Shown here: in pieces, positions 1 through 64,000 of the stretch | Position numbering within the stretch: position 1 is the first letter of the stretch | Layout: the number at the start of each line of letters is the position of its first letter | DNA from: Candidatus Bipolaricaulota bacterium | GTDB taxonomy: Bacteria; Bipolaricaulota; Bipolaricaulia; UBA7950; UBA9294 | NCBI GenBank assembly: GCA_023132915.1 | Contig: JAGLXM010000075.1 | Span: 1,165-65,164 of the forward strand | Direction: 5' to 3' | Length of the DNA: 64,000 bases | Program-made: the position numbers and the translations under genes | Notes under the pieces: model-generated | Seen by the model: the letters and a program-made list of their open reading frames with translations, nothing else | Told to the model about the DNA's origin: nothing | Database searches by the model: none

Positions 1-1
1 G

Positions 2-187
2 CAAATCAGGGACCGGGGGATAGAGGCGTTGGCTAAAGCCCTGGGACCCGTGGGTATGGTTCGTTTTCTTCAGCAATTCGATACCGGAAGCGGTGACTAC
101 ACACATGATCGAGAGCAATGGCTGAAAGAAATTAGCGTCCGAGACGCAGTGGGAGAAATCAAGAGGCAACGCGGAAAATCGAGTTAG
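2..187 (+). CDS. 3' end of a small TA-associated protein, cut by the window edge; paralog of ORF 41237..41452
   Basis: Frame open from the window edge to TAG 185-187. Translation ..ALGPVGMVRFLQQFDTGSGDYTHDREQW.. aligns with ..HLGPAKATRFWIALGGGAGDYLQIKETL.. of 41237..41452. Confidence 0.45.
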   Translation, partial: QIRDRGIEALAKALGPVGMVRFLQQFDTGSGDYTHDREQWLKEISVRDAVGEIKRQRGKSS

Positions 188-239
188 CTAACCGTCCTAC
201 AAGGTAGCCTAACGTTCATTCCTCAGGTTCTTTACGGAG

Positions 240-660
240 CGTACTCTACCCACTACCGAGGTGTTCCATGACCCATGACCCATCACTCACCGCCCTTGGA
301 CTGTCGACTATTGACTCAAGACTCCCGACTGTCTTGATCACCGGTGACTATCAGGAGTATTATGATAAGGTATATGGCAGGGAGTGAATGAGCTTGATTA
401 GAGCGGTAGGGCAGTTAGGCACTGGCCGCTAGCGGCAAGGTAGCAATCAGTCGTCAACACTTAGCCTATTGCTTAAAGCTGATAGCTAAAAGCTTTAACC
501 CAATGAACCCCTGCCCCGTGCAATGACGGAAAATAGATTATTTCACGGGGCTACGAACTCCATGAACCCAACAAGCCACGAACTACGCACTGCAAACTAC
601 CAACCACAAACTGAGAACCAGGAACTCCGGACCCTGGGCATCGGACTGAATGGGTGCGTG
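240..660. repeat. Composite low-complexity intergenic region made of short 7-9 nt periodic word arrays
   Basis: 267-291 catgacc catgacc catcact cacc. 475-496 aaagctgatagctaaaagcttt. From 551, ctacgaac tccatgaac ccaacaagc cacgaac... These are reverse-complement relatives of the modules at 61378-61550 and 63501-63760. Confidence 0.6.
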
Positions 661-781
661 TAATGAGTGATTTGTGATGGCAACGAGCGAAAAACTGAGG
701 AATCACAAGGATTTGAAGACTGGAGGGGTAATTCTGTTCTCTGGCGTAGATATCGGTATTGCAGAGACCTGAAAAGAAAAC

Positions 782-1636
782 ATGTTGAGAAACATTAAGT
801 TCTTGAATGGATCTAACGCAGTTCCCCCGACTGTTATCCAGCCGTCTCGTGGGCTGCTCTCTCTGAAGCTAGGCGAGCTTTGGCGGTATCGCGAACTACT
901 TTATTTTCTCACCTGGCGGGATGTAAAGATTCGCTATAAGCAAGCCGTCCTTGGGTTTCTGTGGGCGTTCATCCAACCTTTCTTAAAGATGGTTGTCTTC
1001 AGCGTGGTTTTTGGAGGGTTGGCGAAGATGGACTCGGAAGGATTTCCCTATCCCATCTTTCTCTACGCTGGCCTTCTCCCTTGGCAGTTCTTCGCCGACG
1101 CAGTGAATCGGAGCGGACAGAGCATCGTCAGCGAAGCCAATCTGATCACCAAGGTCTATTTCCCCAGGATTATCATGCCGGTAGCCTCGGTGGGGGCGGC
1201 GCTTGTAGACTTCGGGATCTCGTTTGGGATATTGATCGCTATGATGTTTTATTTCCAGCTGAGTCCCAGCCTCTCGATTCTGATGGTGCTACCCCTCGTT
1301 TTGATAACAATTCTTGCCGTCCTTGGTGTGGGAATATTGGTGAGTGCCCTAAACACTGCTTATCGTGATTTCCGGTACGCTCTCCCATTCCTCGTCCAGA
1401 TCTGGATGTTCTTAACCCCGGTTATATACTCAGTTAAAATCATCCCGGAAAACTGGCGGTGGCTAATTTTACTGAACCCTATGGCTGGCATTGTCGACGC
1501 CTACCGGTCGGCAATTTTAGGAAAGCCGTTTGCATGGGGTAATCTTGGGATCTCATTGGGGATAGCCACGATCATGTTCCTGATCGGGCTGGCATATTTT
1601 CGCAAAACAGAGAGGTATTTTGCTGATGTTGTGTAG
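782..1636 (+). CDS. wzm: ABC-2 type polysaccharide/O-antigen export permease (Wzm/TagG/KpsM-like)
   Basis: 284 aa, multi-TM. N-terminal ..ELWRYRELLYFLTWRDVKIRYKQAVLGFLWAFIQP.. is the typical ABC-2 permease signature. Paired with wzt downstream. Confidence 0.9.
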   Translation: MLRNIKFLNGSNAVPPTVIQPSRGLLSLKLGELWRYRELLYFLTWRDVKIRYKQAVLGFLWAFIQPFLKMVVFSVVFGGLAKMDSEGFPYPIFLYAGLLPWQFFADAVNRSGQSIVSEANLITKVYFPRIIMPVASVGAALVDFGISFGILIAMMFYFQLSPSLSILMVLPLVLITILAVLGVGILVSALNTAYRDFRYALPFLVQIWMFLTPVIYSVKIIPENWRWLILLNPMAGIVDAYRSAILGKPFAWGNLGISLGIATIMFLIGLAYFRKTERYFADVV

Positions 1637-1646
1637 CGCAAAGGCG

Positions 1647-1669
1647 GACCGATGACCGAGGACAGGTGA
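1647..1669. repeat. Left arm of the inverted repeat bracketing the four-helix-bundle ORF
   Basis: GACCGATGACCGAGGACAGGTGA (heptamer-periodic GACCGAT/GACCGAG/GACAGGT) pairs at 19 of 23 positions with 2044-2066. Confidence 0.65.
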
Positions 1670-1679
1670 CCGAAAACAG

Positions 1680-2090
1680 ATGTCCACCACATACAAGTTC
1701 CAGGATCTGCGGGTGTACAAGTTAGCATTGGAGTATGTGGATACCGTGTACAAGTTGAGCGGGAGCCTGCCGCAGTCGGAGCACTTTAATCTCCGATCGC
1801 AACTGGAACGAGCAGCAACTTCTGTGGTGCTAAACATCGCAGAAGGGTCAACGGGGCAAAGTAATGCAGAACAGAACCGTTTTCTAGGGCTAGCACTGAG
1901 ATCTTACTTAGAAACGATAGCCTGTCTTGACATTATTGGACAGCGAGGCTACCTAGCGAGTAATGCAACTACAGAAGTAAGGAAACTGGGGCATGAGCTT
2001 TTCGTCAAGCTGCAGTCTTTCCGGCGGGCTTTGAAGGCTCCCCTCTCCGGTCCTCGGTCTTCAGTCTCCCATCAGGAGGTCGAATCATGA
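1680..2090 (+). CDS. Four-helix-bundle protein (23S rRNA intervening-sequence protein family, PF05635-like)
   Basis: 136 aa. FQDLRVYKLALEYV...LRSQLERAATSVVLNIAEGS...RFLGLALRSYLETIACLDI matches the family pattern. Its stop overlaps the ATG of the wzt remnant (ATGA). Confidence 0.85.
   Translation: MSTTYKFQDLRVYKLALEYVDTVYKLSGSLPQSEHFNLRSQLERAATSVVLNIAEGSTGQSNAEQNRFLGLALRSYLETIACLDIIGQRGYLASNATTEVRKLGHELFVKLQSFRRALKAPLSGPRSSVSHQEVES
2044..2066. repeat. Right arm of the inverted repeat bracketing the four-helix-bundle ORF (inside its 3' end)
   Basis: TCTCCGGTCCTCGGTCTTCAGTC is complementary to 1647-1669 (19/23). Confidence 0.65.
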
Positions 2091-2239
2091 CCGACACAGC
2101 TATCAGAGTCGAGAACCTCTCCAAACGCTACCGCATCGGCCAATACGTTGGCAGCGGTGCTTCCAATTGTCTCAGGCCTTGGGGGTTGTCGAGCGAGGAG
2201 CACAAGGTGATTGGTGATATGGTTGGGGAGGAAGAATAG
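2087..2239 (+). pseudogene. 5' remnant of a wzt allele (first ~25 codons), then unrelated sequence to a stop
   Basis: MTDTAIRVENLSKRYRIGQYVGSGA.. versus intact Wzt MSNNIAIRVENLSKRYRIGQYVGSGA.. The nucleotide match gagaacctc..aaacgctaccgcatcggccaatacg..ggcagcggtgc is near-identical to 3207-3256. Confidence 0.75.
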
Positions 2240-2241
2240 GA

Positions 2242-2604
2242 ATGGTTACCCGGATCAAGAAAGTCGATCGCTTAGTGATCCAAGAAATTGTGGATCGCAT
2301 AGTTGCTTCTGTTCACCCGGAGAAGATCATCCTTTTCGGCTCCTACGCCTATGGCCAGCCCCACAATGATAGCGACCTCGACATTCTTGTTATCGTGGAG
2401 TCATGTCTTCCCCGATACAAGCGAGCCGTGCCCATCTACAACTCCTTGGCTGGGTTGCTCATACCCAAGGACGTGGTTGTGTATACGCCGGAGGAGGTCG
2501 AGGCCTGGAGCAATGTCCCGCAAGCGTTCATTACAACCGTGATGAATAAAGGAAGGATTCTTTATGAAAAACAGCAAAGCCGACCTGGTTCGCGGATGGC
2601 TTGA
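2242..2604 (+). CDS. Nucleotidyltransferase-domain protein (MNT-type antitoxin)
   Basis: 120 aa. ..LFGSYAYGQPHNDSDLDILVIV.. is the GS-X-DxD minimal nucleotidyltransferase motif. Overlaps the HEPN partner. Confidence 0.85.
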   Translation: MVTRIKKVDRLVIQEIVDRIVASVHPEKIILFGSYAYGQPHNDSDLDILVIVESCLPRYKRAVPIYNSLAGLLIPKDVVVYTPEEVEAWSNVPQAFITTVMNKGRILYEKQQSRPGSRMA

Positions 2605-2974
2605 GAAAGCAAGAAGAGATCTTCTTACAGCGGAGAGAGGGCTAAACTCTGCGGAGCCGTTTACGGATATAGTATGCTTCCACGCCCAGCAAGCGACAGA
2701 GAAGCACTTAAAGGCCTACTTGCTTTGGCATGGAATCGAATTCCCCAGGACACACGCCCTTGAAGACCTCGTGCTTCTTGCGGCTGAGAAGGATGCTGAC
2801 TTCGCACTGCATAAAGACGAGGTGACAATGCTTACCCCTTACGCGGTGGAGACTCGTTACCCCGAGTTCGAAGAGCCTTTGCTGGAGGATGCAAGAGAGA
2901 TGGTTCGTATTGCAAGAGGAATCCGAGACTTTGTGTTGGTGAAGCTGCCCGAAACGCTTACAGGCACGGAATAA
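2564..2974 (+). CDS. HEPN-domain protein (toxin partner of MNT)
   Basis: 136 aa. ..CFHAQQATEKHLKAYL...PRTHALEDL.. is a HEPN R-x4-6-H-like motif. Overlaps the MNT gene by 41 nt. Confidence 0.85.
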   Translation: MKNSKADLVRGWLEKARRDLLTAERGLNSAEPFTDIVCFHAQQATEKHLKAYLLWHGIEFPRTHALEDLVLLAAEKDADFALHKDEVTMLTPYAVETRYPEFEEPLLEDAREMVRIARGIRDFVLVKLPETLTGTE

Positions 2975-3046
2975 TGACGTATGAGGTAGTATCATGCCAC
3001 CGCTTGTTGCAGCTAGAATTTTGTGGGAGATGGAAGGTGAATTCTG

Positions 3047-3125
3047 ATCCGCAATTCACATTTCGAAACTGCCGTTTTCCTCTTGCGATTCGAAATTCGC
3101 TTTTCGCAATTCGAAATTGGAGCTT
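3047..3125. repeat. Low-complexity repeat upstream of wzt (GCAATTCGAAAT-type words)
   Basis: ccgcaattcacatttcgaaa .. gcgattcgaaattcgc ttttcgcaattcgaaattgg, with repeated TTCGAA cores just 5' of the wzt start. Confidence 0.45.
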
Positions 3126-3179
3126 TTCAATCCTCAATGCATATCTCAACGAATATAACAAACGGAACAAATCAGACTA

Positions 3180-4535
3180 ATGAGTAACAATATTGCCATC
3201 CGTGTTGAGAACCTCAGCAAACGCTACCGCATCGGCCAATACGTCGGCAGCGGTGCGCAATACAAGACCCTGCGCGAGAGCCTGACCAATGCTGTCTCCG
3301 CGCCCCTGCATTGGCTACGCCAGACAGGAGACAGAAGACGGAAGACCGATCTCCCGTCGCCAGCCCCCCGTCTCCGGTCCTCTGTCGCCGGTCAGCCGTC
3401 TACCGACGGCTACATCTGGGCCCTCAAGGACGTTTCTTTCGAGGTGGGACACGGCGAGGTGGTGGGCATCATCGGTAGAAACGGTGCGGGGAAGAGTACG
3501 CTTCTAAAGGTGTTGACCCGTATCACGGAGCCCACCGAAGGGCGGGCGGAGCTAAGCGGCCGTGTGGGGAGTCTGCTGGAAGTAGGGACGGGATTTCACC
3601 CTGAACTCACCGGGCGAGAGAATGTATACTTGAGCGGTGCGATTCTTGGGATGGCACGAAAAGAGATTGATCGGAAGTTTGACGAGATTGTCGACTTCTC
3701 CGGAGTGGAGAAGTTCATTGATACGCCGGTCAAGCGCTATTCCAGCGGTATGCGCGTCAGGCTCGGGTTTGCGGTGGCTGCCCACCTGGAGCCGGAGATT
3801 CTATTGATAGATGAAGTTCTGGCGGTGGGAGACGTAGCGTTCCAGAAAAAATGTCTAGGGAAAATGGAAGATGTGGCCCGGGGTGGCAGAACTGTGCTTT
3901 TTGTGTCACATAATATGGGCATGATAACCATTCTCTGTGAAAAAGCGATATTACTAACGGAAGGGCGTATTGACTTTATGGGGCCAGCTCAACAGACCGT
4001 AAGCACGTATTTGGCTAACTTTAGCGCAGATGCTGGCCTGAAAAGGAGATGGAGTTTTGAAGAAGCCCCTGGCGAAGAGAATGTCAAAATAAGAAGCGTT
4101 GCGATAACTGATCATCTGGGTATTGAGAAACCGTATTTTTCGACCGCTGAACCGATATTCGTTACGATAGAGTATTGGGTTTTAGCTGATGACATTCCAG
4201 TCAACGTAGGATTCAGTTTGCTTGACAAAGAAGATAATTGGGTTTGTGCGGTCGGCAATTATGAGGAGACAAGATCAAAGCCAATTCGAAAGAGTGGATT
4301 ATACAGGTCGAAATGCACAATTCCTGGGAATTTGTTGAATAGTGGCAGGCATTCAATCACAGTGACGGCAGTAAGAAATCTTACAGATCTTCAGGTGAGA
4401 ATATCTCATTGTGTTGCCTTTGAAGCAGTGGACGATCGTCGAGTTCACCCGTACTCTGGTAGATGGGGAGGAATTATAAAACCCGAATTTGAGTGGCATA
4501 GCGAGAAGGTTGGCGATGTTGGAGGAGAGGAATAG
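3180..4535 (+). CDS. wzt: O-antigen/polysaccharide ABC exporter ATP-binding protein Wzt with C-terminal carbohydrate-binding-type extension
   Basis: 451 aa. Walker A GRNGAGKST, signature YSSGM, Walker B LLIDEVLAVGD, then ~180 aa of beta-rich C-terminal domain (..VKIRSVAITD..FVTIEYWV..NVGFSLLDKE..). Confidence 0.9.
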   Translation: MSNNIAIRVENLSKRYRIGQYVGSGAQYKTLRESLTNAVSAPLHWLRQTGDRRRKTDLPSPAPRLRSSVAGQPSTDGYIWALKDVSFEVGHGEVVGIIGRNGAGKSTLLKVLTRITEPTEGRAELSGRVGSLLEVGTGFHPELTGRENVYLSGAILGMARKEIDRKFDEIVDFSGVEKFIDTPVKRYSSGMRVRLGFAVAAHLEPEILLIDEVLAVGDVAFQKKCLGKMEDVARGGRTVLFVSHNMGMITILCEKAILLTEGRIDFMGPAQQTVSTYLANFSADAGLKRRWSFEEAPGEENVKIRSVAITDHLGIEKPYFSTAEPIFVTIEYWVLADDIPVNVGFSLLDKEDNWVCAVGNYEETRSKPIRKSGLYRSKCTIPGNLLNSGRHSITVTAVRNLTDLQVRISHCVAFEAVDDRRVHPYSGRWGGIIKPEFEWHSEKVGDVGGEE

Positions 4536-4566
4536 GTACTTTGAATCTCCATCCGGAAGGCGAGGA

Positions 4567-5781
4567 ATGAATACTAATAAACGTCTTTCTGTGCATCATA
4601 TCGGGGGAAGGTCTGGGAGTAGAGCGTTTCCCGTTTTAAGGAGGTTCGAAGAAGACATTATAAATGTGCTCTACGATGCCGATCCTGACTGTCTTGCGCA
4701 AATCCAGGAGAGAAATCAAAACCTCGGATCAGAACTTCATGTTCTGCCATATTGCTTGGGTGATGCCTGTAAACAAGCTCTGTTCAATATTAACTACGAC
4801 CCATATACCAGTTCACTCTATGACCCAAACCCTGACTACAATTCATTCTATAGCACTCAGAGGGACCATGACTACATTTTTTCAGAAGCCACTAGGGTCA
4901 TGGAGAAACGTCGCGTTGAGACTGTGAGCATAGACTACATTTTCCAATCAAAAAACGTTCCAATGCCGCCACCTGATTTTCTTTCGATCGATACGCAGGG
5001 ATCAGAATACGACATACTACTGGGAGCGAAAGAGACTCTAGAATCAAGTGTCGTAGCATTGGTTATCGAGGTTGAGTTTCATCCAATCTATAGAGGTCAA
5101 AGACTCTTTGGGGACTTGGTAAAACTACTGTCCGAGCAAGGATTTGACTTTGTAAGGTTTCTTCATACGGGCGAGTTGTCCCCATTCAGAGCCCCGATTG
5201 GCCTCCGTGGTGAAGGGTTTCACATATGGGCTGAGGCCCTTTTCTTCAGACGGATAGATAATATGGATAGAATTGGAGACGAACTTAGACGCTACGTCAT
5301 GTTGAGAAAACTAGCCTTCATAGCTATCATATTTAACCAATTTGAATATGGCTTGCAATGTTTGAGCCGATGCAGAGCCCTAGGGATTCAAGATTCAATT
5401 GTGGAGGAATTAGAGGATCTCTCCTATTGCAAGTTCTTGAGGGATCTTGAAACGAAAATGAAAGGGATGCCAGTAGTCTTCCCCGAGACATTTGCTTCAA
5501 AATACACATTTGAGGCAAGTAAAGCACGCTTTGAAAGGTGTTTTGCTCATACTAACACAGGAGTGATACGCAGTATCAAAGCAGTACTGAAGCCGATTCC
5601 CATCCTGTTTCCGTTACTAAAGGGGATTAAACAAGGATTCATCAAGGTAGCTACTGCTGTTAAGTCGATTTCGTTGAAGAGATATTCTGAGGTTGAGGCT
5701 CTTTTGATTAGTTACGGCTTAAAGAGTCAAGCGGAGACACTTCGGGAGAATAGGGTTGTTCAATCGCAATTCTGTGAATAG
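4567..5781 (+). CDS. FkbM-family methyltransferase
   Basis: ..HHIGGRSGS.. and ..PDFLSIDTQGSEYDILLGA..ALVIEVEF.. motifs. Paralog of 14571..15788. The track ORF begins at 4489, but ATG 4567 has an RBS-like ggaaggcgagg and matches the paralog's length. Confidence 0.8.
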   Translation: MNTNKRLSVHHIGGRSGSRAFPVLRRFEEDIINVLYDADPDCLAQIQERNQNLGSELHVLPYCLGDACKQALFNINYDPYTSSLYDPNPDYNSFYSTQRDHDYIFSEATRVMEKRRVETVSIDYIFQSKNVPMPPPDFLSIDTQGSEYDILLGAKETLESSVVALVIEVEFHPIYRGQRLFGDLVKLLSEQGFDFVRFLHTGELSPFRAPIGLRGEGFHIWAEALFFRRIDNMDRIGDELRRYVMLRKLAFIAIIFNQFEYGLQCLSRCRALGIQDSIVEELEDLSYCKFLRDLETKMKGMPVVFPETFASKYTFEASKARFERCFAHTNTGVIRSIKAVLKPIPILFPLLKGIKQGFIKVATAVKSISLKRYSEVEALLISYGLKSQAETLRENRVVQSQFCE

Positions 5782-5918
5782 TTGTCGTTTTTTGGCCCTT
5801 TTGCGCTCAGTCTGGAGCAGAATCGCCGGAAAAGCGTAAAGCGATCTCCAGCCATTTCCAGCCCAGATGAAACGATGCCGATAATGCTAGCTAGCTTCAA
5901 TCTCAAGGAGTTACGATA

Positions 5919-7109
5919 ATGTCCCACTCACAACAGTACCTTAAGCAAGTAGCTCAGATTGCACAAGCTATCGAGCATGAAACCGTGGAAAGAATCGCAG
6001 TAGGTCTGGGTCAGTTGCGCGACAGGGGCGGGCGGTTGTTCCTGTTGGGAGTAGGAGGGGGCGCTGCTAACTGCAGTCACGCCGTCAACGACTTTCGGAA
6101 ACTTACCGGTATTGAGGCCTATAGCCCTTGCGACAACGTCGCAGAGTTGACCGCTCGGACCAACGACGAAGGATGGTCTACGGTGTTCGAGGCCTGGCTG
6201 CGAACTAGTAAAGCGAACGAGAAGGACGCGGTGTTCGTGTTCTCTGTCGGGGGTGGCGACGCCGATCGCGATGTGAGCGTTAATATCGTTCGTGGTCTAG
6301 ACGAAGCAAAGCGTCGCGGCCTAACAATTTACGGAATTGTGGGCCGGGACGGAGGATATACCAAGCAAGTGGGTGACGAGGTGATTGTAGTGCCAATGGT
6401 GGATTCGGGTCACGTCACTCCACACACAGAGTCCTTCCAAGCAGTCATCTGGCACTGTATTGTCTGCCATCCCAGTCTTATGATCCAAGAGGGCAAGTGG
6501 GAGAGCTTGGCTACAACCAAGGTCTCAGCACCTCTGAGCCGGGCGGTGTTTCTGGATCGGGATGGCGTTATCAACCTCGCAGTGCTGCATAATGGCCGTC
6601 CCTACCCCCCATCTTCAGTCGATGAACTGGAGTTCCTGCCAGGAGTTTCTGAAGCGATCAATGCGTTGCATCAAGCTGGTTTTCGCATAATCGTAGCGAC
6701 GAACCAACCGGATGTTGCTACGGGAGTGCAGCGACGTGAAGTAGTGGAGGCTATACACGAACGCATCCGCCGTGCGTTCCCGATTGACGACATCAAAGTC
6801 TGTTATCACGTCGATCAGGACGGCTGCACATGCCGAAAGCCGAAGCCGGGAATGCTCTTGGAAGCGGCGGAAGAGTGGTCACTGAACCTCGAGCAATCAT
6901 TCATGGTAGGCGACCGCTGGCGTGACATAGAGGCCGGCCGAGCTGCGGGGTGTAGAACTATTCTGGTCAAGAGCAACTACGCTGAGCAACAGGCTGGAAA
7001 GCCTGACGCAATTGTTAGTTCATTGCTGGAGGCGAGTGCTTTTATTCTGACAAATAGCGTACAGGATACCCCAGCGGGAGGTAAACTATGCCAGATCTCA
7101 GAGATGTGA
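5919..7109 (+). CDS. Fusion of a SIS-domain phosphoheptose isomerase (GmhA-like) and D,D-heptose 1,7-bisphosphate phosphatase (GmhB-like)
   Basis: N-terminal half LFLLGVGGGAANCSHAVNDFRK (SIS). C-terminal half VFLDRDGVIN..VATNQPDVA..CYH..CTCRKPKPGM..MVGDRWRDIEAG (HAD/GmhB with Zn-site cysteines). Confidence 0.8.
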   Translation: MSHSQQYLKQVAQIAQAIEHETVERIAVGLGQLRDRGGRLFLLGVGGGAANCSHAVNDFRKLTGIEAYSPCDNVAELTARTNDEGWSTVFEAWLRTSKANEKDAVFVFSVGGGDADRDVSVNIVRGLDEAKRRGLTIYGIVGRDGGYTKQVGDEVIVVPMVDSGHVTPHTESFQAVIWHCIVCHPSLMIQEGKWESLATTKVSAPLSRAVFLDRDGVINLAVLHNGRPYPPSSVDELEFLPGVSEAINALHQAGFRIIVATNQPDVATGVQRREVVEAIHERIRRAFPIDDIKVCYHVDQDGCTCRKPKPGMLLEAAEEWSLNLEQSFMVGDRWRDIEAGRAAGCRTILVKSNYAEQQAGKPDAIVSSLLEASAFILTNSVQDTPAGGKLCQISEM

Positions 7110-7813
7110 AAGTAAAAATCTTCGCGGATGGAGCTGACCTGAGTGTTATCACGCGGATGTCTAAAGATCCGCTCATCAAAGGGTTCACCACGAATCCGAC
7201 ACTGATGCGCAAAGCAAATGTGCGCGACTACCGAAGGTTTGCTCTTGAAGTTCTCAACGTTGTTCCCGATCGCCCGGTCTCTTTGGAGGTTTTCTCCGAC
7301 GATTTCTCCGAGATGGAGCAGCAGGCGCTTGCGATCGCGTCGTGGGGCGAAAACGTGTATGTGAAGATTCCGGTTACCAATACTCACGGTGAGTTTTCCG
7401 GTCCGCTGATCAAGCGGCTTTCGGCTGCTGGTGTGCAAGTCAATGTGACTGCACTGTTGACGACCGAGCAGGTTGCGAAGGTAGCAAATTGCTTGTCCGA
7501 CGACACAAAAGCCTTCGTCTCGGTTTTCGCAGGCCGTATTGCCGATACCGGCCGCGATCCGATCCCGATCATGGCGCAGGCTGTTAAGTTGTTGAGTTCG
7601 CATCCAAAGGCCAAGCTGATTTGGGCCAGCCCACGTGAGCTGCTGAACATTTTTCAGGCAGATTCTACTGGCTGCCACATTATCACTGCTACAAGTGATG
7701 TGTTGGCTAAGCTTCACCTGATTGGTAAAGACCTCGATACCTTCTCGCTCGAAACCGTTCAGATGTTTCGGCGGGATGCGCTTGAGGCTGGGTATGCTAT
7801 TGAGATCTCTTAA
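7088..7813 (+). CDS. Transaldolase/fructose-6-phosphate aldolase family protein
   Basis: 241 aa. VKIFADGADL...GFTTNPTLM...VKIPVT.. is a class 3B transaldolase pattern. Confidence 0.8.
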   Translation: MPDLRDVKVKIFADGADLSVITRMSKDPLIKGFTTNPTLMRKANVRDYRRFALEVLNVVPDRPVSLEVFSDDFSEMEQQALAIASWGENVYVKIPVTNTHGEFSGPLIKRLSAAGVQVNVTALLTTEQVAKVANCLSDDTKAFVSVFAGRIADTGRDPIPIMAQAVKLLSSHPKAKLIWASPRELLNIFQADSTGCHIITATSDVLAKLHLIGKDLDTFSLETVQMFRRDALEAGYAIEIS

Positions 7814-7906
7814 CCGAGGATGTTGTCCTGAAAGCATGATTGCCGAGGCCGACTGCGCAAATAGGTTTCGAACATCCCACTCGCGATTAAAGAAAGGGGG
7901 AGAACT

Positions 7907-8905
7907 GTGAGGAAAATCCTAGTTACGGGCGGGGCTGGATACGTAGGCTGCGTTCTTGTGCCTAAACTCTTAGATGCCGGCTATTCCGTCGTGGTCTATG
8001 ATCTCATGCTCTTCGGGTCCGAGGGGCTTCCTTCGCATCCAAATCTCCAGGTTGTCAAGGGAGATGTGAGAGATGCCGCAAGTTTTTCTACAGCGGTGGC
8101 GGGGGTTGACAGCGTGATCCACCTCGCTTCCATCTCCAACGATCCCAGCTTTGAGCTGGATCCCGCTCTCAGCAAGGCTATTAACTACGACTGCTTCGAG
8201 CCCATGATCCTGGCTTGTAAATCTGCTGGCGTAAGGCGGTTTATCTACGCTTCGACCAGCTCGGTGTATGGGGTCAGCAATGCGCCCGAGGTCACCGAAG
8301 AGCACCCGCTGGTTCCGCTTACGGACTACAATAAGTACAAAGGTCTATCTGAGCCGATCTTGCTGCGACACCAGGCGTCCGATTTCACTACAGTGATTAT
8401 CCGGCCAGCTACAATCTGCGGCTATTCTCCGCGGATGCGTTTCGATCTCAGTGTGAACATTTTGACGAACCATGCTGTCAACAAGCGGGGGATAACAGTC
8501 TTTGGAGGAAGTCAGAAGCGCCCCAACATTCACGTTGATGACATCACCGAGCTGTACGTTCAGTTGCTTGATTTCCCAGACGAGATGATTGCAGGTGAGA
8601 TATTCAATGCAGGCTATCAGAACAATACGATAGCCGAACTGGCGGAGATGGTGCGCACTGTTGTGGAGCAGGAAATGCCGGAAAAAGCGCCAATATCGAT
8701 CGAGACCACGCCAAGTAACGACCCTCGCTCATATCATGTGACCTCCAAAAAGATCGCGGAGAAGCTTAGTTATGTGCCCAAGAGAACAGTCGAAGATGCT
8801 GTAAGAGACATATGTAACGCGTTCAAGGCGGGTAAGCTACTGAACAGCCTTGAAGACGATCGGTACGTGAATGTGAAGACGATAAAGAAGATCGGTCTGA
8901 AATGA
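7907..8905 (+). CDS. NAD-dependent epimerase/dehydratase (extended SDR)
   Basis: 332 aa. [11 protein letters not shown] Rossmann motif, YxxxK as YNKYK. GTG start. Confidence 0.8.
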   Translation: MRKILVTGGAGYVGCVLVPKLLDAGYSVVVYDLMLFGSEGLPSHPNLQVVKGDVRDAASFSTAVAGVDSVIHLASISNDPSFELDPALSKAINYDCFEPMILACKSAGVRRFIYASTSSVYGVSNAPEVTEEHPLVPLTDYNKYKGLSEPILLRHQASDFTTVIIRPATICGYSPRMRFDLSVNILTNHAVNKRGITVFGGSQKRPNIHVDDITELYVQLLDFPDEMIAGEIFNAGYQNNTIAELAEMVRTVVEQEMPEKAPISIETTPSNDPRSYHVTSKKIAEKLSYVPKRTVEDAVRDICNAFKAGKLLNSLEDDRYVNVKTIKKIGLK

Positions 8906-9921
8906 GCCAGGACAAGACTGCTGTAGTGACCGGTGCAGCCGGATTCATCGGCAGCCACATGGTGGATTTGCTTCTCGATCATGGTTACAAGGTGCGCGCC
9001 GTTGATAATCTCTCGACTGGGCGTTTGGAGAATCTTGAGCACTGCAAATCTGATCCCAATCTGATCTTCGAAGCCCGAGATCTGAGAGACATGCGTCCCG
9101 ATGCCCCCCTGTTTCGAGGGGCAGATTATGTCTTCCATTTTGCTGGTATCGGAGACATTGTCCCCTCCATCGAGCAACCTACAGATTATCTTTCTGCCAA
9201 CGTCATGGGTACTGTCCATGCTCTTGAAGCCGCACGGCACGCAGGCGTCCGAAAGTTCATTTACGCAGCGTCCTCCTCATGCTATGGATTGGCAATCGAG
9301 CTCCCGACGACCGAACAGGCCGAAATCAGCCCTCAATATCCCTATGCCCTTAGCAAACACCTGGGTGAACAAGCTGTCAGACACTGGGGAAAAGTTTATC
9401 GTCTGCCAGTGATTTCTATTCGTATCTTCAACGCATACGGGCTACGATCCCGTACGACGGGAGCCTATGGCGCAGTATTTGGTGTGTTTTTCGCGCAGAA
9501 GCTAGCCGGGAAACCGTTTACCGTGGTCGGTGATGGTACCCAAAGACGCGACTTCGTTTTTGTAACTGATGTCGCTCGGGCGTTCCTGCTGGCGGCGGAG
9601 TCCGGCCGGACGAATGAAATTTACAACCTCGGCGCCGGCAATCCCCAGCCCGTAAACCGTCTGGTTGAACTGCTGGGCGGAGAGGTGGTGCATATATCGA
9701 AACGTCCAGGTGAGCCTGATTGCACCTGGGCGGATATTTCGAAAATTCGCAGTGAGCTAGGGTGGGAACCATGCGTTTCATTCGAAGAGGGCGTGGCCAT
9801 CATGCTCCGCAACATCGAATACTGGCGTAACGCCCCCGTGTGGGATCCCGTGTCCATCCAGGCTGCCACGGAGAACTGGTTTGCCTTACTCTCGGAGGAG
9901 AGAGATGGCAGTAACGACTGA
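8902..9921 (+). CDS. NAD-dependent epimerase/dehydratase (extended SDR)
   Basis: 339 aa. VVTGAAGFIGSH and YALSK (YxxxK). 4-nt overlap with the upstream gene. Confidence 0.8.
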   Translation: MSQDKTAVVTGAAGFIGSHMVDLLLDHGYKVRAVDNLSTGRLENLEHCKSDPNLIFEARDLRDMRPDAPLFRGADYVFHFAGIGDIVPSIEQPTDYLSANVMGTVHALEAARHAGVRKFIYAASSSCYGLAIELPTTEQAEISPQYPYALSKHLGEQAVRHWGKVYRLPVISIRIFNAYGLRSRTTGAYGAVFGVFFAQKLAGKPFTVVGDGTQRRDFVFVTDVARAFLLAAESGRTNEIYNLGAGNPQPVNRLVELLGGEVVHISKRPGEPDCTWADISKIRSELGWEPCVSFEEGVAIMLRNIEYWRNAPVWDPVSIQAATENWFALLSEERDGSND

Positions 9922-11461
9922 ACAAAACGACTATCGCCGCAAGATAAAGACTCGAGAAGACCTCCTCCAGATCATCGGTCCTCGGCCGCGCAAGCAATCG
10001 GTGATCATGTGTCATGGGACGTTCGATCTCGTCCATCCGGGGCACGTGCGGCACTTGATGTACGCTAAAAGCAAAGCGGGTATTTTGATCGCCAGCCTGA
10101 CCTGCGATGCTTACGTCAGTAAAGCCGATTATCGCCCGTTTGTTCCTCAGCGACTTAGGGCCATGAACCTCGCTGCGCTTGAGGTTGTTGATTACGTCAT
10201 CATTGATGAGAATCCTACTCCGGTCGAGAACATCAAGTTCTTGCAGCCGGACTACTTTGCAAAAGGCTACGAATATTTTGATGGTGGGATTCCCCCCAGA
10301 ACGCGTGAGGAGATAGAAGCCCTGAATAGCTACGGAGGGGAGATAATCTTCACCCCAGGGGATGTTGTTTACTCGTCAGCGGTATTTATCGAGCAAGCGC
10401 CTCCGAATATTTCAATCGAAAAGTTGGTTGCGCTGATGGAATCGGAGGACGTGACCTTCGATGCGTTAAAAGCAACACTGAATTCATTTAACGGCATCCG
10501 CGTGCACGTGCTTGGGGATACCATTGTTGATTCTTATATTTACTGTACCTTGATTAGCAGTGGGACGGCCAAGACGCCCACCTTAAGCGTTAGCCATGAG
10601 AGGCAAGCTGATTTTGCCGGTGGCGCTGCTGTGGTCGCAAAACATCTCCGTCAGGCTGGTGCTATGGTAAAGTTTTCAACCGTGCTTGGCAATGACCCGT
10701 TGAGAGACTTTATTCTGCAGGAGATGGCGGCAGACGGCATTGATTGCGAGCCTTCAATTGACTCTGCCCGTGTTACTACGCAAAAAAACGCATTCATTGC
10801 TAATGGTTATCGCCTACTTCAGATGGATAAGGTAGACAACCGCCCCATATCCGATAAAACGCTGGAGCGGTTCAAGGCGTCTCTATCGTCCAGTCATGTT
10901 GAGGCCTTTGTCTTCAGTGACTTCCGACATGGCATCTTCAGCCGTAGGACAATCCCTCAGCTCACGGCGAGCCTGCCTTCAGGCTCGCTGCGGGTGGCTG
11001 ATAGTCAGGTGGCGAGCCGCTGGGGTAATATCCTGGACTTCCAAGGCTTCGACCTGATTACCCCTAATGAGCGAGAGGCGAGATTTGCCATGGGTGACCA
11101 GGATTCTGTCATAAGGCCCCTGTCGCTGGAGCTTTACAAAAGGGCACAGTGCAAGACGTTGATCTTGAAACATGGGAAGCGAGGTATCATCACCTACCGT
11201 ACGCCTAGTCTCGATGACTTCAGAGCATTTTTTGTCATCGATAGCTTTGCTGAAAACGTTGTTGACCCGGTTGGCGCCGGAGATGCGCTTCTGGCCTACG
11301 CGACGCTGTCTCTGGTTGCGACGAAATCCCCGGTCATTGCCTCAATACTCGGATCTATGGCTGCCGCCGTGGCTTGCGAACACGAGGGCAATAACCCAGT
11401 TACCCCTGATGACGTGCTCAAAAAGCTAAATGCTGTGGAGAAACGAGCACAGTACGTATGA
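9905..11461 (+). CDS. Bifunctional heptose-1-P nucleotidyltransferase / sugar kinase (HldE/RfaE-like with reversed domain order)
   Basis: N-terminal CHGTFDLVHPGHVRHL (cytidylyltransferase HxGH). C-terminal PfkB kinase with DPVGAGDALLA. The track ORF starts at 9881; ATG 9905 is more likely. Confidence 0.75.
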   Translation: MAVTTEQNDYRRKIKTREDLLQIIGPRPRKQSVIMCHGTFDLVHPGHVRHLMYAKSKAGILIASLTCDAYVSKADYRPFVPQRLRAMNLAALEVVDYVIIDENPTPVENIKFLQPDYFAKGYEYFDGGIPPRTREEIEALNSYGGEIIFTPGDVVYSSAVFIEQAPPNISIEKLVALMESEDVTFDALKATLNSFNGIRVHVLGDTIVDSYIYCTLISSGTAKTPTLSVSHERQADFAGGAAVVAKHLRQAGAMVKFSTVLGNDPLRDFILQEMAADGIDCEPSIDSARVTTQKNAFIANGYRLLQMDKVDNRPISDKTLERFKASLSSSHVEAFVFSDFRHGIFSRRTIPQLTASLPSGSLRVADSQVASRWGNILDFQGFDLITPNEREARFAMGDQDSVIRPLSLELYKRAQCKTLILKHGKRGIITYRTPSLDDFRAFFVIDSFAENVVDPVGAGDALLAYATLSLVATKSPVIASILGSMAAAVACEHEGNNPVTPDDVLKKLNAVEKRAQYV

Positions 11462-12378
11462 GAACAGTGATTGTTGGCTTGGGAATCCAAGGCAATAAGC
11501 GGATGGCTATCGCGGGTGAGGATGTTGTCGCGACTGTGGATCCAATCGTATCGAAAGCCCAGTACAGAACCATCGATCAAGTTCCTCTCGAATCTTTTGA
11601 CGCTGCTCTCGTCTGTACGCCGGATCAAGCCAAGCTTGACACTCTAAGGTATCTTCTCTCACATGGTAAGCAGGTTCTCGTCGAAAAGCCGCTGCTGAGC
11701 GCTGACAGAACGCAGCTTTGCCAGCTTGATGAGATTGCTCGATCTGCTGGGGTTGCCTGTTACACTGCTTACAATCACAGATTCGAGCCACATATCATGC
11801 GCCTTAAGGGATTGCTGGATAAACGGAGCCTGGGGAACATCTACCTAGCCAAGTTCTTCTACGGCAATGGGACGGCACTCGACGTCAAGCGCTCTCCCTG
11901 GCGCGATCAAGGGCTTGGTGTGGTGCCCGATTTAGGGTCACACCTGTTGGACATGGCGCTCTTCTTATTTGGACAAACGGGCAAGTTCGAGCCTTGGAAT
12001 TACAATCGCTTCGAGAACAACGCTTTTGACCATTTCCTGTTTGGATCCTCTGGCAGGCCTGTGCTAGAACTTGAAATGACCTTCCTGTCATGGCGGAACA
12101 CCTTCACTGCTGATGTTTTCGGCGAATTGGGCAGTGCACACATCAACTGCCTCTGCAAGTGGGGTCCGAGCACATTCACTGTTCGCAAGAGGGTCTTCCC
12201 AAGTGGAAAGCCTGACAAGGATATGCAAACTATCGAATGTGCTGACCCAACCTGGGCGACAGAATATCAGTACTTCAAGGACTTGTGTCGGACTGGTGGC
12301 ACCAATATCGAAAATGATATCTGGATACAGTCGGTACTAAGTGATATCGCACAAGCTGTCGGAGAGGAATTGATCTGA
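11458..12378 (+). CDS. Gfo/Idh/MocA-family oxidoreductase
   Basis: 306 aa. N-terminal VIVGLGIQG Rossmann motif, EKP motif (VLVEKPL), AYNHRF. Confidence 0.65.
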   Translation: MRTVIVGLGIQGNKRMAIAGEDVVATVDPIVSKAQYRTIDQVPLESFDAALVCTPDQAKLDTLRYLLSHGKQVLVEKPLLSADRTQLCQLDEIARSAGVACYTAYNHRFEPHIMRLKGLLDKRSLGNIYLAKFFYGNGTALDVKRSPWRDQGLGVVPDLGSHLLDMALFLFGQTGKFEPWNYNRFENNAFDHFLFGSSGRPVLELEMTFLSWRNTFTADVFGELGSAHINCLCKWGPSTFTVRKRVFPSGKPDKDMQTIECADPTWATEYQYFKDLCRTGGTNIENDIWIQSVLSDIAQAVGEELI

Positions 12379-13664
12379 TGATTGGCTTTGCTGGGCTTTC
12401 TCACCTGGGTATCGTGTCGAGCATAGCTGCTGCTTCAAAGGGCTGTGAAATAGTCGCCCATGATCCCGATCCAGCGCTTTGCGACAGGCTTAGTAACGGA
12501 CACCTGCCGATCTTGGAGCCAGATCTGCCCGATCTCTTGGCAGCCAACCGTTCGCGCATCCGATTCACCTCCGATGCTACTGCACTGAGCAAATGCGAAC
12601 TGATTGTTTTCTCTGTGGACGTAGCCACTGATAAGGACAACTACAGTGATCTTTCGCCTCTTCAGCAGTTGATCGACAAGGTTGTTGCTCACGTGTCGCC
12701 GGGTACCGTGCTGGTCGTTCTGAGCCAGGTGCCGCCCGGGTTTACCCGTAAGCAGGCCGACAAGCTCAAACGTCTCCACGATGACCATGGTGTTCAATTA
12801 TTTTGCCAGGTGGAAACACTGATCTTTGGCTGTGCCGTTGAACGCGCCTTACATCCCGAACGTTTTATAATCGGATGCTCAAATCCTGAGCTGCCGATAC
12901 CTCCTCCGTTGAATACTTATCTGAAATCATTTGGTTGTCCAATTTTACCCATGCGCTATGAGACTGCGGAACTTGCAAAGATATCGATCAACATGTGTTT
13001 AGTAGCATCAATCAGCGTGGCAAACACTCTGGCTGAAATTTGTGAAAAAATTGGCGCCGACTGGTCCGAGATCGTGCCTGCGCTTCGCCTTGACAAACGC
13101 ATCGGTCAATATGCCTATCTGAATCCCGGTCTTGGGATTTCAGGCGGCAATTTGGAACGTGACCTTGCTACGGTGTTGCGCTACGCGGAGAAATACAAAA
13201 CGGATGGGGGTGTGGTCGCATCATGGATAAAAAATTCCCACCATCGCAAAGAGTGGGCATGGGCTACCTTCAAAAACCTTGGACTTGATAAAAATCCGGC
13301 TGAGAGGATAGCCGTGTTGGGTCTTACTTATAAGGAAAATACACATTCCCTCAAAAACTCTCCCTCACTGGTTTTTTTGTCGCATTTAACTGATCGTGAG
13401 GTAGTGGCCTTCGACCCGGTAGCGGTATCTGATGCCACAGGTCCTAAAGTTCTTCGTACAAGTACTGCACTCGAGGCTATTAAGGGGGTCGATGTTTTGG
13501 CTATCATGACCCCCTGGCCGGAGTTTTGCTTGATTACCCCAGAAATTCTTGTGCAAAACATGATTGGCCGCACGGTGATTGATCCTTATCGGATGCTGGA
13601 TGGCATGGCGCTAAAGGCTCAAGGTTTCATTTACGCGACGCTGGGAGCGCCGGTTAGGGAATAA
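12378..13664 (+). CDS. Nucleotide-sugar dehydrogenase (UDP-glucose/GDP-mannose dehydrogenase family)
   Basis: 428 aa. N-terminal GFAGLSHLG and a C-terminal ..LGLTYKENTHSLKNSP.. UDPG_MGDP_dh_C-like segment. Confidence 0.8.
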   Translation: MIGFAGLSHLGIVSSIAAASKGCEIVAHDPDPALCDRLSNGHLPILEPDLPDLLAANRSRIRFTSDATALSKCELIVFSVDVATDKDNYSDLSPLQQLIDKVVAHVSPGTVLVVLSQVPPGFTRKQADKLKRLHDDHGVQLFCQVETLIFGCAVERALHPERFIIGCSNPELPIPPPLNTYLKSFGCPILPMRYETAELAKISINMCLVASISVANTLAEICEKIGADWSEIVPALRLDKRIGQYAYLNPGLGISGGNLERDLATVLRYAEKYKTDGGVVASWIKNSHHRKEWAWATFKNLGLDKNPAERIAVLGLTYKENTHSLKNSPSLVFLSHLTDREVVAFDPVAVSDATGPKVLRTSTALEAIKGVDVLAIMTPWPEFCLITPEILVQNMIGRTVIDPYRMLDGMALKAQGFIYATLGAPVRE

Positions 13665-13667
13665 TGT

Positions 13668-14567
13668 ATGTTAACACATCTTAACATCGAACCTGTTTTA
13701 CCTACCCGTGTTGTCATTCTGGGTGCAGGCGGTTTTGTCTCTTCTGCCGCACAGCGCAGGCTTGAAGCACAGAATGTACCGGTACTGGCGCTGACGCAGG
13801 CAATGTTAGACTTAACACATAAGGATGCTGGTGCACTATTGGCAAACCTGTTGCGCACGGACGATGCGCTCCTATTCGTAGCCGCTAAAGCCCCGGTCAA
13901 GTCCGAGGCGATGCTAATCGAAAACCTGCGCATGGGTGAGGCAGTGTGTGAGGCGCTGAAGAATGCCCCTGTCAACCATGTGGTGTATATCAGTTCCGAT
14001 GCTGTTTACGCCGACAGTGATACACCGCTTACCGAGCGTTCCTGCGCCCAGCCTGGCTCTCTGCATGGGGTGATGCACCTCGCTCGGGAAGTGATGCTCG
14101 CCAACGCCTGGCAGGGAGCGCTTTGCTTTTTACGGCCAACATTGATCTATGGGGAGGATGATCCACATAATGGCTATGGACCTAATCGTTTCTTAAGGCT
14201 CGCTGCGAAGGGTGAAGAAATTGTACTCTTCGGAGAGGGCGAAGAACGCCGCGATCATTTGTGGGTGGAGGATGTTGCAGAGATTGTGAGCCGGGTGCTG
14301 TTGCACCGAAGTACAGGTATTCTCAATATAGCCACTGGAGAGGTAGTATCGTTCCGCGATATCGCGGAGCAGGTAGCGCGGTTATCAGCCCGTCCGCCGA
14401 AGATCAAAGGCACTCCCCGCGTTGGACCGATGCCTCACAACGGCTATCGAGCATTTAACATTGCTTCCTTATATTCGGCATTTCCAGATTTTCAATGCTT
14501 ACCTCTATCTGAAGGGCTGAAGCTTTGCTATAACGGTTTAAATGCAATGACTAAAAAGGATAATTAA
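13668..14567 (+). CDS. NAD-dependent epimerase/dehydratase-family protein
   Basis: 299 aa. VVILGAGGFVSS and ..YISSDAVYAD.. ; nucleotide-sugar context. Confidence 0.7.
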   Translation: MLTHLNIEPVLPTRVVILGAGGFVSSAAQRRLEAQNVPVLALTQAMLDLTHKDAGALLANLLRTDDALLFVAAKAPVKSEAMLIENLRMGEAVCEALKNAPVNHVVYISSDAVYADSDTPLTERSCAQPGSLHGVMHLAREVMLANAWQGALCFLRPTLIYGEDDPHNGYGPNRFLRLAAKGEEIVLFGEGEERRDHLWVEDVAEIVSRVLLHRSTGILNIATGEVVSFRDIAEQVARLSARPPKIKGTPRVGPMPHNGYRAFNIASLYSAFPDFQCLPLSEGLKLCYNGLNAMTKKDN

Positions 14568-14570
14568 ACC

Positions 14571-15788
14571 ATGACACCCTTTGACAAAAGTGATCCCACA
14601 CAATTCTTTGCTCATCATATCGGAGGACGGGCGGGTAGTGTAGCATTTCCGGACTTGCCAAAATTCAGGGAGGAAATCGTAAACGTAATCTATGATGCCG
14701 ACGATAGTTGTCTTGCTCAAATCGAAGATATATGGTACGCAAAAAACGTATTGGTTTTACCCTATTGCTTATCGAACAAATGCGGGCCGGCAAAATTTAA
14801 CATAAATTATGATCCGTACGGAAGTTCGTTATTTCCGATGAACCCGAGTTTTGGTAACTTTTATATTAAAGGACAGGATGGGTACTCTGATTGTCTTATG
14901 GCAGGTGCGCTAAAAACTGAAAAAATTATCGACGTGGAGACCCATACGCTTGATTCTCTTGTTGAAACGAATGTAATACCTCCGCCTGATTTTTTATCGA
15001 TTGACACACAGGGTGCTGAGCTCCTTATTCTTGAAGGCGCGTTGCATTGTTTAAATCAAAATATTGTTGCCGTTGAAGTTGAGATTAATCTTGCATCGCT
15101 CTATGAAGGGGCCCCGCTATTCGGTCAGTTAGATGAGTTTCTGAGGAAACACAACTTTTTATTAGTTAATATAGAGACTATTGACATCGGGTACAAAAGA
15201 ATTCCAGAGTCATGCCGGGGAGCAGGAATCCCTTTACAAGGAGAAGCACTTTATCTCCTTCGACCGGATTCTGTTAAAGGATCAGATAATATTGAGCTTA
15301 CCAGGAAATTAGAAAAGTTGGCTTTTGCGGCATTAGCTTTCGGGTACACAGAAGTCGCTTTTGATGCCCTTGAAAGATCTGTTAATTTGGCTCCTGATGC
15401 GCCAAAGCCGCAATTGTATCAAAAATTCTTGTACAAATTTTTCGAAGAAGTAAAACAGCGCACTGATATTCCCTTGCTTTGGCATGAAATCTATTCTTTT
15501 GAAGAGAGCAATAATCGATTTGCCGGCGTAGGGGGGGGGGTATCAACAAAACAGAGGTACCTAAAATTGCTCAGGGATCAACCTTTAAAGTATTCCCTGA
15601 TAATAACGGGAAAAATTTTGCGGAAAATATATCATGCGGTGATATCTATGATTCGAAAATCTCTTTCGATATTCAGGATCAAGGTGTCAGTGCTTCCCAA
15701 AAGAACCCGGTTCGACTCCTTTCTGATCAAGAATGGTTTTCACATAGCAGTTCAGCGTATCCATGAAAGAAAACAGAGGGGACTATAA
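14571..15788 (+). CDS. FkbM-family methyltransferase (paralog of 4567..5781), contains a G10 tract
   Basis: ..HHIGGRAGS.., ..PDFLSIDTQGAELLILEGA..VAVEVEI.. . First gene of the visibly AT-richer block. Confidence 0.8.
   Translation: MTPFDKSDPTQFFAHHIGGRAGSVAFPDLPKFREEIVNVIYDADDSCLAQIEDIWYAKNVLVLPYCLSNKCGPAKFNINYDPYGSSLFPMNPSFGNFYIKGQDGYSDCLMAGALKTEKIIDVETHTLDSLVETNVIPPPDFLSIDTQGAELLILEGALHCLNQNIVAVEVEINLASLYEGAPLFGQLDEFLRKHNFLLVNIETIDIGYKRIPESCRGAGIPLQGEALYLLRPDSVKGSDNIELTRKLEKLAFAALAFGYTEVAFDALERSVNLAPDAPKPQLYQKFLYKFFEEVKQRTDIPLLWHEIYSFEESNNRFAGVGGGVSTKQRYLKLLRDQPLKYSLIITGKILRKIYHAVISMIRKSLSIFRIKVSVLPKRTRFDSFLIKNGFHIAVQRIHERKQRGL
15531..15540 (+). repeat. Homopolymeric G10 tract inside the FkbM CDS
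   Basis: gta gggggggggg ta, encoding VGGGV, within otherwise AT-rich sequence. Confidence 0.95.
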
Positions 15789-15800
15789 TTCAGAAATGAA

Positions 15801-16364
15801 TACAGTTATATAAATCCTGGTCTTGGTATATCGGGTGGCAACCTTGAAAGAGATCTTGCTACGGTGTTATGCCTTTCAGAGTCCCATGGGACAGATGCCA
15901 GCCCAGTATCTGTTTGGCTGCGCAACAGTCGCCATCGTAAGAACTGGCCCTTCAAAACCCTGGAGCGGATGGTTTTAAAGGGAAATCCTGAAGCATCAAT
16001 AGCGGTTCTTGGTCTGGCCTATAAGGAAAACACCCATAGTACGAAGAATTCTCCAGCACTCGTATTGATCGAGCAACTGTCTGCTTGCAAAGTAACGGTC
16101 TATGATCCCATTGTTCCTGCAACGGTTGTGGGGGATCATGTGATCGGGGCGGCTTCGGCCCTTGATGCTGTAAATGGTGCAGAAGCCCTGGTGATCATCA
16201 CGCCGTGGCCTGAGTTTAAAAAAATTAGGCCGACAGACATAAAGAGCAGGATGAAAGGGCGCGTTGTTATTGACCCTCACCGGATGCTTGATGCTGGGGA
16301 GGTAGAGGCAGCCGGCCTTGATTATGCTACCCTCGGTATGCCGCCGGTAACTGCCAAACGCTGA
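15801..16364 (+). pseudogene. 3' fragment (about the last 185 codons) of a nucleotide-sugar dehydrogenase, paralog of 12378..13664
   Basis: YSYINPGLGISGGNLERDLATVL..NSRHRKNWPF..AVLGLAYKENTHSTKNSPAL.. parallels YAYLNPGLGISGGNLERDLATVL..NSHHRKEWAW..AVLGLTYKENTHSLKNSPSL.. . Homology starts right after the FkbM stop and the N-terminal ~250 aa are absent. Confidence 0.8.
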
Positions 16365-16484
16365 TTTTAAATGGCTTTTAGCCATCGAAAGTGGTCAAAT
16401 GGTCGTGAAAGGCGGGCCTTCAATGTACTCTCCCCAGGCCACCCCTTTCAGGGAGCAGTTCAGGAAGATCGAAAAACAGTGAAG

Positions 16485-17360
16485 ATGATGTGTGATTCAA
16501 ATTATAAGATTGTAATAACGGGCGGTGGATCAGGGATCGGTGCAGCCTTGGCATTAGACCTGGATTCAGAGGGTCACTCTGTTATTATCTGTGGTCGACG
16601 GGTCGAAAAGCTGAAAGGAATCTCAAATAAGAGTAAAAACATCGCCTTTTTTAAGTGCGATGTGTCAAATGAAAAAAATGTTATTGCCTTCAAACAGTTT
16701 GTGGGTGAAAAACATGACTATATAGATGTATTAATCAATTGTGCGGGACTTTTCGGTGCCATTGGGCGTTTTGATCAACCCGATTCTAAACTTTGGAGGA
16801 AAACAATCGACATTAATCTCTTTGGCACTTATCTGGTCACAAAACATTTCTTGCACCTTCTCTTGAGATCCAACGTTAAAAAGATCATTAATCTTTCGGG
16901 GGGGGGTGCATTTGGCACCTTCCCGAATTTCAGTGCCTATGCCGTTTCCAAGGCAGCCGTTGTCCGCTTCTCAGAGAACATAGCTTGTGAACTTGCAGAC
17001 CTCGGCGTGCAGGTAAATTGTGTAGCACCGGGCTTTGTGGCCACAGAAATTCACGATGCGACCTTGAAGGCGGGTCTGACGAAAGCGGGGGCTGAACATT
17101 TCAAAGAAACCAAGACGAAACTGAAAGCAGGTGCGGTGCCCATGCAGATTCCTGTCAATTGTGTCAAATTTTTAATATCTCCGGAGTCGAATGGACTGAG
17201 TGGAAAGACAATCAGTGCCAGTTTTGATAAGTGGGGAACTAAAGAATTTAAAAAATCCATCAATGAGATGTCAAATTCAGAGCTGTATACATTGAGAAGG
17301 ATAAATCTTTCAAACTTAGACGCAAATGATGATTTGAGAAAAAAATTGATTGATTTATAA
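16485..17360 (+). CDS. Short-chain dehydrogenase/reductase (classical SDR), contains a G9 tract
   Basis: VITGGGSGIGAA, NCAG, YAVSK (YxxxK). The track ORF starts at 16371; ATG 16485 sits just before the Rossmann motif. Confidence 0.8.
   Translation: MMCDSNYKIVITGGGSGIGAALALDLDSEGHSVIICGRRVEKLKGISNKSKNIAFFKCDVSNEKNVIAFKQFVGEKHDYIDVLINCAGLFGAIGRFDQPDSKLWRKTIDINLFGTYLVTKHFLHLLLRSNVKKIINLSGGGAFGTFPNFSAYAVSKAAVVRFSENIACELADLGVQVNCVAPGFVATEIHDATLKAGLTKAGAEHFKETKTKLKAGAVPMQIPVNCVKFLISPESNGLSGKTISASFDKWGTKEFKKSINEMSNSELYTLRRINLSNLDANDDLRKKLIDL
16898..16906 (+). repeat. Homopolymeric G9 tract inside the SDR CDS
   Basis: tcg ggggggggt, encoding SGGG. Confidence 0.95.
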
Positions 17361-17467
17361 AAAGAGTGGAGAGAATAGAGTATGAGTAAGGAAGTCCGAA
17401 AAAAGCAAAAGGAATCATAGGAACAAACCACAAGCTAGAACTCGGTCCTTATTATGCTTATCAGGCA

Positions 17468-17977
17468 TTGTTCACCCCCCGTCATTTGCTGTTTACATTA
17501 TCCCGAAACAAATTTGCCGCTAGAATGTTGCCTCTTAACAAGGCGGTGAAGGTTCTTGAATTGGGATGTGGGGAGGATATTGGGACGGTGATGTTTACGG
17601 AAGGTGGTAACGAGGTAACAGGCGTGGATTTTGATGGAGAAGCAATAGATCATGCCAAGAGAACCTTGGAGAAAACAGGAATTCATTTTGTATGTGCTGA
17701 TTTTCTTGGCAAGACCTACGGTTCATTCGATGCCGTTATAAGTCTTGATGTCATTGAGCATATACCAAAGTCAAGAGAAGATAAATTTCTTCGAACTATC
17801 TCTATGAATCTAAAACCGGATGGCTTCTGCGTTGTTGGTACACCCAATGATACTGCTTCACAATATGCTTCGGAGGCCAAAAAAGCTGCTCACGTAAACT
17901 TATTCACTGCTGAAAAGCTGACAGCACTGATGAATAGATACTTTCGAAACGTTTTTCTGTTTGGCATGAATGATTAG
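17468..17977 (+). CDS. Class I SAM-dependent methyltransferase, probably disrupted (5' frameshift and premature TAG)
   Basis: VLELGCGEDIG motif I and DAVISLDVIEH. No ATG start (TTG in the track). ATG 17382 is in another frame across an A6 tract. The frame stays open past TAG 17975-17977 to TGA 18050-18052. Confidence 0.7.
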   Translation: MFTPRHLLFTLSRNKFAARMLPLNKAVKVLELGCGEDIGTVMFTEGGNEVTGVDFDGEAIDHAKRTLEKTGIHFVCADFLGKTYGSFDAVISLDVIEHIPKSREDKFLRTISMNLKPDGFCVVGTPNDTASQYASEAKKAAHVNLFTAEKLTALMNRYFRNVFLFGMND

Positions 17978-18048
17978 GTGGTGCATACAGGTTTTTATCC
18001 GATGGCTCACTATCTAATAGTACTTGGATGTGGAAAGGACCCTGGGGA

Positions 18049-18762
18049 ATGAGAAAGTATAAGCTGCTTGATTGGGATAGTAATGTATTCAAGTTTTCTG
18101 TAGCTGCAATATTGCCCTTAAGCCTATCTCAGGAATCATTGGGAGGCATATTAACTGATCTAAGAAGCAGTGGTGTATGCTTGGTTTATTGGTCACCTAT
18201 GGCTGAAGACAGAGAATCATGTAAGGCTGCTGAGGCTCTGGGTGGATTCAACACGGGAGTTAAGAGGACATATCTTGCGGAACTGTCTTGTATGGCCCTC
18301 GAGTTCAAGGCACAAAGCGCAAACGTCGTAGTTTGGGATTCGAACGCCAACGGCCATGAATTGATAAAATTGACACAAGCAAGAGCAATCCATTCGCGTT
18401 TTTTCAAAGATCCCAAAATTCGGGAAAAGCATTATGAAGCTGTTCTGAAAAAATGGATCGATGATTCTATTGAAAATCGAACTATCTTCGTAACAAAGGA
18501 TGGAAACACAACAGCAGGATTCATAAGCTTAAATGAAAAGGATGGTATTGGAAATATCGACTTCATTGTTATTGATGAAGCTCACAGCGGAAAGGGCCTG
18601 GGAAGAGAATTATTGTTTCATGCCCACGGTTGGTTTGCATCCAAAGGGTACAAATTTGTTCAGGCTATAACCCAGAAGGAAAATACTATTGCGTGCAAGA
18701 TGTATGAGAAATATGGCTATTACATAAAAGAACAAAGAGCATTTTATCATTTTTGGTTGTAA
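18049..18762 (+). CDS. GNAT N-acetyltransferase (WecD/TDP-fucosamine acetyltransferase-like)
   Basis: N-terminal KLLDWDSNVFKF resembles the WecD start. C-terminal GNAT core ..HSGKGLGRELL.. . ATG 18049 preferred over track start 18028. Confidence 0.7.
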   Translation: MRKYKLLDWDSNVFKFSVAAILPLSLSQESLGGILTDLRSSGVCLVYWSPMAEDRESCKAAEALGGFNTGVKRTYLAELSCMALEFKAQSANVVVWDSNANGHELIKLTQARAIHSRFFKDPKIREKHYEAVLKKWIDDSIENRTIFVTKDGNTTAGFISLNEKDGIGNIDFIVIDEAHSGKGLGRELLFHAHGWFASKGYKFVQAITQKENTIACKMYEKYGYYIKEQRAFYHFWL

Positions 18763-18774
18763 CCGAAATATAGT

Positions 18775-20025
18775 ATGAAGGAGTGTGGAAGTATTAATAG
18801 AAAGCAGTTGATAGAAGAATATCCAGTTGGCACGATCTTTGACAGCGAAGAAGTTGATGCCATAAGGCGCGTTTTAGAGTCAGGAGAGGCCTTGACTAGA
18901 GGGCCGGATGTTGATTTATTTGAGAATGAATTTGCTTCATATTGTGGTGCTAAACATGCGGTGGCGGTTAGTTCCTGCGGGGCCGCTCTTCATATGGCAA
19001 CAAAAATACTCGGGCTTGGACCGGAAGATGAAGTTATTTGTCAGGCTAACGCATTCTGGGCAACATTTGTACACCTCCTGGAACGGGAGGTGCGAATAAA
19101 ATGCGCAGACATAGATCCGTATTCGCTCAATATAGATCCTAGCGGTATTGAACGGCTAATTACAAAAAAAACGAAGGCAATTTACCTTGTTCATCATGGC
19201 GGCAATCCCGCCGATTTAGAGCCTATTTATCGAGTTGCAAGAAATCATGGTTTGAAAGTGGTCGAGGACTGTGCACATGCCGTGGGTGCCGAATATAAAG
19301 GACAGAAGATTGGCTGCGACAGTGACATCGCTTGCTTCTCCTTTTCAACGCATAAAAATATATCAACTCTCGGCGAGGGCGGGATGGTTGTCACTAATAA
19401 TGAATCATACGCTGAAATGGCAAGAGGCCTTAGAACCAATTTCCCCTTTGGTGAAAAAGTGAAACGAAACGTACCAAGTTTGGGTGACTACCACAAACCT
19501 CAGTCACAAGCATTTATGCATGCCGGAGATGCGTGGGATTATGACTGGCTTAAGACTAACGAATTCGGTTCTACTTTTCGGATGTCAACACCACAGGCTG
19601 CCGTCGGTAGGGTTCAGCTAAAAAAGCTGGATAAACATAACAGTTTAAGACAGATAATAGCCAATAAATATAATGAAGTGATAGATGGAATAAGTGGTCT
19701 TAGGAAGGTAGCTATTTTACCCGACTGCAGAAATGCCTGGTATCTCTTTTCATTTTTTATCAGACCCGAAGCGGGAGTTGATCGTGATAATTTTATCAAC
19801 TATTTAGAAGCTGAACATGGCATTAGAACAGTCTTAAGATACTGGCCGATTCATCTTGGCGGAATCATGCGCATGCACGGTCACAATCTTGGTGAATGCC
19901 CTAATTATGAGCGTGTCTGGTTTGAGGAACAGATGAGTTTGCCCATTTCTCCTCAGATGGCTGATGATAAAATCAATACAATTATTGAGGCTCTCCGTTC
20001 AGTGTATCAAAAGCTGGCAAAGTGA
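18775..20025 (+). CDS. DegT/DnrJ/EryC1/StrS-family PLP-dependent sugar aminotransferase
   Basis: 416 aa. ..DIACFSFSTHKNISTLGEGGMVV.. with the PLP lysine context. Confidence 0.85.
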   Translation: MKECGSINRKQLIEEYPVGTIFDSEEVDAIRRVLESGEALTRGPDVDLFENEFASYCGAKHAVAVSSCGAALHMATKILGLGPEDEVICQANAFWATFVHLLEREVRIKCADIDPYSLNIDPSGIERLITKKTKAIYLVHHGGNPADLEPIYRVARNHGLKVVEDCAHAVGAEYKGQKIGCDSDIACFSFSTHKNISTLGEGGMVVTNNESYAEMARGLRTNFPFGEKVKRNVPSLGDYHKPQSQAFMHAGDAWDYDWLKTNEFGSTFRMSTPQAAVGRVQLKKLDKHNSLRQIIANKYNEVIDGISGLRKVAILPDCRNAWYLFSFFIRPEAGVDRDNFINYLEAEHGIRTVLRYWPIHLGGIMRMHGHNLGECPNYERVWFEEQMSLPISPQMADDKINTIIEALRSVYQKLAK

Positions 20026-20274
20026 GGTGGGCCTGAAGTCAATGGCCAAAGCCGCTGTTGCGGATTGATTCAGGTAACACACAGCGGCGCATGCCACAGT
20101 AAGCTTGCGGACGTGCGCGGTAGATAAGGAACGAGCCGCTTTCTCCCTCGCACGCTACAGGCGACCGAGATCAATTGATCTTAACGGCTTGTACGCGCAG
20201 AAGGGAGGAATATCGAATGAACGACATGATACAATCCTTAAGATGGGCCATGGCATGGTGCGGAAGGCTGGATC

Positions 20275-21570
20275 ATGATTGCGAGTGACAACCTTCTACG
20301 CTGGAATCGCTTCCTGTCTCCTCGGTACCTTGCCAGCAAGGTGCAGGAGAAAGGTGCCTCTTGGTGCCTCCGGAGAGTGGTCAGCGGAGTCATTCTAGTC
20401 TTGGTCTCTATTGTGCTAGGTCCGCTTGTTGTCTCTCTGGTCCTTGCGCGGGTCAGGTTTATGCGGAGCGGAACCCTTCTCAAGCGCATTGGCCACCTTG
20501 CTCTCGAGCCTGATTGCTATGTGAAATCAGGTCTCTTGGGATGGCGTCCTCGATATTGCGGTGTTCTGTTAGTGCGTGGACGTGCTGTCAACCCCTGTCT
20601 CCTGCATTACTGGAGCCGCTACATCAAGATCGTTAGTAACCCGTTTCTAGTTATGCTCCTTTGGCCACTGGAGAAGATTCCATTCCTACACTGCCGTACA
20701 GACTGGATGAGTTTGCCTGATAGGGGAAAGATGTTGGTGATTCCTGCTGTATACCCAATTCAGACGAAGTACGAAGCACAACATGGGGGACGACCACTTC
20801 TGACCCTGTCCAGTTCGGATTATGAACGAGGCTGGCGTTGCTTGCAAGAGCTTGGTGTTCCTCAAGACGCTTGGTTCGTTTGCCTTCATGTGCGCGAGGG
20901 AGGCTATCTACCCCGGCTCGCCTATCACTCCTACCGGGACGCCGATATATTTACCTATCTGCTGGCTGTCGAGTCCATCGTAGAGCGCGGGGGGTGGGTG
21001 ATCCGTATGGGCGACCCAACTATGAAGCCACTCCCGCGCATGACTCGGGTAATTGATTATGTGCATAGTGAAGTCCGCTGCGACTGGATGGATGTCTTTT
21101 GCTTTTCTCAGTGCCGGTTTATTCTCGGGACTACTTCTGGTCCTTGTAATGTTTCTCTTGTTTTCGGTGTCCCGTGTGCTCTCACAAACTTTGCTCCGAT
21201 GGGACACGGAGCTTTCTCGGGAAGGGACGTCTGGATTCCAAAGCTCTACCGGTCTGTCAGCGAGCAACGCTATTTGACATTTGCGGAAGTCCTCAAATCC
21301 CCGCTTCGTGGACTGTACAGGACAAAAGACTTCGACGCTGACGGCGTTTCTTTGGTAGACAACAGGCCAGAGGAAATCAGAGACTTGGCTGTGGAAATGA
21401 TGGACCGGCTCGACGGCAATCTCCACTACTCGGCAGAGGATGAGCGTTTTCAACGACGCTTCAAGGCGCTCCTGGAAGCTGAGCCTATGTACGGAACTTG
21501 CGCCCGTGTGGGACGGGACTTTTTACGCAAATATGCCTGGCTCCTTCCCGATGAGGCAGCGCAGGATTGA
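20275..21570 (+). CDS. Hypothetical membrane-anchored protein, possibly a glycosyltransferase
   Basis: 431 aa with clean coding appearance and an N-terminal TM helix (VILVLVSIVLGPLVVSLVLA). Function is guessed only from context and vague resemblance to uncharacterised polysaccharide-cluster transferases. Start uncertain. Confidence 0.35.
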   Translation: MIASDNLLRWNRFLSPRYLASKVQEKGASWCLRRVVSGVILVLVSIVLGPLVVSLVLARVRFMRSGTLLKRIGHLALEPDCYVKSGLLGWRPRYCGVLLVRGRAVNPCLLHYWSRYIKIVSNPFLVMLLWPLEKIPFLHCRTDWMSLPDRGKMLVIPAVYPIQTKYEAQHGGRPLLTLSSSDYERGWRCLQELGVPQDAWFVCLHVREGGYLPRLAYHSYRDADIFTYLLAVESIVERGGWVIRMGDPTMKPLPRMTRVIDYVHSEVRCDWMDVFCFSQCRFILGTTSGPCNVSLVFGVPCALTNFAPMGHGAFSGRDVWIPKLYRSVSEQRYLTFAEVLKSPLRGLYRTKDFDADGVSLVDNRPEEIRDLAVEMMDRLDGNLHYSAEDERFQRRFKALLEAEPMYGTCARVGRDFLRKYAWLLPDEAAQD

Positions 21571-21719
21571 GGTGCTAAACCTTGTGGGCGGTCTTCTTGC
21601 CCGTTGTAGGATAGAGCGGTCAGCCGATGGCAGCAACCAAGCGTGTCGAGGCTACCAGTCCGTTGATGGCGGCTACATAGACAGTGACTCTGGACAAGGT
21701 ATCTGAGGTGAGGTCTAAT

Positions 21720-22697
21720 ATGTTCAACGAAAAAATCATTCTGGTTACTGGTGGCACAGGCTCTTTTGGAAAGAAGTTCACGGAGATAGTCCTGAAAGAA
21801 CATGACCCAAAGGTAATTCGCATATTCTCAAGGGGTGAATTGCTGCAGCTGCAGATGCGCCAGCAGTTCAACGACGACCCGCGGTTGCGGTTTTTTATCG
21901 GCGATGTTCGGGACAGAGACCGCCTATCTCGCGCGATGAACGGTGTTGATATAGTTGTCCATACCGCTGCCTTGAAGCAGGTTCCAGCCTGTGAATATAA
22001 CCCCATTGAAGCTATAAGAACGAATATCGATGGTGCTGCAAACGTGATTGACGCAGCTATTGACAACGGAGTAGGAAAAGTTGTAGCGATAAGCACCGAT
22101 AAAGCTGTCCATCCTGTGAATCTGTATGGTGCTACTAAGCTTGTTGCCGAAAAGTTGTTTGTGCAGGGAAATGCCTATGCTGGTAAGCGCACGACCAAGT
22201 TTAGCGTCGTCCGCTATGGCAATGTTGTCGGCAGCCGTGGCAGTGTAATTCCTCTATTCCTCAAGCAGCGCGAGAACGGTAAGATTACTATCACGGACGA
22301 GAGGATGACCAGGTTTTGGATTACTCTGGAACAGGGCGTACGCTTTGTTATCAACTGTATTGAGCGGATGGAAGGCGGCGAGATTTTTGTGCCTAAGATT
22401 CCTAGCATGAAACTCATGGATCTAGTAGATGCTATCGCTCCAGACGCTCAAAAGGAGATTACTGGAATTCGCTCAGGAGAAAAAATCAACGAAGTTCTAC
22501 TCACGGAAGAGGAAGCCCGTCATGCTAGGGAGTTTGAATATTATTTTGTTATTGAACCTGAACACTCTTTCTGGGACAGTAATTCTCTCAACGGGGGAAA
22601 GGAACTTCCAGAGGGATTCCGATACACAAGCGGCAATAACAAGCATTGGTTAACCAAAGAGGAACTTCAAAAAATGGTAGGCGAAACCAATGGATAG
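21720..22697 (+). CDS. pseB: UDP-N-acetylglucosamine 4,6-dehydratase (inverting), PseB/FlaA1-like
   Basis: MFNEKIILVTGGTGSFGKKF.., ..DVRDRDRL.., ..YGATKLVAEKLF.., ..VRYGNVVGSRGSVIP.. . Track start is 21684; ATG 21720 is likely. Confidence 0.85.
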   Translation: MFNEKIILVTGGTGSFGKKFTEIVLKEHDPKVIRIFSRGELLQLQMRQQFNDDPRLRFFIGDVRDRDRLSRAMNGVDIVVHTAALKQVPACEYNPIEAIRTNIDGAANVIDAAIDNGVGKVVAISTDKAVHPVNLYGATKLVAEKLFVQGNAYAGKRTTKFSVVRYGNVVGSRGSVIPLFLKQRENGKITITDERMTRFWITLEQGVRFVINCIERMEGGEIFVPKIPSMKLMDLVDAIAPDAQKEITGIRSGEKINEVLLTEEEARHAREFEYYFVIEPEHSFWDSNSLNGGKELPEGFRYTSGNNKHWLTKEELQKMVGETNG

Positions 22698-23880
22698 GCT
22701 GGCAATTGACGGTGGTAAGCCTGTCCGCAAGAATCTTTTGCCCTATGGCCATCAGTGGGTTGATGAAGCAGATATTCAAGCGGTTGTCGAGGTATTACGC
22801 TCCGACTGGCTGACTACCGGACCCAAGGTAGAAGAGTTCGAACGGGCTTTTGCCGATTTTGTAGGGACAAAAGAAGCTGTGGCAGTGAGCAACGGTACGG
22901 CCGCCTTACACACAGCGATGCATACTGCTGGTACTGGGCCGGGTGACGAAGTGATCGTGCCGCCTATGACCTTCGCTGCCAGTGCCAATTGCGTCGTTTT
23001 CCAGGGCGGCACGCCGGTCTTTGCCGACGTAGACCCTGAGACGCTGCTACTCGATCCGGGCGCGGTTGAAGCGAAGATCACCCCGCCGCGTACAAAGGCG
23101 ATCATCGCCGTGGACTACGCTGGACAGCCGTGTGATTACGACGCGCTTCGGGCTATAGCAAATCGACATGACCTGATCCTGGTAGCAGATGCCTGCCACG
23201 CGCTTGGTGGCACTTACAAGGGACGGCCGGTTGGCTCTCTAGCCGATCTGAGCACCTTCAGCTTTCACCCAGTGAAACACATCACCACTGGTGAGGGCGG
23301 AATGATCACCACGGATGATCCCAAGCTAGCGCAGCGGATGCGGGTCTTTCGCAACCACGGTATCACCACAGACCACCGCCAGCGCGAACAGCAAGGCTCC
23401 TGGTTCTACGAGATGGTGGATCTGGGTTACAACTACCGCCTGACTGATTTACAGTGTGCGCTAGGGATTAGTCAGTTGCGTAAGTTATCTGTCTGGGTAG
23501 CGCGTCGCCAAAAGATCGCGCGACGTTATGATGAGGTATTTGCCGAGGTCCCTGCTGTAGAGCCACTGGCTGTGCGAGAAGACGTTTCGCACGCGTATCA
23601 CCTTTACATGGTTAAACTCGATCTCACTAAATTGAGGGTGACGAGGGCTGAGGTATTCGCTGCCTTGCGCGCCGAAAATATCGGCGCCAACGTACATTAC
23701 ATTCCTGTGTGCTGGCATCCTTATTATCAGCGATTAGGCTACAAACGAGGATTGTGTCCTGTGGCAGAGACAGCTTATGAGCAACTGCTTACATTGCCTA
23801 TGTTTCCGGCAATGAGTGACCAGGATGTTGACGATGTAATAGAAGCGATGCAGAAGGTGATTGGATGTTATGCGGCCTGA
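22690..23880 (+). CDS. pseC: DegT-family aminotransferase, PseC-like
   Basis: 396 aa. ..LSTFSFHPVKHITTGEGGMI.. . Follows pseB with an 8-nt overlap. Confidence 0.85.
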   Translation: MDRLAIDGGKPVRKNLLPYGHQWVDEADIQAVVEVLRSDWLTTGPKVEEFERAFADFVGTKEAVAVSNGTAALHTAMHTAGTGPGDEVIVPPMTFAASANCVVFQGGTPVFADVDPETLLLDPGAVEAKITPPRTKAIIAVDYAGQPCDYDALRAIANRHDLILVADACHALGGTYKGRPVGSLADLSTFSFHPVKHITTGEGGMITTDDPKLAQRMRVFRNHGITTDHRQREQQGSWFYEMVDLGYNYRLTDLQCALGISQLRKLSVWVARRQKIARRYDEVFAEVPAVEPLAVREDVSHAYHLYMVKLDLTKLRVTRAEVFAALRAENIGANVHYIPVCWHPYYQRLGYKRGLCPVAETAYEQLLTLPMFPAMSDQDVDDVIEAMQKVIGCYAA

Positions 23881-24886
23881 GAGGCTTCGTTTTCTTGTTA
23901 TTGGGTGTGGCTCTATTGGGGAGCGCCATATTAGCAACCTGATTGCGCTGAACATGGAGGATATTCTAGCCTTCGATGTCCGAAGCGACCGCCGAGGTGA
24001 GGTGGAATCTCGGCTTGGTATCACAACGTTGGATAACCTGGAGGATGCGTGGGGGCGCCGCCCTGATGTTGCCTTGATCACAGTGCCCACCAGCTTGCAT
24101 GTTCCATTGGCGCTGCAAGCCGCCGAGCACGGGTGTCATTTGTTTATCGAGAAGCCCTTATCAGACCGGCTGGAAGGTGTGGATGTGCTGTTGGAGGCTG
24201 TGAGAGAGCGTAACCTTGTAACGCTGGTGGGGTGTAACATGCGTTTCCACCCAGGGTTGATGCAGGTTAAAGCATTAATTGAGGGAGGGGCGGTTGGGCA
24301 TGTGATTGCTGCGCGGGTGGAAGTAGGGCAGTATTTGCCTGATTGGCATCCGTTGGAGGACTACCGGCATGCCTACAGCGCTCAGCAAGATCTGGGGGGT
24401 GGGGTGATCCTCGACGCCATCCATGAGATTGACTACGTCCGGTGGATGCTCGGCGAGGTGGAAACCGTTGCTTGTTTCGCTGGCAAGCTCAGCCACCTGG
24501 AAATCGAGACTGAAGATACAGCAGCCATCTTGCTTCGTTTTGTCAGCGGCGCGATCGGTGAAGTCCATATGGACTATGTACAGCGCGCGTATAGCCGGAC
24601 ATGTCAAATCATCGGGGACGAAGGAACAATCCGTTGGAATTATACGATCGATGAGGTGCAATGGTACTCTGCAGCAACGCGGGAATGGCAGGTATTTAAA
24701 AATCCATCTGGTTGGGAGCCCAATCAGATGTACCTGGACGAGATGCAGCATTTTCTAAGATGCTTAGCCAGGGAAGAGAAACCGACTTTGGATGTTTCTG
24801 AGGGTGCACGAGTGTTAGAAGTAGCAGTAGCAGCCAAGGCCTCGGCCAAAACTGGGCAGCTTATGGCACTGCGAGGTTATCGATGA
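23861..24886 (+). CDS. Gfo/Idh/MocA-family oxidoreductase
   Basis: 341 aa. FLVIGCGSIGERH and LFIEKPL. Confidence 0.75.
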   Translation: MDVMRPERLRFLVIGCGSIGERHISNLIALNMEDILAFDVRSDRRGEVESRLGITTLDNLEDAWGRRPDVALITVPTSLHVPLALQAAEHGCHLFIEKPLSDRLEGVDVLLEAVRERNLVTLVGCNMRFHPGLMQVKALIEGGAVGHVIAARVEVGQYLPDWHPLEDYRHAYSAQQDLGGGVILDAIHEIDYVRWMLGEVETVACFAGKLSHLEIETEDTAAILLRFVSGAIGEVHMDYVQRAYSRTCQIIGDEGTIRWNYTIDEVQWYSAATREWQVFKNPSGWEPNQMYLDEMQHFLRCLAREEKPTLDVSEGARVLEVAVAAKASAKTGQLMALRGYR

Positions 24887-25656
24887 CCCAGAAACCAAAG
24901 GTTGTAGCCATCATTCAAGCCCGTATGGGCTCCGCACGACTGACGGGCAAGGTATTGATGGATATCGCCGGAAAGCCGATGTTGTGGCACGTGGTACATC
25001 GAGCTAGCCAATCCAAGTTGGTCGATAAAGTCGTCATCGTCACAAGCACCAACAAGTCCGATAATCTTATCGTTACCTTTGCCCGGACAAACGATATTCC
25101 CTGCTTTCGAGGGAGCGAAGACGATGTGCTGGACCGCTACTATCAGGCAGCTAAATGGATGAGCGCAGATGTAATCGTCCGCATTACAGCGGATTGTCCA
25201 CTTATTGATCCGGATATAGTGGATAAGGTCGTTCGTAGCTACATGAATGGCGATTACGACTACGTGTCCAACACCAATCCGCCGATGTATCCTGATGGGT
25301 TGGATACAGAGGTGTTCTCATTGGAAGCGCTAAAGCGTACATGGTATGAGGCAGGACTCCAATCGGAACGCGAGCATGTGACGCCATATATACGGAAGCA
25401 TCCAGAGTTATTTCGCATCGGGAATGTCAGATATGGGAGAGACTTATCGAGTATGCGATGGACGGTTGATGATTCGCGGGATCTGGAGTTCGTGCGGGCA
25501 GTGCATGGGTATTTGGGGAGTAATTCGTTCACTGTGGCCAATGTGCTGAGTCTCTTGAAGAAACACCCAGAGCTGATGGAGATCAATGCCGGTATTGGAC
25601 GTAACGAAGGGTATCAGAAGTCCCTGCGCGAGGATGGTTTGATTGCCCCCGAGTAG
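24883..25656 (+). CDS. Cytidylyltransferase (CTP_transf_3; SpsF/PseF-like)
   Basis: 257 aa. VVAIIQARMGSARLTGKVL..., ITADCPLIDP. Confidence 0.75.
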   Translation: MTQKPKVVAIIQARMGSARLTGKVLMDIAGKPMLWHVVHRASQSKLVDKVVIVTSTNKSDNLIVTFARTNDIPCFRGSEDDVLDRYYQAAKWMSADVIVRITADCPLIDPDIVDKVVRSYMNGDYDYVSNTNPPMYPDGLDTEVFSLEALKRTWYEAGLQSEREHVTPYIRKHPELFRIGNVRYGRDLSSMRWTVDDSRDLEFVRAVHGYLGSNSFTVANVLSLLKKHPELMEINAGIGRNEGYQKSLREDGLIAPE

Positions 25657-25697
25657 TAAAGCGATCGTTCTTTTGATGTGATTCTGGAGGAAAAGCT

Positions 25698-27011
25698 ATG
25701 GAGTTCACAGGCCAAGAACTTTATGAGAAGGCTCGAAGAAGAATCCCGGGAGGCACGCAACTGCTTTCAAAGCGTCCGGAGATGTTCCTCCCCGAGCAGT
25801 GGCCCAGCTACTATTCCAGAGCTAAGGGCGTTGAAACCTGGGGATTGGATGGCAAGAAGTACATCGATATGAGCTACTGTGGGATTGGCGCGTGTGTGTT
25901 GGGATTTGCTGATCCTGATGTAGACAAGGCTGTGCATACTGCTATTGATTCCGGCTCTATGACTACCTTGAATTGCCCTGAGGAGGTAGAACTGGCTGAC
26001 TTGCTCTGCGAACTCCATCCCTGGGCTGATATGGTTCGTTACGCCCGCACTGGGGGAGAAGCGATGGCAATCGCCGTTCGCATAGCACGTGCCAGAACAA
26101 AGCGGGATAAGGTGGCTTTTTGTGGATATCATGGTTGGCACGATTGGTATCTGGCTGCTAACCTTGGAGAGGATGACGTTCTTGATGGTCATTTGCTGCC
26201 AGGACTAGAGCCAGCCGGTGTGCCACGTGGCCTTGTCGGAACAGCCCTTCCTTTCCACTACAACAGGATTGATGAACTGGAAGCTATAGTCTCAGCTCAT
26301 AGGGAAGAGTTGGCGGCGATTGTGATGGAGCCGGTGAGAAATCACGACCCTGAGCCGGGTTTCTTAGAGCGAATCAGAGAGATCGCAACAGGGATTGGGG
26401 CCGTCTTGATCTTTGATGAGGTGTCATCGGGCTGGCGATTGAACACAGGTGGAGCACATCTCGTATACGGGGTGATACCCGACATCGCCGTTTTTGCGAA
26501 AGGTATTAGCAATGGCTATCCTATGGCCGCGATCATCGGAATTGAGGACGTCATGCAGGCAGCACAGAGCAGCTTTGTTAGTAGTACATATTGGACGGAG
26601 AGGATTGGCCCAACTGCAGCACTAGCAACGATTCGAAAACACCAACGTGATGATGTCTCGAAGCATTTGATAGCGGTTGGTAAGCGTATTCAATCGGGTT
26701 GGAAAGCGGCTGCGGATCGTGCTGGACTAGCTATTACTGTCACCGGCATTCCCCCTTTGGGCCATTTCTCGTTCAGTTACAACAATGGACTAGCGATCCG
26801 TACCCTGTTTACTCAGATGATGCTTGGGAAAGGGTTCCTGGCAACCAATGCATTCTACGCTACCTACGCGCACCAGAACACCCATATAGAGAGTTACCTA
26901 GCGGTGGTTGAACGGTCATTTGAGTTCTTGGCCGAGGCCATTGAAAAAGGTGAGGTGGAAAGACTTTTGAAAGGGCCTATCGCCCATTCGGGATTCCAGC
27001 GGTTGACTTGA
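25698..27011 (+). CDS. Class-III aminotransferase (glutamate-1-semialdehyde aminomutase-like)
   Basis: 437 aa. ..ARTGGEAMAIAVRIAR.., ..LIFDEVSSGWR.., ..DIAVFAKGISNGYP.. with the PLP lysine. Confidence 0.8.
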   Translation: MEFTGQELYEKARRRIPGGTQLLSKRPEMFLPEQWPSYYSRAKGVETWGLDGKKYIDMSYCGIGACVLGFADPDVDKAVHTAIDSGSMTTLNCPEEVELADLLCELHPWADMVRYARTGGEAMAIAVRIARARTKRDKVAFCGYHGWHDWYLAANLGEDDVLDGHLLPGLEPAGVPRGLVGTALPFHYNRIDELEAIVSAHREELAAIVMEPVRNHDPEPGFLERIREIATGIGAVLIFDEVSSGWRLNTGGAHLVYGVIPDIAVFAKGISNGYPMAAIIGIEDVMQAAQSSFVSSTYWTERIGPTAALATIRKHQRDDVSKHLIAVGKRIQSGWKAAADRAGLAITVTGIPPLGHFSFSYNNGLAIRTLFTQMMLGKGFLATNAFYATYAHQNTHIESYLAVVERSFEFLAEAIEKGEVERLLKGPIAHSGFQRLT

Positions 27012-28069
27012 TTTCATTGGCAAAGGGATTCCCAGTGAACAAACCTCTTATCATTCGCGCCGACGCAAATACTCATATAGGCACCGGCCACTTAATGCGC
27101 TGTCTGGCTCTGGCTCAGGCTTGGAAAGATTCTGGTGGAGAAGTTGCCTTCATCACCGCTTGTGAAAGCGACGGTTTGCTGCAGCGCCTTTTAGACGAAG
27201 GGTTTCAAATCGTTACTGTGGAGCGATCTTATCCCGATCCTGCTGATTTGGAAGCCACCTCTCAGGTTCTAGCGGCACATCCAAACGCATGGGTGGTGTT
27301 GGATGGGTATCACCTTGACGAAGTCTACCAGAAACAGGTAAAAGAGGCTGGCCATCCGCTGCTCGTGATAGACGATATGGCTCACTTAGAGCACTACTAC
27401 GCGGATATTGTGCTGAACCAGAATCTGCATGCAGCGCAGTTGCACTACTCCTGTGAGCCCTATACCCAGCTTCTGCTTGGTACCCAATACGTGCTTCTTC
27501 GACGTGAGTTCCTGGAGTGGCAGGACTGGAAGCGGGAGATTCCAGAGGTGGCGCGGAAAGTGCTGGTTACACTGGGCGGTGGCGACCCTGACAACGTAAC
27601 TCTTAAGGTAGTCCGAGCACTGCAACAAGTAAACGTGGACGATCTTGAGACGGTAGTCGTCGTTGGTGCCAGCAATCCGCATTTTCGAGAACTTCAATCC
27701 GCAATCCGCAATCCGCAATCCGCAATCCGTCTTGTCCAAAACGTTACTAACATGGCGGAATTGATGGCCTGGGCCGATGTGGCGATTTCTGCGGGGGGGA
27801 GTACCTGCTGGGAGTTGGCGTTTATGAGATTACCCAGTGCGATTTTGGTTTTGGCAGAGAATCAAGAAGAAACAGTACGAATGTTGACGGAGCGAGCGGT
27901 TTTTCTCAGCCTTAGAGATGGACACAACACCCAGTTACAAGATATTGCACAAGCACTTACACATTTACTGCTGAACCATGAGATTCGAAGAAAACTAAGT
28001 CAAAAGGCCTCTCTTTTGCTAGATGGCTTAGGGGCCCTTAGGGTTATAGAAGCTTTATCTGGAATTTAA
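27008..28069 (+). CDS. pseG: UDP-2,4-diacetamido-2,4,6-trideoxy-beta-L-altropyranose hydrolase, PseG-like
   Basis: 353 aa. LIIRADANTHIGTGHLMRCLALAQ.. and ..ISAGGSTCWELAFMRLPS.. (GT28-C-like). Start codon uncertain (TTG in the track). Confidence 0.75.
   Translation: MISLAKGFPVNKPLIIRADANTHIGTGHLMRCLALAQAWKDSGGEVAFITACESDGLLQRLLDEGFQIVTVERSYPDPADLEATSQVLAAHPNAWVVLDGYHLDEVYQKQVKEAGHPLLVIDDMAHLEHYYADIVLNQNLHAAQLHYSCEPYTQLLLGTQYVLLRREFLEWQDWKREIPEVARKVLVTLGGGDPDNVTLKVVRALQQVNVDDLETVVVVGASNPHFRELQSAIRNPQSAIRLVQNVTNMAELMAWADVAISAGGSTCWELAFMRLPSAILVLAENQEETVRMLTERAVFLSLRDGHNTQLQDIAQALTHLLLNHEIRRKLSQKASLLLDGLGALRVIEALSGI
27695..27729 (+). repeat. Perfect tandem heptanucleotide CAATCCG x5 inside the pseG-like CDS
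   Basis: caatccg caatccg caatccg caatccg caatccg, encoding ..QSAIRNPQSAIR.. . An extra copy lies at 27673-27679. Confidence 0.95.
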
Positions 28070-28086
28070 ACGGGAGGAGGGGTGTC

Positions 28087-28662
28087 ATGACTACATTGCG
28101 CGACATCCAGCCGGATGATAAAGATATGATCCGTAATTGGCATAACTTGCCTGAGGTTGCCAAGTGGATGTATGCGGATCATTATATTTGTGCTGAAGAA
28201 CATGAGCAATGGTTTCAGGATATATTTAGTGATCCTTCACGGCAGTATTGGATCATCATGTATGGTCAGGAAGATGTTGGCCTTGTCAATTTGTATGACA
28301 TAGACTACAGGAATAAACGATGCTATTGGGCCTTTTACGTGGCAAATCCAAATGTGCGAGGAAAAGGAGTTGGGAGCTTTGTAGAATATTCAATCTTGTC
28401 GCACGTGTTCGACGAGCTTGAGTTCAATAGATTATGTTGCGAAGTTCTGGCTTCCAACCAGCTAGTTGTAGAGATGCATAAGAGTTTTGGATTTGTTCAA
28501 GAAGGTCACTTTCGTCAGCACGTCATCAAAGGGGGGCAACCTATAGATGTCGTGTTCTTGGCGATTTTGAAAGAAGAATGGGAATCCAAGAGAATCAAAA
28601 TCAAACAGAGATTGAACAAGAAAAGAGTTGCTTTACCTGTAGAAGAAGGACACAAGATGTGA
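28087..28662 (+). CDS. pseH: GNAT acetyltransferase, PseH-like
   Basis: 191 aa. LRDIQPDDKDMIRNWHNLPEVAKWMY.. and ..VRGKGVGSF.. . Position after pseG. Confidence 0.75.
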   Translation: MTTLRDIQPDDKDMIRNWHNLPEVAKWMYADHYICAEEHEQWFQDIFSDPSRQYWIIMYGQEDVGLVNLYDIDYRNKRCYWAFYVANPNVRGKGVGSFVEYSILSHVFDELEFNRLCCEVLASNQLVVEMHKSFGFVQEGHFRQHVIKGGQPIDVVFLAILKEEWESKRIKIKQRLNKKRVALPVEEGHKM

Positions 28663-28925
28663 TTATCTAACGAATTTTATGCACAGCCTTATGGAAGGAA
28701 CGTTACAGCTTAGAAGCTGCTTATAGAAGGGGGTAGAGAATTGGCTCAATTTTTGCAATGCTGAGCAGCCTCACAAGGCGTGTGGCAATATAGGGAAGCG
28801 CCTGATCGATACTATTGACTAGAACCCATGGAAAATTCCTCCCAATAAACCAAGAGGGACTCTGGAGTCCAGCATGTAGGCAGTTAAGATATTCCTGAAG
28901 TAATAACTGTAAGAGGAGGCAACAG

Positions 28926-29684
28926 ATGGGTATACAGGATCTTAGAAATCATCGACCCACGGCAATAGTAACAGGAAGTTCACGTGGAATTGGGCGGGTT
29001 ATTGCCCTGAAACTGGCTAACGCTGGTTACAATCCTGTTGTAAACTACAAGGAATCCCAAACTGCTGCTGAATCGTTGGGCTTGGAATTGGAGCAGATGG
29101 GGACCGAGTATCTCCTTTGCCGGGCCAATGTGAGCGCTTGGGATGACGTAGTACAAATGCGCGACCAAGTTTTGGAAAGATGGGGTCACATTGACCTTTT
29201 AGTCAATAATGCGGGCATCATCTTGGATGCGTTGTTTCATAAGATGGCGAAAGAAGACTGGCAACAAGTGATTGATACTAATTTGACGGGCGTGTTCAAT
29301 TGTGCTCGTGTGTGCGTGTCACAGATGATGGAGCAAGGGTATGGCAAGATAATCAATATCTCGTCTTTTGTGGCGCTTAAAGGGAATATCGGTCAAGCGA
29401 ATTATGCTGCCGCAAAAGCTGGCATCATAGGTTTCTCTAAGACCTTAGCCCTTGAGTTAGCGAAATACGAGATCACCGTCAATGTTATTGCGCCTGGGTT
29501 CATCGAGACCGATATGTTGAGTGAATTGCCGGAACGTATACGGGAAAAACTCATAGCACAAATCCCGCAGCGCCGATTTGGCACACCGGAGGATATAGCA
29601 CAAGCTGTTCTCTATCTGGCAGGTAAATCGGGAGATTACATCACTGGCCAAGTACTGAACATCAATGGCGGAATCTATATGTAA
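28926..29684 (+). CDS. 3-oxoacyl reductase (FabG/PhaB-like classical SDR)
   Basis: 252 aa. IVTGSSRGIGR, NNAG, YAAAKAG, PGFIETDM. Confidence 0.85.
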   Translation: MGIQDLRNHRPTAIVTGSSRGIGRVIALKLANAGYNPVVNYKESQTAAESLGLELEQMGTEYLLCRANVSAWDDVVQMRDQVLERWGHIDLLVNNAGIILDALFHKMAKEDWQQVIDTNLTGVFNCARVCVSQMMEQGYGKIINISSFVALKGNIGQANYAAAKAGIIGFSKTLALELAKYEITVNVIAPGFIETDMLSELPERIREKLIAQIPQRRFGTPEDIAQAVLYLAGKSGDYITGQVLNINGGIYM

Positions 29685-29697
29685 AGGAGATATCCGG

Positions 29698-30861
29698 ATG
29701 AAAGATTGTTACATTATCGGTGGTTTACGGACGCCGATCGGCAATTTTGGCAAAGGTTTAGCGAGTGTGCCTGCACCGGAACTGGGAGGGATCCTTGTGA
29801 AGGAGTTCATCACTCGTGAGGTCTGTGATCCAGATCAAGTGGATCAAGCCGTGTTCGGCAATGTACTTCAGGCAGGAGCAGGAATGAACCCTGCACGTCA
29901 GGCAGCTATCAAGGGCGGACTCCCTTACAGTGTACCAGCATACACGGTAAATATGGTTTGTGCCTCGGGTCTTTACTCAGTTGTTCTGGGTGATCAAGCG
30001 ATAAGCCGTGGACAAGCTCACTCGGTAATCGCTGGCGGGTTTGAGAACATGAGCCGTGCTCCACGTGCGTTGCTCAAGTCACGTTGGGGAAATCCTCTTG
30101 GTCATGACCGTGCAGTGGATTTAATGCTTACAGATGGATTGTGGGATGTGTTCTACGATGTTCACATGGCCGTTACGGTGGAAGCTCTTGTGAAACGATA
30201 TGAGATTTCTAGGCAAGCCCAGGACGAGTTTGCACTGGAAAGTCACAAAAGGGCCATTACTGCGATACGTACAGGTAAGTTTGGCGATGAAATTGTGCCG
30301 GTACAGGTAAAAGGGGTACAAGTAAAGCAAGATGAACGGCCCCGCGCTGACACAACGCTGGAAAAACTTACTAGTTTGAAGCCGGCCTTCAACCCCAATG
30401 GAACTATCACAGCTGGCAATGCTTCTGGATTGAACGATGGAGCAGCGGCTGTAGTTCTCTCCTCTGAGAAACCCTCGTTGAATGGCGCAATTCACGCCGA
30501 GATCGTTGATAGTGCCCTAATCGCTGTTGATCCTATGGACATGGGCATTGCACCGGTTCTTGCCATACGAAAACTACTGGCAAACACAAAACTTGAGCTT
30601 GAAGATGTGGGGCTGTGGGAGATTAACGAAGCCTTTGCAGGGCAAATGCTTGCAGTGTTAAAGGAGATTCCGGTGCCGTTGGACAAGCTCAACGTAAACG
30701 GAGGCGCCATCGCTTTGGGGCATCCAATTGGCTGTTCGGGAGCCAAGATCTTGGTTACCCTGCTTCATGAGATGCGGCGCCGAGAGGTGGAGCATGGAGT
30801 GGTAGCTCTATGTGTGGGTGGGGGTTTGAGTGTAGCTGTATTGGTACGCTATCTTGGATAA
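29698..30861 (+). CDS. Acetyl-CoA C-acetyltransferase (thiolase II)
   Basis: GGLRTPIG, ..VNMVCASGL.. (active-site Cys), ..NVNGGAIALGHPIGCSGA.. . RBS aaaggaga lies before ATG 29698. Confidence 0.85.
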   Translation: MKDCYIIGGLRTPIGNFGKGLASVPAPELGGILVKEFITREVCDPDQVDQAVFGNVLQAGAGMNPARQAAIKGGLPYSVPAYTVNMVCASGLYSVVLGDQAISRGQAHSVIAGGFENMSRAPRALLKSRWGNPLGHDRAVDLMLTDGLWDVFYDVHMAVTVEALVKRYEISRQAQDEFALESHKRAITAIRTGKFGDEIVPVQVKGVQVKQDERPRADTTLEKLTSLKPAFNPNGTITAGNASGLNDGAAAVVLSSEKPSLNGAIHAEIVDSALIAVDPMDMGIAPVLAIRKLLANTKLELEDVGLWEINEAFAGQMLAVLKEIPVPLDKLNVNGGAIALGHPIGCSGAKILVTLLHEMRRREVEHGVVALCVGGGLSVAVLVRYLG

Positions 30862-30983
30862 GGTGGTGGAAGTGGATAGAAGTGCCTTTGCATAGGTCTT
30901 TTTTTGAAATACTAAGCACTCCAAATACAATGGTCTGCTCAAGATGCATAACTTGATTTTGGCAACGTTGAGAAGGAGGAGTA

Positions 30984-32036
30984 ATGGCTTCATCTATCGA
31001 GATTAGCAGACGACGTATTGGACCTGCATATCCTGTGTACATCGTCGCTGAGATGTCGGCCAATCATAATCAGAACTTTGACAGAGCCGTTAAGATCCTC
31101 GAAGCTGCCAAAGAAGCTGGCGCGGATGCTGTAAAGCTGCAGACCTACACGCCAGACACCATGACCATTGACATTGATTCGGAGTTATTCCGTCATGGCA
31201 AAGGATCGCTCTGGGCTGGCCGGACTCTCTATGACCTTTACAGCGAGGCCTACATGCCCTGGGATTGGCAACCGAAACTGAAAAAGATTGCAAATGATTT
31301 GGGATTGGACTTGTTCTCTACAGCTTTTGATCCCTCAGCCGTGGACTTCTTAGAAGAGATAGACGTGCCCGTTCACAAGATAGCATCATTCGAGATTGTG
31401 GATATCGCCTTGGTCGAACACATGGCCCGTACCGGCAAGCCGATTATCATCTCTACTGGCATGGCAACGCTGGCAGAGATTGAAGAAGCCGTACGAACGG
31501 CACAGGAGGCTGGCGCGAACCAGATTGCGCTCTTGAAGTGTACGAGCGCGTATCCGGCCCCACCCGAGGAGATGAACCTGCACACCATTCCCCATCTTGC
31601 CCAAGCATTCAACGTGCCCGTAGGACTTTCCGACCATACCCTTGGCATAGCCGTTCCGGTGGCGGCGGTGGCTCTCGGTGCATGCATTGTCGAGAAGCAC
31701 TTCACCCTTTCACGGGCTGCGCCTGGACCCGATTCTGCCTTTTCTTTGGAGCCACACGAGTTCAAGGCGATGGTAGAAGCCATCAGGGTCGCGGAGAAGG
31801 CATTGGGAGAAGTACGGTACGAGCTGGGCGAACGCGAAGCAGCCAGCCGGGCCTTCCGCCGGTCGCTCTTCGTGGTAAAGGACATGAAAGCCGGCGAAGT
31901 GTTTACCGAGGAGAACGTCCGCTCCATCCGGCCGGGATATGGGTTGCCTCCGAAGCTCCTGAAAGAAGTGCTTGGCCGCCGAGTAGCACAGGAGATTGGA
32001 CGGGGAACGCCATTGGATTGGTGTCTTGTTGCATAA
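30984..32036 (+). CDS. pseI: Pseudaminic acid synthase (NeuB family), PseI-like
   Basis: 350 aa. ..YIVAEMSANHNQNFDRAVKILEAAKEAGADAVKLQTY.., ..LLKCTSAYPAP.., C-terminal SAF domain. Confidence 0.9.
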   Translation: MASSIEISRRRIGPAYPVYIVAEMSANHNQNFDRAVKILEAAKEAGADAVKLQTYTPDTMTIDIDSELFRHGKGSLWAGRTLYDLYSEAYMPWDWQPKLKKIANDLGLDLFSTAFDPSAVDFLEEIDVPVHKIASFEIVDIALVEHMARTGKPIIISTGMATLAEIEEAVRTAQEAGANQIALLKCTSAYPAPPEEMNLHTIPHLAQAFNVPVGLSDHTLGIAVPVAAVALGACIVEKHFTLSRAAPGPDSAFSLEPHEFKAMVEAIRVAEKALGEVRYELGEREAASRAFRRSLFVVKDMKAGEVFTEENVRSIRPGYGLPPKLLKEVLGRRVAQEIGRGTPLDWCLVA

Positions 32037-32090
32037 TCTCAATACAAAGGAGGCCAGATCGCATGTCAGGGAATAGCGACGGGGGTCACT

Positions 32091-32592
<502 letters not shown>

Positions 32593-34424
32593 CTGGCCCG
32601 ACTTTGACAACGCCAAACGAGAAGTGCTGTTCCGAAGGGCAATACAGGGATCGTCAAGGTCGCGTGGCACTACGCTTTGGGTCAGCGAGCGTCTCAGTCG
32701 AGTCGTTCGATCCGTCGAGGAGGGACGATCTTCAGCGCCTGGAACGCTGCCATGCTGACAGCGGGGATCTCGTCGCGCATTCGGTAGCGGCTTCCGTTGC
32801 CGTCATCTAGCACCACCGCCCGCACCCGCGACAGTCCCTCCATTAGCTCGACGAACGACCCGTCGAACGATCGCTCCGCCAACCGCTTCTTGAGGATCTG
32901 CCGTAGGATGAACGCGAGGAAGCAAACGGTGATGTGCCCACGGACCCGTTGCGCGGTCCAGTGGTAGATCGGACGAAGCTCCAGCGGTGTCTTCAGCATC
33001 CGGGACGCTTCCTCCACCTGCCACAGCCTCTTGTACGCCACCGCCGCCTCGGCAGCCGTCAGTCGGGCGTCGTTGGTCCGTAGCACCCACTTCCCGTCGT
33101 AGCGAGCATCCGCTTCGATCTTCCGTCGATCGAGTGATGCTCCACCGGCCTGGGTCCGTACGTACCGCCGTGCCGCTCCTCGCAGCAACCCCTTCACCGA
33201 TCCCGTCTCCAGGCGCTTGCTGAGCATCTCAACGATCGCTTCCCGTTCCCGTCGGTCCGCCTCCACCGCCTCGGGGTTGCGACAGACGATGTAGCGGTCC
33301 TCGACATCGGGAAGGTCGACCTCTTTCACCTCGAGGTTGTCGGCGACGGTGTGGTAGCGTCCCGAGTGGGACAGGACCTCCTGGGCGACCTTGTCTCGTC
33401 GCAGCTTCGTCGCCACCAGGTACGGCATCCCAACTTCACGCAACGCTTGCAGGTTCGCCTCGGTCACCATCCCACGATCACAGCAGAGCATCACTCGTTT
33501 CACTCCGAGCGTCTCTCGTACCGCCTCAACCGCCAGACGAAACGCTGAGGGGTCGGCGGTGTTCCCCGGGAAGATCACGTGGGCCACCGGAAGTCCTTTC
33601 CTCGTCATTACCACCCCCAGGCCGACTTGCCGTCGATCCCCGCGGTGATCTCGCGAGTAGCCAAACGCTGCCAACTCCTCGGGGTGGGTCCCTTCCACGT
33701 ACGTCGAAGTGGTGTCGAAGTACAACAGATCGGTGTCGGTGAACAGATCCCGATGACGGGCGAACCATCCCGCCTCGACGTCATTCTTCACCTCGGCGAG
33801 GCGATCGAGTGAGCGGTACAGATCGTGCAGTTCGAGATCGTCAAACGGCGCACCGTAGACGTCGTCGCGGAAGCGCAGCGCAGCGCACTTCGATCCCGGA
33901 TCGACCAGTCGATGCAGCACCATCAAGTAGACAGCATCCGCCTGTCGTTGCGTAAGTCCGGCGTCCTTGATGATCGGAGCGAACGTCTCCATCCACAAGC
34001 GCCCCCACACCAGCGAAGCTCCCCAGATCCGTGTCTCCACTCTGGATCGATCGCTGAGGAGGATCGATTCGAGCTCGGCGTAGCGGTTCGCAGTCTCTAC
34101 CAGCGAACCGAGACCCTTGCGCAGCCGTGGATCGTCAGTCCGTCCCAGTGTGGCCAGCACCCGTTGGCGGGTCTTTCCATCGACGCGGCGGTTCTCGACG
34201 AGTTGGAGGTAGGTGGTAACGGTGCCATCCTGGTTGCGTCGCTTCTTCTCGCGGATGAACATGACACCTCATGATACCACACATTCATCAGGCAGAGAAG
34301 GGGACATCCATCACTAACGTGGCACCACAAAGCACCTCTCAAACGACCCTCGACACTACCGAAACCCAGTTCCCTTGGCATCGAGGTATCCAGAAAGCGC
34401 CGATTCTTGTCAAAGTCGGGCCAG
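32593..34424 (-). mobile_element. IS1634-family insertion sequence with perfect 18-bp terminal inverted repeats
   Basis: CTGGCCCGACTTTGACAA at 32593-32610 and its exact reverse complement TTGTCAAAGTCGGGCCAG at 34407-34424. Single 522-aa transposase inside. Visibly GC-richer than its surroundings. No matching flanking direct repeat seen. Confidence 0.85.
32694..34262 (-). CDS. IS1634-family (IS4-like DDE) transposase
   Basis: 522 aa. N-terminus MFIREKKRRNQDGTVTTYLQLVENRRVDGKTRQRVLATLGR is typical of IS1634 transposases. Confidence 0.9.
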   Translation of the reverse strand: MFIREKKRRNQDGTVTTYLQLVENRRVDGKTRQRVLATLGRTDDPRLRKGLGSLVETANRYAELESILLSDRSRVETRIWGASLVWGRLWMETFAPIIKDAGLTQRQADAVYLMVLHRLVDPGSKCAALRFRDDVYGAPFDDLELHDLYRSLDRLAEVKNDVEAGWFARHRDLFTDTDLLYFDTTSTYVEGTHPEELAAFGYSRDHRGDRRQVGLGVVMTRKGLPVAHVIFPGNTADPSAFRLAVEAVRETLGVKRVMLCCDRGMVTEANLQALREVGMPYLVATKLRRDKVAQEVLSHSGRYHTVADNLEVKEVDLPDVEDRYIVCRNPEAVEADRREREAIVEMLSKRLETGSVKGLLRGAARRYVRTQAGGASLDRRKIEADARYDGKWVLRTNDARLTAAEAAVAYKRLWQVEEASRMLKTPLELRPIYHWTAQRVRGHITVCFLAFILRQILKKRLAERSFDGSFVELMEGLSRVRAVVLDDGNGSRYRMRDEIPAVSMAAFQALKIVPPRRIERLD

Positions 34425-34440
34425 ATGCTGTTTTTCGGCA

Positions 34441-35826
34441 ATGCAGGTTCTTGACACCGTTTTCTTGGCTCATATACTAAGGCTGGCGATGAATTCTACA
34501 CTGTGGCAGCTTCTCGCAAGTGCCTTAAGGCTAGACCTTTTCAGTCTCGTTCATGAATACAGCTCTGAGGACCTTGGTGTGCTATCCAGGCATGTGCCGC
34601 GCCTAGAGAGAAGAAAAGGCATCCCTCTTCGGATTGTCGTTTTCCTCTGGCATTTGCTGAGAAGTGGTACCTGGCTATGCAGGAATGGGAGGGGATTCGT
34701 TGCTGCTAGTTCAATCATCTTCTTCGCGGTATCCAAGAACGAAACAGATAGTTTGCAGCCTGTATGCTCGAATATACCAGATGCAGTGCTTGTGCAGAAT
34801 AATTTTCCCTGGTTCTGGGCACACATACTTTCTCTATTGTATTTTCCATGGGTTATAGTTCAGTTCTGGAAAGCACGGGGATATAGGAGGCGGTCATTCT
34901 CTTACGTCTTTGATCATTATTGGCTTGTCTACGGTCTTTACGTCGTGAGCCGAATCTGGCTTCGACGATTAGGGCCCAGAGCTGTAGTGTTGTGCAACAA
35001 TGTGAACGCACCCAGTCGGGTATTGTTAGAGGCTTCGCGAGACGAAAGCATCCCTGCGTTTTTTATGCAGCACGCGTCTATCCCCGACAGAGACGGGCTA
35101 TTCGATTTTGACTATATGCTTCTGGATGGCTATGATGCATTAGAAAAAGCGCAACGTATGGGAACAACCGCCAAACAGATCTTTTTGGTCGGTACGCCAA
35201 AATATGATAGATACATCCACGATATTAACAAGAGTACAGAAGTGCACTCAATAGCAATTTGCACCAACGACCTTGATTCTGTAGAGCGCGCCGCGCAGCT
35301 TTGCGCGGAGCTTCAGGAGCAGTTTCCCGAATGTCTCTTGGCGCTGCGACCGCATAACGCGGATACTCGTCTGAGAGAGTGGAGAAGCTTGAGCAAGCAC
35401 TATGGTATGAACTTCTCGGACTCCAGAGACGAGCTTTCCTTCGAGTTTCTAAAGGGAGTAGACGTTCTTATCGCCGGCGATTCAAATATCCTGTTGGAAG
35501 CAGCGTTAATGAATGTCTATCCTTTGTATTATGGTTTTGCGGGGGAATGCTTGGATTGGTATGGGTTTCACCGAAATGGCTTAGTGGGATACTTCGCATG
35601 CCCTGCAGAGCTGTGCCGCACTCTTCAAGAGATCAAGAAGGACAGACCGTCCGTTCGAATGAACGCCAAGCGTTATTCTGCTGCAATTGGGACGTACTAT
35701 GACGGCCGCTCTGCCGAACTGGCAAGTCGCGTAGTACGGGGACTTGTTTCAGGTGATGAGTCGTTCTTGATCCATTGGCGGAGGGTTCCGGATGTGGATG
35801 TGGAAGCCTACGAGGCTATCGAATGA
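34441..35826 (+). CDS. Hypothetical polysaccharide-cluster protein, possibly a (nonulosonic-acid or glycerophosphate-type) transferase
   Basis: About 461 aa from ATG 34441; the track ORF start 34375 lies inside the IS right end. ..FFMQHASIPDRDG..LLDGYDALEKA..FLVGTPKYDRY.. loosely resembles capsule-synthesis (KpsS/TagF-like) proteins. Function is an inference. Confidence 0.35.
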   Translation: MQVLDTVFLAHILRLAMNSTLWQLLASALRLDLFSLVHEYSSEDLGVLSRHVPRLERRKGIPLRIVVFLWHLLRSGTWLCRNGRGFVAASSIIFFAVSKNETDSLQPVCSNIPDAVLVQNNFPWFWAHILSLLYFPWVIVQFWKARGYRRRSFSYVFDHYWLVYGLYVVSRIWLRRLGPRAVVLCNNVNAPSRVLLEASRDESIPAFFMQHASIPDRDGLFDFDYMLLDGYDALEKAQRMGTTAKQIFLVGTPKYDRYIHDINKSTEVHSIAICTNDLDSVERAAQLCAELQEQFPECLLALRPHNADTRLREWRSLSKHYGMNFSDSRDELSFEFLKGVDVLIAGDSNILLEAALMNVYPLYYGFAGECLDWYGFHRNGLVGYFACPAELCRTLQEIKKDRPSVRMNAKRYSAAIGTYYDGRSAELASRVVRGLVSGDESFLIHWRRVPDVDVEAYEAIE

Positions 35827-37298
35827 TGACTGCATTTGGGGTACGGGGGGAAGATGCGCAACATCGGAACCAGCGACGGATATCTTGGATAGTGGTGTTG
35901 GGGTTGGCGGTATTCGTTTTCCTGCTGGGGTTGATGGGCTTGGGGATTATCTCACCCTTCTTTCAACTCATTTCGCTGGCCGCAGCGATACTTGTCATCC
36001 TTTCTATTCCGATTCTGGTACGCAGGCATACTGATTGGTTTTCAATATGGAATTTTGTGTTCTATGGTGCGATCCTAGGTGTATTCATGCGTTCGATCTA
36101 TATCACATTGGATTATCCTAGCCCTGCAGCCATCCAGCGTGCGTTTCTACTAGGTGAACCTAAAGAGTTCTTGCTACAGCCTGCCATCGTTGTGATGAGC
36201 GGTGTGCTTGCCCTAACCCTGGGGTATCTAGCCGGTCCACGCAGATCACGTAAGATCCCGCTAAGAATCTTCCAAGCGTTTGCCTGGAACAACCGGAGGC
36301 TTGTGGGCACAGCGTCTCTTATGTTGATCATCTCATGGATAGGACTATTCCTGCTTGTTACCAAGACGGTGGGGCACTTGACGATGGAGAATTTCTCGGT
36401 AATACGTGGTGTTTCCACAGAGTTGAGCGAGGCCAGGGGATATGGCTATTTGCGCTGGATGTGTGACCTTGCGAGGCTAGGGAGCCTTCTTGTTTTTGCT
36501 GGAATAGTCTCAAGCAAGAGGCGACGTGGGAGGTATCTAATCCTTCTGTTCCTTTCTGTTTCGACGTTTGCATTCTTCGGCATGTTCGTGAGCTCACGCG
36601 GAGCAATCGTTGGTCTATTGGTGGAACTATTGGCTATAGCCTATTACCTGAGTAGTCGCAAGCTCAACCCAGTCAAATTGATGTCAACTGGCGTAATAGC
36701 CATACTGTTTGTACGATTATTGACAAAACTAAGAGAGGGCTACAGCCTGCTTGAGAGTCTGCCTTTTGAGTTTAACATAGTACAATATATCCAGCCGGCC
36801 ATATTGACTACGAACTCCATAGATATCAGTAAGACGGCGCATATCATGCGTGCCATCCCAGGTCTGCTTGAGTACCAATGGGGACGAACGCTGCTCACCG
36901 TGTTCTTTGCCTGGATACCGCGAAGTCTGTGGCCAGATAAACCGGTAGTCAACGTAGATAATGTAATCGGAATGGTTGTCTACGGATCAAAGACTTACGG
37001 AAGCGGTGGCGTGCCGGTAGGATTTATTGCGGAGATGTACTGGAATTTTTCCTATCCCGGCATAGTATTAGGGTGTTTCATCGCTGGATATGTTCTCAAA
37101 GTGTTGTATACGACTTTTAGAGGCTATGCCCACAATCGGAACGTCGTTCTTCTGTACGTTGTGAGTTGCATGCAGTTGGGAGCGAGTCTTCTCGGGAGCA
37201 GCTTCACAGCAGTAGTCGTGGGTGCCTTGACAAGCTTCCTGCCTCTGTACATGGTTCTTTCCATTGTTACGGAAAATCGTGCGACAGGCGAGGAGTGA
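35823..37298 (+). CDS. Polytopic membrane protein, O-antigen/oligosaccharide repeat-unit polymerase (Wzy-like)
   Basis: About 490 aa with more than 10 predicted TM segments. ..FFAWIPRSLWPDKP.. loop motif typical of Wzy-type polymerases. ATGA overlap with the upstream gene. Confidence 0.6.
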   Translation: MMTAFGVRGEDAQHRNQRRISWIVVLGLAVFVFLLGLMGLGIISPFFQLISLAAAILVILSIPILVRRHTDWFSIWNFVFYGAILGVFMRSIYITLDYPSPAAIQRAFLLGEPKEFLLQPAIVVMSGVLALTLGYLAGPRRSRKIPLRIFQAFAWNNRRLVGTASLMLIISWIGLFLLVTKTVGHLTMENFSVIRGVSTELSEARGYGYLRWMCDLARLGSLLVFAGIVSSKRRRGRYLILLFLSVSTFAFFGMFVSSRGAIVGLLVELLAIAYYLSSRKLNPVKLMSTGVIAILFVRLLTKLREGYSLLESLPFEFNIVQYIQPAILTTNSIDISKTAHIMRAIPGLLEYQWGRTLLTVFFAWIPRSLWPDKPVVNVDNVIGMVVYGSKTYGSGGVPVGFIAEMYWNFSYPGIVLGCFIAGYVLKVLYTTFRGYAHNRNVVLLYVVSCMQLGASLLGSSFTAVVVGALTSFLPLYMVLSIVTENRATGEE

Positions 37299-37361
37299 AA
37301 GATGCGCATTGGGCTTAAAATCTCATTCATCTGTGGGCTTGTCAAATAGGAGGATGTATCT

Positions 37362-38492
37362 ATGAAGATAGGCATCAACCTGTTGTTCTTGTTGCCAGGA
37401 ATCGTTGGTGGTACGGAAACTTACGCGCTTTCGCTCTTGCGAGCCCTCGGGCAGATAGATCGGCAAAACGAGTATATGGTCTTCCTTAACAGAGAATCCG
37501 CTGAGTTGCAACTGCCTCCACAGTCCAATTTTGAAGCGGTTATTTGCCCTGTTTCTGCAAAAATTCGTGCTGTGCGGTACCTGTGGGAACAGTTTGTGCT
37601 GCCCTTCCAGGCTAGAACGTACCGTTTGGACCTCTTGCATTCACTTGGCTATGTACAGCCATTGCGTTTGCCGTGCAAGTCCGTTGTGACTGTCCCCGAT
37701 CTCAATTTTCACAACCTATGTGACTTTCTTCCTCTGGTGCGACGGACTGTATTGCGTTTCTTTGTGAGTCAGAGCGCAAGAAGGGCGGACCATGTCCTCA
37801 CCATTTCACAAGCCAGCAGGAATCAGATCATCAGCATACTCGGTGTACCTGCCCAGAAAGTAACTGTGGCACACCTGGCAGCCAAAGAGACTAGGGCCCG
37901 TCCCGTGAGCTTCGACGTGCTTCGCCAGAAGCTCCATGTCCAGAAGCCCTACATCCTTGCCCTCAGCAGTCTGAGTCCCCACAAGAACATGCGACGGCTC
38001 ATTGAAGCGTTTGCGATCATCCGGGAGAGAGGCTTTGTGGAGGAACGCTTGATCCTAGCAGGGCACCCCCCGAGGGGTAAGAGCTCCCTCGATGAGCTCG
38101 TCAGTCGGAAGAGTCTTGGGAATTGCGTTAGGTTCACTGGCTATGTGTCGGACGAGGCCCTTGCGAGTCTCTACACCCATGCTGAGCTGTTCGTGTTCCC
38201 ATCACTATATGAAGGCTTCGGCATCCCTGTCTTAGAAGCCTTCACCTATGGAACTCCCGTGGCTTTGTCGAATGCGACATCACTGCCCGAAGTTGCTGGC
38301 GATGCCGCAAGCTATTTTGACCCGCGGAATACAGAGGAAATAGCGGGAACAATCATTCACATGCTTCAAGACAAGGCATTGCAGGCGAGGTTGGTGTTAA
38401 AGGGCAAGGAAAGGGCAAGACTTTTTACTTGGGAGAGAAGCGCGCGGAGGACTTTGGAGACGTATGAGCGGGTTATAAGGAATTGTGGATGA
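37362..38492 (+). CDS. Glycosyltransferase family 4 (GT-B, group 1)
   Basis: 376 aa. ..FPSLYEGFGIPVLEAFTYGTPV.. EX7E-type motif. Confidence 0.85.
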   Translation: MKIGINLLFLLPGIVGGTETYALSLLRALGQIDRQNEYMVFLNRESAELQLPPQSNFEAVICPVSAKIRAVRYLWEQFVLPFQARTYRLDLLHSLGYVQPLRLPCKSVVTVPDLNFHNLCDFLPLVRRTVLRFFVSQSARRADHVLTISQASRNQIISILGVPAQKVTVAHLAAKETRARPVSFDVLRQKLHVQKPYILALSSLSPHKNMRRLIEAFAIIRERGFVEERLILAGHPPRGKSSLDELVSRKSLGNCVRFTGYVSDEALASLYTHAELFVFPSLYEGFGIPVLEAFTYGTPVALSNATSLPEVAGDAASYFDPRNTEEIAGTIIHMLQDKALQARLVLKGKERARLFTWERSARRTLETYERVIRNCG

Positions 38493-38637
38493 ATACTAAA
38501 GACACGATCCGGCGGTCGATGGTGTTATCAATGAGAGCTATGTCAATGAGGTTTGTTGAAAAGCAATGATTGCCAGTAAAGCTGTTTAGTTGGGAGGCTA
38601 TGGCTGATGCAGTCTATGAAGGATATTCGAGGTTAAT

Positions 38638-39609
38638 ATGAAAGTTCTTGTCGTGGGTGATACGGGATTTGTGGCGAGTTATTTGCTTCCGGCTCTTAAG
38701 GATGCACTCCCTGAGGCTGTACTCTATGGAATGTCGAGACAGGCTGGAGGGAATCCTAATGTGAAAGTTCAGCACTTCGCAGGGGACGTTACTGATGAAG
38801 CCAGAACAGCGGAGGTGGTAGAAGAAGTAGTGCCGGATGTGATTATTAATTTGTCATCGTTTAGTTCTGTGTTCGAAAGCTGGTCTGACCCGGTGACATG
38901 CCATCAGGTCAATTACAATGGCACACTCAATCTTTGTCTTGCCATGGTGAAACATGCACCCACTGCCAGATTCCTTCATATTAGCTCATTGGAGGTATAT
39001 GGAGGTAGTGATGATCCCTCTGTATCGGTTAGTGAATCATCACCTGTTAATCCTCAAAATCCTTACGCTGTTTCAAAAGCAGCCTCTGAGCTTCTGTTAC
39101 GACAGTACAGAATCTCACACGGACTACACTATACTATACTAAGGCCCTCCAATCATACCGGGCCAGGACGGAAACCGAGCTACGTTTTGAGTGGTTTCGC
39201 AAAGCAGCTTGTTGAAATTAAGCATGGACGCAGAGAGCCAATCTTGTATGTCGGAAACCTAAAAGCGCACAGAGATTTTCTGGACGTCCGGGACGTTGTT
39301 CAAGCTTACAGTTCCGTGGTAAAGTCGGATCAAGCGAAGCAGCAAATCTTCAATGTGTGCTCTGGAAACAGCTATTCGCTTTCAAGCCTGCTTGATTGTA
39401 TGATTGATACTGCTGGAGTTAGTGTAGAAATTAAGGTTGATCCAAAGCGCTATCGCCCGGTTGATATTCCTTATATTAGGGGGAGTAACTCGAAGATTGA
39501 GGAGGGTATTGGTTGGATACCTCAGATACCGATAGAGACTACCCTTCGAGATCTCTTGGCGTTTTGGGAAAAGCAGATTTGCCAAACTCAAGGTATACAG
39601 GAGGTGTAG
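38638..39609 (+). CDS. NAD-dependent SDR, GDP-4-keto-6-deoxy-D-mannose reductase (Rmd)-like
   Basis: 323 aa. [12 protein letters not shown] and YAVSKAA. Immediately upstream of gmd with a 1-nt gap. The Rmd assignment is contextual. Confidence 0.6.
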
Positions 39610-39610
39610 A

Positions 39611-40696
39611 ATGAGCAAAGTACTAATTACTGGCATAACAGGGCAGGATGGTTCCTACCTAGCTGAGCTATTGCTCCATAAAGGATATGAGGTTCATGGC
39701 CTTATCCGTCGCGCCAGCACCTTCAACACAGACAGGATCGATCATATCTATCGAGATCCCCATGATCCTAATGCACGGCTCTTTCTTCACTACGGGGACC
39801 TCGCGAACGGCGAGCAGCTCTCAAACCTGATCTACAATGTGAAGCCGGACGAGATTTATCACTTGGGAGCCCAAAGCCATGTGCGGGTGAGCTTTGACAC
39901 TCCGGAGTACACTGGTGATGTAACTGGTTTAGGCACCACGCGCATTCTGGAAGCCATCCGCCGAAGCGGTATCAAGACTCGGTATTACCAGGCCTCTAGT
40001 TCGGAGATGTTCGGCGCTGCTGCCCCACCACAGAGTGAGAACACGCCCTTCCGGCCGCAGAGCCCTTACGCTTGCGCGAAAGTGTACGCTTATTGGATGG
40101 CAGGTAACTATCGGGATGGGTACAATCTTTTTGCCTGCAACGGCATTCTCTTCAACCATGAGTCACCAAGGCGAGGTGAGACCTTCGTTACCCGTAAGAT
40201 TACACGCGCTATTGCCCACATCCTTGAGGGGAGGCAGAAGAAGCTCTACCTGGGGAATCTCAAGGCCAAGCGCGACTGGGGCTATGCTCCAGAGTATGTC
40301 GAGGCGATGTGGCTGATGCTCCAACAGGATCGCCCTGACGATTTCGTGATCGGAACCGGAGAGACGCACTCGGTGCAGGAGTTCCTGGAGGAGGCGTTCG
40401 CCTACGTGAATCTGGATTGGCAGGAGTACGTGGAGATTGACCAACGCTACTTCCGACCGACCGAGGTTGAGTTCCTGCTGGCCGATCCTTCGAAGGCTAA
40501 GGAAAAACTGGGATGGGTGCCGAAGATCACGTTCAAGGAACTTGTAAGGATCATGGTCGATGCTGACATGGAGGCGATTGGTCTAGAGCCTATTGGCGAG
40601 GGCAAGAGGATCATGGAAGAGAAGTTTACCGGTTGGCATCGCTGGGACACGGGCGTGAAGGCGGTGTATGAGAATACGAGGAGAGCAGTTGAGTAG
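39611..40696 (+). CDS. gmd: GDP-mannose 4,6-dehydratase
   Basis: 361 aa. [34 protein letters not shown], ..SSEMFG.., ..[12 protein letters not shown].., ..[19 protein letters not shown].. . Confidence 0.95.
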
Positions 40697-40797
40697 GGAA
40701 ATTGTTGAGTAGTTGAGTGGGAAAAGCGAAGGAACGGAGGGCCAGGTGAAGAGGGAAATGGTTAAGTGGAGGAGTGGTTGAGTGGGAGGAATGGATG
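40687..40797. repeat. GTTGAGTRG-word low-complexity repeat; left terminal inverted repeat of the gmd|fcl insertion
   Basis: agttgagtagggaaattgttgagtagttgagtgggaaaagc .. ggttaagtggaggagtggttgagtggg. Its outer part is the reverse complement of 42006-42039. It supplies the gmd stop codon. Confidence 0.65.
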
Positions 40798-41262
40798 AGT
40801 CCACGTCGTCTATATCTAGACACCAGTGTCTATAACCGACCCTTCGATGGCCTCTCACAAGCACGAGTCTGGCTCGAAGCGTTAGCCTTCGCTACTATAC
40901 TGCAGATGATTGAATTGGGCGGTGTAGAATTAGTAAGCTCTGAGGTATTAGAGTTTGAGAACAGCAGGAATCCCTTTTCCCATAGAAGGGCGTGGGTAAG
41001 CTTTTATCTGAGTTTGGCCAAAGATTACCAGGAATTGGATGAGTCGATCCGTAAGCGAGCGCAAGGTTTGGAAAGCAAGAGATTGGAACCACTCGATGCT
41101 TTACATCTGGCCTGTGCAGAGGGAGCTGAGGCTGAATATTTCATAACCTGCGATGATCGGATCATAAAGAGATACCAAGGGGAAGCACTGAAAGTGATGA
41201 ACCCCGTGAATTTTGTGATCAGTGAGGTGATAGGAGATGGCGGAGATCAAGGTGAACAGTGA
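40795..41262 (+). CDS. PIN-like domain protein (putative toxin)
   Basis: About 155 aa. LYLDTSVYNRPFD.. N-terminal acidic motif, ..DALHLACAEGAEAEYFITCDDRIIKR.. C-terminal PIN-like motif. Confidence 0.6.
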   Translation: MSPRRLYLDTSVYNRPFDGLSQARVWLEALAFATILQMIELGGVELVSSEVLEFENSRNPFSHRRAWVSFYLSLAKDYQELDESIRKRAQGLESKRLEPLDALHLACAEGAEAEYFITCDDRIIKRYQGEALKVMNPVNFVISEVIGDGGDQGEQ

Positions 41263-41452
41263 TCAGGAGATCCTTCGAGAGGCCGAAGAGGTGCTGCGGG
41301 TACATCTGGGTCCGGCCAAAGCGACTCGCTTTTGGATCGCTCTAGGCGGTGGGGCTGGAGACTACCTGCAAATTAAAGAAACGCTCTTCAAAGGCGAGAC
41401 TGTCGATACCCTGTACGAGAAAATAGCAGAGCAGAAGGGGGAGGAGAGATAG
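41237..41452 (+). CDS. Small partner protein of the PIN gene (putative antitoxin, uncharacterised family)
   Basis: 71 aa. Overlaps the PIN gene by 26 nt. A paralogous 3' end occurs at 2..187. Confidence 0.45.
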   Translation: MAEIKVNSDQEILREAEEVLRVHLGPAKATRFWIALGGGAGDYLQIKETLFKGETVDTLYEKIAEQKGEER

Positions 41453-41535
41453 TTAAGTAGGAAAATAGTTGAGTGGTTATGTGGGGCAGTGGAACTATTC
41501 AACGATTTAACTAATCAACCACTTAACTAATCCCA
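41451..41535. repeat. Imperfect palindrome of GTTRAGTRG words immediately 5' of the four-helix-bundle pseudogene
   Basis: agttaagtaggaaaatagttgagtggttatgtgggg ... ttaactaatcaaccacttaactaatccc. The two arms are reverse complements (tagttgagtggtt versus aaccacttaacta). Confidence 0.65.
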
Positions 41536-41536
41536 G

Positions 41537-41911
41537 ATGAAATCGACGTCGACCTTTGAAGATCTCGAAGTCTGGTAAAAGGGAAGAGAGTTAAGGAAAG
41601 ACTTTTCGCAATTAGTCAGGCGACTTCCCCCTGATGAGAAGTTTCGACTAGCCGACCAGATTCTCCGTGTCTCGCGATCGGTTACGGCCAACATAGCCGA
41701 AGGATACGGCAGGTTTTACTATCAAGAGAACATCCAGTTCTGCCGTCAGGCCAGAGGCTCATTGTTTGAGTTGGTGGATCACCTTACTGTAGCCTTTGAC
41801 GAGGGTTACGTCGATGAGGAGAAGTTTGGAGGGTTTAGAGAGCGAGTCTTCGAGATTATTCGTATACTAAATGGCTATATCAAGTATCTGAAAGGAAGGA
41901 AGAACAGTTGA
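41537..41911 (+). pseudogene. Four-helix-bundle protein gene (23S rRNA IVS protein family) with an in-frame TAA at codon 14
   Basis: MKSTSTFEDLEVW*KGRELRKDFSQLVRRLPPDEKFRLADQILRVSRSVTANIAEGYGRFYYQENIQFCRQARGSLFELVDHL.. . Absent from the ORF track because there is no Met after the stop. Confidence 0.8.
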
Positions 41912-41920
41912 GGACAACAC

Positions 41921-42040
41921 AGTCGAGTGGGAAAATGGTTAAGTGGTTATGTGGGGGAACGGTCTTACTTGACTACTCAACTACTCGACAATTTTACCTT
42001 GCACTGCTTTTCCCTACTCGACTACTTAACTACTCAACTC
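41921..42040. repeat. Imperfect palindromes of GTTRAGTRG words 3' of the four-helix-bundle pseudogene; right terminal inverted repeat of the insertion
   Basis: gtcgagtgggaaaatggttaagtggttatgtggggg .. cttacttgactactcaactactcgac .. gcttttccctactcgactacttaactactcaact. 41927-41961 is a direct repeat of 41457-41491. Confidence 0.65.
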
Positions 42041-42051
42041 TGTGCTCATAG

Positions 42052-43056
<1,005 letters not shown>

Positions 43057-43065
43057 GGAAGAATA

Positions 43066-44373
43066 GTGGCTTTCGAAAAGGTAATCCGCGTTTTACACTT
43101 GGTTTTGCGAACAACATATGGTTCAATTATAGATTCCTTACTTTCTATAATGAGATTTCAGGTGCATGGGAATGGAGGTAAGAGGACGAAAACGGATAAT
43201 CAAGTACCGCGTGTGATCTTCCTAAACCAGGTGGCTGGACTTCTGTTTTGGGAGCTAGCGGAAGACTTAGCTGAAGCTATTGGTCCCTGCTTTCTCTACA
43301 CTGGGCAGAATTGCATCAGGAGAAGGACTGTGCCCAATCTGCAGGTAGTAGGAGCGCCTTCCTATGAGCGCGATGGGTATCGTCACCGCGTGTTATGCTG
43401 GATGCGATACTTTTTCTTTGTCCTCTACCGTGTCTGGCGGCAGCCACGCATTGCTCTACTTTTTGTCGTCTCTAACCCACCGTTTCTGCCATTAGTGGGT
43501 TACCTGATGCATCGATTGCGAGGGCAATCCTATGTGATGCTGGTCTATGATATTTATCCTGAGCTAGCTGTTTGTCTCGGAAAGTTATCTGAACATGGGA
43601 TCCTTACCCGCTTGTGGCGATGGATCAATAAAGTGGTGTGGGAAAACGCCGAAGTGGTTTTCACCATCGGTGAACATATGGCCATTCAGTTAAAAAGCAT
43701 AGTCGACTCCCGCCAAACTCGTTTGGGACACGTAGCTGTTATTTCTAACTGGGCTGATCAAGATTTCATCAAGCCTTTGCCGAAATCAGAGAACTGGTTT
43801 GCACAGAAATATGGGCAAGTGGATAAGCTGACCGTTCTTTACTCCGGCAACTTAGGTGCTACCCATGATTTGGGGACAATGTTGGCTGCAGCAAGTCGCT
43901 TAAGGTATTTAAGTGACATCCATTTTCTTATCATCGGCGAAGGATATAAGCAGGCTTTTTTGGAGGAATCCATTCAGCGGAAGAATCTCGTGAATGTTAC
44001 ACTGTTGCCGTTTCAGCCAGAAGAAGTTTTGCCTTATTCCCTTACAGCTGGAGACGTGGCGGTGATAACATTAGCGGAAGGGGCCGAAAAACTATCTTTC
44101 CCAAGTAAAACTTTCTATGCAATGGCCAGCGGGGCCGCCTTGTTGTGCGTGTGCGCTGGCGACAACGACTTAAGAGATCTGGTAGTTCGGCACGAATGCG
44201 GTATTTGTGTTGAACCAAGTGATGTGGATGGCTTTATTCACGCTGTCGAGAAATTTCACTACGATAGAGAATTCCTGGCATACTCTCGAAGGAACGCACG
44301 GAAGGCAATGGAAACTTATTACACTCGGCGCAATACAAAGAGGTACCTAGACGTTCTTGGTAAACTGAGATAA
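43066..44373 (+). CDS. Glycosyltransferase family 4 (WcaI/WbuB-like)
   Basis: 435 aa, GTG start in the track, GT-B C-terminal half ..VLYSGNLGATHDL..FLIIGEG.. . Start uncertain. Confidence 0.7.
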   Translation: MAFEKVIRVLHLVLRTTYGSIIDSLLSIMRFQVHGNGGKRTKTDNQVPRVIFLNQVAGLLFWELAEDLAEAIGPCFLYTGQNCIRRRTVPNLQVVGAPSYERDGYRHRVLCWMRYFFFVLYRVWRQPRIALLFVVSNPPFLPLVGYLMHRLRGQSYVMLVYDIYPELAVCLGKLSEHGILTRLWRWINKVVWENAEVVFTIGEHMAIQLKSIVDSRQTRLGHVAVISNWADQDFIKPLPKSENWFAQKYGQVDKLTVLYSGNLGATHDLGTMLAAASRLRYLSDIHFLIIGEGYKQAFLEESIQRKNLVNVTLLPFQPEEVLPYSLTAGDVAVITLAEGAEKLSFPSKTFYAMASGAALLCVCAGDNDLRDLVVRHECGICVEPSDVDGFIHAVEKFHYDREFLAYSRRNARKAMETYYTRRNTKRYLDVLGKLR

Positions 44374-44433
44374 AGCTTATGAGGACGCTGCCTTTGTCCT
44401 GGAGACGATATAAGGGATTATGATGATCGGCAG

Positions 44434-45109
44434 ATGAAGAGCAGAGCATTTCAGCAGGTAATCAAGCGGACTTTCGACCTCATAGCAAGTCTTGTCGGCC
44501 TCATCCTCTTGGCCATTCCCTTCGCTCTCATCGCCCTGGCGATCAAGCTTGATTCTAAGGGGCCCGTATTTTTCAGGCAGGAGCGGGTGGGGAAAGATGG
44601 CCGAATTTTTAAGCCCTGGAAGTTCCGAACGATGGTCGTGGGGGCGGTGGAGCAGGGGCTAGGTTATAACGTTGCCAAGGACGACCTGCGGATCACCGGG
44701 GTTGGACGATTCCTACGCGAGTGGGGTCTGGACGAGCTGCCCCAGCTTATTAACGTTCTGAGGGGGGAGATGAGCCCTGTAAGCCTTCGCCCAACTTTGA
44801 AATATCAGGTTGACCATTACGATGACTCCCAGCGCAGGCGGCTTCTGGTCAAACCAGGAATTGCCGGTTGGGCCCTTATCCACGGACGAAATCTTCCCTC
44901 TTGGAAAGAGCGCATCAAGTACGGCGTTCTGGTATGTAGAGCATCGGACAATTTGGCTTGATTTTTGGATTATGCTCAAGACGCTCTGGGTTGTGTTGAT
45001 CAAACGAGAAGGTATTTACGGAGAGACTGGAATGAACGACCCCTTTGTTGAACCATTGTCTCCTAAACGCAGAAATGGGGTGTGTGGAGAACAAACTCAT
45101 GAACACTGA
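44434..45109 (+). pseudogene. PglC/WbaP-type phosphoglycosyltransferase (bacterial sugar transferase) inactivated by a +1 frameshift and motif loss
   Basis: Collinear with the intact copy 52117..52776. VGPRP is changed to VSLRP. An extra nucleotide near 44927 (tacggcgttctgg versus tacgacgtctgg) shifts the frame, and the rest of the protein is read in ORF 44810..45109. Confidence 0.85.
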
Positions 45110-45551
45110 GATCAACGTGCTCTTCATCAGTTCCGGGCGGCGGGTAGAGCTACTTCGTGCTTTCATGCAGGCCTACCATGACCTCAACTCTTGTTAGAGG
45201 ATAGTTGCAGTCGACATCGATCCACTTGCGCCAACATTGCAGGTCGTAGATCGTTTCTATGCCGTTCCGTGTACTTTTGACCCCGAGTACATTTCAACCC
45301 TTGTGGAAATCTATCAACGCGAGCACGTAAACTTGGTTTTCCCGTTGACGGATATTGATATACCCCTGCTGGCAAAACGGTGAGCTGAGCTCGAGGCAAC
45401 TGGGGCATTGGTGGTGGTTGTATCATAAGAGGCTACTGATGTAGTGGCTGATAAGTGGAAAACTGACCAGTTGTTTCGCAAGCTTGAGGTACCCACCCCG
45501 TCACTATACTCTCGGCTGAAGTCCTGCATGACCTTGAAGCGGACGGCGTAA
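45099..45551 (+). pseudogene. N-terminal remnant of an ATP-grasp enzyme (paralog of 53902..54885) with three in-frame stops
   Basis: MNTEINVLFISSGRRVELLRAF..SC*RIVAVDIDPLAPTLQVVDRFYAVP..NLVFPLTDIDIPLLAKR*AELEATGALVVVVS*EATDVVADKWKTDQLF.. parallels MRVLVTGAGALLGQGII..EIVAVDPDPRAVGLYWADKACLVP..IADDKWLTYEFL. Confidence 0.6.
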
Positions 45552-45986
45552 TCTGAGCTGGAGTAGGCTCCCAACCCCAGGCGATCGGGCAGCCATGCAG
45601 GGCGCGGTCAATTGGAAGCGCATCGCATTCGACCTTCTCATTTTCGCATGGGGACTGCTTGTCTTCCCGTTCGCCTTGGGATTCCGGCCTTGGTTTGGCA
45701 TCTCACACATCCTGGATCAGGTGTATGCTGGGTGGTATAGGCGACCTTCTACTCTCCTTAACCCAGGGGATACGTGGGATGATCCTTCTCACATGGACCC
45801 GGCGAAATTACCCATCCGAGACGATCCTCGCGTCATGGCCGCAGGCGTTCGGGGCGTCTCTCGCTCCTCGTAGTGTCAGGCTCCCTCATCGCCATCTTGG
45901 CCCACTCCGATTGACGATCTGACTGGTTTGCATCAGTATGAGATAAACGATGCACTCATCGAGCTGAGCGAGCAGAAGGAGCTGAC

Positions 45987-47294
45987 ATGGCGGTGTCCCG
46001 TTTCTTGAGATTCAAACCGAGCAAGTCACCAGCGGAGATTGACCGCGTGCTGCGATACCTGATCCGCCACGCGCGCAGGAACGTCGAGGGCTATCGTTGC
46101 GTCCTGGACGAAGCGGGTGCCTCCCCTGCAAACATCCACGGAGTTGACGACCTCTCCCGACTTCCCATTGTCAGCAAGGAAACGCTGTTTCGGCGGGTGC
46201 CGCTGCGTCACACGCTCCATCGCCTCGCGAATCCCTCCCGATGCGTTCGCGTCGGGACGAGCGGTTCGACGGGACTGCCCCTGAACGTTTTCATGAGTCG
46301 AGGGGAGGCTTTGTATCGGCGGTTGTTGGTGTTCCGTTCTTGGCAGCGTTTGAGCAGCTTCCGGTTCCCGCTCAGCGTGGCGGATGTTGGCTCTTGGGTT
46401 GAGGATGAGGCACCGATGAGCATTCAACACAGGGGCATTGTTACCGTTGTGAGAATATCGATCGCGCTTCCGGTGGAGCGTCAGATCGAGCTGCTGAGGC
46501 GCCATCGACCTCAGATCATCTCCGGGTACCCTACAGCATTGAGCATCCTTGCCGAAGCCCCGCAAGGGGGCTCCGATCTTTCTTCACTGCGGCTTGTAGC
46601 GACGCGTGGAGAGGTCCTGTCCGAGGAGACGAGGAAGACCCTTGAAGCGTCGTTTGGCTGTCGTGTGGCCGACTACTACAACTGTGAAGAGATCGGCAAC
46701 ATTGCGTGGGAGTGCCCGAAGGACTCGGAGGTTCTTCACATTAACACCGACGGATGTGTGGTGGAGATTGTTGATTCGCGTGGCCATCCGGTTCGCGATG
46801 GAGAGGAGGGGCGCGTGATCGTGACCAATCTCTATAACTGCACCATGCCATTCATCCGATATGATCTCGGCGACCAAGGCGTAATGATCAGCTCCAGACG
46901 GGATCGTTGCGCTTGCGGCAGTCAACACCCACGGATGGCTGTTCTGAGTGGACGGGATGACGACTACGTACACCTGCCCGATCAGCGAAAAGTGTCCCCG
47001 CGTTTGGTCGCTACGGCTGTCAATCGTGCCTTCTCAGGGGAGTCTCCCCTTGGGGGATTCGACCGTCACTTTAGAAGATTTCAAGTCGTTCAAGACGCTC
47101 TGGATCACCTAACCATTCGCATCGTTCCCGAGGCGGAACGTCTCAGCGACTTCCACGAGGTTATTGCTCCCGCGTTGAGGAGACTGCACCCGGGACTGCA
47201 CTGCTCGATCGAGGTGGTGGATGATCTCCCGCTTGAGCCGTCGGGCAAATTCAAGAAAGTGATCTCCAGCATTAGACGACCGGACACATCCTAG
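45987..47294 (+). CDS. Adenylate-forming enzyme of the phenylacetate-CoA ligase / CapK / F390-synthetase family (copy 1)
   Basis: 435 aa. ..RVGTSGSTGLPLNVFMS.. (P-loop-like), ..YYNCEEIGNIAWEC.., ..PSGKFKKVIS (C-terminal Lys). Confidence 0.8.
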   Translation: MAVSRFLRFKPSKSPAEIDRVLRYLIRHARRNVEGYRCVLDEAGASPANIHGVDDLSRLPIVSKETLFRRVPLRHTLHRLANPSRCVRVGTSGSTGLPLNVFMSRGEALYRRLLVFRSWQRLSSFRFPLSVADVGSWVEDEAPMSIQHRGIVTVVRISIALPVERQIELLRRHRPQIISGYPTALSILAEAPQGGSDLSSLRLVATRGEVLSEETRKTLEASFGCRVADYYNCEEIGNIAWECPKDSEVLHINTDGCVVEIVDSRGHPVRDGEEGRVIVTNLYNCTMPFIRYDLGDQGVMISSRRDRCACGSQHPRMAVLSGRDDDYVHLPDQRKVSPRLVATAVNRAFSGESPLGGFDRHFRRFQVVQDALDHLTIRIVPEAERLSDFHEVIAPALRRLHPGLHCSIEVVDDLPLEPSGKFKKVISSIRRPDTS

Positions 47295-47561
47295 GTGTCT
47301 TCCCGATGAACGTAAGTCCCGCGGGGATCTCCGACCTTCTTGATCCGTTCGTAATGTGAGCAACGCTGAACGGTTGAAGCTCTCTCTTTTCGGAACGATC
47401 AGCGAAGGGCCGTGGTGACCCAGATCGGTCGGCAACTTGTCTTGTCACCTTCCGTCGTATAGGCTTGAGCGGGTGTAAACGATACCGTCATCCAATCGGG
47501 GAGCGATACAGGAACTCGGCAAAGCAAACTTGGCTTCAGAAGGAGCGGTAAGGGGAGCGGA

Positions 47562-48227
47562 ATGGGAATCGCCATTGTGGGTGCCGGTGGACACGGTCGA
47601 GTCGCGTTTGAATGTCTTCGTCTTTCGCGTTCAGATAATCCCGATGTTGTCTTCTACGATGATCGATACGAGCAGATTGGTGAGATCGAAGGGATTCCCG
47701 TGCGCGGTCCGATCTCTGCGTTGTTCGACGCCGATAAATTCGAGCTAGTCTTCGTCGCAATCGGGGACAACGTGCTGCGGTACGAGATCACGCAACGGCT
47801 CCAGCGAGCCGGGAGAACCTTGATCTCGATCATCCATCCGCACACAGCCATCTCTCCGCGATCACGGATCGCCGTGGGGACAATCGCCGTTGCGGGAACC
47901 GTGGTCAACTTCGGTGCTCAAGTTGGCCGAGGGGTGATCTTGAACACGCTCAGCTCGGTGGGACACGACTGCATCGTTCAGGATTTCGCTCAATTGGCCT
48001 CCGGAGTCAACCTGGGCGGAGCCGCTGTTATCGAGGAGGGCGTGTTCGTTGGGATCGGTGCGAAGGTTGCCCCGGAGACCACTATTGGGGCCTGGTCTGT
48101 AGTTGGGGCAGGTTCGATCGTGCTCGAGGATCAACCTCCTCGTTCATTCTGTTGCGGTGCGCCAGCGCGTGTGATTCGGCCGCTCGGAGATGATGAGCTC
48201 CCACACCCGAAAGGATCATCCACCTAG
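47562..48227 (+). CDS. NeuD/PglD-family sugar N/O-acyltransferase (left-handed beta-helix)
   Basis: 221 aa. N-terminal IAIVGAGGHGRV Rossmann-like, C-terminal hexapeptide repeats ..VGHDCIVQDFAQLASGVNLGGAAVIEEGVFVGIGAKV.. . Confidence 0.8.
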   Translation: MGIAIVGAGGHGRVAFECLRLSRSDNPDVVFYDDRYEQIGEIEGIPVRGPISALFDADKFELVFVAIGDNVLRYEITQRLQRAGRTLISIIHPHTAISPRSRIAVGTIAVAGTVVNFGAQVGRGVILNTLSSVGHDCIVQDFAQLASGVNLGGAAVIEEGVFVGIGAKVAPETTIGAWSVVGAGSIVLEDQPPRSFCCGAPARVIRPLGDDELPHPKGSST

Positions 48228-48267
48228 TTTGGTCATATCGAGGCTCACGAACTGGTGAGGTTCTGAA

Positions 48268-49575
48268 ATGGGAATGGTTGGCCGGCTGACTCGCTTCAAA
48301 CTGCGAAAGACTCCCGCAGATATCGGGCGAGCATTACGCTTTGTCATCTCCGATGCGGGTGCGAACGTTCCCTACTACCGTACCGCGTTCGAGGGAGCGG
48401 GGGTCGTACCGGCGCAGGTCAAATGCGTCGAGGATCTTCCCAGGTTCCCAATGACGGACCGGGACAGGCTCCTCGCGAGCGGACATGAAGGGCACCTTAG
48501 GCGCGGTGTCGATCGGCAATCCCTGTTCAAGAGACACACATCTGGAACGTCAGGGACGCCGATCACAGTGTATATGAATCGTGCAGAATCTCTGTTCCGA
48601 AAAGCGTCTTTGATCGACTCGTTCCGCCGCAACGCCAGGCTCGGATTCCCGATGGCGTTGGTCGATGTCGGGGGGGATCGCGAGTCAGACTCAAAGGACA
48701 TTGTGCAGCGACTCGGGCTCGTCAACGTTGTTCGAATTGTACGATCTCTCCCGATGGGAGAGCAGGCCGAGCGCCTTCGCCAAGTGAATCCGACCGTAAT
48801 CGAGGGAAGACCGAGCATGCTGTGCGTACTGGCGCAGGAGCTTTCGAGGCAGGGCATCGATTCAGTGCGCCCCAAGCTGGTGGTTTCCTTCGCTGAGGTG
48901 TTGTATCCACACGTGAGGAAGTTGCTCCAAGACACGTTCTCCTGCCGTGTGGCCGACTACTACAACTGCCAAGAAGTTGGGAACATCGCCTGGCAGTGCC
49001 CCGAAATCCCCGACCGAATGCATGTGAACCCGGCTACGGTCGTACTGGAGGTGGTCGACGAACAGGGTGAGCCCGCCCCCTGCGGGAAGGAGGGCCGCGT
49101 CCTTGTCACGAACCTCTACAACACCACCATGCCGTTCATCCGCTATGAGATTGGAGATCGGGGGGCGCTCTTAGAATCGACGAGGTGTTCTTGCGGCTTC
49201 GTTGGCCAGACGATGCATCTCATCGGGGGTCGGGACGAGGATTTCTTCGTGTTGCCAGACGATCGAGAGATCTCCCCGAGGGTCATCTATGCGATTGTGG
49301 TACATGGTTCGCCCCTACACGGCTTGGGCAATGAGTTTTACCGTGCCGTACGGGCGTTCCAGATCGTACAACAGGAGCGCGATCTGATTGTCGTCAGGGT
49401 GGTTCCCGGACCGGCCTACTCCCGAGGCCTTTGGAAGAATTTGGATTCAAACTTCAAGGCGCTTCACCCTTCCATGCGCGTGCAGGTCGTGGAGGTGGAG
49501 GATCTACATCCGGGGCCCGGAGGCAAATTCAAACAGGTTTTGAGTCGGGTAGCGCGCGCTAGAGGCACATCGTGA
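48268..49575 (+). CDS. CapK/phenylacetate-CoA ligase-family adenylate-forming enzyme (copy 2)
   Basis: 435 aa, collinear with copy 1. ..HTSGTSGTPITVYMN.., ..YYNCQEVGNIAWQC.., ..PGGKFKQVLS. Confidence 0.8.
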   Translation: MGMVGRLTRFKLRKTPADIGRALRFVISDAGANVPYYRTAFEGAGVVPAQVKCVEDLPRFPMTDRDRLLASGHEGHLRRGVDRQSLFKRHTSGTSGTPITVYMNRAESLFRKASLIDSFRRNARLGFPMALVDVGGDRESDSKDIVQRLGLVNVVRIVRSLPMGEQAERLRQVNPTVIEGRPSMLCVLAQELSRQGIDSVRPKLVVSFAEVLYPHVRKLLQDTFSCRVADYYNCQEVGNIAWQCPEIPDRMHVNPATVVLEVVDEQGEPAPCGKEGRVLVTNLYNTTMPFIRYEIGDRGALLESTRCSCGFVGQTMHLIGGRDEDFFVLPDDREISPRVIYAIVVHGSPLHGLGNEFYRAVRAFQIVQQERDLIVVRVVPGPAYSRGLWKNLDSNFKALHPSMRVQVVEVEDLHPGPGGKFKQVLSRVARARGTS

Positions 49576-49599
49576 AGCGGACGTCGTGGTTGTCCTGCT

Positions 49600-49969
49600 C
49601 TAAGATACATCGCTGTACAAGTACGGGGTCTCTCTCAACAAGCTGTTCGATTACATGGCGGGCGGGGGAGCCCGCCGCGCTGGGTGGGCAGATCGCATAC
49701 AAGTACGTCGAATGTGCAGGTTGCGAAATACGGTCCTGCCGTGATCGCCGAGGCGCTCGCCGATGGAGCGTCACGAGATGGGCTTGCGCAGTCGGGAGTA
49801 CGTACTTGCCACAGCTGGAGTCTGTTGGCCGAGCAGCTCGCTCCGGGGTGAGTCTCGGGGGTGGAGCGATCGTGGAGGAGGCCGGATCGGTAGTACTAGA
49901 GGGTGTTCCGCCTTGGGTCTTCTGCTATGGAACGCCCGCTCGTTCGGTGGGACAGTTGGAAGAACCACA
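49600..49969 (+). pseudogene. Degenerate remnant of a second NeuD/PglD-like acyltransferase
   Basis: The tail ..SGVSLGGGAIVEEAGSVVLEGVPPWVFCYGTPARSVGQL resembles ..SGVNLGGAAVIEEG[..]GAGSIVLEDQPPRSFCCGAPARVIRPL of 47562..48227, with an internal deletion. Upstream parts are recognisable only in other frames. Confidence 0.5.
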
Positions 49970-51320
49970 ATGAAACTAGGTGCATGCGTAAGAAGGTTAG
50001 GGTTTTCCGTCTGGGATCGGCTGCATGGAGCTCCGGTCCACCACCACCTGGAAGAGTTAGAGCAAGCTCAGACCGTGAGTCCTGAGGAGCTTGAGCTCTG
50101 GCAGAGAGAGCGACTGTACGCTCTGCTATGTCACGCGCGGGACACGACTGACTTTTACCGCCAGCTCATCCCCCAGGACTTGTCGCCAGAAGAGAGCTTT
50201 AACGTCGTGCATGCCCTACCTCTCATGACCAAGGCTCAGATCAAAGCTGATCCTGAAGCCTTTATGGCAGGTGCCTTTCCCCCGCACGAGGCTCCATCGG
50301 GGCACCACCAGCGGGTTCACTGGGACGCCATTCGTGTTTTGGATGGACCGCAACCGGAGAGCTCGCGTGCGCGCGGAGATCTTGTACTTTGGACGCTGGG
50401 CGGGATATGAGATCGGAATGCGTCACTGCTACCTGCGCTACCTGTTTGGTCGGCCCAAGGGGTTCCTGCAACGCTGGCTAGAGAACCAACTCATCATTGA
50501 CACTACCTCCGTGGACGAGGCCAAGCTGGAGAAGATCCGGACCCTGCTCACTCGCTCAAGGACGCAAGTGCTTATCAGTCATCCCTCGGTGTTGAGCCTC
50601 CTAGCTCAGCACTGCCTCCGCCGGGGGATTCCTTTTCGGGATTTCTCTATGAGGGCGGTCATCTCCGTGGGGGAGCCCCTGCTGCCCGAAACTCGGGCCT
50701 CTATCGAGGACGCCTTCGGATGCCCGGTCTTCGATCGCTACAGCGCATGGGAGTTTGGGGTGATCGCGAGCGAGTGCGAGAGGCAACAATTGCATCTCAA
50801 CGCAGGAAGTCTGTACATCGAATTCCTCCCTCATGAGGGTCACCGCCCCACTGCGGCTGGAGAGCCTACTCGGTTCGTTGTGACCGACTTGTTCAACTAT
50901 GAAATGCCGTTCATCCGCTATGAGATTGAGGACGTAGTGGTGCTGGATAGAAAGCCTTGTCCCTGCGGTCGTAAGTCTCCCCTCCTCAAAGGCGGTCTAC
51001 GGCCGTGGGTCGATCAGATCACGTCCCCAAACGGCGCATGGCTGGACCCGCTGGGCATCGAAGCCATGTTGTGAGATCTCCATGAGATCCGACAGTTTCA
51101 GTTCGTCCAACAGTCTCAGAGTAGCTATATGATCAAGGTGGTCCCGGACGAAGGGTTTGACGAAGCGGACGTTCAGAAGATTGTGCGCCGTTATCAAGAG
51201 GTGTTGGGTCCGGAGGCGATGATTAAGGTCGAGGAGGTGAATGAGATTCTGCCGTTACCCTCGGGCAAGTGGTCCTATATCCGCTCTGAGGTCCGAGAGG
51301 CACAGATCGATGAGACTTAG
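49970..51320 (+). pseudogene. CapK/phenylacetate-CoA ligase-family gene (copy 3, different subtype) broken by at least two frameshifts
   Basis: Three successive frames carry the N-terminus (MKLGACVRRLGF..TDFYRQLI..), the core (..TTSGFTGTPFVFWMD..FDRYSAWEFGVIASEC..PCPCGRKSPLLK..) and the C-terminus (..FQFVQ..IKVEEVNEILPLPSGKWSYIRSE). Confidence 0.7.
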
Positions 51321-51525
51321 ATGCGTGGAAGTTCTCAAGATGGAACCATTGAGGGGACGTATGGGATATACTCTGACCGGATTTCGTCCGCTTCTCTCGT
51401 GGAGCTTATCACGTCATGTATGAGATCTTGAGGGCTAAGAACCGTGAAGATCTGAAGGTTGGAAAGTGTGAATGGGGGAAGGCTTGTCGAGTGGTTCCTA
51501 GAGGAAAAAGCGGAGGTTCCTCCGA

Positions 51526-51708
51526 ATGAGCTCTCAGCTATTCCTTAAGCGAGGGTTAGACTTTACTATAAGTTTTGTCGGGCTCATCCTCCTTGCTATG
51601 CCCTTTGCCATCATCGCTCTAGCGATCAAGCTCGACTCCAAGGGCCCAGTTTTCTTCAGGCAGGAGGGGACCAGAGGTTGTCTTGAGCATGGTGACTTGC
51701 TATCTTAG
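51526..51708 (+). pseudogene. 5' stub (about 46 codons) of a third PglC-type phosphoglycosyltransferase copy
   Basis: MSSQLFLKRGLDFTISFVGLILLAMPFAIIALAIKLDSKGPVFFRQE matches the N-termini of 44434.. and 52117.., then diverges to a stop. Confidence 0.8.
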
Positions 51709-51746
51709 AGGTGCCGTTAAATCATCGGCCTAAAGGAGGGAGCAAT

Positions 51747-52013
51747 ATGCCCTTGAAATTGATTAGAACCGAGAGAACAAGCGAGGAAGATCTGCAGAGG
51801 TTCAAGGCGGATCAGGAGGACTTTGAGTGGCTTGTCAGGCATTCGCGAGAGATTGAAGAGCAGTCTAAGGGGAAATATATCGCTGTCGTGAATAAAGAGG
51901 TCTTTGTGGGAGATAGCTTTGAGGAAGCGGAGCAGAAGGCTAAGGCAAAATATCCGGAGCGCGATTCCTATGTGGAATTCATCCCGCTGAAGCCGCGGGT
52001 GATGGTTCTATGA
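51747..52013 (+). CDS. Small hypothetical protein (DUF5678-like pattern)
   Basis: 88 aa from ATG 51747 (RBS aaaggaggg). ..WLVRHSREIEEQSKGKYIAVVNKEVFVGDSFEEAEQKAKAKYPERDSYVEFIP.. . Family assignment is from memory of the pattern only. Confidence 0.45.
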   Translation: MPLKLIRTERTSEEDLQRFKADQEDFEWLVRHSREIEEQSKGKYIAVVNKEVFVGDSFEEAEQKAKAKYPERDSYVEFIPLKPRVMVL

Positions 52014-52120
52014 TCTTCCACGGCCGATACCGTGTCGCCATCTTCGACAGGGGCAAAGATGATGTGATCCTGCTCGACCATCCGGATAGCTACCGAATCG
52101 AACGCTCTCTTGAAAGATGA
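52010..52120 (+). CDS. 36-codon ORF coupled by ATGA overlaps to both neighbours
   Basis: MIFHGRYRVAIFDRGKDDVILLDHPDSYRIERSLER. ATG 52010 overlaps the upstream stop, and its TGA 52118-52120 overlaps ATG 52117 of the sugar transferase. Confidence 0.3.
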   Translation: MIFHGRYRVAIFDRGKDDVILLDHPDSYRIERSLER

Positions 52121-52776
52121 AGGGTTCCATCGGTTTGCCTGTTCAGCTAATTCTAAAACGGCTTGTCGATATCCTGCTAAGCCTCATTGGGCTTATCCTC
52201 TTGATTGTTCCCTTCGCTGTGATCGCCCTGGCGATGAAGCTTGACTCCAGGGGCCCAGTGTTCTTCCGGCAAGAGCGTGTGGGAAAAGATGGCAGGGTAT
52301 TTAAGCCTTGGAAGTTCCGCACGATGGTTGTTGGGGCGGTGAAGCAAGGGCTGGGTTACAACATCGCTCAGGGTGATCCGCGGATTACTAAGGTTGGGCG
52401 GTTCTTGAGAAGCTGGGGGGTAGATGAACTTCCCCAGCTCATCAATGTGTTGAAGGGCGAGATGAGCATCGTCGGCCCGCGGCCGACCTTAAAATACCAG
52501 GTCGAGAGGTACAACGACTTCCAACGCAAACGTCTTCTGGTCAAGCCTGGGATCACCGGCTGGGCCCTGATCCATGGGCGAAATCTTTTGACCTGGGAGG
52601 AGCGAATCAAATACGACGTCTGGTATGTAGATCATCGGACAATCTGGCTTGATCTTTGGGTCATGCTCAAGACGTTATGGGTGGTGCTGATCAAGCGGGA
52701 AGGGGTCTACAGCTCAGAAGGGATCAATGACCCATTTGTGACACCGCCTCAGGAAGGGCCACCCCATGATGTGTAA
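52117..52776 (+). CDS. Undecaprenyl-phosphate sugar phosphotransferase, small monotopic PglC/WbaP-C type (intact copy)
   Basis: 219 aa. ..GPVFFRQERVGKDGRVFKPWKFRTM.., ..DELPQLINVLKGEMSIVGPRP.., ..KPGITGWA.. . Confidence 0.9.
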   Translation: MKGSIGLPVQLILKRLVDILLSLIGLILLIVPFAVIALAMKLDSRGPVFFRQERVGKDGRVFKPWKFRTMVVGAVKQGLGYNIAQGDPRITKVGRFLRSWGVDELPQLINVLKGEMSIVGPRPTLKYQVERYNDFQRKRLLVKPGITGWALIHGRNLLTWEERIKYDVWYVDHRTIWLDLWVMLKTLWVVLIKREGVYSSEGINDPFVTPPQEGPPHDV

Positions 52777-53179
52777 CTCAAAGGGTTTCCATTCCTGGTC
52801 CAATGTAAAATTGCTGAAGAGGCTAGGGGAAAAGGAGATTTCGGCTCTTTATGGTGCCTGGTCTATATAGTTTGTATAATAGATTCGGTAGTTTGCGACA
52901 GAGGCGGTGTGCGATGGGTAAATGTAAGGTTCATAAGTTAGGTTTAGATTCATGAAGGTTAATAGAGGAGTACGTCGCGTGGGGCGTAGAAGAGAAGACT
53001 AAAGCACAAGTGGCAAAGGACTTTGAGTTTGTCCTGGATGTGTGATATGTGGAGCATCTACCATTGCGAGGGGAGCCGCAGATGATCGCTCCGGCGGCCT
53101 GGAAAATCTGCAAGCGGGAAGGCATCGGTCAGCCGGAACACGCCACAATGTCAGAATTAAAGCAAACCCAATATTCATC

Positions 53180-53905
53180 ATGAGTACGCACAAAAAGCAA
53201 ATGTTCGCCCGGTTTCTTGATTTGAAATGGCCTGATATCAACTGTGATATGCATTTGCATACGACCAGAACTGATGGCAAAGCTGACATTAAGGACGTAA
53301 TGCATTACGCGGTGGAGCGGGGTCTGAGCCGAATTGCATTCACTGAACATGTGCGGAGAGATACTCAGTGGTTTCAGGAATTTACCCGCCAAGTTCGGGC
53401 TGAGCAAAAGGCGTATCCGCAGTTAGAGGTTCTGGTTGGTTGTGAAGCCAAAGCTCTCGATACGGAGGGCTTGTTGGATGCGACAGATAAGATACTCGCT
53501 GAGTGTGACATCGTGCTGGGTAGCGTACATCGCTTTCCGGATGGTCGGGGTGGATATATTGGTTTTTCCTCTCTGTCTCAGGAACACTTTGCGCAGATCG
53601 AGTTTGAGTTGGCAGTTGGATTGTTGGGTGCTGCTCCTATTGATGTATTGGCTCATCCTGGAGGTATGTACTTCAGGCGATACACTGATTTCCCCTCTGC
53701 TATGATGCGAGAGATTCTTAAACAAAGCCTAGAACGAGGAATTGCGGTAGAGATCAATACTTCCTACATCCAGAATCTACCTGGTTTTCTAAGGCTTTGT
53801 GTTGAAATTAATCCTTATGTATCGATTGGATCCGATATGCATCGTCTAGAACAACTTGGCGAGTGCCGAGATCGGTTGCATGCACACGGGGTCGGTTTCT
53901 CATGA
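53180..53905 (+). CDS. PHP-domain metal-dependent phosphoesterase (HisJ/histidinol-phosphatase-like)
   Basis: About 241 aa. ..CDMHLHTTRTDGK..IAFTEHV..GSVH..LAHPG.. PHP motifs. The track ORF starts at 53042; ATG 53180 is likely. Confidence 0.75.
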   Translation: MSTHKKQMFARFLDLKWPDINCDMHLHTTRTDGKADIKDVMHYAVERGLSRIAFTEHVRRDTQWFQEFTRQVRAEQKAYPQLEVLVGCEAKALDTEGLLDATDKILAECDIVLGSVHRFPDGRGGYIGFSSLSQEHFAQIEFELAVGLLGAAPIDVLAHPGGMYFRRYTDFPSAMMREILKQSLERGIAVEINTSYIQNLPGFLRLCVEINPYVSIGSDMHRLEQLGECRDRLHAHGVGFS

Positions 53906-54885
53906 GAGTGCTAGTTACTGGAGCTGGTGCGTTGTTGGGACAAGGGATTATCAAGAGCCTGCGTATGGCCCCTACCCAGTATGAAATTGTAGCTGTGGAC
54001 CCGGATCCACGCGCCGTAGGGTTATATTGGGCGGATAAAGCATGCCTGGTACCACTTGCTGCCAATCCGGGCTATTTTGACGGAATCTGCCAAGTTATTG
54101 ATCGCGAGCGGCCTGAGGCAGTACTAGTGGGAACAGATGTTGAGTTGATGGTGTTGGCGATTCACAAGTCACAGATTGAATCGGCCTACAATACGCGGGT
54201 AATCGTGAGTCCTCCAGATGTAATCCGAATCGCCGATGATAAATGGTTGACTTATGAGTTTCTGGCATCCAACGGATTTCCATATCCGCAATCGTCATTG
54301 TCTGATAGCATTTCCGGCCTATTGCGGCGGTGTGATTTCCCGTTGGTCGTGAAACCACGAGTGAGCGCTCGTTCTGTCGGAGTATACAAGGTAAGGAATG
54401 AGCAGGAGTTGAATCGGGCATTGAGCCAGGCTCAAAACCCCATTATCCAGGAGTGTGTTGCGACACCGGAAGAGGAGTACACTAGCGGAATTGTTGTCAC
54501 CGATGGGATCGTCAGGGCTATTGTAACAATGCGCCGTGACTTGCGGGATGGCAACACATATCGTGCCTATGTTGAACCCAACGCTCCTTTCAATGGTCTA
54601 TTAGCGAAGATTGCTGAGAAATTGGGTGGACTCGGCCCTCTTAACTTTCAATTTAGGCTTGATCGGGGTGTTCCGAAGATTTTCGAGATTAACGCTCGAT
54701 TCTCTGGAACTACCCCACTGCGTGCCTGTGCGGGTTTCAATGAGGTGGATAGTGTAGTTCGTCATTATGTATTGGGTGATCCGATTCCCGATCCTGCTTT
54801 ACGCCCTGTGGTAATATTCAGGTATTGGGATGAAATTGTCATCGAGCGAACTCAGTTGGCCGCTTTTTCTGATGAGCAGAGATAA
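53902..54885 (+). CDS. ATP-grasp domain protein (carbamoyl-phosphate-synthase L-chain-like ligase)
   Basis: About 327 aa. MRVLVTGAGALLGQG.., ..PLVVKPRVSARSVGVY.., ..IFEINARFSGTT.. . ATGA overlap with the PHP gene. Confidence 0.8.
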   Translation: MRVLVTGAGALLGQGIIKSLRMAPTQYEIVAVDPDPRAVGLYWADKACLVPLAANPGYFDGICQVIDRERPEAVLVGTDVELMVLAIHKSQIESAYNTRVIVSPPDVIRIADDKWLTYEFLASNGFPYPQSSLSDSISGLLRRCDFPLVVKPRVSARSVGVYKVRNEQELNRALSQAQNPIIQECVATPEEEYTSGIVVTDGIVRAIVTMRRDLRDGNTYRAYVEPNAPFNGLLAKIAEKLGGLGPLNFQFRLDRGVPKIFEINARFSGTTPLRACAGFNEVDSVVRHYVLGDPIPDPALRPVVIFRYWDEIVIERTQLAAFSDEQR

Positions 54886-54918
54886 GAGAAAGCCGAAGTT
54901 CGAGCGCATAACCCGTAT

Positions 54919-55836
54919 ATGAAGCGTATATTAGTCACGGGGGCTTCGGGTCTTCTTGGAGCCACAGTTGTCAAGACCTTGATAAATTCAGATTACTCTG
55001 TAGTGGCAGCGTGTCGTACGCTTGACTCAGCTCCTTTGGTTGGCGACATTCAGGTCATAACACTGGACCTGTTAAACGAAAAAGATTGGGCTAGTCTTCC
55101 TAAAAACATTGACGCAGTTGCACATTGTGCTGCATATGTCCCTACACGTTTCAACGACGCGGCAATGTCCGATACTCTGTGGAGAGTAAATGGTCTAGGA
55201 ACTCTTAAGCTCTTGAAATGGGCAAAAGAGAATGGCGTTGCTCAGTTCATCTACTGCTCATCCCACTCAATCTATCGGCGTCCAGCTCCCTATCCAATTA
55301 CTGAAGAACATTCTGTGTATCCATCCGGGGGGACAGCGTACTATGCTATAAGCAAACTTGCTGGTGAAGTCTTTGCAAGCTGTATGCGCAGTGATAGCTT
55401 TAATGTCTGTAGCCTGCGCATGCCCTCTTTGTATGGTGCGCGGATGAAAAAGTCCGGGGTGCTATATCACTTTGTGACTCAGGCACGTGCGGGTAAGACT
55501 ATCAAGATCATGTCGTCCCTCGATAGCCTATTCGATTTTCTCTATGTGCAAGACGCTGCCTATGCTATTCAGTTATGTCTTGCAAAATCTCCAAAGCAAG
55601 CTTATTACAATATCGGTTCTGGTAAAGCCATAACCCTCAAAGAATTGGCTGAAGCGTGTTGGGCAATCTTTGCACCGCACTCCCCCGTCAGTATATTTAT
55701 TGAAGCGGACGAGACCGCTCCGATATATAATGTCCTCGACATCTCTCGGGCACAGCGAGAGTTGGATTATCAGCCTGCTTTTGACATTTGGACTGGGTTG
55801 CGGGATATGAAGGCGCATCAAGAGGAGAAGCTTTGA
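54919..55836 (+). CDS. NAD-dependent epimerase/dehydratase (SDR)
   Basis: 305 aa. ILVTGASGLLG and YAISKLA (YxxxK). Confidence 0.8.
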   Translation: MKRILVTGASGLLGATVVKTLINSDYSVVAACRTLDSAPLVGDIQVITLDLLNEKDWASLPKNIDAVAHCAAYVPTRFNDAAMSDTLWRVNGLGTLKLLKWAKENGVAQFIYCSSHSIYRRPAPYPITEEHSVYPSGGTAYYAISKLAGEVFASCMRSDSFNVCSLRMPSLYGARMKKSGVLYHFVTQARAGKTIKIMSSLDSLFDFLYVQDAAYAIQLCLAKSPKQAYYNIGSGKAITLKELAEACWAIFAPHSPVSIFIEADETAPIYNVLDISRAQRELDYQPAFDIWTGLRDMKAHQEEKL

Positions 55837-55976
55837 TGTCAGTTATCCCTATGTTTTCCCCTGCTCTAATCGACGTCGAGATCACAGCAGCTATCAGCTC
55901 GCTAAGGGAAAGATTTGCCCAAACGGTTAAGTTCATCGGCGCCGGGGCAGCTGTTAGCGATGGATATTCCCAATAA
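55836..55976 (+). pseudogene. 5' remnant (about 30 codons) of an ancestral DegT-type aminotransferase
   Basis: MSVIPMFSPALIDVEITAAISSLRE.. parallels VNIPLARPDIAKEEIEAVVAVLRT.. of 56827... Its ATG overlaps the SDR stop (TGATG). Confidence 0.55.
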
Positions 55977-56018
55977 TGTCATGAGAATTGCGAAGGATGC
56001 CCTGCCTTGTAGGCGGGG

Positions 56019-56291
56019 ATGGATTCGCCAGTCCTGGCTGAACTCTCAATGTCCAGCCAGGACTGTAAGCTTCTTAGGGAGGTGTTCAACAGCATATCAG
56101 CGGGTGTGCTGTTTCGGGAGTTCCCTGAGCTTCAGGATCAGCTTTGGAGGGATTGGTACTTTGTTCGCACGGTGGGAGATGACGCTACCGCGGAGATTAT
56201 CCGCAACTGCACTCAGTATCATCAAGAGCGAGTAAGAGATTCCCGCGCAATTGGAATTCTTCTGGTCTTAGGTCATGGTTTTGCCTTTTGA
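56019..56291 (+). CDS. Hypothetical ORF, no recognisable family
   Basis: 90-aa ORF in junction DNA between DegT remnants. It may be non-coding. Confidence 0.2.
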   Translation: MDSPVLAELSMSSQDCKLLREVFNSISAGVLFREFPELQDQLWRDWYFVRTVGDDATAEIIRNCTQYHQERVRDSRAIGILLVLGHGFAF

Positions 56292-56376
56292 AGCCCCGCC
56301 CTGTGGGCGGAGAGCTTCACTTGTGCTTGCTAATACTACTTCTTCGATGCTAAAATAGCTTTGAGGATGGTGATCA

Positions 56377-56703
56377 ATGATGCTCAAGACCTATGCGGCT
56401 GAGCTAGAAGAGCGGTAGATCGAGGCGCTAAAGCCTCTCTCCCAGGAGACGAAGATTCCCCAGGCGGAGCTTTTGCGCCAGGCGGTCGGATTTCTTGTTG
56501 GAGCGATAGCAGAGCAATTAGGAGCGTTTGGAATTTATCAAACGACTCGATACGAGTTTAATCCGTTGCGGCTAAAGATGCGAATTGTGTTCGTTCCAGA
56601 ATTATTCATAGATGTCTTCTATAGCGCAAGGACGCAGAGGATCGATTTTGCACTTATCGAGGAGACAGAGAGGATTTTCGGCGTTGATAACCTCAATGGG
56701 TAG
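56377..56703 (+). pseudogene. Degenerate small TA-like gene(s): RHH/CopG-like N-terminus plus beta-rich part, with in-frame TAG codons
   Basis: MMLKTYAAELEER*IEALKPLSQETKIPQAELLRQAVGFL.. (RHH-like), then ..RLKMRIVFVPELFIDVFYSARTQRIDFALIEETERIFGVDNLNG*YRYPFGG. The family of the second part is uncertain. Confidence 0.4.
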
Positions 56704-56826
56704 TATCGTTATCCATTTGGAGGAGTTCTAGCGGCATCAGGCTATACAGGAGTCAGCCTCGGAAGAGATTTTCTCAGAAATCAAGAAGGTTGCTGTGGAG
56801 CAGGGTCTTTTGAGAGAGGGGTCGAG

Positions 56827-58041
56827 GTGAATATTCCACTAGCTAGACCGGATATCGCCAAGGAGGAGATCGAGGCGGTCGTTGCTGTCCTCAGAACGCC
56901 CCACCTTGCTCTCGGGCCTAAGCTAAAGGAGTTCGAGGATGCGATCGCTGAATATTCTGGCGTTCGTTATGTCGTGGCCGTGAACAGTGGCACGAGTGCC
57001 CTGCACCTTATCATTCGCGCACTGGGGATCGGTGCCGGTGATGAGGTGATCACTACCCCGTTCAGCTTTATCTCCTCGTCCAATTGCATCCTTTTTGAAA
57101 GGGCAAAGCCGGTCTTTGTCGATATCGAGCCGAAGACTCTCAACATCGATCCCGAACGGATCGAGGAGGCGATCACACCAAAGACCAAGGCGATCCTGGC
57201 CGTTGATGTGTTTGGCCATCCGGCCGACTGGCCGGCGCTGGAGCAACTGGCAGAGAGACACAACGTGTTGTTGGTCGAGGATTCCGCGGAAGCGCTTGGG
57301 TCTAAGTTGGACGGGAAGCGTTGTGGCTCGTTCGGTCGGGCCGGAATCTTCGGCTTTTACCCCAATAAGCAGATCACGACCGGCGAAGGCGGTATCATTG
57401 TTACCGACGATGCGGAGCTCGCGGCTCTGTGTCGATCCATGGCCAACCAGGGCCGCGGAGATGGAGACGCCTGGCTAAGCCACGTTCGTTTGGGCTACAA
57501 CTACCGCATGGACGAGATGTCGGCCGCATTGGGACTGGCGCAGCTTTCCCGGATTGAGGAGATCGTTGCCGCCCGCGCCCAGGTGGCTGTGTGGTACGCG
57601 GAGGCGTTGGAGCGGGTTGACGGAGTTAAGGCGCCCTTTGTGGCGCCGGACGTAACGATGAGTTGGTTTGTGTACGTAGTTCGGCTCGATGAGGGATTCA
57701 CTCGCGAGGATCGAGATCGGATCTTAAAAGGCCTCCGCGATGCGGGCATCGAGTGTCGCAATTACTTCCCCCCAATTCATTTGCAGCCGTTCTATCGAGA
57801 AGCCTTGGGGACTAAGGAAGGGGACTTTCCGATCACCGAATCCGTAGCCGCACGGACGATCGCTTTGCCATTCTACAATAAACTCACTAAGGATGAAGTA
57901 AGCTACGTCGTGGACAATCTAGCCGATATACTGAAATGTTACCACTTGGGGGATGTAGCAAATCTCAAATCGCTACTACACCCCCCGAGGGCGCAGAGAT
58001 CGCAGAGAACGCGGAATCCGCAAAGAAGTCGTCAAATCTAG
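56827..58041 (+). CDS. DegT/DnrJ/EryC1/StrS-family sugar aminotransferase (PglE-like) with a repeat-derived C-terminal tail
   Basis: 404 aa, GTG start. ..NSGTSALHL.., ..FGFYPNKQITTGEGGIIV.. . The last ~30 aa (..GDVANLKSLLHPPRAQRSQRTRNPQRSRQI) are encoded by palindromic/low-complexity DNA. Confidence 0.85.
   Translation: MNIPLARPDIAKEEIEAVVAVLRTPHLALGPKLKEFEDAIAEYSGVRYVVAVNSGTSALHLIIRALGIGAGDEVITTPFSFISSSNCILFERAKPVFVDIEPKTLNIDPERIEEAITPKTKAILAVDVFGHPADWPALEQLAERHNVLLVEDSAEALGSKLDGKRCGSFGRAGIFGFYPNKQITTGEGGIIVTDDAELAALCRSMANQGRGDGDAWLSHVRLGYNYRMDEMSAALGLAQLSRIEEIVAARAQVAVWYAEALERVDGVKAPFVAPDVTMSWFVYVVRLDEGFTREDRDRILKGLRDAGIECRNYFPPIHLQPFYREALGTKEGDFPITESVAARTIALPFYNKLTKDEVSYVVDNLADILKCYHLGDVANLKSLLHPPRAQRSQRTRNPQRSRQI
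57945..57992. repeat. 48-nt palindromic element (single unit) in the DegT 3' end
   Basis: cttgggggatgtagcaaatctcaaatcgctactacaccccccgagggc. It shares both ends (CTTGGGGG.TGTAG.AA and ACTACACCCCCCGAGGGC) with the 90-nt element at 62746-62835. Confidence 0.75.
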
Positions 58042-58057
58042 GTTTGAGAGACCGTGA

Positions 58058-58282
58058 TTGAGTAGGCTGGAGAACAAGGTGGTGGTCATTGTGCCTAAGG
58101 TTGAAGTCAATCTGGACCAATTAGCAAAGGCTTTGGAGGAGTTGTCCCCCGGTGAGCTTGAAACTCCGGAGATTCGGTTCAACCCCGAATTGGGAGAGAA
58201 ACTGAAGGACCGGTGGGCCAAGGCCAAGGAGGAACTTGCGAAGGGGAGAACCCTATCGAAGAGGGACTTGCTTGCGCAGTGA
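58058..58282 (+). CDS. Small hypothetical protein upstream of the DUF4258/DUF2283 pair
   Basis: 74-aa ORF with a non-ATG start, charged helical C-terminus (..KLKDRWAKAKEELAKGRTLSKRDLL). No family recognised. Confidence 0.3.
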   Translation: MSRLENKVVVIVPKVEVNLDQLAKALEELSPGELETPEIRFNPELGEKLKDRWAKAKEELAKGRTLSKRDLLAQ

Positions 58283-58377
58283 TAGTTCATACAAGACACA
58301 AAAATGGTGAAAATGCAAAGCTTACCCGGGAGGACGACAGAGATCACGGAGATAATGCTGAGGAGGCAACGCAACGC

Positions 58378-58653
58378 ATGAAGCCGGGGCCGCTTCGGAA
58401 ATTTTGCATCAAGGATCACGCTCGTTTTCAGATGAAACGGCGCCAGATTTCCGAAGAGCAGGTGCGTCAGGTACTGACAGCTCCCCAGCAGATTATTGAG
58501 AAGGAAGGCAGCCGTTATATCTATCAATCTAAGCTCTTCTTGCCAAACTCAGGTAAAGAGCGCCTCTTTCGTGTTGTGGTAGACACTAGGCACGAGCCGG
58601 TTGAAGTTGTTACCGTGTATCGCACGAGTAAAATAGCCAAGTATTGGAGGTAA
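58378..58653 (+). CDS. DUF4258-like toxin-type small protein
   Basis: 91 aa from ATG 58378 (RBS gaggagg). ..IKDHARFQMKRRQISEEQVRQVL..RLFRVVVDTRHEPVEVVTVYRTSK.. . Confidence 0.65.
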   Translation: MKPGPLRKFCIKDHARFQMKRRQISEEQVRQVLTAPQQIIEKEGSRYIYQSKLFLPNSGKERLFRVVVDTRHEPVEVVTVYRTSKIAKYWR

Positions 58654-58655
58654 AT

Positions 58656-58853
58656 ATGAAGCTTGTCTACGATCGGGATTTAGACATTCTGACGGTAATT
58701 CTCAAGGAGATGTCCGTGGAGGAGAGCGACGAGGTAAAAGAAGGCATCATTCTGGATTATGATGCCCACGGTAACCTTGTCGCGATGGAGATCCTAGACG
58801 CATCCCGACTCATTGCTCAGCCCGCGGGCGTTGAGTTTCAGTTGGCTAAATAG
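58656..58853 (+). CDS. DUF2283-like small protein (partner of DUF4258)
   Basis: 65 aa. MKLVYDRDLDILTVILKE..EGIILDYDAHGNLVAMEILDAS.. . Confidence 0.7.
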   Translation: MKLVYDRDLDILTVILKEMSVEESDEVKEGIILDYDAHGNLVAMEILDASRLIAQPAGVEFQLAK

Positions 58854-58920
58854 CCTTCAGCTAGCTTAGAGCAGTTCTACCGCTTTTCGGAGGTTGGAGA
58901 ACAGAAGAGGAACCCAACCT

Positions 58921-59037
58921 TGTGTCGGCACAATCGTCTTACCCTTCTACAACAGTCTGATCAAGAAGGAGAGCGAATATGTTGTGGAGAGTCTGGCCGG
59001 CATAGTAAAATCAATCGGCCAAAGGAGGTGGAGATGA
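58921..59037 (+). pseudogene. 3' remnant (about 35 codons) of an ancestral DegT-type aminotransferase
   Basis: ..TIVLPFYNSLIKKESEYVVESLAGIVKSIG.. parallels ..TIALPFYNKLTKDEVSYVVDNLADILK of 56827..58041. Its TGA (59035-59037) overlaps the hicB ATG 59034 (ATGA). Confidence 0.6.
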
Positions 59038-59267
59038 CAAGAAGGTTCAAGATCATTGTCCAAAGGAGCGAGGAGGGCTACGTAGCTTATCCTCTGGGGT
59101 TAAAGGGCGTTGTGGTGGGCGATGGAGATACATTCGAAGAAGCCCTGGAAAACGTCAAGTCGGCAATTAGCTTTCATATTGCGACGTTCAGAGACGAAGT
59201 GTTAGAAGAACTCGCCGAGCCTGAGAACATCTACGTTACGGAGACAGAAGTCGTTTTAGATGTCTAA
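59034..59267 (+). CDS. hicB: HicB-family antitoxin (UPF0150-like)
   Basis: 77 aa. ..FKIIVQRSEEGYVAYPLGLKGVVVGDGDTFEEALENVKSAISFHI.. . RBS aaaggaggtg. Confidence 0.7.
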   Translation: MTRRFKIIVQRSEEGYVAYPLGLKGVVVGDGDTFEEALENVKSAISFHIATFRDEVLEELAEPENIYVTETEVVLDV

Positions 59268-59499
59268 GTTTTCCCGAGATGCGCCTAAGAGGAAGGTCCT
59301 TAAAGCTTTCAAGGAGCTGAGGTTTGAGATCGTTAGAGAGGCTGACCACATTGCCCTCAGGCGACATAACCCTGATGGGTCCACGACGCCGATGACCATC
59401 CCCAACCATCGAACCTATAAAAGCAGCACCCTGCGGGAGATCTTGACTCAAGGCAGAATTCCCAGGGATGACTTTCTAACGGCTTACTACAAATCATGA
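59260..59499 (+). CDS. hicA: HicA-family toxin (YcfA-like)
   Basis: 79 aa. ..KRKVLKAFKELRFEIVREADHIALRRHN..MTIPNHRTYKSSTLREILTQGRIPRDDF. Overlaps hicB by 8 nt and the capD-like start by ATGA. Confidence 0.7.
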   Translation: MSKFSRDAPKRKVLKAFKELRFEIVREADHIALRRHNPDGSTTPMTIPNHRTYKSSTLREILTQGRIPRDDFLTAYYKS

Positions 59500-61352
59500 A
59501 TATCGCAAAACGATTGTTCCAAGAGACGCGCCGAACGCGGGCTATGTTTTTCCTGCTTGCGGATATTGCTCTCGTTGCTCTCTCCATGACGGTGGCCTTC
59601 CTCTTAAGGTTTGAGGGACGAATCCCTTCACAATACATGGAGGACCTTTGGATTCTAATCTTGATCGCCATGGCAGTGAAGATCCCCGTCTTTTACCTCC
59701 AGAGGCTCTATCATATCAGTTGGTCTTACGTAAGTGTTCGGGAACTAATGTCGGTCTTTAAGGGGGGCTTCTACAGCTCCCTTCTTCTGGGGACGGCCCT
59801 CTTCATCCTGAAGGCCACCCCTAAGTTTATCGGCTTTCCTAGATCTATCCTGTTCATCGATTTCTTTCTGACGGTTACCTTAATTGGGGGCTTCCGCGCG
59901 GCCAAGCGGGTCTATCTGCAGTTTGTCAAAAGGTTCCCCATGGAGGGGCGAAGGACCCTGATCGTCGGTGCCGGGGATGCGGGGGAGCAGCTCCTGCGGA
60001 GTATGCTCAAGTCCGGCCATAGCGATTACCTTCCCGTGGGATTCGTCGATGACGATCCGGCCAAGCTTTCGACCTCAATCCAAGGGATCAAGGTATTGGG
60101 TACAAGAAAGCAGATTCCCCAACTTGTAGAAGCTTATGACATTGAAGAGCTGTTGATTGCTATACCGTCTGCCTCCTCCAAGGTCATCAAGGAGACGGTT
60201 GAGATAGGCAGGAAGGCCAAGGTAAAGTCGATGAAGATCCTCCCTGATATAAGCAAGATCCTTTCTGGTAGCGTGGGCTTAGCCAATGTGCGAGAGGTTA
60301 GGTTAGAGGATCTTTTGGGGAGGGAGCCGGTCAAGATCGATACCCAGGAGATCAAGAGCTATTTGAAAGATAAAACCGTTCTGGTCACCGGAGCGGCCGG
60401 TTCCATCGGCTCGGAGCTCTGCCGTCAGATCGCCAAGTTCCAGCCTCGAAAGCTCCTTATGTTGGATCATGAGGAGACGGGGCTCTTTAAGATCGAGCGG
60501 GAGCTTAAAGAAAAATTTCCCGGGATGGAGCGTATTGCGATATTAGGGGATATAAGGGATGAGGGGAAGATGGAGAGAGTCTTCACCCAATACAAGCCAG
60601 AAGTGGTCTTTCATGCTGCTGCTTACAAGCATGTGCGGATGATGAAGGAGCACCCCGATGAGGCGGTGAAGAATAACATCTTTGGCACAAAAGTCCTGGG
60701 GGAGACCGCGATCACGGCCGGGGCAGAGAAGTTCATCTTGATCTCCACGGATAAGGCGGTCAACCCGGTTGGAGTGATGGGGATGTCCAAGCGGGCCGCG
60801 GAGATGGTCATCCAAGACCTCAACCAGAGAGGGGTGACCAGGTTCTCGGCGGTGAGATTCGGGAACGTCCTGGGCAGCCGCGGGAGCGTGATCCCGATCT
60901 TTAGGGAGCAGATCAAGAAACGTGGTCCGGTGACGGTGACCGATTCCCGGATGCGCCGTTACTTCATGATGACCTCTGAGGCTGTCCTTCTGGTCTTACA
61001 GGCGGGAGCCATAAGCGAAGGGGGGGAGATCTTCGTTTTGGATATGGGGGAGCCGGTGAACATCCTGGACCTCGCCCGGGAGATGATCAGGTTGTCAGGA
61101 TATGAGCCGGATACGGATATCCCCATCACCATTACCGGCCCCGGTGAGGACGAGAAGCTCTTTGAGGATATCCTGACGGCGGAGGAGGGTACCGAGGCCA
61201 CTAAGTATGAGCAGATCTTCATTGCCAGGATGAACGCTGGGCTCTCTTCAGCGGAACTGTCGAGGCACTTAGAAACCCTTGAGAAGCTGGTCGAACAAGA
61301 GAAAGACGCGGGTGAGATCAAAGAGGCGCTTAGGGGGATAGTGGGGGGCTAG
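59496..61352 (+). CDS. Membrane-anchored polysaccharide biosynthesis protein CapD/WbpM/PglF-like (UDP-HexNAc 4,6-dehydratase)
   Basis: 618 aa. Four N-terminal TM helices, then ..VLVTGAAGSIGSEL.., ..AAAYKHV.., ..STDKAVNP.., ..VRFGNVLGSRGSVIP.. . Confidence 0.9.
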   Translation: MNIAKRLFQETRRTRAMFFLLADIALVALSMTVAFLLRFEGRIPSQYMEDLWILILIAMAVKIPVFYLQRLYHISWSYVSVRELMSVFKGGFYSSLLLGTALFILKATPKFIGFPRSILFIDFFLTVTLIGGFRAAKRVYLQFVKRFPMEGRRTLIVGAGDAGEQLLRSMLKSGHSDYLPVGFVDDDPAKLSTSIQGIKVLGTRKQIPQLVEAYDIEELLIAIPSASSKVIKETVEIGRKAKVKSMKILPDISKILSGSVGLANVREVRLEDLLGREPVKIDTQEIKSYLKDKTVLVTGAAGSIGSELCRQIAKFQPRKLLMLDHEETGLFKIERELKEKFPGMERIAILGDIRDEGKMERVFTQYKPEVVFHAAAYKHVRMMKEHPDEAVKNNIFGTKVLGETAITAGAEKFILISTDKAVNPVGVMGMSKRAAEMVIQDLNQRGVTRFSAVRFGNVLGSRGSVIPIFREQIKKRGPVTVTDSRMRRYFMMTSEAVLLVLQAGAISEGGEIFVLDMGEPVNILDLAREMIRLSGYEPDTDIPITITGPGEDEKLFEDILTAEEGTEATKYEQIFIARMNAGLSSAELSRHLETLEKLVEQEKDAGEIKEALRGIVGG

Positions 61353-61377
61353 CAATTGCGGTTTACTTGATGTAGGG

Positions 61378-61497
61378 GTTCATTGAGTTCGTAGGGTTCA
61401 TTGGGTTCGTTGAGTTCATTGAGTTCGTAGGGTTTATGGGGTTCGTTGAGTTCATTGAGTTCGTAGAGTTGGTGGAGTTCATTGGGTTCGTAGGGTT
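61378..61497. repeat. Tandem array of about 13 degenerate 9-mers (GTTCRTWGR)
   Basis: GTTCATTGA GTTCGTAGG GTTCATTGG GTTCGTTGA GTTCATTGA GTTCGTAGG GTTTATGGG GTTCGTTGA GTTCATTGA GTTCGTAGA GTTGGTGGA GTTCATTGG GTTCGTAGG. Followed by a GAGTCGG-type heptamer module at 61507-61545. Confidence 0.9.
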
Positions 61498-61670
61498 AAA
61501 AACACTGTCAGGAGTCGGGAGTCCAGAGTCGAGTGCCGAGATTCAATGTTCACTAGATTTTCAAGCTAGATAGAAGGATTTGAACTAGGGAAACTGGACG
61601 TGGTAAGATAAGTTTCCAGGGATGGTAGAGATTAGGATAGAATATCGTGAATCGGCGGAGGTGGGAAAGT

Positions 61671-61889
61671 ATGTCTGATCAGGTAGATCTTGGAACACTC
61701 CTTAAGCGGGTTGATTCCTTGGAAGGGGAGATAGGGCGGCTTAAGCGCGACTTGCTCCGCAGTTTAGTAGTCCAGCCACGGGGAAAGAAGGTGAAATCCT
61801 TGTTTGGTAGTGTACAGGGCGGTGATGTGACTGAAGAGATGATTGAGGAAGCGAAGCGGACCCTGTTTCGGCCCCTGGAAGACTTGTAG
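61671..61889 (+). CDS. Small coiled-coil protein, putative VapB-type antitoxin
   Basis: 72 aa from ATG 61671 (RBS ggaggtggg). Ends 5 nt before the PIN gene. Confidence 0.5.
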   Translation: MSDQVDLGTLLKRVDSLEGEIGRLKRDLLRSLVVQPRGKKVKSLFGSVQGGDVTEEMIEEAKRTLFRPLEDL

Positions 61890-61894
61890 ATCGT

Positions 61895-62293
61895 ATGGAA
61901 GAGCCGACGCTTTATGTTCTCGATACCCATGTGCTCATCTGGTACTTCATCGGGAGTAACCGTCTGCGGCAGAAGCTCAAAGAACGCATCGATAAAGCTC
62001 GCCGACGAGGCGGTCGCCTGTTGGTTCCGACCATCGTGTTATCCGAAGCGCTGGATGTCGCTGAAAAGGGTCGAGTAGAACTGGATTTTGCTGGGATGTA
62101 TAGGTTGATTCGGGAGGAACCGGAGTTTGAGATTGTCGGCTTTGGGCCTGACGTTTTTGAGGAAACGATGCGAATCAGGGAGATTCAAGAGATTCACGAG
62201 CGGATCATCGTGGCTACAGCCAGGTTTTATGAAGCAGGGATGCTAACAAAAGATCGAATCATCCGTGACTCAGGAGAGGTTGAAACTCTATGA
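61895..62293 (+). CDS. vapC: PIN-domain ribonuclease toxin (VapC-like)
   Basis: 132 aa. ..LYVLDTHVLIWYF.., ..PTIVLSEAL.., ..IHERIIVATA.. acidic PIN residues. Confidence 0.8.
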   Translation: MEEPTLYVLDTHVLIWYFIGSNRLRQKLKERIDKARRRGGRLLVPTIVLSEALDVAEKGRVELDFAGMYRLIREEPEFEIVGFGPDVFEETMRIREIQEIHERIIVATARFYEAGMLTKDRIIRDSGEVETL

Positions 62294-62583
62294 TCATGTA
62301 CTGTTTTAACTCTATAAGCTCTGCATAGCAGCGCTGAATCGGCGGGCTCTTGAGTCTTCCCATGTCTGTGGGGTCATGCCTTGGCACTGACCGTTGATCG
62401 CTGAATGCTGATGGCGAAAGCCAAAAGCTTATTGCTTGAAAAGGAAAGGCCATGATCGTTGCCCCGTTTTTTGTGTCCTTGCTTGTGAGCTTCTTTTGCG
62501 TTCCGATTCTGATCACCCGGTTAAAACGAGCGGGGATCTCCGGAAGCGACATCCATAAGTCTAGCTAGCCGCGTGTCTCCGAG

Positions 62584-63501
62584 ATGGGCGGGCTGGCGAT
62601 CGTAGTGGGGTTCGGTTCCGGGATTTTGCTTGCGGTCGCGTTGGTAAGCTTCTTTCATGTTTTCCCTTCGGTAAACCTAGTCGTCTTGCTGGCGGTGCTC
62701 TCTACCGTCCTGTTGGCTGGGCTGATCGGGATAGTGGATGACTTGCTTGGGGGGTGTAGTAAGTCGAATCCAGTTACTACACCCGCCTCGGAGAGTGTAG
62801 TAAGTTCCAAACCGACTACTACACCCCCCGAGGGCATGCGGCAGTGGATGAAGGCACTGTTGCCGGTGTTCGCGGCGTTACCGTTGATGGCGGTGCGGGC
62901 GGGGCATACGTTCATGAAGATTCCGTTTGTAGGGACGCTCAACTTCTGGATCTTTTACCCCTTGGTGTTGGTTCCCGTGGGGGTGACTGTCGTAGTAAAC
63001 GCGGTGAACATGCTCGCTGGGTTCAACGGCGTGGAGGTGGGACTGGGAATCGTCGCAATAGGAAGCCTATCGATCATCGCCGCCATCCTGCATGAGACCA
63101 CCGCGCTGATCCTTCTTCTCTCCGGCCTGGGCGCGCTTCTTGGCATTATCTACTTCAATTGGTATCCGGCGAGGATCCTGGTGGGAGACGTGGGAACGCT
63201 TTCGATTGGGGCCATCATCGCCACCGCGGTGATCGTGGGTAACTTCGAGACAGCGGGTGTGATCGTGATCATCCCATATGCGATCGATTTTCTGTTCAAA
63301 GCAGTGCACCGCTTCCCTACGAGTTTCGGCGAGCTCCGTGAGGATGGGAAACTGCATTGTCCTGCGGAAGGGCCTGTGGGGTTGGGGCAGTTCATCATGA
63401 AGGTAACGCGTGGAATTCACGAGCGGACGCTAGTCGTTACGTTGATGGGGATTGAGGCGATTTTCGGGCTAGTAGCTATTGCGTTGTATGTGTGGAGGTG
63501 A
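62584..63501 (+). CDS. Glycosyltransferase family 4 polyprenyl-phosphate HexNAc-1-P transferase (MraY/WecA/WbpL family). The first TM segment is separated by an in-frame TAG, and it carries a 90-nt in-frame palindromic insert.
   Basis: ..GIVDDLLG.., ..NAVNMLAGFNGVE.., ..LVGDVGTLSIGA.. . The in-frame upstream segment 62452-62565 (MIVAPFFVSLLVSFFCVPILITRLKRAGISGSDIHKSS) ends at TAG 62566-62568. Confidence 0.8.
   Translation: MGGLAIVVGFGSGILLAVALVSFFHVFPSVNLVVLLAVLSTVLLAGLIGIVDDLLGGCSKSNPVTTPASESVVSSKPTTTPPEGMRQWMKALLPVFAALPLMAVRAGHTFMKIPFVGTLNFWIFYPLVLVPVGVTVVVNAVNMLAGFNGVEVGLGIVAIGSLSIIAAILHETTALILLLSGLGALLGIIYFNWYPARILVGDVGTLSIGAIIATAVIVGNFETAGVIVIIPYAIDFLFKAVHRFPTSFGELREDGKLHCPAEGPVGLGQFIMKVTRGIHERTLVVTLMGIEAIFGLVAIALYVWR
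62746..62835. repeat. 90-nt double palindromic element inserted in frame in the GT4 transferase CDS
   Basis: Hairpin 1: gggtgtagtaa (62752-62762) with ttactacaccc (62774-62784), a perfect 11-bp stem. Hairpin 2: gtgtagtaagt (62795-62805) with actactacac (62815-62824). Encodes GGCSKSNPVTTPASESVVSSKPTTTPPEG. Confidence 0.85.
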
Positions 63502-63760
63502 GGAATAGCTGTCAGCAGTCAGCGATCAGCAGTCAGCATCTAGCTAAAGGCTGATGGCTGAAAGCTGGTACACGGTGATGAGTGAGGAGGGGCTGGGTTC
63601 ATAGGGTTGATAGAGCCCATTGTGTTCGTTGAGTTAGAAAATAGTCAATCCTGTGGGGAATGGCCTGGAAGCAGTGATGGGTAATGGGTGATGAGGCTCA
63701 GGGGAGGGATTGAAGGATTACGGATCAAGGTCAGTCTCTAGCCTGTAGATTCTGGACTGA
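63501..63760. repeat. Composite low-complexity region (heptamer-periodic modules) downstream of the locus
   Basis: gtcagca gtcagcga tcagca gtcagca; aaaggctgatggctgaaagctgg; gggttcatagggttgatagagcccattgtgttcgttgagtt; gtgatgggtaatgggtgatgagg. Same word families as 240-660, in the opposite orientation. Confidence 0.65.
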
Positions 63761-63955
63761 GGACTCCTTAGCAATCTTGGCGGCTTGAGTCAGTACTAAC
63801 GAGCGGGCGGGAGAACAGTATTCTATCATTTCCGGTAAGGGGTTCGCTACTGATACTAAACACCAAAAGAGCGCAGATCTTCACGCCACAGGTGGCCACT
63901 GAGTTTTGACATGAACTACGCATTCTGCTAATGTGAGTAGATTCTTAGGAGGAAG

Positions 63956-64000
63956 ATGCCTATGAAGTCTGGAGTGATCGAAGAAATCGAGCGTTACGTG
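63956..64000 (+). CDS. Start of an unidentified CDS running off the window
   Basis: ATG 63956 preceded by aggagg. MPMKSGVIEEIERYV.. . Too short to classify. Confidence 0.3.
   Translation, partial: MPMKSGVIEEIERYV

Follow-up and report, generated by a model that had tools for sequence, protein, structure and literature searches.

The window analyzed here, a stretch of 64,000 nucleotides from a metagenome-assembled genome (MAG) of a Candidatus Bipolaricaulota bacterium (assembly GCA_023132915.1, contig JAGLXM010000075.1), contains four consecutive pieces on its plus strand between positions 51526 and 52776: the 5′ stub of a phosphoglycosyl transferase (PGT) gene, an 88-aa open reading frame (ORF) related to DUF5678, an ORF of 36 codons, and an intact PGT gene. 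All four had been listed in a preliminary description of the locus and were found to be present. That description had assigned 46 codons to the stub and placed its end at 51665; the stub itself was confirmed, but its PGT-homologous part comprises 47 codons and extends to 51666 (51526..51666). This part consists of the re-entrant membrane helix and the KLDSKGPVFFRQE block and matched positions 1-40 of PF02397 with 33.8 bits (cut-off, 27; E value, 3e-8). As read from the translation, the stub contains only the helix and this first conserved block and lacks the DE region. Its DNA is ~76% identical to 52135-52275 at the start of the intact PGT gene. The complete stub ORF (51526..51708, 60 aa) is a PGT remnant that runs on into the adjoining cassette leader, where it ends with the tail GTRGCLEHGDLLS and a stop codon, and it has kept its native strong Shine-Dalgarno (SD) sequence, with a duplex energy of -10.7 kcal/mol.

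The leader (51667..51746, 80 nt) forms the left end of a conserved block and bears the SD sequence AAAGGAGGG of the DUF5678 gene, which is likewise strong (dG, -12.2). The DUF5678 gene (51747..52013, plus strand) is intact and encodes a putative antitoxin or partner protein that matched PF18929 with 32.9 bits (cut-off, 23.2); a precomputed match to the same family was present in 11 of 11 close homologues. The intact PGT gene (52117..52776) encodes 219 residues and matched PF02397 over positions 1-178 of 179 with 224 bits and TIGR03025 with 278 bits. Its product contains an N-terminal re-entrant membrane helix with a helix-breaking proline, followed by the KLDS.GP.FF.Q.R block (LILLIVPFAVIALAMKLDSRGPVFFRQER), and VDELPQL in the DE region. 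As in the Campylobacter PglC-type small monotopic PGTs, the protein thus spans the profile with both the re-entrant helix and the DE dyad region (VDELPQ), and it is predicted to be a small monotopic, PglC-like enzyme transferring sugar 1-phosphate to polyprenol phosphate. The dN/dS ratio of PGT alleles was between 0.09 and 0.16. Unlike a usual pglC gene, this gene obtains its ribosome-binding site and its first ~28 codons (52117..52200) from the cassette block, as judged from sliding identity, alignment, and dS. A second PGT paralogue of the locus (44434..45109, plus strand; 76% amino acid identity) is split by a frameshift near codon 168 and is a possible recombination partner of the stub. 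Ordinary duplication decay is also visible in the neighbourhood, where three ligase copies and an acetyltransferase remnant are found besides this frameshifted second PGT gene. The ORF lists around the copies of the unit contained no mobility gene in or beside it and no integrase-like ORF around any copy. A sigma-70-type scan of 51000-53100, which is uninformative for this phylum, revealed no promoter-like site.

The 36-codon ORF (52010..52120) is not a gene of its own. Alignment with the copy that another contig of this MAG carries (C37) and with that of a genome of the same genus (G002) showed that its 36 residues correspond to residues 1-8 joined in frame to residues 121-148 of a 148-aa retropepsin-like protein. 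A 336-bp in-frame deletion with its junction at 52033..52034 removed residues 9-120 and with them the catalytic DTGA motif. In intact alleles the deleted segment is flanked by GATACC microhomology, and the deletion of the catalytic core lies between these microrepeats. As the motif is absent from the remnant, the window itself encodes no member of the protease family. The earlier view that two tiny coupled ORFs constitute the cassette was not supported, and the native cassette therefore consists of the DUF5678 gene and a full protease gene that has decayed in the window copy. The usual partner of the 88-aa protein, for which the preliminary description had suggested a search, is this protease gene, and it is intact in G002, where the 148-aa protein is encoded with an ATGA overlap at both ends. 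The remnant in the window does overlap both its neighbours by ATGA, as had been described, with its ATG placed over the DUF5678 stop codon and its own stop codon over the PGT start codon.

The AF2 model of the intact 148-aa homologue of G002 had a pLDDT of 90.3, and its top Foldseek matches were 5c9f and 5c9b together with retroviral proteases. In the catalytic motif (D-T/S-G-A), compared across 49 sequences, G39 and A40 were invariant, D37 was present in at least 90%, and T38 was the consensus residue. The intact homologue thus shows both the motif and the retropepsin fold of a clan AA aspartic protease. Neither the protease nor DUF5678 reached the curated cut-offs of the protease families (PF13650, PF00077, PF13975, TIGR02281, and TIGR03698): the C37 copy of the protease scored between 16.9 and 18.4 bits (cut-offs, 20.7-28.2 bits), and scores against TIGR03698 ranged from 15.8 to 46.2 bits (cut-off, 57.35). 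Several database homologues do have matches to PF13650, PF00077, or PF13975. With APRc (RC1339) of Rickettsia conorii (5c9f, 5c9b), the intact homologue shares the fold (Foldseek probability, 1.0; TM-score, 0.56-0.68), the D-T-G-A motif, and the architecture of a single-domain protein of ~130-150 aa predicted to need dimerisation. It differs from APRc by an identity of only ~20%, by the lack of a membrane anchor, and by its constant pairing with a DUF5678 gene, and the window copy, which lacks residues 9-120, cannot be an enzyme. A PADLOC search gave a weak match of the protease to the candidate system PDC-M08B (E value, 2e-5) and no match for DUF5678. No viral carriers of this protease subfamily were found in IMG/VR.

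Loss of the protease was a recurrent event. The deletion of the window type was present in 7 contigs, an independent in-frame deletion in L014 left a 25-aa ORF, another independent deletion in L020 joined DUF5678 to the protease tail, and the gene was truncated in L015. Frameshifts were identified in C37, L027, and L029 and probably also in L034 and L040, where tblastn hits were split. The DUF5678 gene, in contrast, was 88 aa long and open in every copy, with dN/dS values between 0.08 and 0.18. Such a pattern would be expected for a toxin-antitoxin pair, the protease being the dispensable and probably costly partner. The MAG contains 6 DUF5678 loci, of which 5 are still paired with a protease gene and only the window copy is followed by a remnant. 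All five further DUF5678-like genes precede an ORF of 123-161 aa with a DTGA or DTGF motif, in three cases with a stop/start overlap, and these loci are located among HEPN/MNT, PIN, and ParE modules. At no fewer than four other places of the same genome, amid other toxin-antitoxin modules, the pair occurs without any PGT gene, and in other phyla it adjoins unrelated genes. Among 61 related genomes, the cassette was found in only 2. Two small co-oriented genes with a stop/start overlap, multiple copies, and a patchy distribution fit the layout of a type II toxin-antitoxin system. From the decay patterns and the genomic context we infer that DUF5678 would act as antitoxin and the protease as toxin. 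A literature search returned no relevant paper on DUF5678 and no paper linking this class of retropepsin-like proteases to toxin-antitoxin systems.

The conserved block comprises the 80-nt leader, the DUF5678 gene, the protease gene, and PGT codons 1 to ~28, joined by ATGA overlaps. More than 20 contigs of Bipolaricaulota contain this block, which is present in two copies per genome. The order stub, DUF5678, protease or its remnant, and PGT was found in C37, in an NCBI MAG, and in 17 of 22 independently assembled JGI metagenome loci; the remaining five were distant relatives without PGT sequence. Both copies are present together on contigs of 59 kb and 178 kb, where a distance of 20-28 kb separates them. 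Tandem duplication decay without a cassette-like unit, the opposite outcome named in the preliminary description, was not what was observed: a discrete conserved unit exists, alongside some ordinary duplication decay. The comparison with relatives that the description had proposed yielded no orthologous cassette-free junction in the genus, in which G001 and G003 have no PGT gene at all and G002 carries the cassette.

Irrespective of its left neighbour, the leader showed 95-100% identity among the metagenome loci, C37, G002, and the window. Between G000 and G002, representing two species of the genus, the cassette was 97.8% identical, with a dS of 0.04 compared to 0.17 for rpoB, and only 2 synonymous changes were found where ~10 were expected. 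A cassette less diverged than the core genome must have been exchanged recently and did not merely sit still. Within the PGT gene, dS was 0.05-0.66 for codons 1 to ~28 and 0.7-2.5 for the rest of the gene, with a dN/dS of ~0.1. Left and right contexts were uncoupled across the cassette, for example in L029 and L021.

The translational wiring of the cassette to the transferase, as proposed in the preliminary description, is supported by the conserved overlaps and by the nature of the PGT start, which probably places PGT translation under the control of the cassette. No SD complementarity was detected upstream of the PGT start (dG of 0.0, versus -10.7 for the stub and -12.2 for DUF5678). With no ribosome-binding site of its own, the PGT start is most likely served by reinitiation of ribosomes that have just completed the cassette ORF upstream of it. 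The ATGA overlaps between DUF5678, protease, and PGT were kept in every intact or in-frame-deleted copy, and the three internal protease deletions all retained an ORF ending on a stop codon that overlaps the start of the next gene (ATGA, ATGA, and TAATG). All three deletions being in frame has a chance probability of ~0.04, which makes the argument for coupling suggestive rather than conclusive. The sole remaining role of the 36-codon ORF would probably be to bring ribosomes to the PGT start.

At least nine stub alleles were distinguished, and each of them ends at one and the same codon (FFRQE), where the cassette joins; different upstream contexts also meet the cassette at this codon. The unit of G002 has no PGT stub, and there a HEPN-like 5′ fragment meets the same left boundary within ~6 nt. 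Some stubs are mosaic: those of the window, L029, and L030 are alike in their 5′ part and unlike at the 3′ end. Start or frame was lost in three of ~10 stub types (L024, L032, L036). For the stub pair of the window and L047, dN/dS was 0.29 over a dS of 0.8, which is below the expectation for a dead remnant. N-termini of the cassette-borne type also occur as stubs, with 22 of 25 residues identical in L041 and 20 of 25 in the third stub of L047. When stubs and PGT bodies were compared for a common original gene, the window stub and the orthologous stub of L047 came closest to the N-terminus of the cassette-free PGT of G055 (18/27 and 20/27 identical residues, respectively), but all cassette-linked PGT bodies were likewise G055-like (75-81%). 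Locus L047 contains four PGT starts within 7 kb. Three types of junction fall into PGT codons 50-55, namely, those of the DUF5678 cassette, of a DUF4160-HTH cassette, and of a GT4 remnant, the latter two in L047. This coincidence may indicate a hot spot or some site-specific event, for which homologous recombination alone offers no explanation.

On balance, we favor the explanation that a decaying toxin-antitoxin-like cassette has become fused to the 5′ end of a PGT gene and is swapped by homologous recombination through PGT 5′ sequence, thereby displacing resident 5′ ends. The unit would pass from strain to strain and, within each genome, from one copy to the other via PGT 5′ sequence on both of its sides, the left arm being the conserved 3′ part of the PGT stub and the right arm being PGT codons 1-28 and beyond. 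On encountering a resident PGT gene, the unit would leave the promoter, the SD sequence, and codons 1-47 of that gene upstream as a stub. The HEPN-like fragment at the left boundary in G002 is not predicted by plain homologous recombination and counts against this route. A single old accident could also be envisaged, in which an illegitimate deletion once joined PGT codon 47 with the leader belonging to a cassette that already lay upstream of another PGT gene, while all later diversity would stem from routine allele exchange and paralogue deletions, with the cassette as a passive anchor. The window stub and the first stub of L047 are indeed orthologous, with 76% DNA identity unbroken through stub, leader, and DUF5678, from which it follows that the junction is old (DUF5678 dS, 0.8), and the tandem PGT paralogues in the window, G002, and L047 as well as the plain duplication decay nearby suit this scenario. 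We nevertheless regard it as unlikely, as it does not agree with the low cassette dS relative to the core genome (0.04 versus 0.17), and most stubs resemble recently functional PGT N-termini, some of the cassette-borne type, which argues for repeated displacement. Still less probable in our view is an insertion of small integrase-less islets (CIME-like) by a tyrosine or serine recombinase acting in trans at an att site in PGT codons 50-55, each islet bringing a replacement PGT 5′ end and repeated insertions leading to the accretion of stubs. This scenario would explain that the stubs share a single end codon, that the DUF4160-HTH cassette and the GT4 remnant of L047 join PGT copies inside the same 12 nt, that a fragment of another gene occupies the left cassette boundary in G002, and that four PGT starts have accumulated in L047. 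No recombinase gene was found in or next to any copy, however, and no repeated core exceeded the general PGT conservation. Furthermore, the breakpoints of the three junction types lie 3-12 nt apart, and the right end of the block is at PGT codon ~28 but its left end at codon 47 or 53, so that the two have no common crossover point.

The strong SD sequence and the open frame of most stub alleles, the low dN/dS of the stub pair, the purifying selection on DUF5678 even where the protease is gone, and the tight coupling of all genes would also be in line with a domesticated regulatory operon, in which the 60-aa membrane-hairpin peptide of the stub and DUF5678 regulate PGT expression or activity and the protease is dispensable. 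This seems very improbable, given that about a third of the stub types have lost start or frame, that G002 manages without a stub, and that DUF5678-protease pairs occur without PGT elsewhere, in other phyla beside unrelated genes. A chimeric join of strain variants during assembly or binning can practically be dismissed: the MAG does consist of 354 contigs with 7.1% contamination, and for several metagenome contigs (L035-L037, L041, L042) the break falls inside the cassette, but the same order and junctions were present in more than 20 independent assemblies, including the 59-kb and 178-kb contigs. Recombination of a decaying cassette through PGT 5′ sequence remains our preferred explanation, and it can be extended, as a tentative proposal that we consider possible but rather doubtful, to recombinase-less toxin-antitoxin-like cassettes that would each carry a short copy of a conserved host gene's 5′ end, recombine in by insertion-duplication, and exchange the ribosome-binding site and first codons of the host gene for their own SD-less version. 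Expression of the host gene, which in this locus encodes the enzyme that primes surface-glycan synthesis, would then depend on cassette translation, making the gene a "translational hostage." This proposal as a whole would account for the in-frame deletions that kill the protease, the piling up of displaced 5′ stubs, and the recurrent use of PGT codons 50-55 as a junction.

Several known systems share traits with the locus. At rhs, cdiA, and T6SS effector loci, displacement of C-terminal regions reportedly generates orphan arrays (Jackson et al. 2009; Poole et al. 2011). As in such arrays, an intact gene is found beside truncated orphans that have kept the recombination segment, modules are swapped in a mosaic manner, and displacement may be successive, as in L047 with its four PGT starts. 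The polarity is mirrored, as here the 5′ end is displaced upstream and not the 3′ end downstream. Moreover, the displaced piece has no toxin or immunity cargo of its own, and the incoming cargo is an unrelated selfish cassette instead of another domain for the same protein. Short gene-start repeats appear to serve as recombination handles that shuffle surface-polysaccharide loci in uncultured bacteria, a 5′ counterpart of the 3′ rhs/cdi orphan arrays. The position of the insert between direct repeats of one target, with PGT codons ~30-53 as left arm and codons 1 to ~28 as right arm, also resembles Campbell-type integration or tandem accretion. In contrast to such integration, neither an integrase nor an att core nor a circular form was detected, and the repeats are only ~76-83% identical within a locus. 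Campbell-type integration with one shared crossover was considered and rejected, as the supposed high identity between the window and C37 from stub codon ~25 onward did not hold: mismatch counts gave only ~83% identity for the 3′ halves of the stubs, which does not exceed general PGT conservation.

Type II toxin-antitoxin islets of chromosomes are disseminated through homologous recombination at the genes flanking them, and pseudogenisation of the toxin leads to their erosion (Belot et al. 2026, Mol Biol Evol, PMC13617665). The cassette studied here resembles them in being a small overlapping two-gene operon of patchy and multi-copy occurrence that lies amid toxin-antitoxin modules and has no mobility gene. 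It likewise appears to spread via recombination at flanking genes, with the putative toxin lost and its partner kept. Unlike the islets, it has a retropepsin-like aspartic protease as presumed toxin, is joined to a host gene and translationally coupled with it, and has a displaced copy of that gene's 5′ end at its flank. On the most modest reading alone, the locus is a documented recombination scar with a decaying toxin-antitoxin module. It also provides natural-history evidence for an uncharacterized, widespread family of DUF5678 and retropepsin-like protease genes, and it suggests that a selfish cassette may entrench itself in an operon by giving a translation start to a useful host gene. 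For annotation, neither the 36-codon ORF nor the stub should be called a gene.

The preliminary description had regarded the locus as the second instance of a pattern composed of a 5′ remnant, a small cassette, and an intact copy, and this recurrence was borne out. In the first instance, an MNT/HEPN pair is bracketed by two directly repeated 62-nt copies of the wzt 5′ end (2099-2160 and 3195-3256), which are 89% identical.

The locus consists of four ORFs, all on the plus strand: a 60-codon ORF carrying the 5′ remnant, or stub, of a PglC-type phosphoglycosyl transferase (PGT) gene (positions 51526-51708; ORF listing and raw sequence), and, from the ORF listing, an 88-codon DUF5678 ORF (51747-52013; Pfam DUF5678, 32.9 bits), a 36-codon ORF (52010-52120) and the intact PGT ORF of 219 codons (52117-52776; full-length Bac_transf, 224 bits). 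The ATG start of the DUF5678 gene is backed by the Shine-Dalgarno (SD) sequence AAAGGAGGG and by a length of 88 aa in all homologues. At both junctions, DUF5678/36-codon ORF and 36-codon ORF/PGT, the stop codon overlaps the next start in the form ATGA. The stub ORF matched Bac_transf positions 1-40 above the Pfam cut-off (33.8 bits), and no Pfam match was obtained for the 36-aa ORF. The stub shows ~76% DNA identity to the start of the intact PGT gene, and this likeness ends after codon 47 (...GPVFFRQE). The preliminary description was thus correct in the four-piece layout, and its stub of 46 codons has to be extended by one codon.

A second copy of the arrangement is located on contig C37 of the same metagenome-assembled genome (MAG; 354 contigs, 91% complete, 7% contaminated). 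In C37 the spacing between DUF5678 and PGT is ~330 bp longer than in the window, and the extra segment codes for a protein with the motif LIDTGADE. In G002, a Candidatus Bipolaricaulota MAG of the same genus, this gene is complete, with 148 codons, and is joined by stop/start overlaps to DUF5678 on its upstream side and to the PGT on its downstream side. Comparison with C37 and G002 revealed that the 36 aa of the window ORF correspond to residues 1-8 and 121-148 of the 148-aa protein, the segment in between being removed by a 336-bp in-frame deletion; in intact alleles this segment has GATACC at both sides. The 36-codon ORF, which had been taken for a tiny ORF of the cassette, is therefore the leftover of a 148-codon protease gene. 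We are highly confident of this anatomy and of the deletion. Database searches gave 66 relatives of the intact protein, some of them annotated as retropepsin-like or aspartyl protease, and in an alignment of 49 of the 66 G39 and A40 were invariant, D37 was nearly invariant and T38 was the consensus residue. Structurally, the closest matches of the AlphaFold model of the intact protein (pLDDT 90.3) were retroviral proteases and APRc, a retropepsin of Rickettsia; scores against the protease models of Pfam and NCBIfam stayed below the cut-offs.

The preliminary description had proposed to identify the gene commonly paired with the 88-aa ORF; it encodes such a protease. All five further DUF5678-like genes of the MAG are followed by a DTGA/DTGF ORF of 123-161 aa, which overlaps the DUF5678 stop in three cases; the protease ORF follows after a 20-nt gap in the pair on contig C35 and has a frameshift near its start in the first C37 copy. 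The same pairing was found in more distant public relatives (loci L016, L034, L039, and L040), and the database protein P0069 fuses DUF5678 and protease. The pairs sit among HEPN/MNT, PIN, ParE, and RelE-like modules. In a literature search DUF5678 was mentioned only in unrelated work, and "retropepsin-like" was never linked with "toxin-antitoxin" (TA). The 9 kb of C37 (locus L013) contain TA modules mixed with epimerase, HEPN, MNT, and GT4 fragments, its polysaccharide-gene fragments being syntenic with intact genes in G002. At 7424-8067 this contig carries a second, diverged pair (DUF5678 of 91 aa and DTGF protease of 123 aa with ATGA overlap), located between C-terminal glycosyltransferase remnants and adjoining a PIN-type pair.

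The two partners have fared differently. DUF5678 was open, with 88 aa, in every copy examined, and its dN/dS was 0.08-0.18 in the informative comparisons, which include copies with a destroyed protease. The window-type protease deletion was present with the same end points in seven contigs. The locus L014/L047 of an NCBI MAG has a different in-frame deletion leaving a 25-aa ORF. In L020 (Anaerolineae MAG, JBHIEC010000034.1, 4001-4315) a third deletion has placed DUF5678 in frame with the last ~15 protease codons, the fused ORF has 104 aa, and its TAA stop overlaps the ATG of the following, unrelated gene. Only the first 35 residues of the protease are left in L015; the gene is lost in L038 and frameshifted in C37, L027, and L029, and probably also in L034 and L040, as judged from split tblastn matches. 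In chromosomal TA systems it is the toxin gene that becomes a pseudogene during erosion (PMC13617665), and mainly because the decay follows this pattern, we infer that the protease is the toxin-like partner of the pair.

SD strength was calculated as the duplex energy between the anti-SD sequence and the 22 nt upstream of the start codon. Values of -10.7, -12.2, and -6.9 kcal/mol were obtained for the starts of the stub, DUF5678, and the protease or 36-aa ORF, respectively, and 0.0 kcal/mol for the cassette-linked PGT start in both the window and G002. The cassette-free PGT of G055, a genome from another family of the class, reached -8.6 kcal/mol with pairing at normal SD spacing; for PGT-A (-5.0 kcal/mol) and the second PGT of G002 (-6.3 kcal/mol) the pairing is located 15 nt upstream of the start codon. 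None of the three independent internal deletions closes the reading frame: in each, an ORF continues to the native stop, and this stop overlaps the start of the following gene as ATGA (window type and L014) or TAATG (L020). By chance this would happen in about 1 in 27 cases if the frame were irrelevant. Only deletions preserving termination-reinitiation would survive as long as the downstream gene is needed. We tentatively suggest that translation of the downstream gene relies on reinitiation by ribosomes terminating on the cassette ORF, and to this extent the frame-keeping deletions support the earlier proposal that the cassette is "translationally wired" to the transferase.

Relatives of the cassette were found in 22 JGI metagenome loci, G002, C37, and the NCBI MAG. 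Alignments of all close copies revealed a block of 92-100% identity, which begins at window position 51667, the exact end of the PGT likeness of the stub, and takes in the leader, DUF5678, the protease, and the first ~28 PGT codons (up to ~52200). The left side is occupied by PGT 5′ stubs of at least nine kinds, which differ in their upstream genes and all end at one codon (FFRQ-E/D). Some stubs are mosaics: those of the window, L029, and L030 are alike in the 5′ part and unlike at the 3′ ends, and the L021 stub joins a unique 5′ part to a C37-type 3′ end. To the right, the PGT bodies have dS values of 0.7-2.5 and dN/dS values of 0.09-0.26, mostly 0.09-0.16, indicating purifying selection; one group of loci has a PGT broken off near codon 71-78. 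For calibration, rpoB of G000 and G002, which represent two species, has a dS of 0.17 (93.6% DNA identity). Between the same genomes leader plus DUF5678 is 97.8% identical, and DUF5678 has a dS of 0.04, with 2 synonymous changes versus about 10 expected. These values and the high divergence of the flanks show that exchange of the cassette took place after the species had split and that the alleles around it are foreign and much older. Both versions are present together on each of two long contigs, of 59 kb and 178 kb, in the same orientation and 20-28 kb from each other. Hence the window copy and C37 do not reflect strain noise but occupy separate loci in a single genome. Five contigs (L035, L036, L037, L041, and L042) end inside the DUF5678 gene, which fits a two-copy-per-genome repeat breaking short-read assemblies.

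The arms of the cassette represent one contiguous PGT stretch in permuted order, with codons ~30-53 on the left and 1 to ~28 on the right. If such a unit met a locus of the same architecture, recombination would amount to simple replacement; if the target were a naive PGT gene, a circular or "ends-in" substrate would bring the cassette in, and the resident 5′ end would stay behind as a stub. New stub chimeras would likewise result if an existing stub were joined to an upstream PGT paralogue by deletion of the DNA between them. Each of these routes may have contributed, and we rate the chances of the recombination route slightly short of even. The window-type stub/leader junction is old, as it is orthologous in L047, where 76% DNA identity runs unbroken across it and the DUF5678 dS is 0.8. 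Stubs with N-termini of the cassette-borne type (L041, 22 of 25 residues identical; L047 stub3, 20 of 25) point to repeated displacement. L047 (GCA_012974725.1, JABAHQ010005650.1, 1297-8900) contains four PGT 5′ ends within 7 kb: stub1 followed by DUF5678 and the 25-aa protease remnant, PGT(1-54) fused to a GT4 3′ remnant, stub3 (1-50) followed by a DUF4160-HTH cassette, and PGT(1-103) fused to an acetyltransferase 3′ remnant.

Plain homologous recombination does not explain two of these L047 junctions or the corresponding one in G002. The first three breaks of L047, including the GT4 and DUF4160-HTH junctions, lie within 12 nt in PGT coordinates, and in G002 (L018, contig C28, 9770-10200) an HEPN-like 5′ fragment instead of a PGT stub ends within about 6 nt of the same left cassette boundary. 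On these grounds PGT codons 50-55 may be a breakage hot spot or the target of a site-specific step, but no recombinase gene was found near any copy of the cassette, and the block ends at another PGT position on the right (codon ~28) than on the left. Considering all data, we moderately favor a decaying TA-like cassette that would have become fused to the PGT 5′ end and been exchanged by homologous recombination; the preliminary description is confirmed in its observation and only in part in its interpretation.

A role of the stub as a translated leader is conceivable, if improbable: most stub alleles keep the native SD and an open frame, and the orthologous pair window/L047 has a dN/dS of 0.29, a value with a wide error owing to the 47 codons. 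On the other hand, start or frame is lost in 3 of ~10 stub types (L024, L032, and L036) and G002 has no stub. We read the stubs as probable remnants, refreshed occasionally by recombination with functional PGT genes. In G055 a stubless row of genes on the minus strand (L043, contig C2, about 2129-3726) consists of DUF4160, an HTH gene, and an intact PGT, and the N-terminus of this PGT (MRGRLFLKRALDF...) is the best match to the window stub and L047 stub1.

Among the closest known counterparts are the rhs/cdi loci with their orphan or displacement arrays, of which the cassette-stub locus is the 5′ mirror image. Others are chromosomal TA islets, whose spread relies on homologous recombination in the neighboring genes and whose decay proceeds through loss of the toxin (PMC13617665). 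The protein family, the fusion to the translation start of a host gene, and the recurrent junction are new here. The claim that the window holds a second instance of the pattern proved justified, since the first is real: the wzt 5′ end occurs as a 62-nt direct repeat (2099-2160 and 3195-3256, 89% identical) bracketing an MNT (2242-2604)/HEPN (2564-2974) pair. The neighborhood is a surface-polysaccharide cluster with other decay: of three CapK-like ligase copies one is broken, an acetyltransferase gene survives as a remnant, and a second PGT is frameshifted. This paralogue (44434-45109; 76% aa identity to the intact PGT, frameshift near codon 168) is probably a pseudogene. In L018 an IS-type transposase gene (12821-13975) and a gene for a four-helix-bundle "IVS protein" (14015-14335) break up an AbiEii-like region upstream of the second PGT. 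In the window, gmd (39611-40696) and fcl (42073-43056) are separated by an inserted pair of overlapping ORFs (40774-41452), one of 162 aa with a PIN domain and one of 71 aa.

Follow-up and report, generated by a model that had tools for sequence, protein, structure and literature searches.

A probable field of recombination scars around one working DegT aminotransferase gene in a Candidatus Bipolaricaulota glycan operon

Integrative elements are known that rebuild the gene they enter, e.g., phage 21 and e14 in icd, SXT in prfC, and islands in the 3′ ends of tRNA genes. In O-antigen and capsule loci, gene remnants are found at recombination junctions. Sequential displacement that leaves orphaned gene ends has been described at Rhs, CDI, and T6SS effector-immunity loci (Kirchberger et al., 2017; PMC5361080). 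[quoted passage not shown] (2009) for the displacement of Rhs C-termini. Recombination of this kind during natural transformation is treated in PMC3240628 and in three studies cited in PMC5361080 (de Vries and Wackernagel, 2002; Prudhomme et al., 2002; Meier and Wackernagel, 2003).

The locus described here lies in a stretch of 64,000 nucleotides (the window) from Candidatus Bipolaricaulota, in a glycan operon for a cell-surface sugar. The operon is of the tightly packed BacTr ... DegT-CapD type, in which the neighbors of DegT overlap or abut it, and in the window the DegT (PglE-like) aminotransferase gene sits amid live and dead toxin-antitoxin (TA) cassettes. The CapD gene served as the anchor for finding relatives in the population (31 CapD-anchored loci; sequences compared are numbered with an L), and all of the data come from metagenome assemblies in which strains are mixed. 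The features given below between 54919 and 61352 are on the forward strand. We read 55.8–59.0 kb as a scar field that recombination has left around a single functional gene, rather than as one gene hollowed out by one cassette, and put the probability of this at about 0.6. At the same level of confidence, the scars would reflect repeated out-of-register or homology-facilitated illegitimate recombination combined with selection for one intact copy of each gene, as in Rhs and T6SS arrays. A sequence-only reading of this DNA had instead proposed that one cassette was dropped into an original SDR-DegT-hicB arrangement and that, as far as its author knew, no self-compensating insertion of this kind had been described for glycan loci; the second point is not supported, given the displaced gene ends already known at Rhs, CDI, and T6SS loci.

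As in those arrays, a conserved part of the gene would act as the homology anchor while incoming modules push the old end and its neighbor outward, and the orphaned gene ends form strings without an integrase. The pattern of a displacement array is found here as one 3′ end-stub in the window, two to three serial stubs in relatives, and mosaic DegT alleles. The locus differs in that a metabolic sugar aminotransferase, rather than a polymorphic toxin, supplies the displaced ends, that both the 5′ and 3′ sides have stubs, and that the TA modules carried along are generic and functionally unrelated to DegT. It shares with homology-facilitated illegitimate recombination a single homologous anchor, a single illegitimate joint, and foreign DNA trapped by a conserved gene. 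Unlike in the natural transformation cases, the duplicated target pieces are kept, which needs a crossover distal to the joint, and it is from end products, rather than from a reconstructed donor-recipient pair, that we infer the mechanism of recombination, the filtering by selection, and the sequence of events. In the elements of icd, prfC, and tRNA genes, as here, the incoming DNA supplies a gene end, the original end becomes a stub, and tandem insertions give serial stubs; unlike in those elements, we found no integrase and no fixed attachment site at this locus, and the cassettes are about 0.5–1.3 kb. A mosaic glycan locus with old junctions marked by fragments of pseudogenes and by IS remnants is also what O-antigen and capsule loci look like, but the remnants here are systematically the ends of the adjoining intact gene and bracket TA cassettes.

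The intact DegT/PglE-like sugar aminotransferase gene (56827–58041) belongs to its family by a PF01041 match of 416 bits against a cut-off of 19.8 (E 1.8e−124; aa 9–365, profile positions 2–359 of 360). It had been called full-length but divergent. It is full-length, but more than 120 homologs at 63–83% identity, many of them from Bipolaricaulota, show that it is not divergent. The homologs, even at 83% identity, cover only about aa 1–372 of the resident protein. Residues 1–370 are native; because the TAG stop was lost at a junction, translation continues through 34 foreign codons. L121 retains the native end (...ADILK-TAG). In an alignment with L115, L097, and L121, this recombination junction falls within the DegT stop codon at 57937/57938, with AAAT to its left and GTTACC to its right; the cassette block downstream has its left edge here. 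The same junction occurs in L115 and L097, and BLASTN homology to L097 starts exactly at 57938. This is the one junction that was inspected for microhomology, and none was seen. The gene is also a mosaic relative to L096 and L115, with the 5′ 400–480 nt 92.5% identical and the remainder 64–70%. Just inside the block is a REP-like palindromic insertion of about 42 nt (57944–57986; GGGGG-TGTAG...CTAC-TACA-CCCCCC; fold −9.4 kcal/mol, z −2.5). Two more copies of the palindrome are located at 62749–62829.

The block continues with a 74-aa ORF (58058–58282) that has no Pfam or NCBIfam match but is kept at 78–95% in relatives and travels with the block (L097, L099, L115, and L121). Next are a DUF4258 gene (58379–58653; PF14076, E 7e−13) and a DUF2283 gene (58656–58853; PF10049, E 1.3e−16), which have 91–100% aa identity to counterparts in L095, L097, L099, L108, L115, and L121. 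Both are intact and adjacent, and by their sequence are a putative toxin-antitoxin-like pair. The small ORF and the pair had been noted in the sequence-only reading, and both are there. So is the DegT C-terminal remnant it had reported to end at 59037. This displaced 3′ end (the C stub; 58866–59037, about codons 323–372) aligns in C-terminal register to the family protein HMM (positions 343–371, E 4.8e−5), matches the DNA HMM at 58926–59002 (E 5.3e−6), and is 63% identical to the resident DegT over 27 aa (BLASTP E 3e−9; window-wide TBLASTN E 2.5e−5). By eye, it extends upstream in another frame to about 58866 (near codon 323), with a frameshift near 58915. In L096 it aligns with the 3′ end of an intact DegT followed by hicB, in L100 with a DegT 3′ piece followed by hicB, and at least seven related contigs have a C stub of identical type. 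Its own stop codon is mutated, and its ORF runs into the hicB ATG. The ATGA coupling to hicB, which had been taken for a preserved ancestral trait, is thus derived; in L096, 11 nt separate the DegT stop from the hicB ATG.

Beyond the stub are a hicB-like gene (59034–59267; weak HicB Pfam match, E 0.006; 39% identity, E 4e−7, to the L096 HicB, itself a PF15919 match at E 3.9e−12) and a hicA-like gene (59260–59499), which together lie between the DegT end and CapD. The hicA gene is polymorphic, most relatives being without most of it. The right neighbor is a CapD/PglF-like polysaccharide biosynthesis gene (59496–61352; PF02719 and PF13727 on L001) that is 92–98% identical in L095–L110 and others. 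Relatives (L095, L097, L098/L099/L107, L108, L115, and L121) share the block with DUF4258, DUF2283, the C stub, and hicB at 91–97% nt identity, from either the junction (57938) or DUF4258 (58339) to 59233. These contigs carry other DegT alleles (64–73% aa), and neither the SDR gene nor the 46-aa ORF discussed below was found in any of them, within up to 6 kb of upstream sequence. Thus, the two "ends" in the window are not the product of one event.

End-stubs of DegT beside small cassettes are recurrent and stacked in series in relatives (L005, L008, L096, L097, L099, L115, and L121). In L005, a 105-nt direct repeat (84% identity) that starts at the ATG flanks an MJ0235/TumE module. DegT aa 1–95 lie upstream of RHH_3/Fic in L008. 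In L096, RelE/YafQ-like, HicB, TumE-like, and RHH_1 cassettes separate three N stubs, and there is also a C stub of the neighboring acetyltransferase; L099, L108, and L121 have two serial C stubs each. The pattern in the window is not confined to DegT: a BacTr stub (aa 7–53), DUF5678, and an intact BacTr follow one another at 51526–52776, and L109 is arranged likewise. We found no DegT stubs in 80 GTDB loci from other lineages, so stubs are no general trait of the DegT family. A local origin of the stubs is conceivable, as partial tandem duplicates of the resident DegT, with cassettes entering the redundant copy later as it decayed. The L005 stub is indeed nearest to its own DegT (80% aa vs. 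about 50% to other homologs), and stubs 2 and 3 of L096 are copies of each other. These two have the same internal deletion and show that stubs themselves can be copied. Duplication would, however, predict C pieces upstream or N pieces downstream of the intact gene, and none was seen; the C stub in the window is 63% identical to the resident gene but up to 70% to other family members, and divergence among the L096 stubs is uneven (75% vs. 47–48%). We consider local duplication unlikely.

The 5′ side bears on the proposal that an ancestral DegT between SDR and hicB lost its interior to a single 3-kb cassette, which brought a replacement DegT along with TA genes, and kept both of its ends. The left neighbor of the scar field is an SDR-type NAD-dependent epimerase/dehydratase gene (54919–55836; PF01370, E 5e−43), whose homologs (44–56% identity) in L004, L005, L007, L010–12, and L094 each directly precede a DegT. 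A 46-aa ORF (55836–55976), claimed as a DegT N-terminal remnant, starts at the SDR stop (TGATG), which is where the DegT of relatives begins. A real C stub adjoining hicB and the RHH_3 gene that accompanies DegT in L008 would also fit a single cassette. The 46-aa ORF fails all homology tests, however. It has no Pfam match, reaches E 24 against the resident DegT in BLASTP, and scores −2 bits with the family HMM, which ranks it 126th of the six-frame peptides in the window. With an N-terminal sub-HMM it scores 0.7–1.6 bits (shuffle p about 0.03–0.05), where the true N stubs of L005 and L008 score 44.8 and 42.6. There is no DNA-HMM match at 55836–55976, the ORF matches neither the other DegT types partnered with SDRs of this family nor the IS200 transposase, and when 1.84e9 proteins were scanned exhaustively with phmmer, a single repetitive protein was returned besides the ORF. 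Identity at the N end is 38% vs. 63% at the C end, while real pairs with a C-end identity of 55–65% average 65% at the N end (5th percentile 48%). From its position, 10 of 21 identities to P0157 in the right register, and its likeness to the true stubs of L005 and L008, the ORF may still be a DegT 5′ stub; the claim that it holds the first ~30 codons of one is not borne out, and of the two remnants only the C end aligns to the family significantly.

Between this ORF and the intact gene lie remnants of several elements. At 56082–56261 is the C-terminal part (aa 79–143 of about 143) of an IS200/IS605 Y1 transposase (TBLASTN E about 1e−23), 60–69% identical to the 143-aa PF01797 proteins P0244–P0248 and matching the Pfam Y1_Tnp model below threshold (19–20 bits). 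A complete IS200/IS605 element was considered at this position and rejected, as the HUH part of TnpA is missing. A promoter-like site found by consensus scan (56327–56356; TTGCTA-18-TAAAAT) sits where homology to L008 begins (BLASTN start 56325) and probably was the promoter of the dead RHH_3 module. That module is represented by an RHH_3 antitoxin pseudogene (56380–56560; aa 1–60 of 73; PF12651, E 9e−7) with a TAG at codon 14, a frameshift, and more stops. It is 71–73% identical in aa and 76% in nt to an intact ortholog in L008, which is there paired with a Fic toxin, and it is the nonsense-mutated RHH-like gene of the sequence-only reading. It leads into a TumE-family toxin pseudogene (56554–56824; aa 29–118 of 124; TBLASTN E 2.8e−27) with an in-frame stop and a frameshift, which abuts the DegT start. 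The two parts of this remnant are 67% and 55% identical to an intact 124-aa gene in L096 (3033–3407), nt identity across 56560–56855 is 74%, and in L005 TumE is likewise located just upstream of DegT. An intact type II TA module at 56380–56824 was rejected: both genes are pseudogenes and come from different modules, the front of RHH_3 being fused to the back of TumE.

The remnants of two different TA modules and an IS200 transposase indicate several events on the 5′ side, which a single cassette does not predict. Nor does it predict that the cassette and C stub are common to SDR-less contigs with other DegT alleles, or that BLASTN finds no counterpart of the PHP-ATP-grasp-SDR segment (52780–56325) in the 31 CapD-anchored loci. 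Because of this last result, the segment may itself be the newcomer. The window and L008 have only the RHH_3-DegT block in common, their SDR and ATP-grasp proteins being 27% and 33% identical. Uninterrupted SDR-DegT-CapD (L004 and L010–12) and DegT-hicB-CapD arrangements (L096, with L100 and L101 consistent but cut inside DegT) do exist, each in separate relatives. We regard a single cassette as quite unlikely. What stands of that proposal is a displaced DegT 3′ end beyond a cassette and an aminotransferase kept intact despite insertions, not two ends of one gene.

Site-specific mobile cassettes, each bringing its own DegT end and keeping the target functional, perhaps with hairpins as the substrate of an IS200/IS605-type Y1 transposase, would explain why one gene is targeted repeatedly in several contigs. 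They could also account for the TnpA remnant and for a REP-like hairpin at the 3′ junction, of which the window has further copies. On the N side, however, the joints fall at about codons 35, 79, 95, and 104, and C-side joints fall at about 323 and 333; they vary by locus, which makes a fixed attachment site unlikely. No recombinase domain, integrase, or intact transposase was detected in 55836–59500, no common sequence was found in the contents or borders of the cassettes in the loci inspected, and the hairpin is secondary, as it is missing from the same junction in L115. We give this explanation little credence.

An assembly artefact, i.e., chimeric joins of strain variants, is very improbable even though all of the sequences are short-read assemblies and the population is highly polymorphic at exactly this site: L001–L003, from two ENA assemblies with different sample accessions and one Logan run, are 100% identical to the window across all of their overlap with 54000–60000 (L001 over the entire range, and the only one to span the C stub, L002 to ~58513, and L003 to ~58104), the stubs are ~50–67% identical in nt to the intact gene, too diverged for repeat-induced misjoins, and the same stub-cassette units occur in many independent JGI contigs.

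In the reading we prefer, a scar field left by repeated recombination, diverged versions of the operon would recombine within the Bipolaricaulota population. One end of an exchange would anchor on conserved DegT or CapD homology and the other would join out of register, importing the small selfish cassettes, mainly TA pairs, that adjoined the donor DegT. The only survivors would be products with one complete copy of each gene. As the operon has no spare intergenic DNA and complete copies are needed, each event would leave a redundant part of DegT next to its cassette, taken from the 5′ end when upstream and from the 3′ end when downstream. Stubs and DegT ends would afterwards recombine by homology, which would stack, shuffle, or delete cassettes and make DegT mosaic. 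On the 3′ side of the window, one event would have joined the DegT stop codon (57937/8) to the small ORF, DUF4258, DUF2283, DegT codons ~323–372, and hicB; on the 5′ side, the RHH_3 front/TumE back fusion would have arisen, and the IS200 remnant and PHP-ATP-grasp-SDR would have been added. Classical homology-facilitated illegitimate recombination deletes the recipient DNA between anchor and joint, and thus the homologous crossover must lie inside DegT, distal to the joint. This is consistent with the mosaics, which are not tied to any single event. The insertion of an ATPase gene in L097 and L099 is without a stub, so a stub does not accompany each insertion, which counts against this reading.

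Tentatively, the ends of conserved glycan genes could be portable homology arms that carry TA cassettes from the polysaccharide locus of one lineage to that of another and accumulate them in arrays without a dedicated recombinase, though we think this doubtful. If true, the locus would be a recombinase-free, integron-like cassette trap, and addictive cassettes may help to fix newly imported glycan-gene alleles. BacTr would be such a gene as well as DegT.

The region between the SDR epimerase/dehydratase gene (54919-55836) and CapD (59496-61352) of the glycan operon holds intact genes and fragments of genes. A 46-aa ORF (55836-55976), whose ATG overlaps the SDR stop, is followed by an IS200-type Y1 transposase gene reduced to its C-terminal 45% (56082-56261), pseudogenes of an RHH_3 antitoxin (56380-56560) and a TumE-family toxin (56554-56824), and an intact, resident DegT gene (56827-58041). 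Downstream of DegT are a small conserved ORF (smORF; 58058-58282), DUF4258 (58379-58653), DUF2283 (58656-58853), a piece of a DegT 3′ end (58866-59037; hereafter a C stub, with N stub for a 5′ piece) and hicB and hicA (59034-59499). NCBI names both the SDR and the DegT proteins as Candidatus Bipolaricaulota, and the source of the window is a metagenome-assembled genome. Misassembly of the region is unlikely, because contigs from two ENA assemblies with different sample accessions and one Logan run (L001, L002, and L003) are 100% identical to the window wherever they overlap 54000-60000 (L001 entirely, L002 to ~58513, L003 to ~58104). The resident DegT, previously described as divergent, is not: it has more than 120 homologs at 63-83% identity, mostly in Bipolaricaulota/Acetothermia. 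GC content (55-63% versus 46-50%) was considered as a sign of a foreign DegT and was not used, since other genes in the window are equally variable. An Rfam scan of 55000-60000 gave zero matches.

The sequence-only reading held that an ancestral DegT survives as two ends around a replaced interior. The 3′ end is solid. The C stub aligns to resident DegT residues 344-370 at 63% identity (E 3e-9), is the sole significant match to the family HMM among six-frame peptides of the window beyond three full-length DegT genes (E 4.8e-5), and is recovered by a DNA profile of 78 DegT genes (E 5.3e-6). By eye, it extends upstream in another frame (LEQFYRFSEVGEQKRN versus HLQPFYREALGTKEGDF), which places its start at ~58866, just past the DUF2283 stop, with a frameshift present. 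Its ATGA overlap with hicB had been taken for an ancestral coupling, but in the related contig L096 the stop codon of an intact DegT comes 11 nt upstream of the hicB ATG. The window C stub has lost its stop, so that the ORF continues into the start of hicB. The hicA gene shows a presence/absence polymorphism (window 59233-59456): the window, L120, and L121 keep it whole, and most close relatives have just its last 22-25 codons, leaving hicB without a toxin partner.

A second junction lies at the 3′ end of the resident DegT. The native end, seen in the related contig L121, is ...ADILK-TAG. In the window, L115, and L097, a block starting GTTACC is joined after AAAT, within the stop codon, and the window DegT protein therefore carries 34 foreign read-through codons; DegT homologs cover only about aa 1-372. 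Contigs with a DegT just 64-73% identical to that of the window share the block from 57938 (the junction) or 58339 (DUF4258) to 59233 at 91-97% identity, and none of them has the SDR gene or the 46-aa ORF in its upstream sequence of up to 6 kb. This suggests that the cassette block (cassettes being small inserts, mostly toxin-antitoxin (TA) pairs) and the C stub are older than the present DegT allele and independent of events on the 5′ side. A 42-nt palindrome at ~57944-57986, absent from L115, is a secondary insertion at the junction. REP-like palindromes (GGGGGGTGTAGTAA...TTACTACACCC) occur here, in two tandem copies at 62749-62829, in frame within a Glycos_transf_4 (MraY/WecA-like) ORF (62584-63501) to which they add ~30 residues, and in further copies in L096, L097, and L099.

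A scan with CapD yielded 31 contigs, many 92-98% identical, whose structures were read from tblastn maps and ORFs. These contigs are population variants, and across them the DegT locus takes the general form [N stub-cassette]n-DegT-[cassette-C stub]m. L096 has, in order, an acetyltransferase, a DegT stub (aa 1-104), an acetyltransferase C stub (aa 157-229), a RelE/YafQ-like pair, a second DegT stub, HicB, a 118-aa ORF with a TumE-like gene, a third DegT stub, RHH_1 with a 152-aa partner, and then intact DegT, hicB, and CapD. L097 and L115 have a DegT stub (aa 1-79), the L096-type RHH_1 pair, an ATPase (L097 only), DegT, smORF-DUF4258-DUF2283, a C stub, hicB, and CapD. On the 3′ side, L098, L099, and L107 have DegT, the smORF, a C stub (aa 333-370), a four-helix-bundle gene, DUF4258-DUF2283, another C stub, hicB, and CapD; L108, whose contig is cut just 5′ of the first C stub, agrees with this order over the part it covers. 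L121 carries two cassette and C-stub units in series, the inner stub matching the terminus of the intact window DegT at 100% amino acid identity. The DegT end runs to hicB without a cassette in L096, L100, and L101 (L096 has the whole DegT; in the other two the contig begins inside it). Stubs 2 and 3 of L096 have one internal deletion in common, and the unit of stub 1-79 and RHH_1 pair recurs in L097, L099, and L115, with the same RHH_1 pair behind stub 3 of L096.

Relatives found via SDR and via DegT include loci with genuine N stubs. In L005 the order is SDR, a 53-aa ORF, an MJ0235/TumE module, and intact DegT; the first 35 residues of the ORF match the contig's own DegT at 80% identity, and a 105-nt direct repeat (84% identity) begins at the ATG of both copies. 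L008 has SDR, a decayed DegT copy (aa 1-95), RHH_3, Fic, and a DegT 83% identical to that of the window. Identity to the window is only 27% for its SDR and 33% for its ATP-grasp, so it shares the RHH_3-DegT block and not the left context. No DegT stubs were found in 80 GTDB loci with the same DegT family from many phyla; the family as such does not carry them. In Chloroflexota, a locus of this type (GT, BacTr, acetyltransferase, DegT, CapD; L036, 1292-3465) also has TA modules between genes and no stubs; its TumE pair is 64-71% identical to that of L005, and it also has a candidate HEPN/nucleotidyltransferase pair.

The 46-aa ORF, claimed as the N-terminal remnant in the window, does not reach significance: Pfam, BLASTP, family and DNA HMMs, and phmmer were negative or marginal. 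This half of the sequence-only reading thus fails the refutation test that the reading set for itself. Residues 4-24 can be aligned to family residues 3-23, with 10/21 identities to the family member P0157. Pfam gave no match, and the family protein HMM over six-frame peptides gave -2 bits (rank 126). With an N-terminal sub-HMM the ORF scored 0.7-1.6 bits, equalled by 3-5% of 5000 shuffles; the genuine stubs of L005 and L008 scored 44.8 and 42.6 bits. It was matched neither by nhmmer with the 78-gene DNA profile nor by tblastn with the DegT types that accompany the SDR family elsewhere (L004, L005, L010, L094), and an exhaustive phmmer search against 1.84 billion representatives returned itself and one repetitive protein only. 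From its position, and by analogy, derivation from a DegT 5′ end is conceivable at somewhat under even odds; if so derived, the ORF could be the end of a donor's DegT rather than the resident's. In real family pairs with a C-region identity of 55-65%, the N region averages 65% (5th percentile 48%), whereas the window pieces have N-region identity of 38% and C-region identity of 63%, which speaks against a common origin as ends of a single gene. A decayed 5′ half of the IS200 transposase was also considered for the ORF and rejected: composite translations did not lengthen the Y1_Tnp match, and five close TnpA homologs match 56082-56261 only.

Between the 46-aa ORF and the transposase remnant is a strong hairpin (56029-56065; arms of 12-15 bp, -13.5 kcal/mol, z -4.2) that may be an IS200/IS605 end. 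To the right of the remnant is a promoter-like site (56327-56356), where homology to L008 starts. The RHH pseudogene was confirmed as an RHH_3 ortholog of the L008 gene (76% nt, 71-73% aa). Its front is joined at ~56555 to the back of the TumE toxin, and the two remnants come from different modules, both dead. Fic, the partner of RHH_3 in L008, was rejected as the dead toxin, as the window has no Fic signal and the remnant is TumE-like. Uninterrupted arrangements exist in relatives. PHP-ATP-grasp-SDR-DegT-CapD occurs with nothing intervening in L004 and L010-12 (DegT likewise follows SDR in L007 and L094), and DegT-hicB-CapD occurs in L096. None of the 31 contigs of the CapD set has PHP-ATP-grasp-SDR between BacTr (the Bac_transf gene) and DegT; an acetyltransferase, a different ATP-grasp/SDR pair, or nothing takes this place. 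Window positions 52780-56325 had no blastn match in them, and the SDR segment may be a newcomer. The closest SDR relative (P0004, 68% identity) is on a contig that stops inside the SDR gene and so shows nothing of what follows it. An acetyltransferase stub was looked for at the SDR-block borders and none was found. Taken alone, the window is a modest result and an ordinary case of locus mosaicism. Besides one working aminotransferase it has one true and one unverified pseudogene fragment, two dead TA modules, an IS remnant, and a REP-like insertion.

Site-specific insertion of cassettes into DegT would resemble the action of integrative elements that restore the gene they enter (icd, prfC, tRNA genes). 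The end product is the same, but such elements need an integrase and a fixed site, which are absent at the DegT locus. Junction codons vary (N side: ~35, 79, 95, and 104; C side: ~323 and 333), domain scans of 55836-59500 found no recombinase, and cassette contents are heterogeneous, all of which argues against this explanation. A simple tandem duplication followed by insertion is argued against as well, since every N piece is upstream and every C piece downstream, with no case of the complementary part. The stub pattern fits an exchange of DNA among operon versions that have diverged. One of the crossovers would fall in conserved DegT or CapD sequence, in keeping with the mosaic DegT alleles that exist, and the other would be an out-of-register illegitimate joint. 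With genes that abut or overlap, the only viable products would be those that keep a complete copy of each gene, so that a redundant gene end would stay beside the carried-in DNA. The DegT(1-104)-acetyltransferase(157-229) join in L096 would be such a staggered joint; both genes are intact elsewhere in that locus. The stubs could then serve as homology for further unequal exchange, as stubs 2 and 3 of L096 and the recurring unit of stub 1-79 and RHH_1 may illustrate.

[quoted passage not shown] The recurrent serial arrays of stubs and TA cassettes that flank a biosynthetic gene on both sides in a Bipolaricaulota population are a variation on this known theme. Should the pattern hold, an uncultured phylum would diversify its surface-glycan operons by the displace-and-keep-stub process of polymorphic toxin loci, TA cassettes would ride on the conserved ends of a biosynthetic gene, and serial stubs would be a readable history of allele replacements. 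It would also explain why TA modules lie among the genes of tightly coupled operons and leave these operons unbroken, and would warn that short ORFs at such junctions are scars, not genes.

Further features lie elsewhere in the window and in relatives. At BacTr (51526-52776) the stub pattern recurs: a fragment of aa 7-53 (66% identity to the resident gene) precedes DUF5678, a 36-aa ORF, and intact Bac_transf; L109 (418-1956) has the BacTr stub-DUF5678-intact BacTr arrangement of the window. A 63-aa ORF from the gene caller (51129-51320) matches CapK_C and may be another displaced gene end, with CapK-like genes upstream at 45987-47294 and 48268-49575. In L119 (2891-3291), L099 (4457-4938), L121 (2180-2425), and L109 (5495-5898), the stretch from DegT to CapD includes a 23S_rRNA_IVP (four-helix-bundle) gene; it is usually split by insertions, and a spliced reconstruction scores E 1e-34 to PF05635. 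The match of the CapD of L120 (643-1293) and L121 (3364-4017) to the window breaks up after residue 91 into several pieces that overlap or are frameshifted, and the gene is either disrupted or mosaic there. Downstream of CapD in the window is a short tandem-repeat tract (61342-61500; minus strand NSTNSMNSTNP...), several diverged copies of which are found elsewhere in L098, L099, and L107.

Follow-up and report, generated by a model that had tools for sequence, protein, structure and literature searches.

Rickettsia palindromic elements (RPEs) are AT-rich dispersed palindromes of ~100-150 bp that occur only in Rickettsia and can enter unrelated housekeeping genes in frame, where they encode a surface-loop peptide while the function of the host protein is apparently kept (PMC10969869). 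Their peptide is conserved, and nearly half of them lie in ORFs. In-frame fusions of MITEs are not unusual, and RPEs represent the extreme case (review PMC10969869). MITEs (Correia, ERIC, Nezha, Chunjie and others) consist for the most part of terminal inverted repeats, are non-autonomous, are present or absent from strain to strain and occasionally form in-frame fusions (PMC10969869). REP, BIME and REPIN sequences are smaller, GC-rich imperfect palindromes of 20-50 nt that lie mainly outside ORFs and form mosaic clusters, and IS200/IS605-type elements have hairpins as their hallmark, with a fixed motif on one flank and no classical target duplication.

The window analyzed here, a stretch of 64,000 nucleotides from a Bipolaricaulota bacterium, contains a comparable case. 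A sequence-only reading had described a 90-nt block of two tandem hairpins in frame within a glycosyl-1-phosphate transferase gene (GT4) and a single-unit version at the 3' end of a DegT gene, and had drawn a parallel to RPEs. Our results show that these hairpins belong to an undescribed repeat family of an uncultured, deep-branching phylum; a literature search for palindromic repeats of Bipolaricaulota yielded no paper.

Results and Discussion

A double hairpin insertion next to the catalytic motif of GT4

The host gene encodes a protein of the DPAGT1/WecA/MraY superfamily that matches Pfam family PF00953 with E = 5e-30 (105 bits, cut-off 27). Its best sequence match in the PDB is human DPAGT1 (6BW5), bacterial MraY is also among the closest solved relatives, and the protein is 100% identical to NCBI locus KAU37_03060. 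Residues D96/D97 are invariant in alignments of 26 and 56 homologs and residues N183-G193 are invariant as well, so that the Pfam score, the DD motif and the NxxNxxDGxDGL-type motif region all place the protein in PF00953. GT4 is an essential-type membrane enzyme. The coordinates of all features are given in Table 1.

Table 1. Features of the DegT and GT4 loci, in positions of the window.
Feature	Position	Strand	Evidence or remark
DegT/DnrJ/EryC1 aminotransferase ORF	56827..58041	+	Pfam PF01041, residues 9-365 of 404
Third family copy, in DegT 3' extension	57944..57990, core 57948-57986	+	Covariance model (CM) match, 51.9 bits
PF00953 glycosyl-1-phosphate transferase gene (GT4)	62452..63501	+	Pfam, translation, homolog alignments
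Premature TAG, codon 39 of GT4	62566..62568	+	DNA alignment
Invariant DD motif, GAT GAC	62737..62742	+	Insert starts two codons on
Net 84-nt (28-codon) GT4 insertion relative to empty-site homologs	62749..62832	+	DNA comparison with L003 (empty) and L001 (single-unit); protein alignment
Hairpin unit 1 (v1, loop AGTCGAATCCAGT)	62749..62787	+	CM match, 33.9 bits at 62752-62784
Hairpin unit 2 (v2, loop AGTTCCAAACCGAC)	62790..62829	+	CM match, 59.9 bits at 62786-62833

Translation places the true start of the gene at the ATG at 62452, and a mechanical ORF list gives it as 62584-63501 only because of an in-frame TAG at codon 39. Three aligned relative sequences from two contigs have CAG (Gln) at this position. 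Either the TAG is a nonsense mutation particular to this strain or it stems from a sequencing error; if it is real, the window copy is truncated and may be dead. A pyrrolysine or otherwise recoded TAG was rejected, since TAG ends 13 of the 48 long ORFs in the window and the relatives have CAG. One of the GT4 paralogs in locus L001 is orthologous to the window gene and has the same upstream pair of a small ORF and a PIN gene.

The two tandem units directly after the catalytic DD motif were found at 62749-62835 with the sequence described for them, including the perfect 11-bp stem (GGGTGTAGTAA/TTACTACACCC) of unit 1. The in-frame insertion proposed by the sequence-only reading is real, but its size is 84 nt (28 codons) and not 90 nt (30 codons), because native Leu (62746-62748) and native Gly codons had been counted in. 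G-runs at the two junctions leave its register uncertain by as much as ~4 nt. The sequence of the region is CTT GGGGGGTGTAGTA AGTCGAATCCAGT TACTACACCCGCC TC GGAGAGTGTAGTA AGTTCCAAACCGAC TACTACACCCCCC GAGGGC ATG, in which the left arm of unit 2, GGAGAGTGTAGTA, contains GGAGAG, a decayed form of the GGGGGG seen in L140 and L143. By inverted-repeat detection all four arms are mutually complementary, with a spacing of 41 nt between the left arms and of 42 nt between the right arms. For the 106-nt region the folding energy is -49.6 kcal/mol, compared with -30.8 +/- 3.6 kcal/mol for shuffled sequences (z = -5.2; 0 of 200 shuffles were as good), and the minimum-energy fold nests the arms in one long hairpin, outer arm with outer and inner with inner, instead of forming a side-by-side pair. 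With a covariance model made from 92 family members, three units were detected in the whole 64 kb, two in GT4 and one in DegT.

Alignment with homologs showed that the insert is specific to one lineage. Most GT4 homologs (321-323 aa) read VDDLL-GMRQW with nothing between in a 26-sequence alignment, and a shallow clade has 14 or 28 additional residues exactly there: the 14 residues GGCSKSNPVTTPPE occur in six clusters of 88-91% identity (BLASTP), and the window has 28. An equivalent loop in unrelated taxa, which would speak against an insertion, was not found.

GT4 alleles with zero to three units

Empty GT4 sites have the sequence CTN YTR GGG ATG (L003, L052-L054, L179). Single-unit alleles, among them paralog 1 of L001 and many others, have gained exactly 42 nt, and v1 occurs alone in this paralog and in orthologs. 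The +84-nt form is present in the window, L140, L143 and L166, and by translation in L152. The double-insert ORFs of L152 and L166 are full length and intact; a double insert is compatible with an open GT4 gene. L001 contains two GT4 paralogs ~5 kb apart, one with v1 (+42 nt) and the other, which is the ortholog of the window gene, with v2 only (+43 nt, frameshifted); a gene in L127 is also frameshifted by the repeat. In L001, L143 and L175, paralogs with v1 and with v1+v2 share a contig, separated by a few kb. In a neighbour-joining tree, filled and empty alleles are interleaved within the shallow clade, and the insert-free protein P0008, which is 94% identical, is as close as the insert carriers. 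A second hot spot lies after the DxHK motif, where other hairpin-encoded inserts are present in L052, L053 and L054; L152 combines the double insert with a post-DxHK insert and thus has three units in one intact ORF.

We infer from these alleles that v1 landed first, in the cytoplasmic loop that directly follows the catalytic DD motif, and that v2 was then added in one paralog, giving rise to the double form of the window. Slippage between the direct-repeat arms could delete 41 or 42 nt again, and slippage between the left arms with their 41-nt spacing would produce exactly the +43-nt, v2-only, frameshifted allele of L001.

A dispersed family of short palindromes

The arms of a unit (GGGGGGTGTAGTA / TACTACACCCCCC; 13-16 bp) are nearly invariant across the family, with the consensus (CTY)GGGGGGTGYAGTA ... 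TACTACACCCCCC(GAG), and the loop is variable, 12-15 nt long and present in many variants. The unit is GC-rich and comprises 42-48 nt, 48 nt for the full palindrome. The exact 17-mer TACTACACCCCCCGAGG had 48 matches in 185,579 species-representative genomes, and the partner arm was present in 43 of them. The hairpins of the window are thus not isolated, as full copies recur elsewhere, nearly all in Bipolaricaulota MAGs: 39 of the 43 come from five MAGs, of which four bear the label Bipolaricaulota and one only 'uncultured bacterium', with 6-12 exact matches in each of four MAGs (at least 9-12 in three fragmentary ones, 6 in the fourth) and one in the fifth. The other five matches come from unrelated phyla, lack the partner arm and appear to be due to chance. 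A metagenome scan with the same 17-mer returned at least 120 loci, with hairpins in 108 of the 120 listed, and a tolerant search identified 193 hairpins in ~97 flank clusters on 1.09 Mb of Bipolaricaulota contigs. Most copies are located outside any validated ORF, the validated internal coding sites being 3 in frame and 1 frameshifting among ~97 contexts; since every locus was retrieved via one exact 17-mer, this genic fraction and the diversity of the family are biased estimates.

Copies are often 80-130 nt apart and form mosaic arrays with other short repeats in alternating orientation. Many are found at contig ends, as would be expected for a repeat. Several loop variants recur at unrelated sites, such as AGTCCCTCTTCGGC in an OsmC gene, a group II intron and a FolC-like gene, and a role of the loop as a target guide was rejected because identical loops occur at unrelated targets.

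Comparison of filled and empty sites revealed a net gain of 41-43 nt, mostly 42: +42 nt in GT4 (two lineages), +41 nt in DegT and, by our reading, +42 nt for the OsmC and intron copies and +41 nt for the FolC-like copy. The target of the compared insertions was always CTY/GGG(G), in coding sequence often a Leu-Gly codon pair. Nearly every copy has GAG, the perfect partner of CTC, at one end and usually CTT or CCT at the other, and the orientation of the loop relative to this asymmetry goes both ways (35 vs 19 of 81). GGG(G) on both sides fits GT4 (L081/L162), OsmC and the intron and is absent at most other copies, including most intergenic ones; a consistent target-site duplication was not found across the compared copies.

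No hairpin match was obtained in Rfam, neither at gathering thresholds for the window nor at E<=1 for seven hairpin-cluster loci. No measure of pairing or covariation exceeded that of shuffles (90.8% of cells pair, compared with 91.6%), and changes in the arms are mostly one-sided. The lack of covariation above shuffles fits a young, sequence-conserved repeat and not a structured RNA.

Other host sites

Outside GT4, a copy adds 14 aa in frame immediately before the GGC motif of an OsmC-like gene (L033, Pfam-validated), and another is in frame in a RACo C-terminal domain (L117/L136, Pfam-validated). In a FolC-like gene (L060, assigned by motif only) the frame is shifted across the hairpin, whose C-run is one base under the usual six. 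Fusions at gene ends were observed at the C-terminus of a PDDEXK_3 protein, in the N-terminal region of RNase HII and in the DegT tail. Typical DegT homologs have 370-375 aa, and the last ~32 codons of the DegT ORF of the window consist of the hairpin copy and out-of-frame downstream sequence. Relative to the empty sites in L056/L057/L058 the gain shifts the frame and yields the tail HLGDVANLKSLLHPPRAQRSQRTRNPQRSRQI, with a change from ...CYRGGAEIAENAESAKKSS... to ...CYHLGDVANLKSLLHPPRAQRSQ... in a C-terminal comparison of homologs. The copy reported for this gene by the sequence-only reading is real, as the 20-mer CTACTACACCCCCCGAGGGC shared by the GT4 and DegT copies occurs exactly 2 times in the window with 0 expected, but it shifts the frame and is therefore not an in-frame insertion.

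A further copy lies within group II intron RF02005, in the terminal loop of one of its stems; the Rfam alignment has 46 nt there where the model has 1, and this copy has multiplied along with the intron. Additional copies are located just upstream of intron RT ORFs. The length of this loop led us to reject the hairpin as a native part of the group II intron.

Search for a mobilising enzyme

In a Pfam census of the 137 ORFs located up to 2 kb from copies, no family among the 25 listed, out of 176, matched more than two ORFs, and two DDE_Tnp_1 ORFs were among the neighbours. Isolated arms bracketing an IS or a transposase, as expected of the inverted repeats of a parent IS of a MITE, were not found in 0.3 Mb. 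A query with an IS200 TnpA sequence had no match in the first 51 loci. In the larger set of 120 metagenome loci it detected Y1 transposase genes in 6, at distances of 0.2-3 kb from copies, and two of them were confirmed by Pfam (Y1_Tnp). These Y1 genes are not flanked by family hairpins, and the end hairpins of the Y1 elements are unrelated in sequence. Among the fragmentary MAGs and metagenome loci, no RAYT or Y1 gene flanked by family hairpins was found.

Origin of the GT4 insert

The GT4 block, an insertion that is polymorphic among relatives and belongs to a repeat family with other targets, probably consists of two copies of a tiny, GC-rich, palindromic, REP/MITE-like non-autonomous selfish repeat of a Bipolaricaulota lineage. 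Its spread would involve copying akin to transposition, by an enzyme provided in trans. Copies in frame survive because 42 nt keeps the frame and the arms are stop-free in two of three frames, and a copy landing in a permissive surface loop could persist as a Gly/Ser/Thr/Pro-rich linker. The GT4 insert would accordingly be neutral or slightly deleterious and not useful.

The distribution of v1 fits this explanation less well. Among the loci retrieved, the v1 loop has 21 copies, all of them in GT4 and all at the same codon, an oddly narrow range for a random transposon, which counts against a selfish, transposing repeat. The 44-nt v1 insert is identical (44/44) between two GT4 lineages that are ~69% identical in protein, since the P0042-like lineage (L085/L172) carries it, and a close relative, L179, is empty. 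In seven intact alleles of the main GT4 lineage, with truncated alleles left out, 1 of 44 sites segregates in the insert and 88 of 301 in the flanks (Fisher p = 2.5e-5), which corresponds to a diversity ~25-fold lower in the insert. This low diversity points to recent spread at the same site, by homing or short-tract gene conversion, or to a constraint at the nucleotide level. It is therefore possible, though we consider it doubtful, that the insert is a site-bound cassette that homes to the DDLL/G codon or is passed on in very short gene-conversion tracts between paralogs or xenologs, while other members of the family move otherwise. The proximity of v1 and v1+v2 paralogs would suit such an exchange. 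However, the flanks differ up to the edges of the insert, so that conversion tracts would have to equal the insert, no homing enzyme is evident, and the presence of other loop variants at unrelated sites indicates that the family as a whole transposes.

A mechanism that would accommodate the same-site copies is that the hairpin acts as a minimal target-complementary mobile element, a rather unlikely proposal in our estimation. Its invariant 3' end (...CCCCCCGAG) would pair with a nicked CTY-GGGG target, T.G wobble being allowed, and the target end would prime copying of the single-stranded (RNA or DNA) hairpin. Such target-primed copying would explain why one flank is always GAG and the other a variable CTY, why the net gain is 42 nt and not the full 48-nt palindrome, why Leu-Gly codon pairs are favoured and why an identical unit is found at the same GT4 codon in two divergent lineages. 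Candidates for the enzyme would be the RT of a group II intron, given that the hairpin occurs in such introns, and a Y1 transposase working in trans.

The position of the insert in the protein bears on a possible benefit to the host. An AlphaFold2 model of the single-unit protein P0005 (56 homologs; mean pLDDT 82, pTM 0.85) places the insert, residues 100-113, between the helix of D96/D97 and the next helix, and residues 102-113 are the sole stretch with pLDDT < 50. By homology this position is presumably between the equivalents of D115/D116 and K125 of DPAGT1, in the residue numbering of the 6BW5 literature, a comparison in which the HMMER alignment of GT4 to DPAGT1 is itself disturbed by the insert. 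The insert is thus predicted to be a floppy, tolerated loop adjoining the active site. The encoded peptide includes GGCSKSNPVTTP(A/P). The reading frame of the arms varies by host gene, with GGCSK in GT4 and OsmC and SGGVV in RACo.

Selection for a Ser/Thr/Pro-rich regulatory or linker loop, or for a hairpin in the mRNA that adjusts translation of the transferase or its insertion into the membrane, could account for the retention of the insert in intact ORFs of alleles that differ at ~15% of flanking nucleotides, for the near invariance of all its positions including the loop, and for the acceptance of hairpin inserts in the post-DxHK loop in other lineages and of three units in the intact gene of L152. 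We nevertheless regard selection as quite unlikely, because dozens of unrelated positions outside validated ORFs also carry the repeat, as do the intron loop and gene ends, and because it frameshifts genes (DegT, FolC-like, paralog 2 of L001, L127), is missing from equally close relatives such as P0008, and encodes a peptide that is predicted to be disordered and whose arm frame differs between hosts.

Removal or bypass of the insert at the RNA or protein level, as a mini-intron, an intein-like or a bypass element, would draw on the strong hairpin and on the occurrence of the family within group II introns; it is very improbable, since 42 nt is far below the size of any self-splicing element, neither an Rfam match nor intein or splicing motifs were found, and in-frame survivors together with frameshift casualties are what a translated insert is expected to leave. 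A chimera of assembly or binning, to which repeats that break assemblies and lie at contig ends might lead, can practically be dismissed, as the same junctions are present in independent NCBI, ENA and many JGI assemblies with allelic variation in the flanks.

As selfish DNA in frame, the repeat is an extreme case: a 42-nt unit lies at a distance of two codons from a catalytic DD motif, and an intact gene can contain as many as three units. Its points of interest are its extreme smallness, the neighbourhood of an active site, the alleles with several units and the binding of v1 to one site. The alleles with 0, 1 and 2 units represent a natural experiment on the tolerance of a DPAGT1/WecA-type cytoplasmic loop to insertions. 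In practical terms, the repeat breaks assemblies and gives rise to spurious C-terminal extensions and truncated 'hypothetical' ORFs in MAG annotation, and its presence or absence is a marker at the strain level.

Comparison with known repeats

The parallel to RPEs drawn by the sequence-only reading holds for behaviour, in that the Bipolaricaulota repeat is also a dispersed palindrome found in frame in unrelated housekeeping genes, encodes a surface-loop peptide and apparently leaves function intact. It does not extend to membership, as size, host, genic fraction and conserved peptide all differ: the unit is 42-48 nt and GC-rich, its loop is variable, host genes read it in differing frames, and only ~3-4 of ~97 contexts are validated internal coding sites. 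A relationship in sequence would not be expected. Compared with MITEs, with which it shares terminal inverted repeats, strain-dependent presence and occasional in-frame fusions, the repeat is far smaller, GC-rich and not AT-rich, has no parent IS with matching inverted repeats in the 0.3 Mb searched and shows inconsistent target duplication.

With IS200/IS605-type elements it has in common the hairpin, a fixed motif (CTY GGGG) on one flank and the absence of a classical duplication. Populations with the repeat also contain Y1 transposases, yet the end hairpins of the Y1 elements are unrelated to the repeat, and no functional link was found. The likeness to REP, BIME and REPIN sequences is broader. 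The Bipolaricaulota repeat is a short imperfect palindrome with many copies per genome that are clustered and lie mainly outside validated ORFs, it contains a GTAG/CTAC motif, and it lacks a clear target duplication. In contrast to REP sequences, its GTAG is inside the stem and not 5' of it, copies occur within coding sequence, and no RAYT or Y1 gene flanked by the hairpins was found in the fragmentary MAGs and metagenome loci covered. By analogy, the repeat appears to be functionally the RPE phenomenon in miniature and structurally closest to REP/BIME-type palindromes. It adds a new case to a known kind of selfish DNA and is not a system of a new kind.

Damage to host genes and a second insertion site

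The hairpin element has casualties among host genes, which include alleles of the GT4 glycosyl-1-phosphate transferase and a FolC-like gene (L001, L127, L060 and L085, loci of relatives listed in the table). A second insertion hot spot was found in GT4 homologs directly C-terminal to the DxHK motif, where the inserts are encoded by other hairpins, with arms GGTGTAGTAG.. or CCCTGTGGAATA/TATTCCAGAGGG. In L152, one such insert and the double hairpin insert are both accommodated within a single intact GT4 ORF.

The GT4 gene of the window is interrupted early by an in-frame TAG, and because of this codon NCBI annotates only a 'hypothetical protein' of 305 aa, with its start placed at 62584. This leaves two readings of the TAG, a base error or a gene that is dead in the source MAG. 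Short tandem-like repeats, CAGCAGTCAGC / GCTGATGGCTGAAAGCTGG, were observed directly 3' of the GT4 stop codon (63503-63560).

The sequence following the hairpin of the DegT aminotransferase gene (57993-58040, GCAGAGATCGCAGAGAACGCGGAATCCGCAAAGAAG...) is conserved in relatives, where its counterpart, translated in a different reading frame, gives DegT a C-terminal extension (AEIAENAESAKKSS..). Since the majority of DegT homologs terminate ∼30 residues earlier, it is possible that this segment, too, is an inserted repeat, of older date.

Features of the window and of loci from relatives
Feature	Locus	Position	Strand
GT4 allele with hairpin unit v2 only, +43 nt, frameshift	L001	15564-16112	
GT4 allele with +41 nt	L127		
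FolC-like gene, frameshifted	L060	5163-5202	
Divergent GT4 copy, insert and 4-nt deletion downstream	L085		
In-frame TAG, codon 39 of GT4 gene (relatives, CAG)	window	62566-62568	
GT4 homolog, post-DxHK insert	L052	681-1721	
GT4 homolog, post-DxHK insert	L053	281-1276	
GT4 homolog, post-DxHK insert	L054	3001-4098	
GT4 homolog, post-DxHK insert	L152	GT4 ORF	
Hairpin in RF02005 terminal loop	L134	8780-9050	
Hairpin in RF02005 terminal loop	L063	2334-2605	
Hairpin in RF02005 terminal loop	L094	1939-2245	
ALIL frameshift pseudoknot, RF01497, 75.9 bits	window	32492-32608	-
522-aa ORF adjoining ALIL pseudoknot	window	32694-34262	-
IS200-type Y1 transposase gene, PF01797	L153	3755-4174	-
IS200-type Y1 transposase gene, PF01797	L099	4482-4937	-
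PIN-like ORF with 80-aa partner	window	61895-62293	
Mosaic stretches	L007, L012, L024, L027, L035, L041, L046, L049		

Mobile elements and other repeats

Group II intron RNA (RF02005) also contains the hairpin, as an insertion into one of its terminal loops, so that the intron carries it along; the flank cluster of this intron-borne form comprises 15 sites. Additional copies lie immediately upstream of intron RT ORFs in L124 and L062.

The Y1 transposase genes come from the same populations as the hairpin family, and the one in L153 has a hairpin copy ∼200 nt away and a putative tRNA gene, recognized by eye, adjacent to it. Comparison of the end hairpins of these two elements with the hairpin family revealed no relation. 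In the window, the ALIL pseudoknot and the adjoining ORF lie in a GC-rich island (0.625) and presumably represent an IS3-family insertion sequence.

Several small ORF pairs of toxin-antitoxin-like appearance (58213-59499 and 61647-62293), one of them the PIN-like ORF with its 80-aa partner, are scattered between the polysaccharide genes of the window. In L056/L057 the syntenic stretch 3' of DegT carries annotated DUF4258/DUF2283 genes.

Apparently intergenic stretches in the hairpin-bearing MAGs are mosaics of the hairpin and other repeats, for example CACCACGAAGGACACGAAGAGCAC, present as inverted pairs, and a CGGTAAAATGCTTGAAACTAGG module, and in this they resemble BIME-like arrays.
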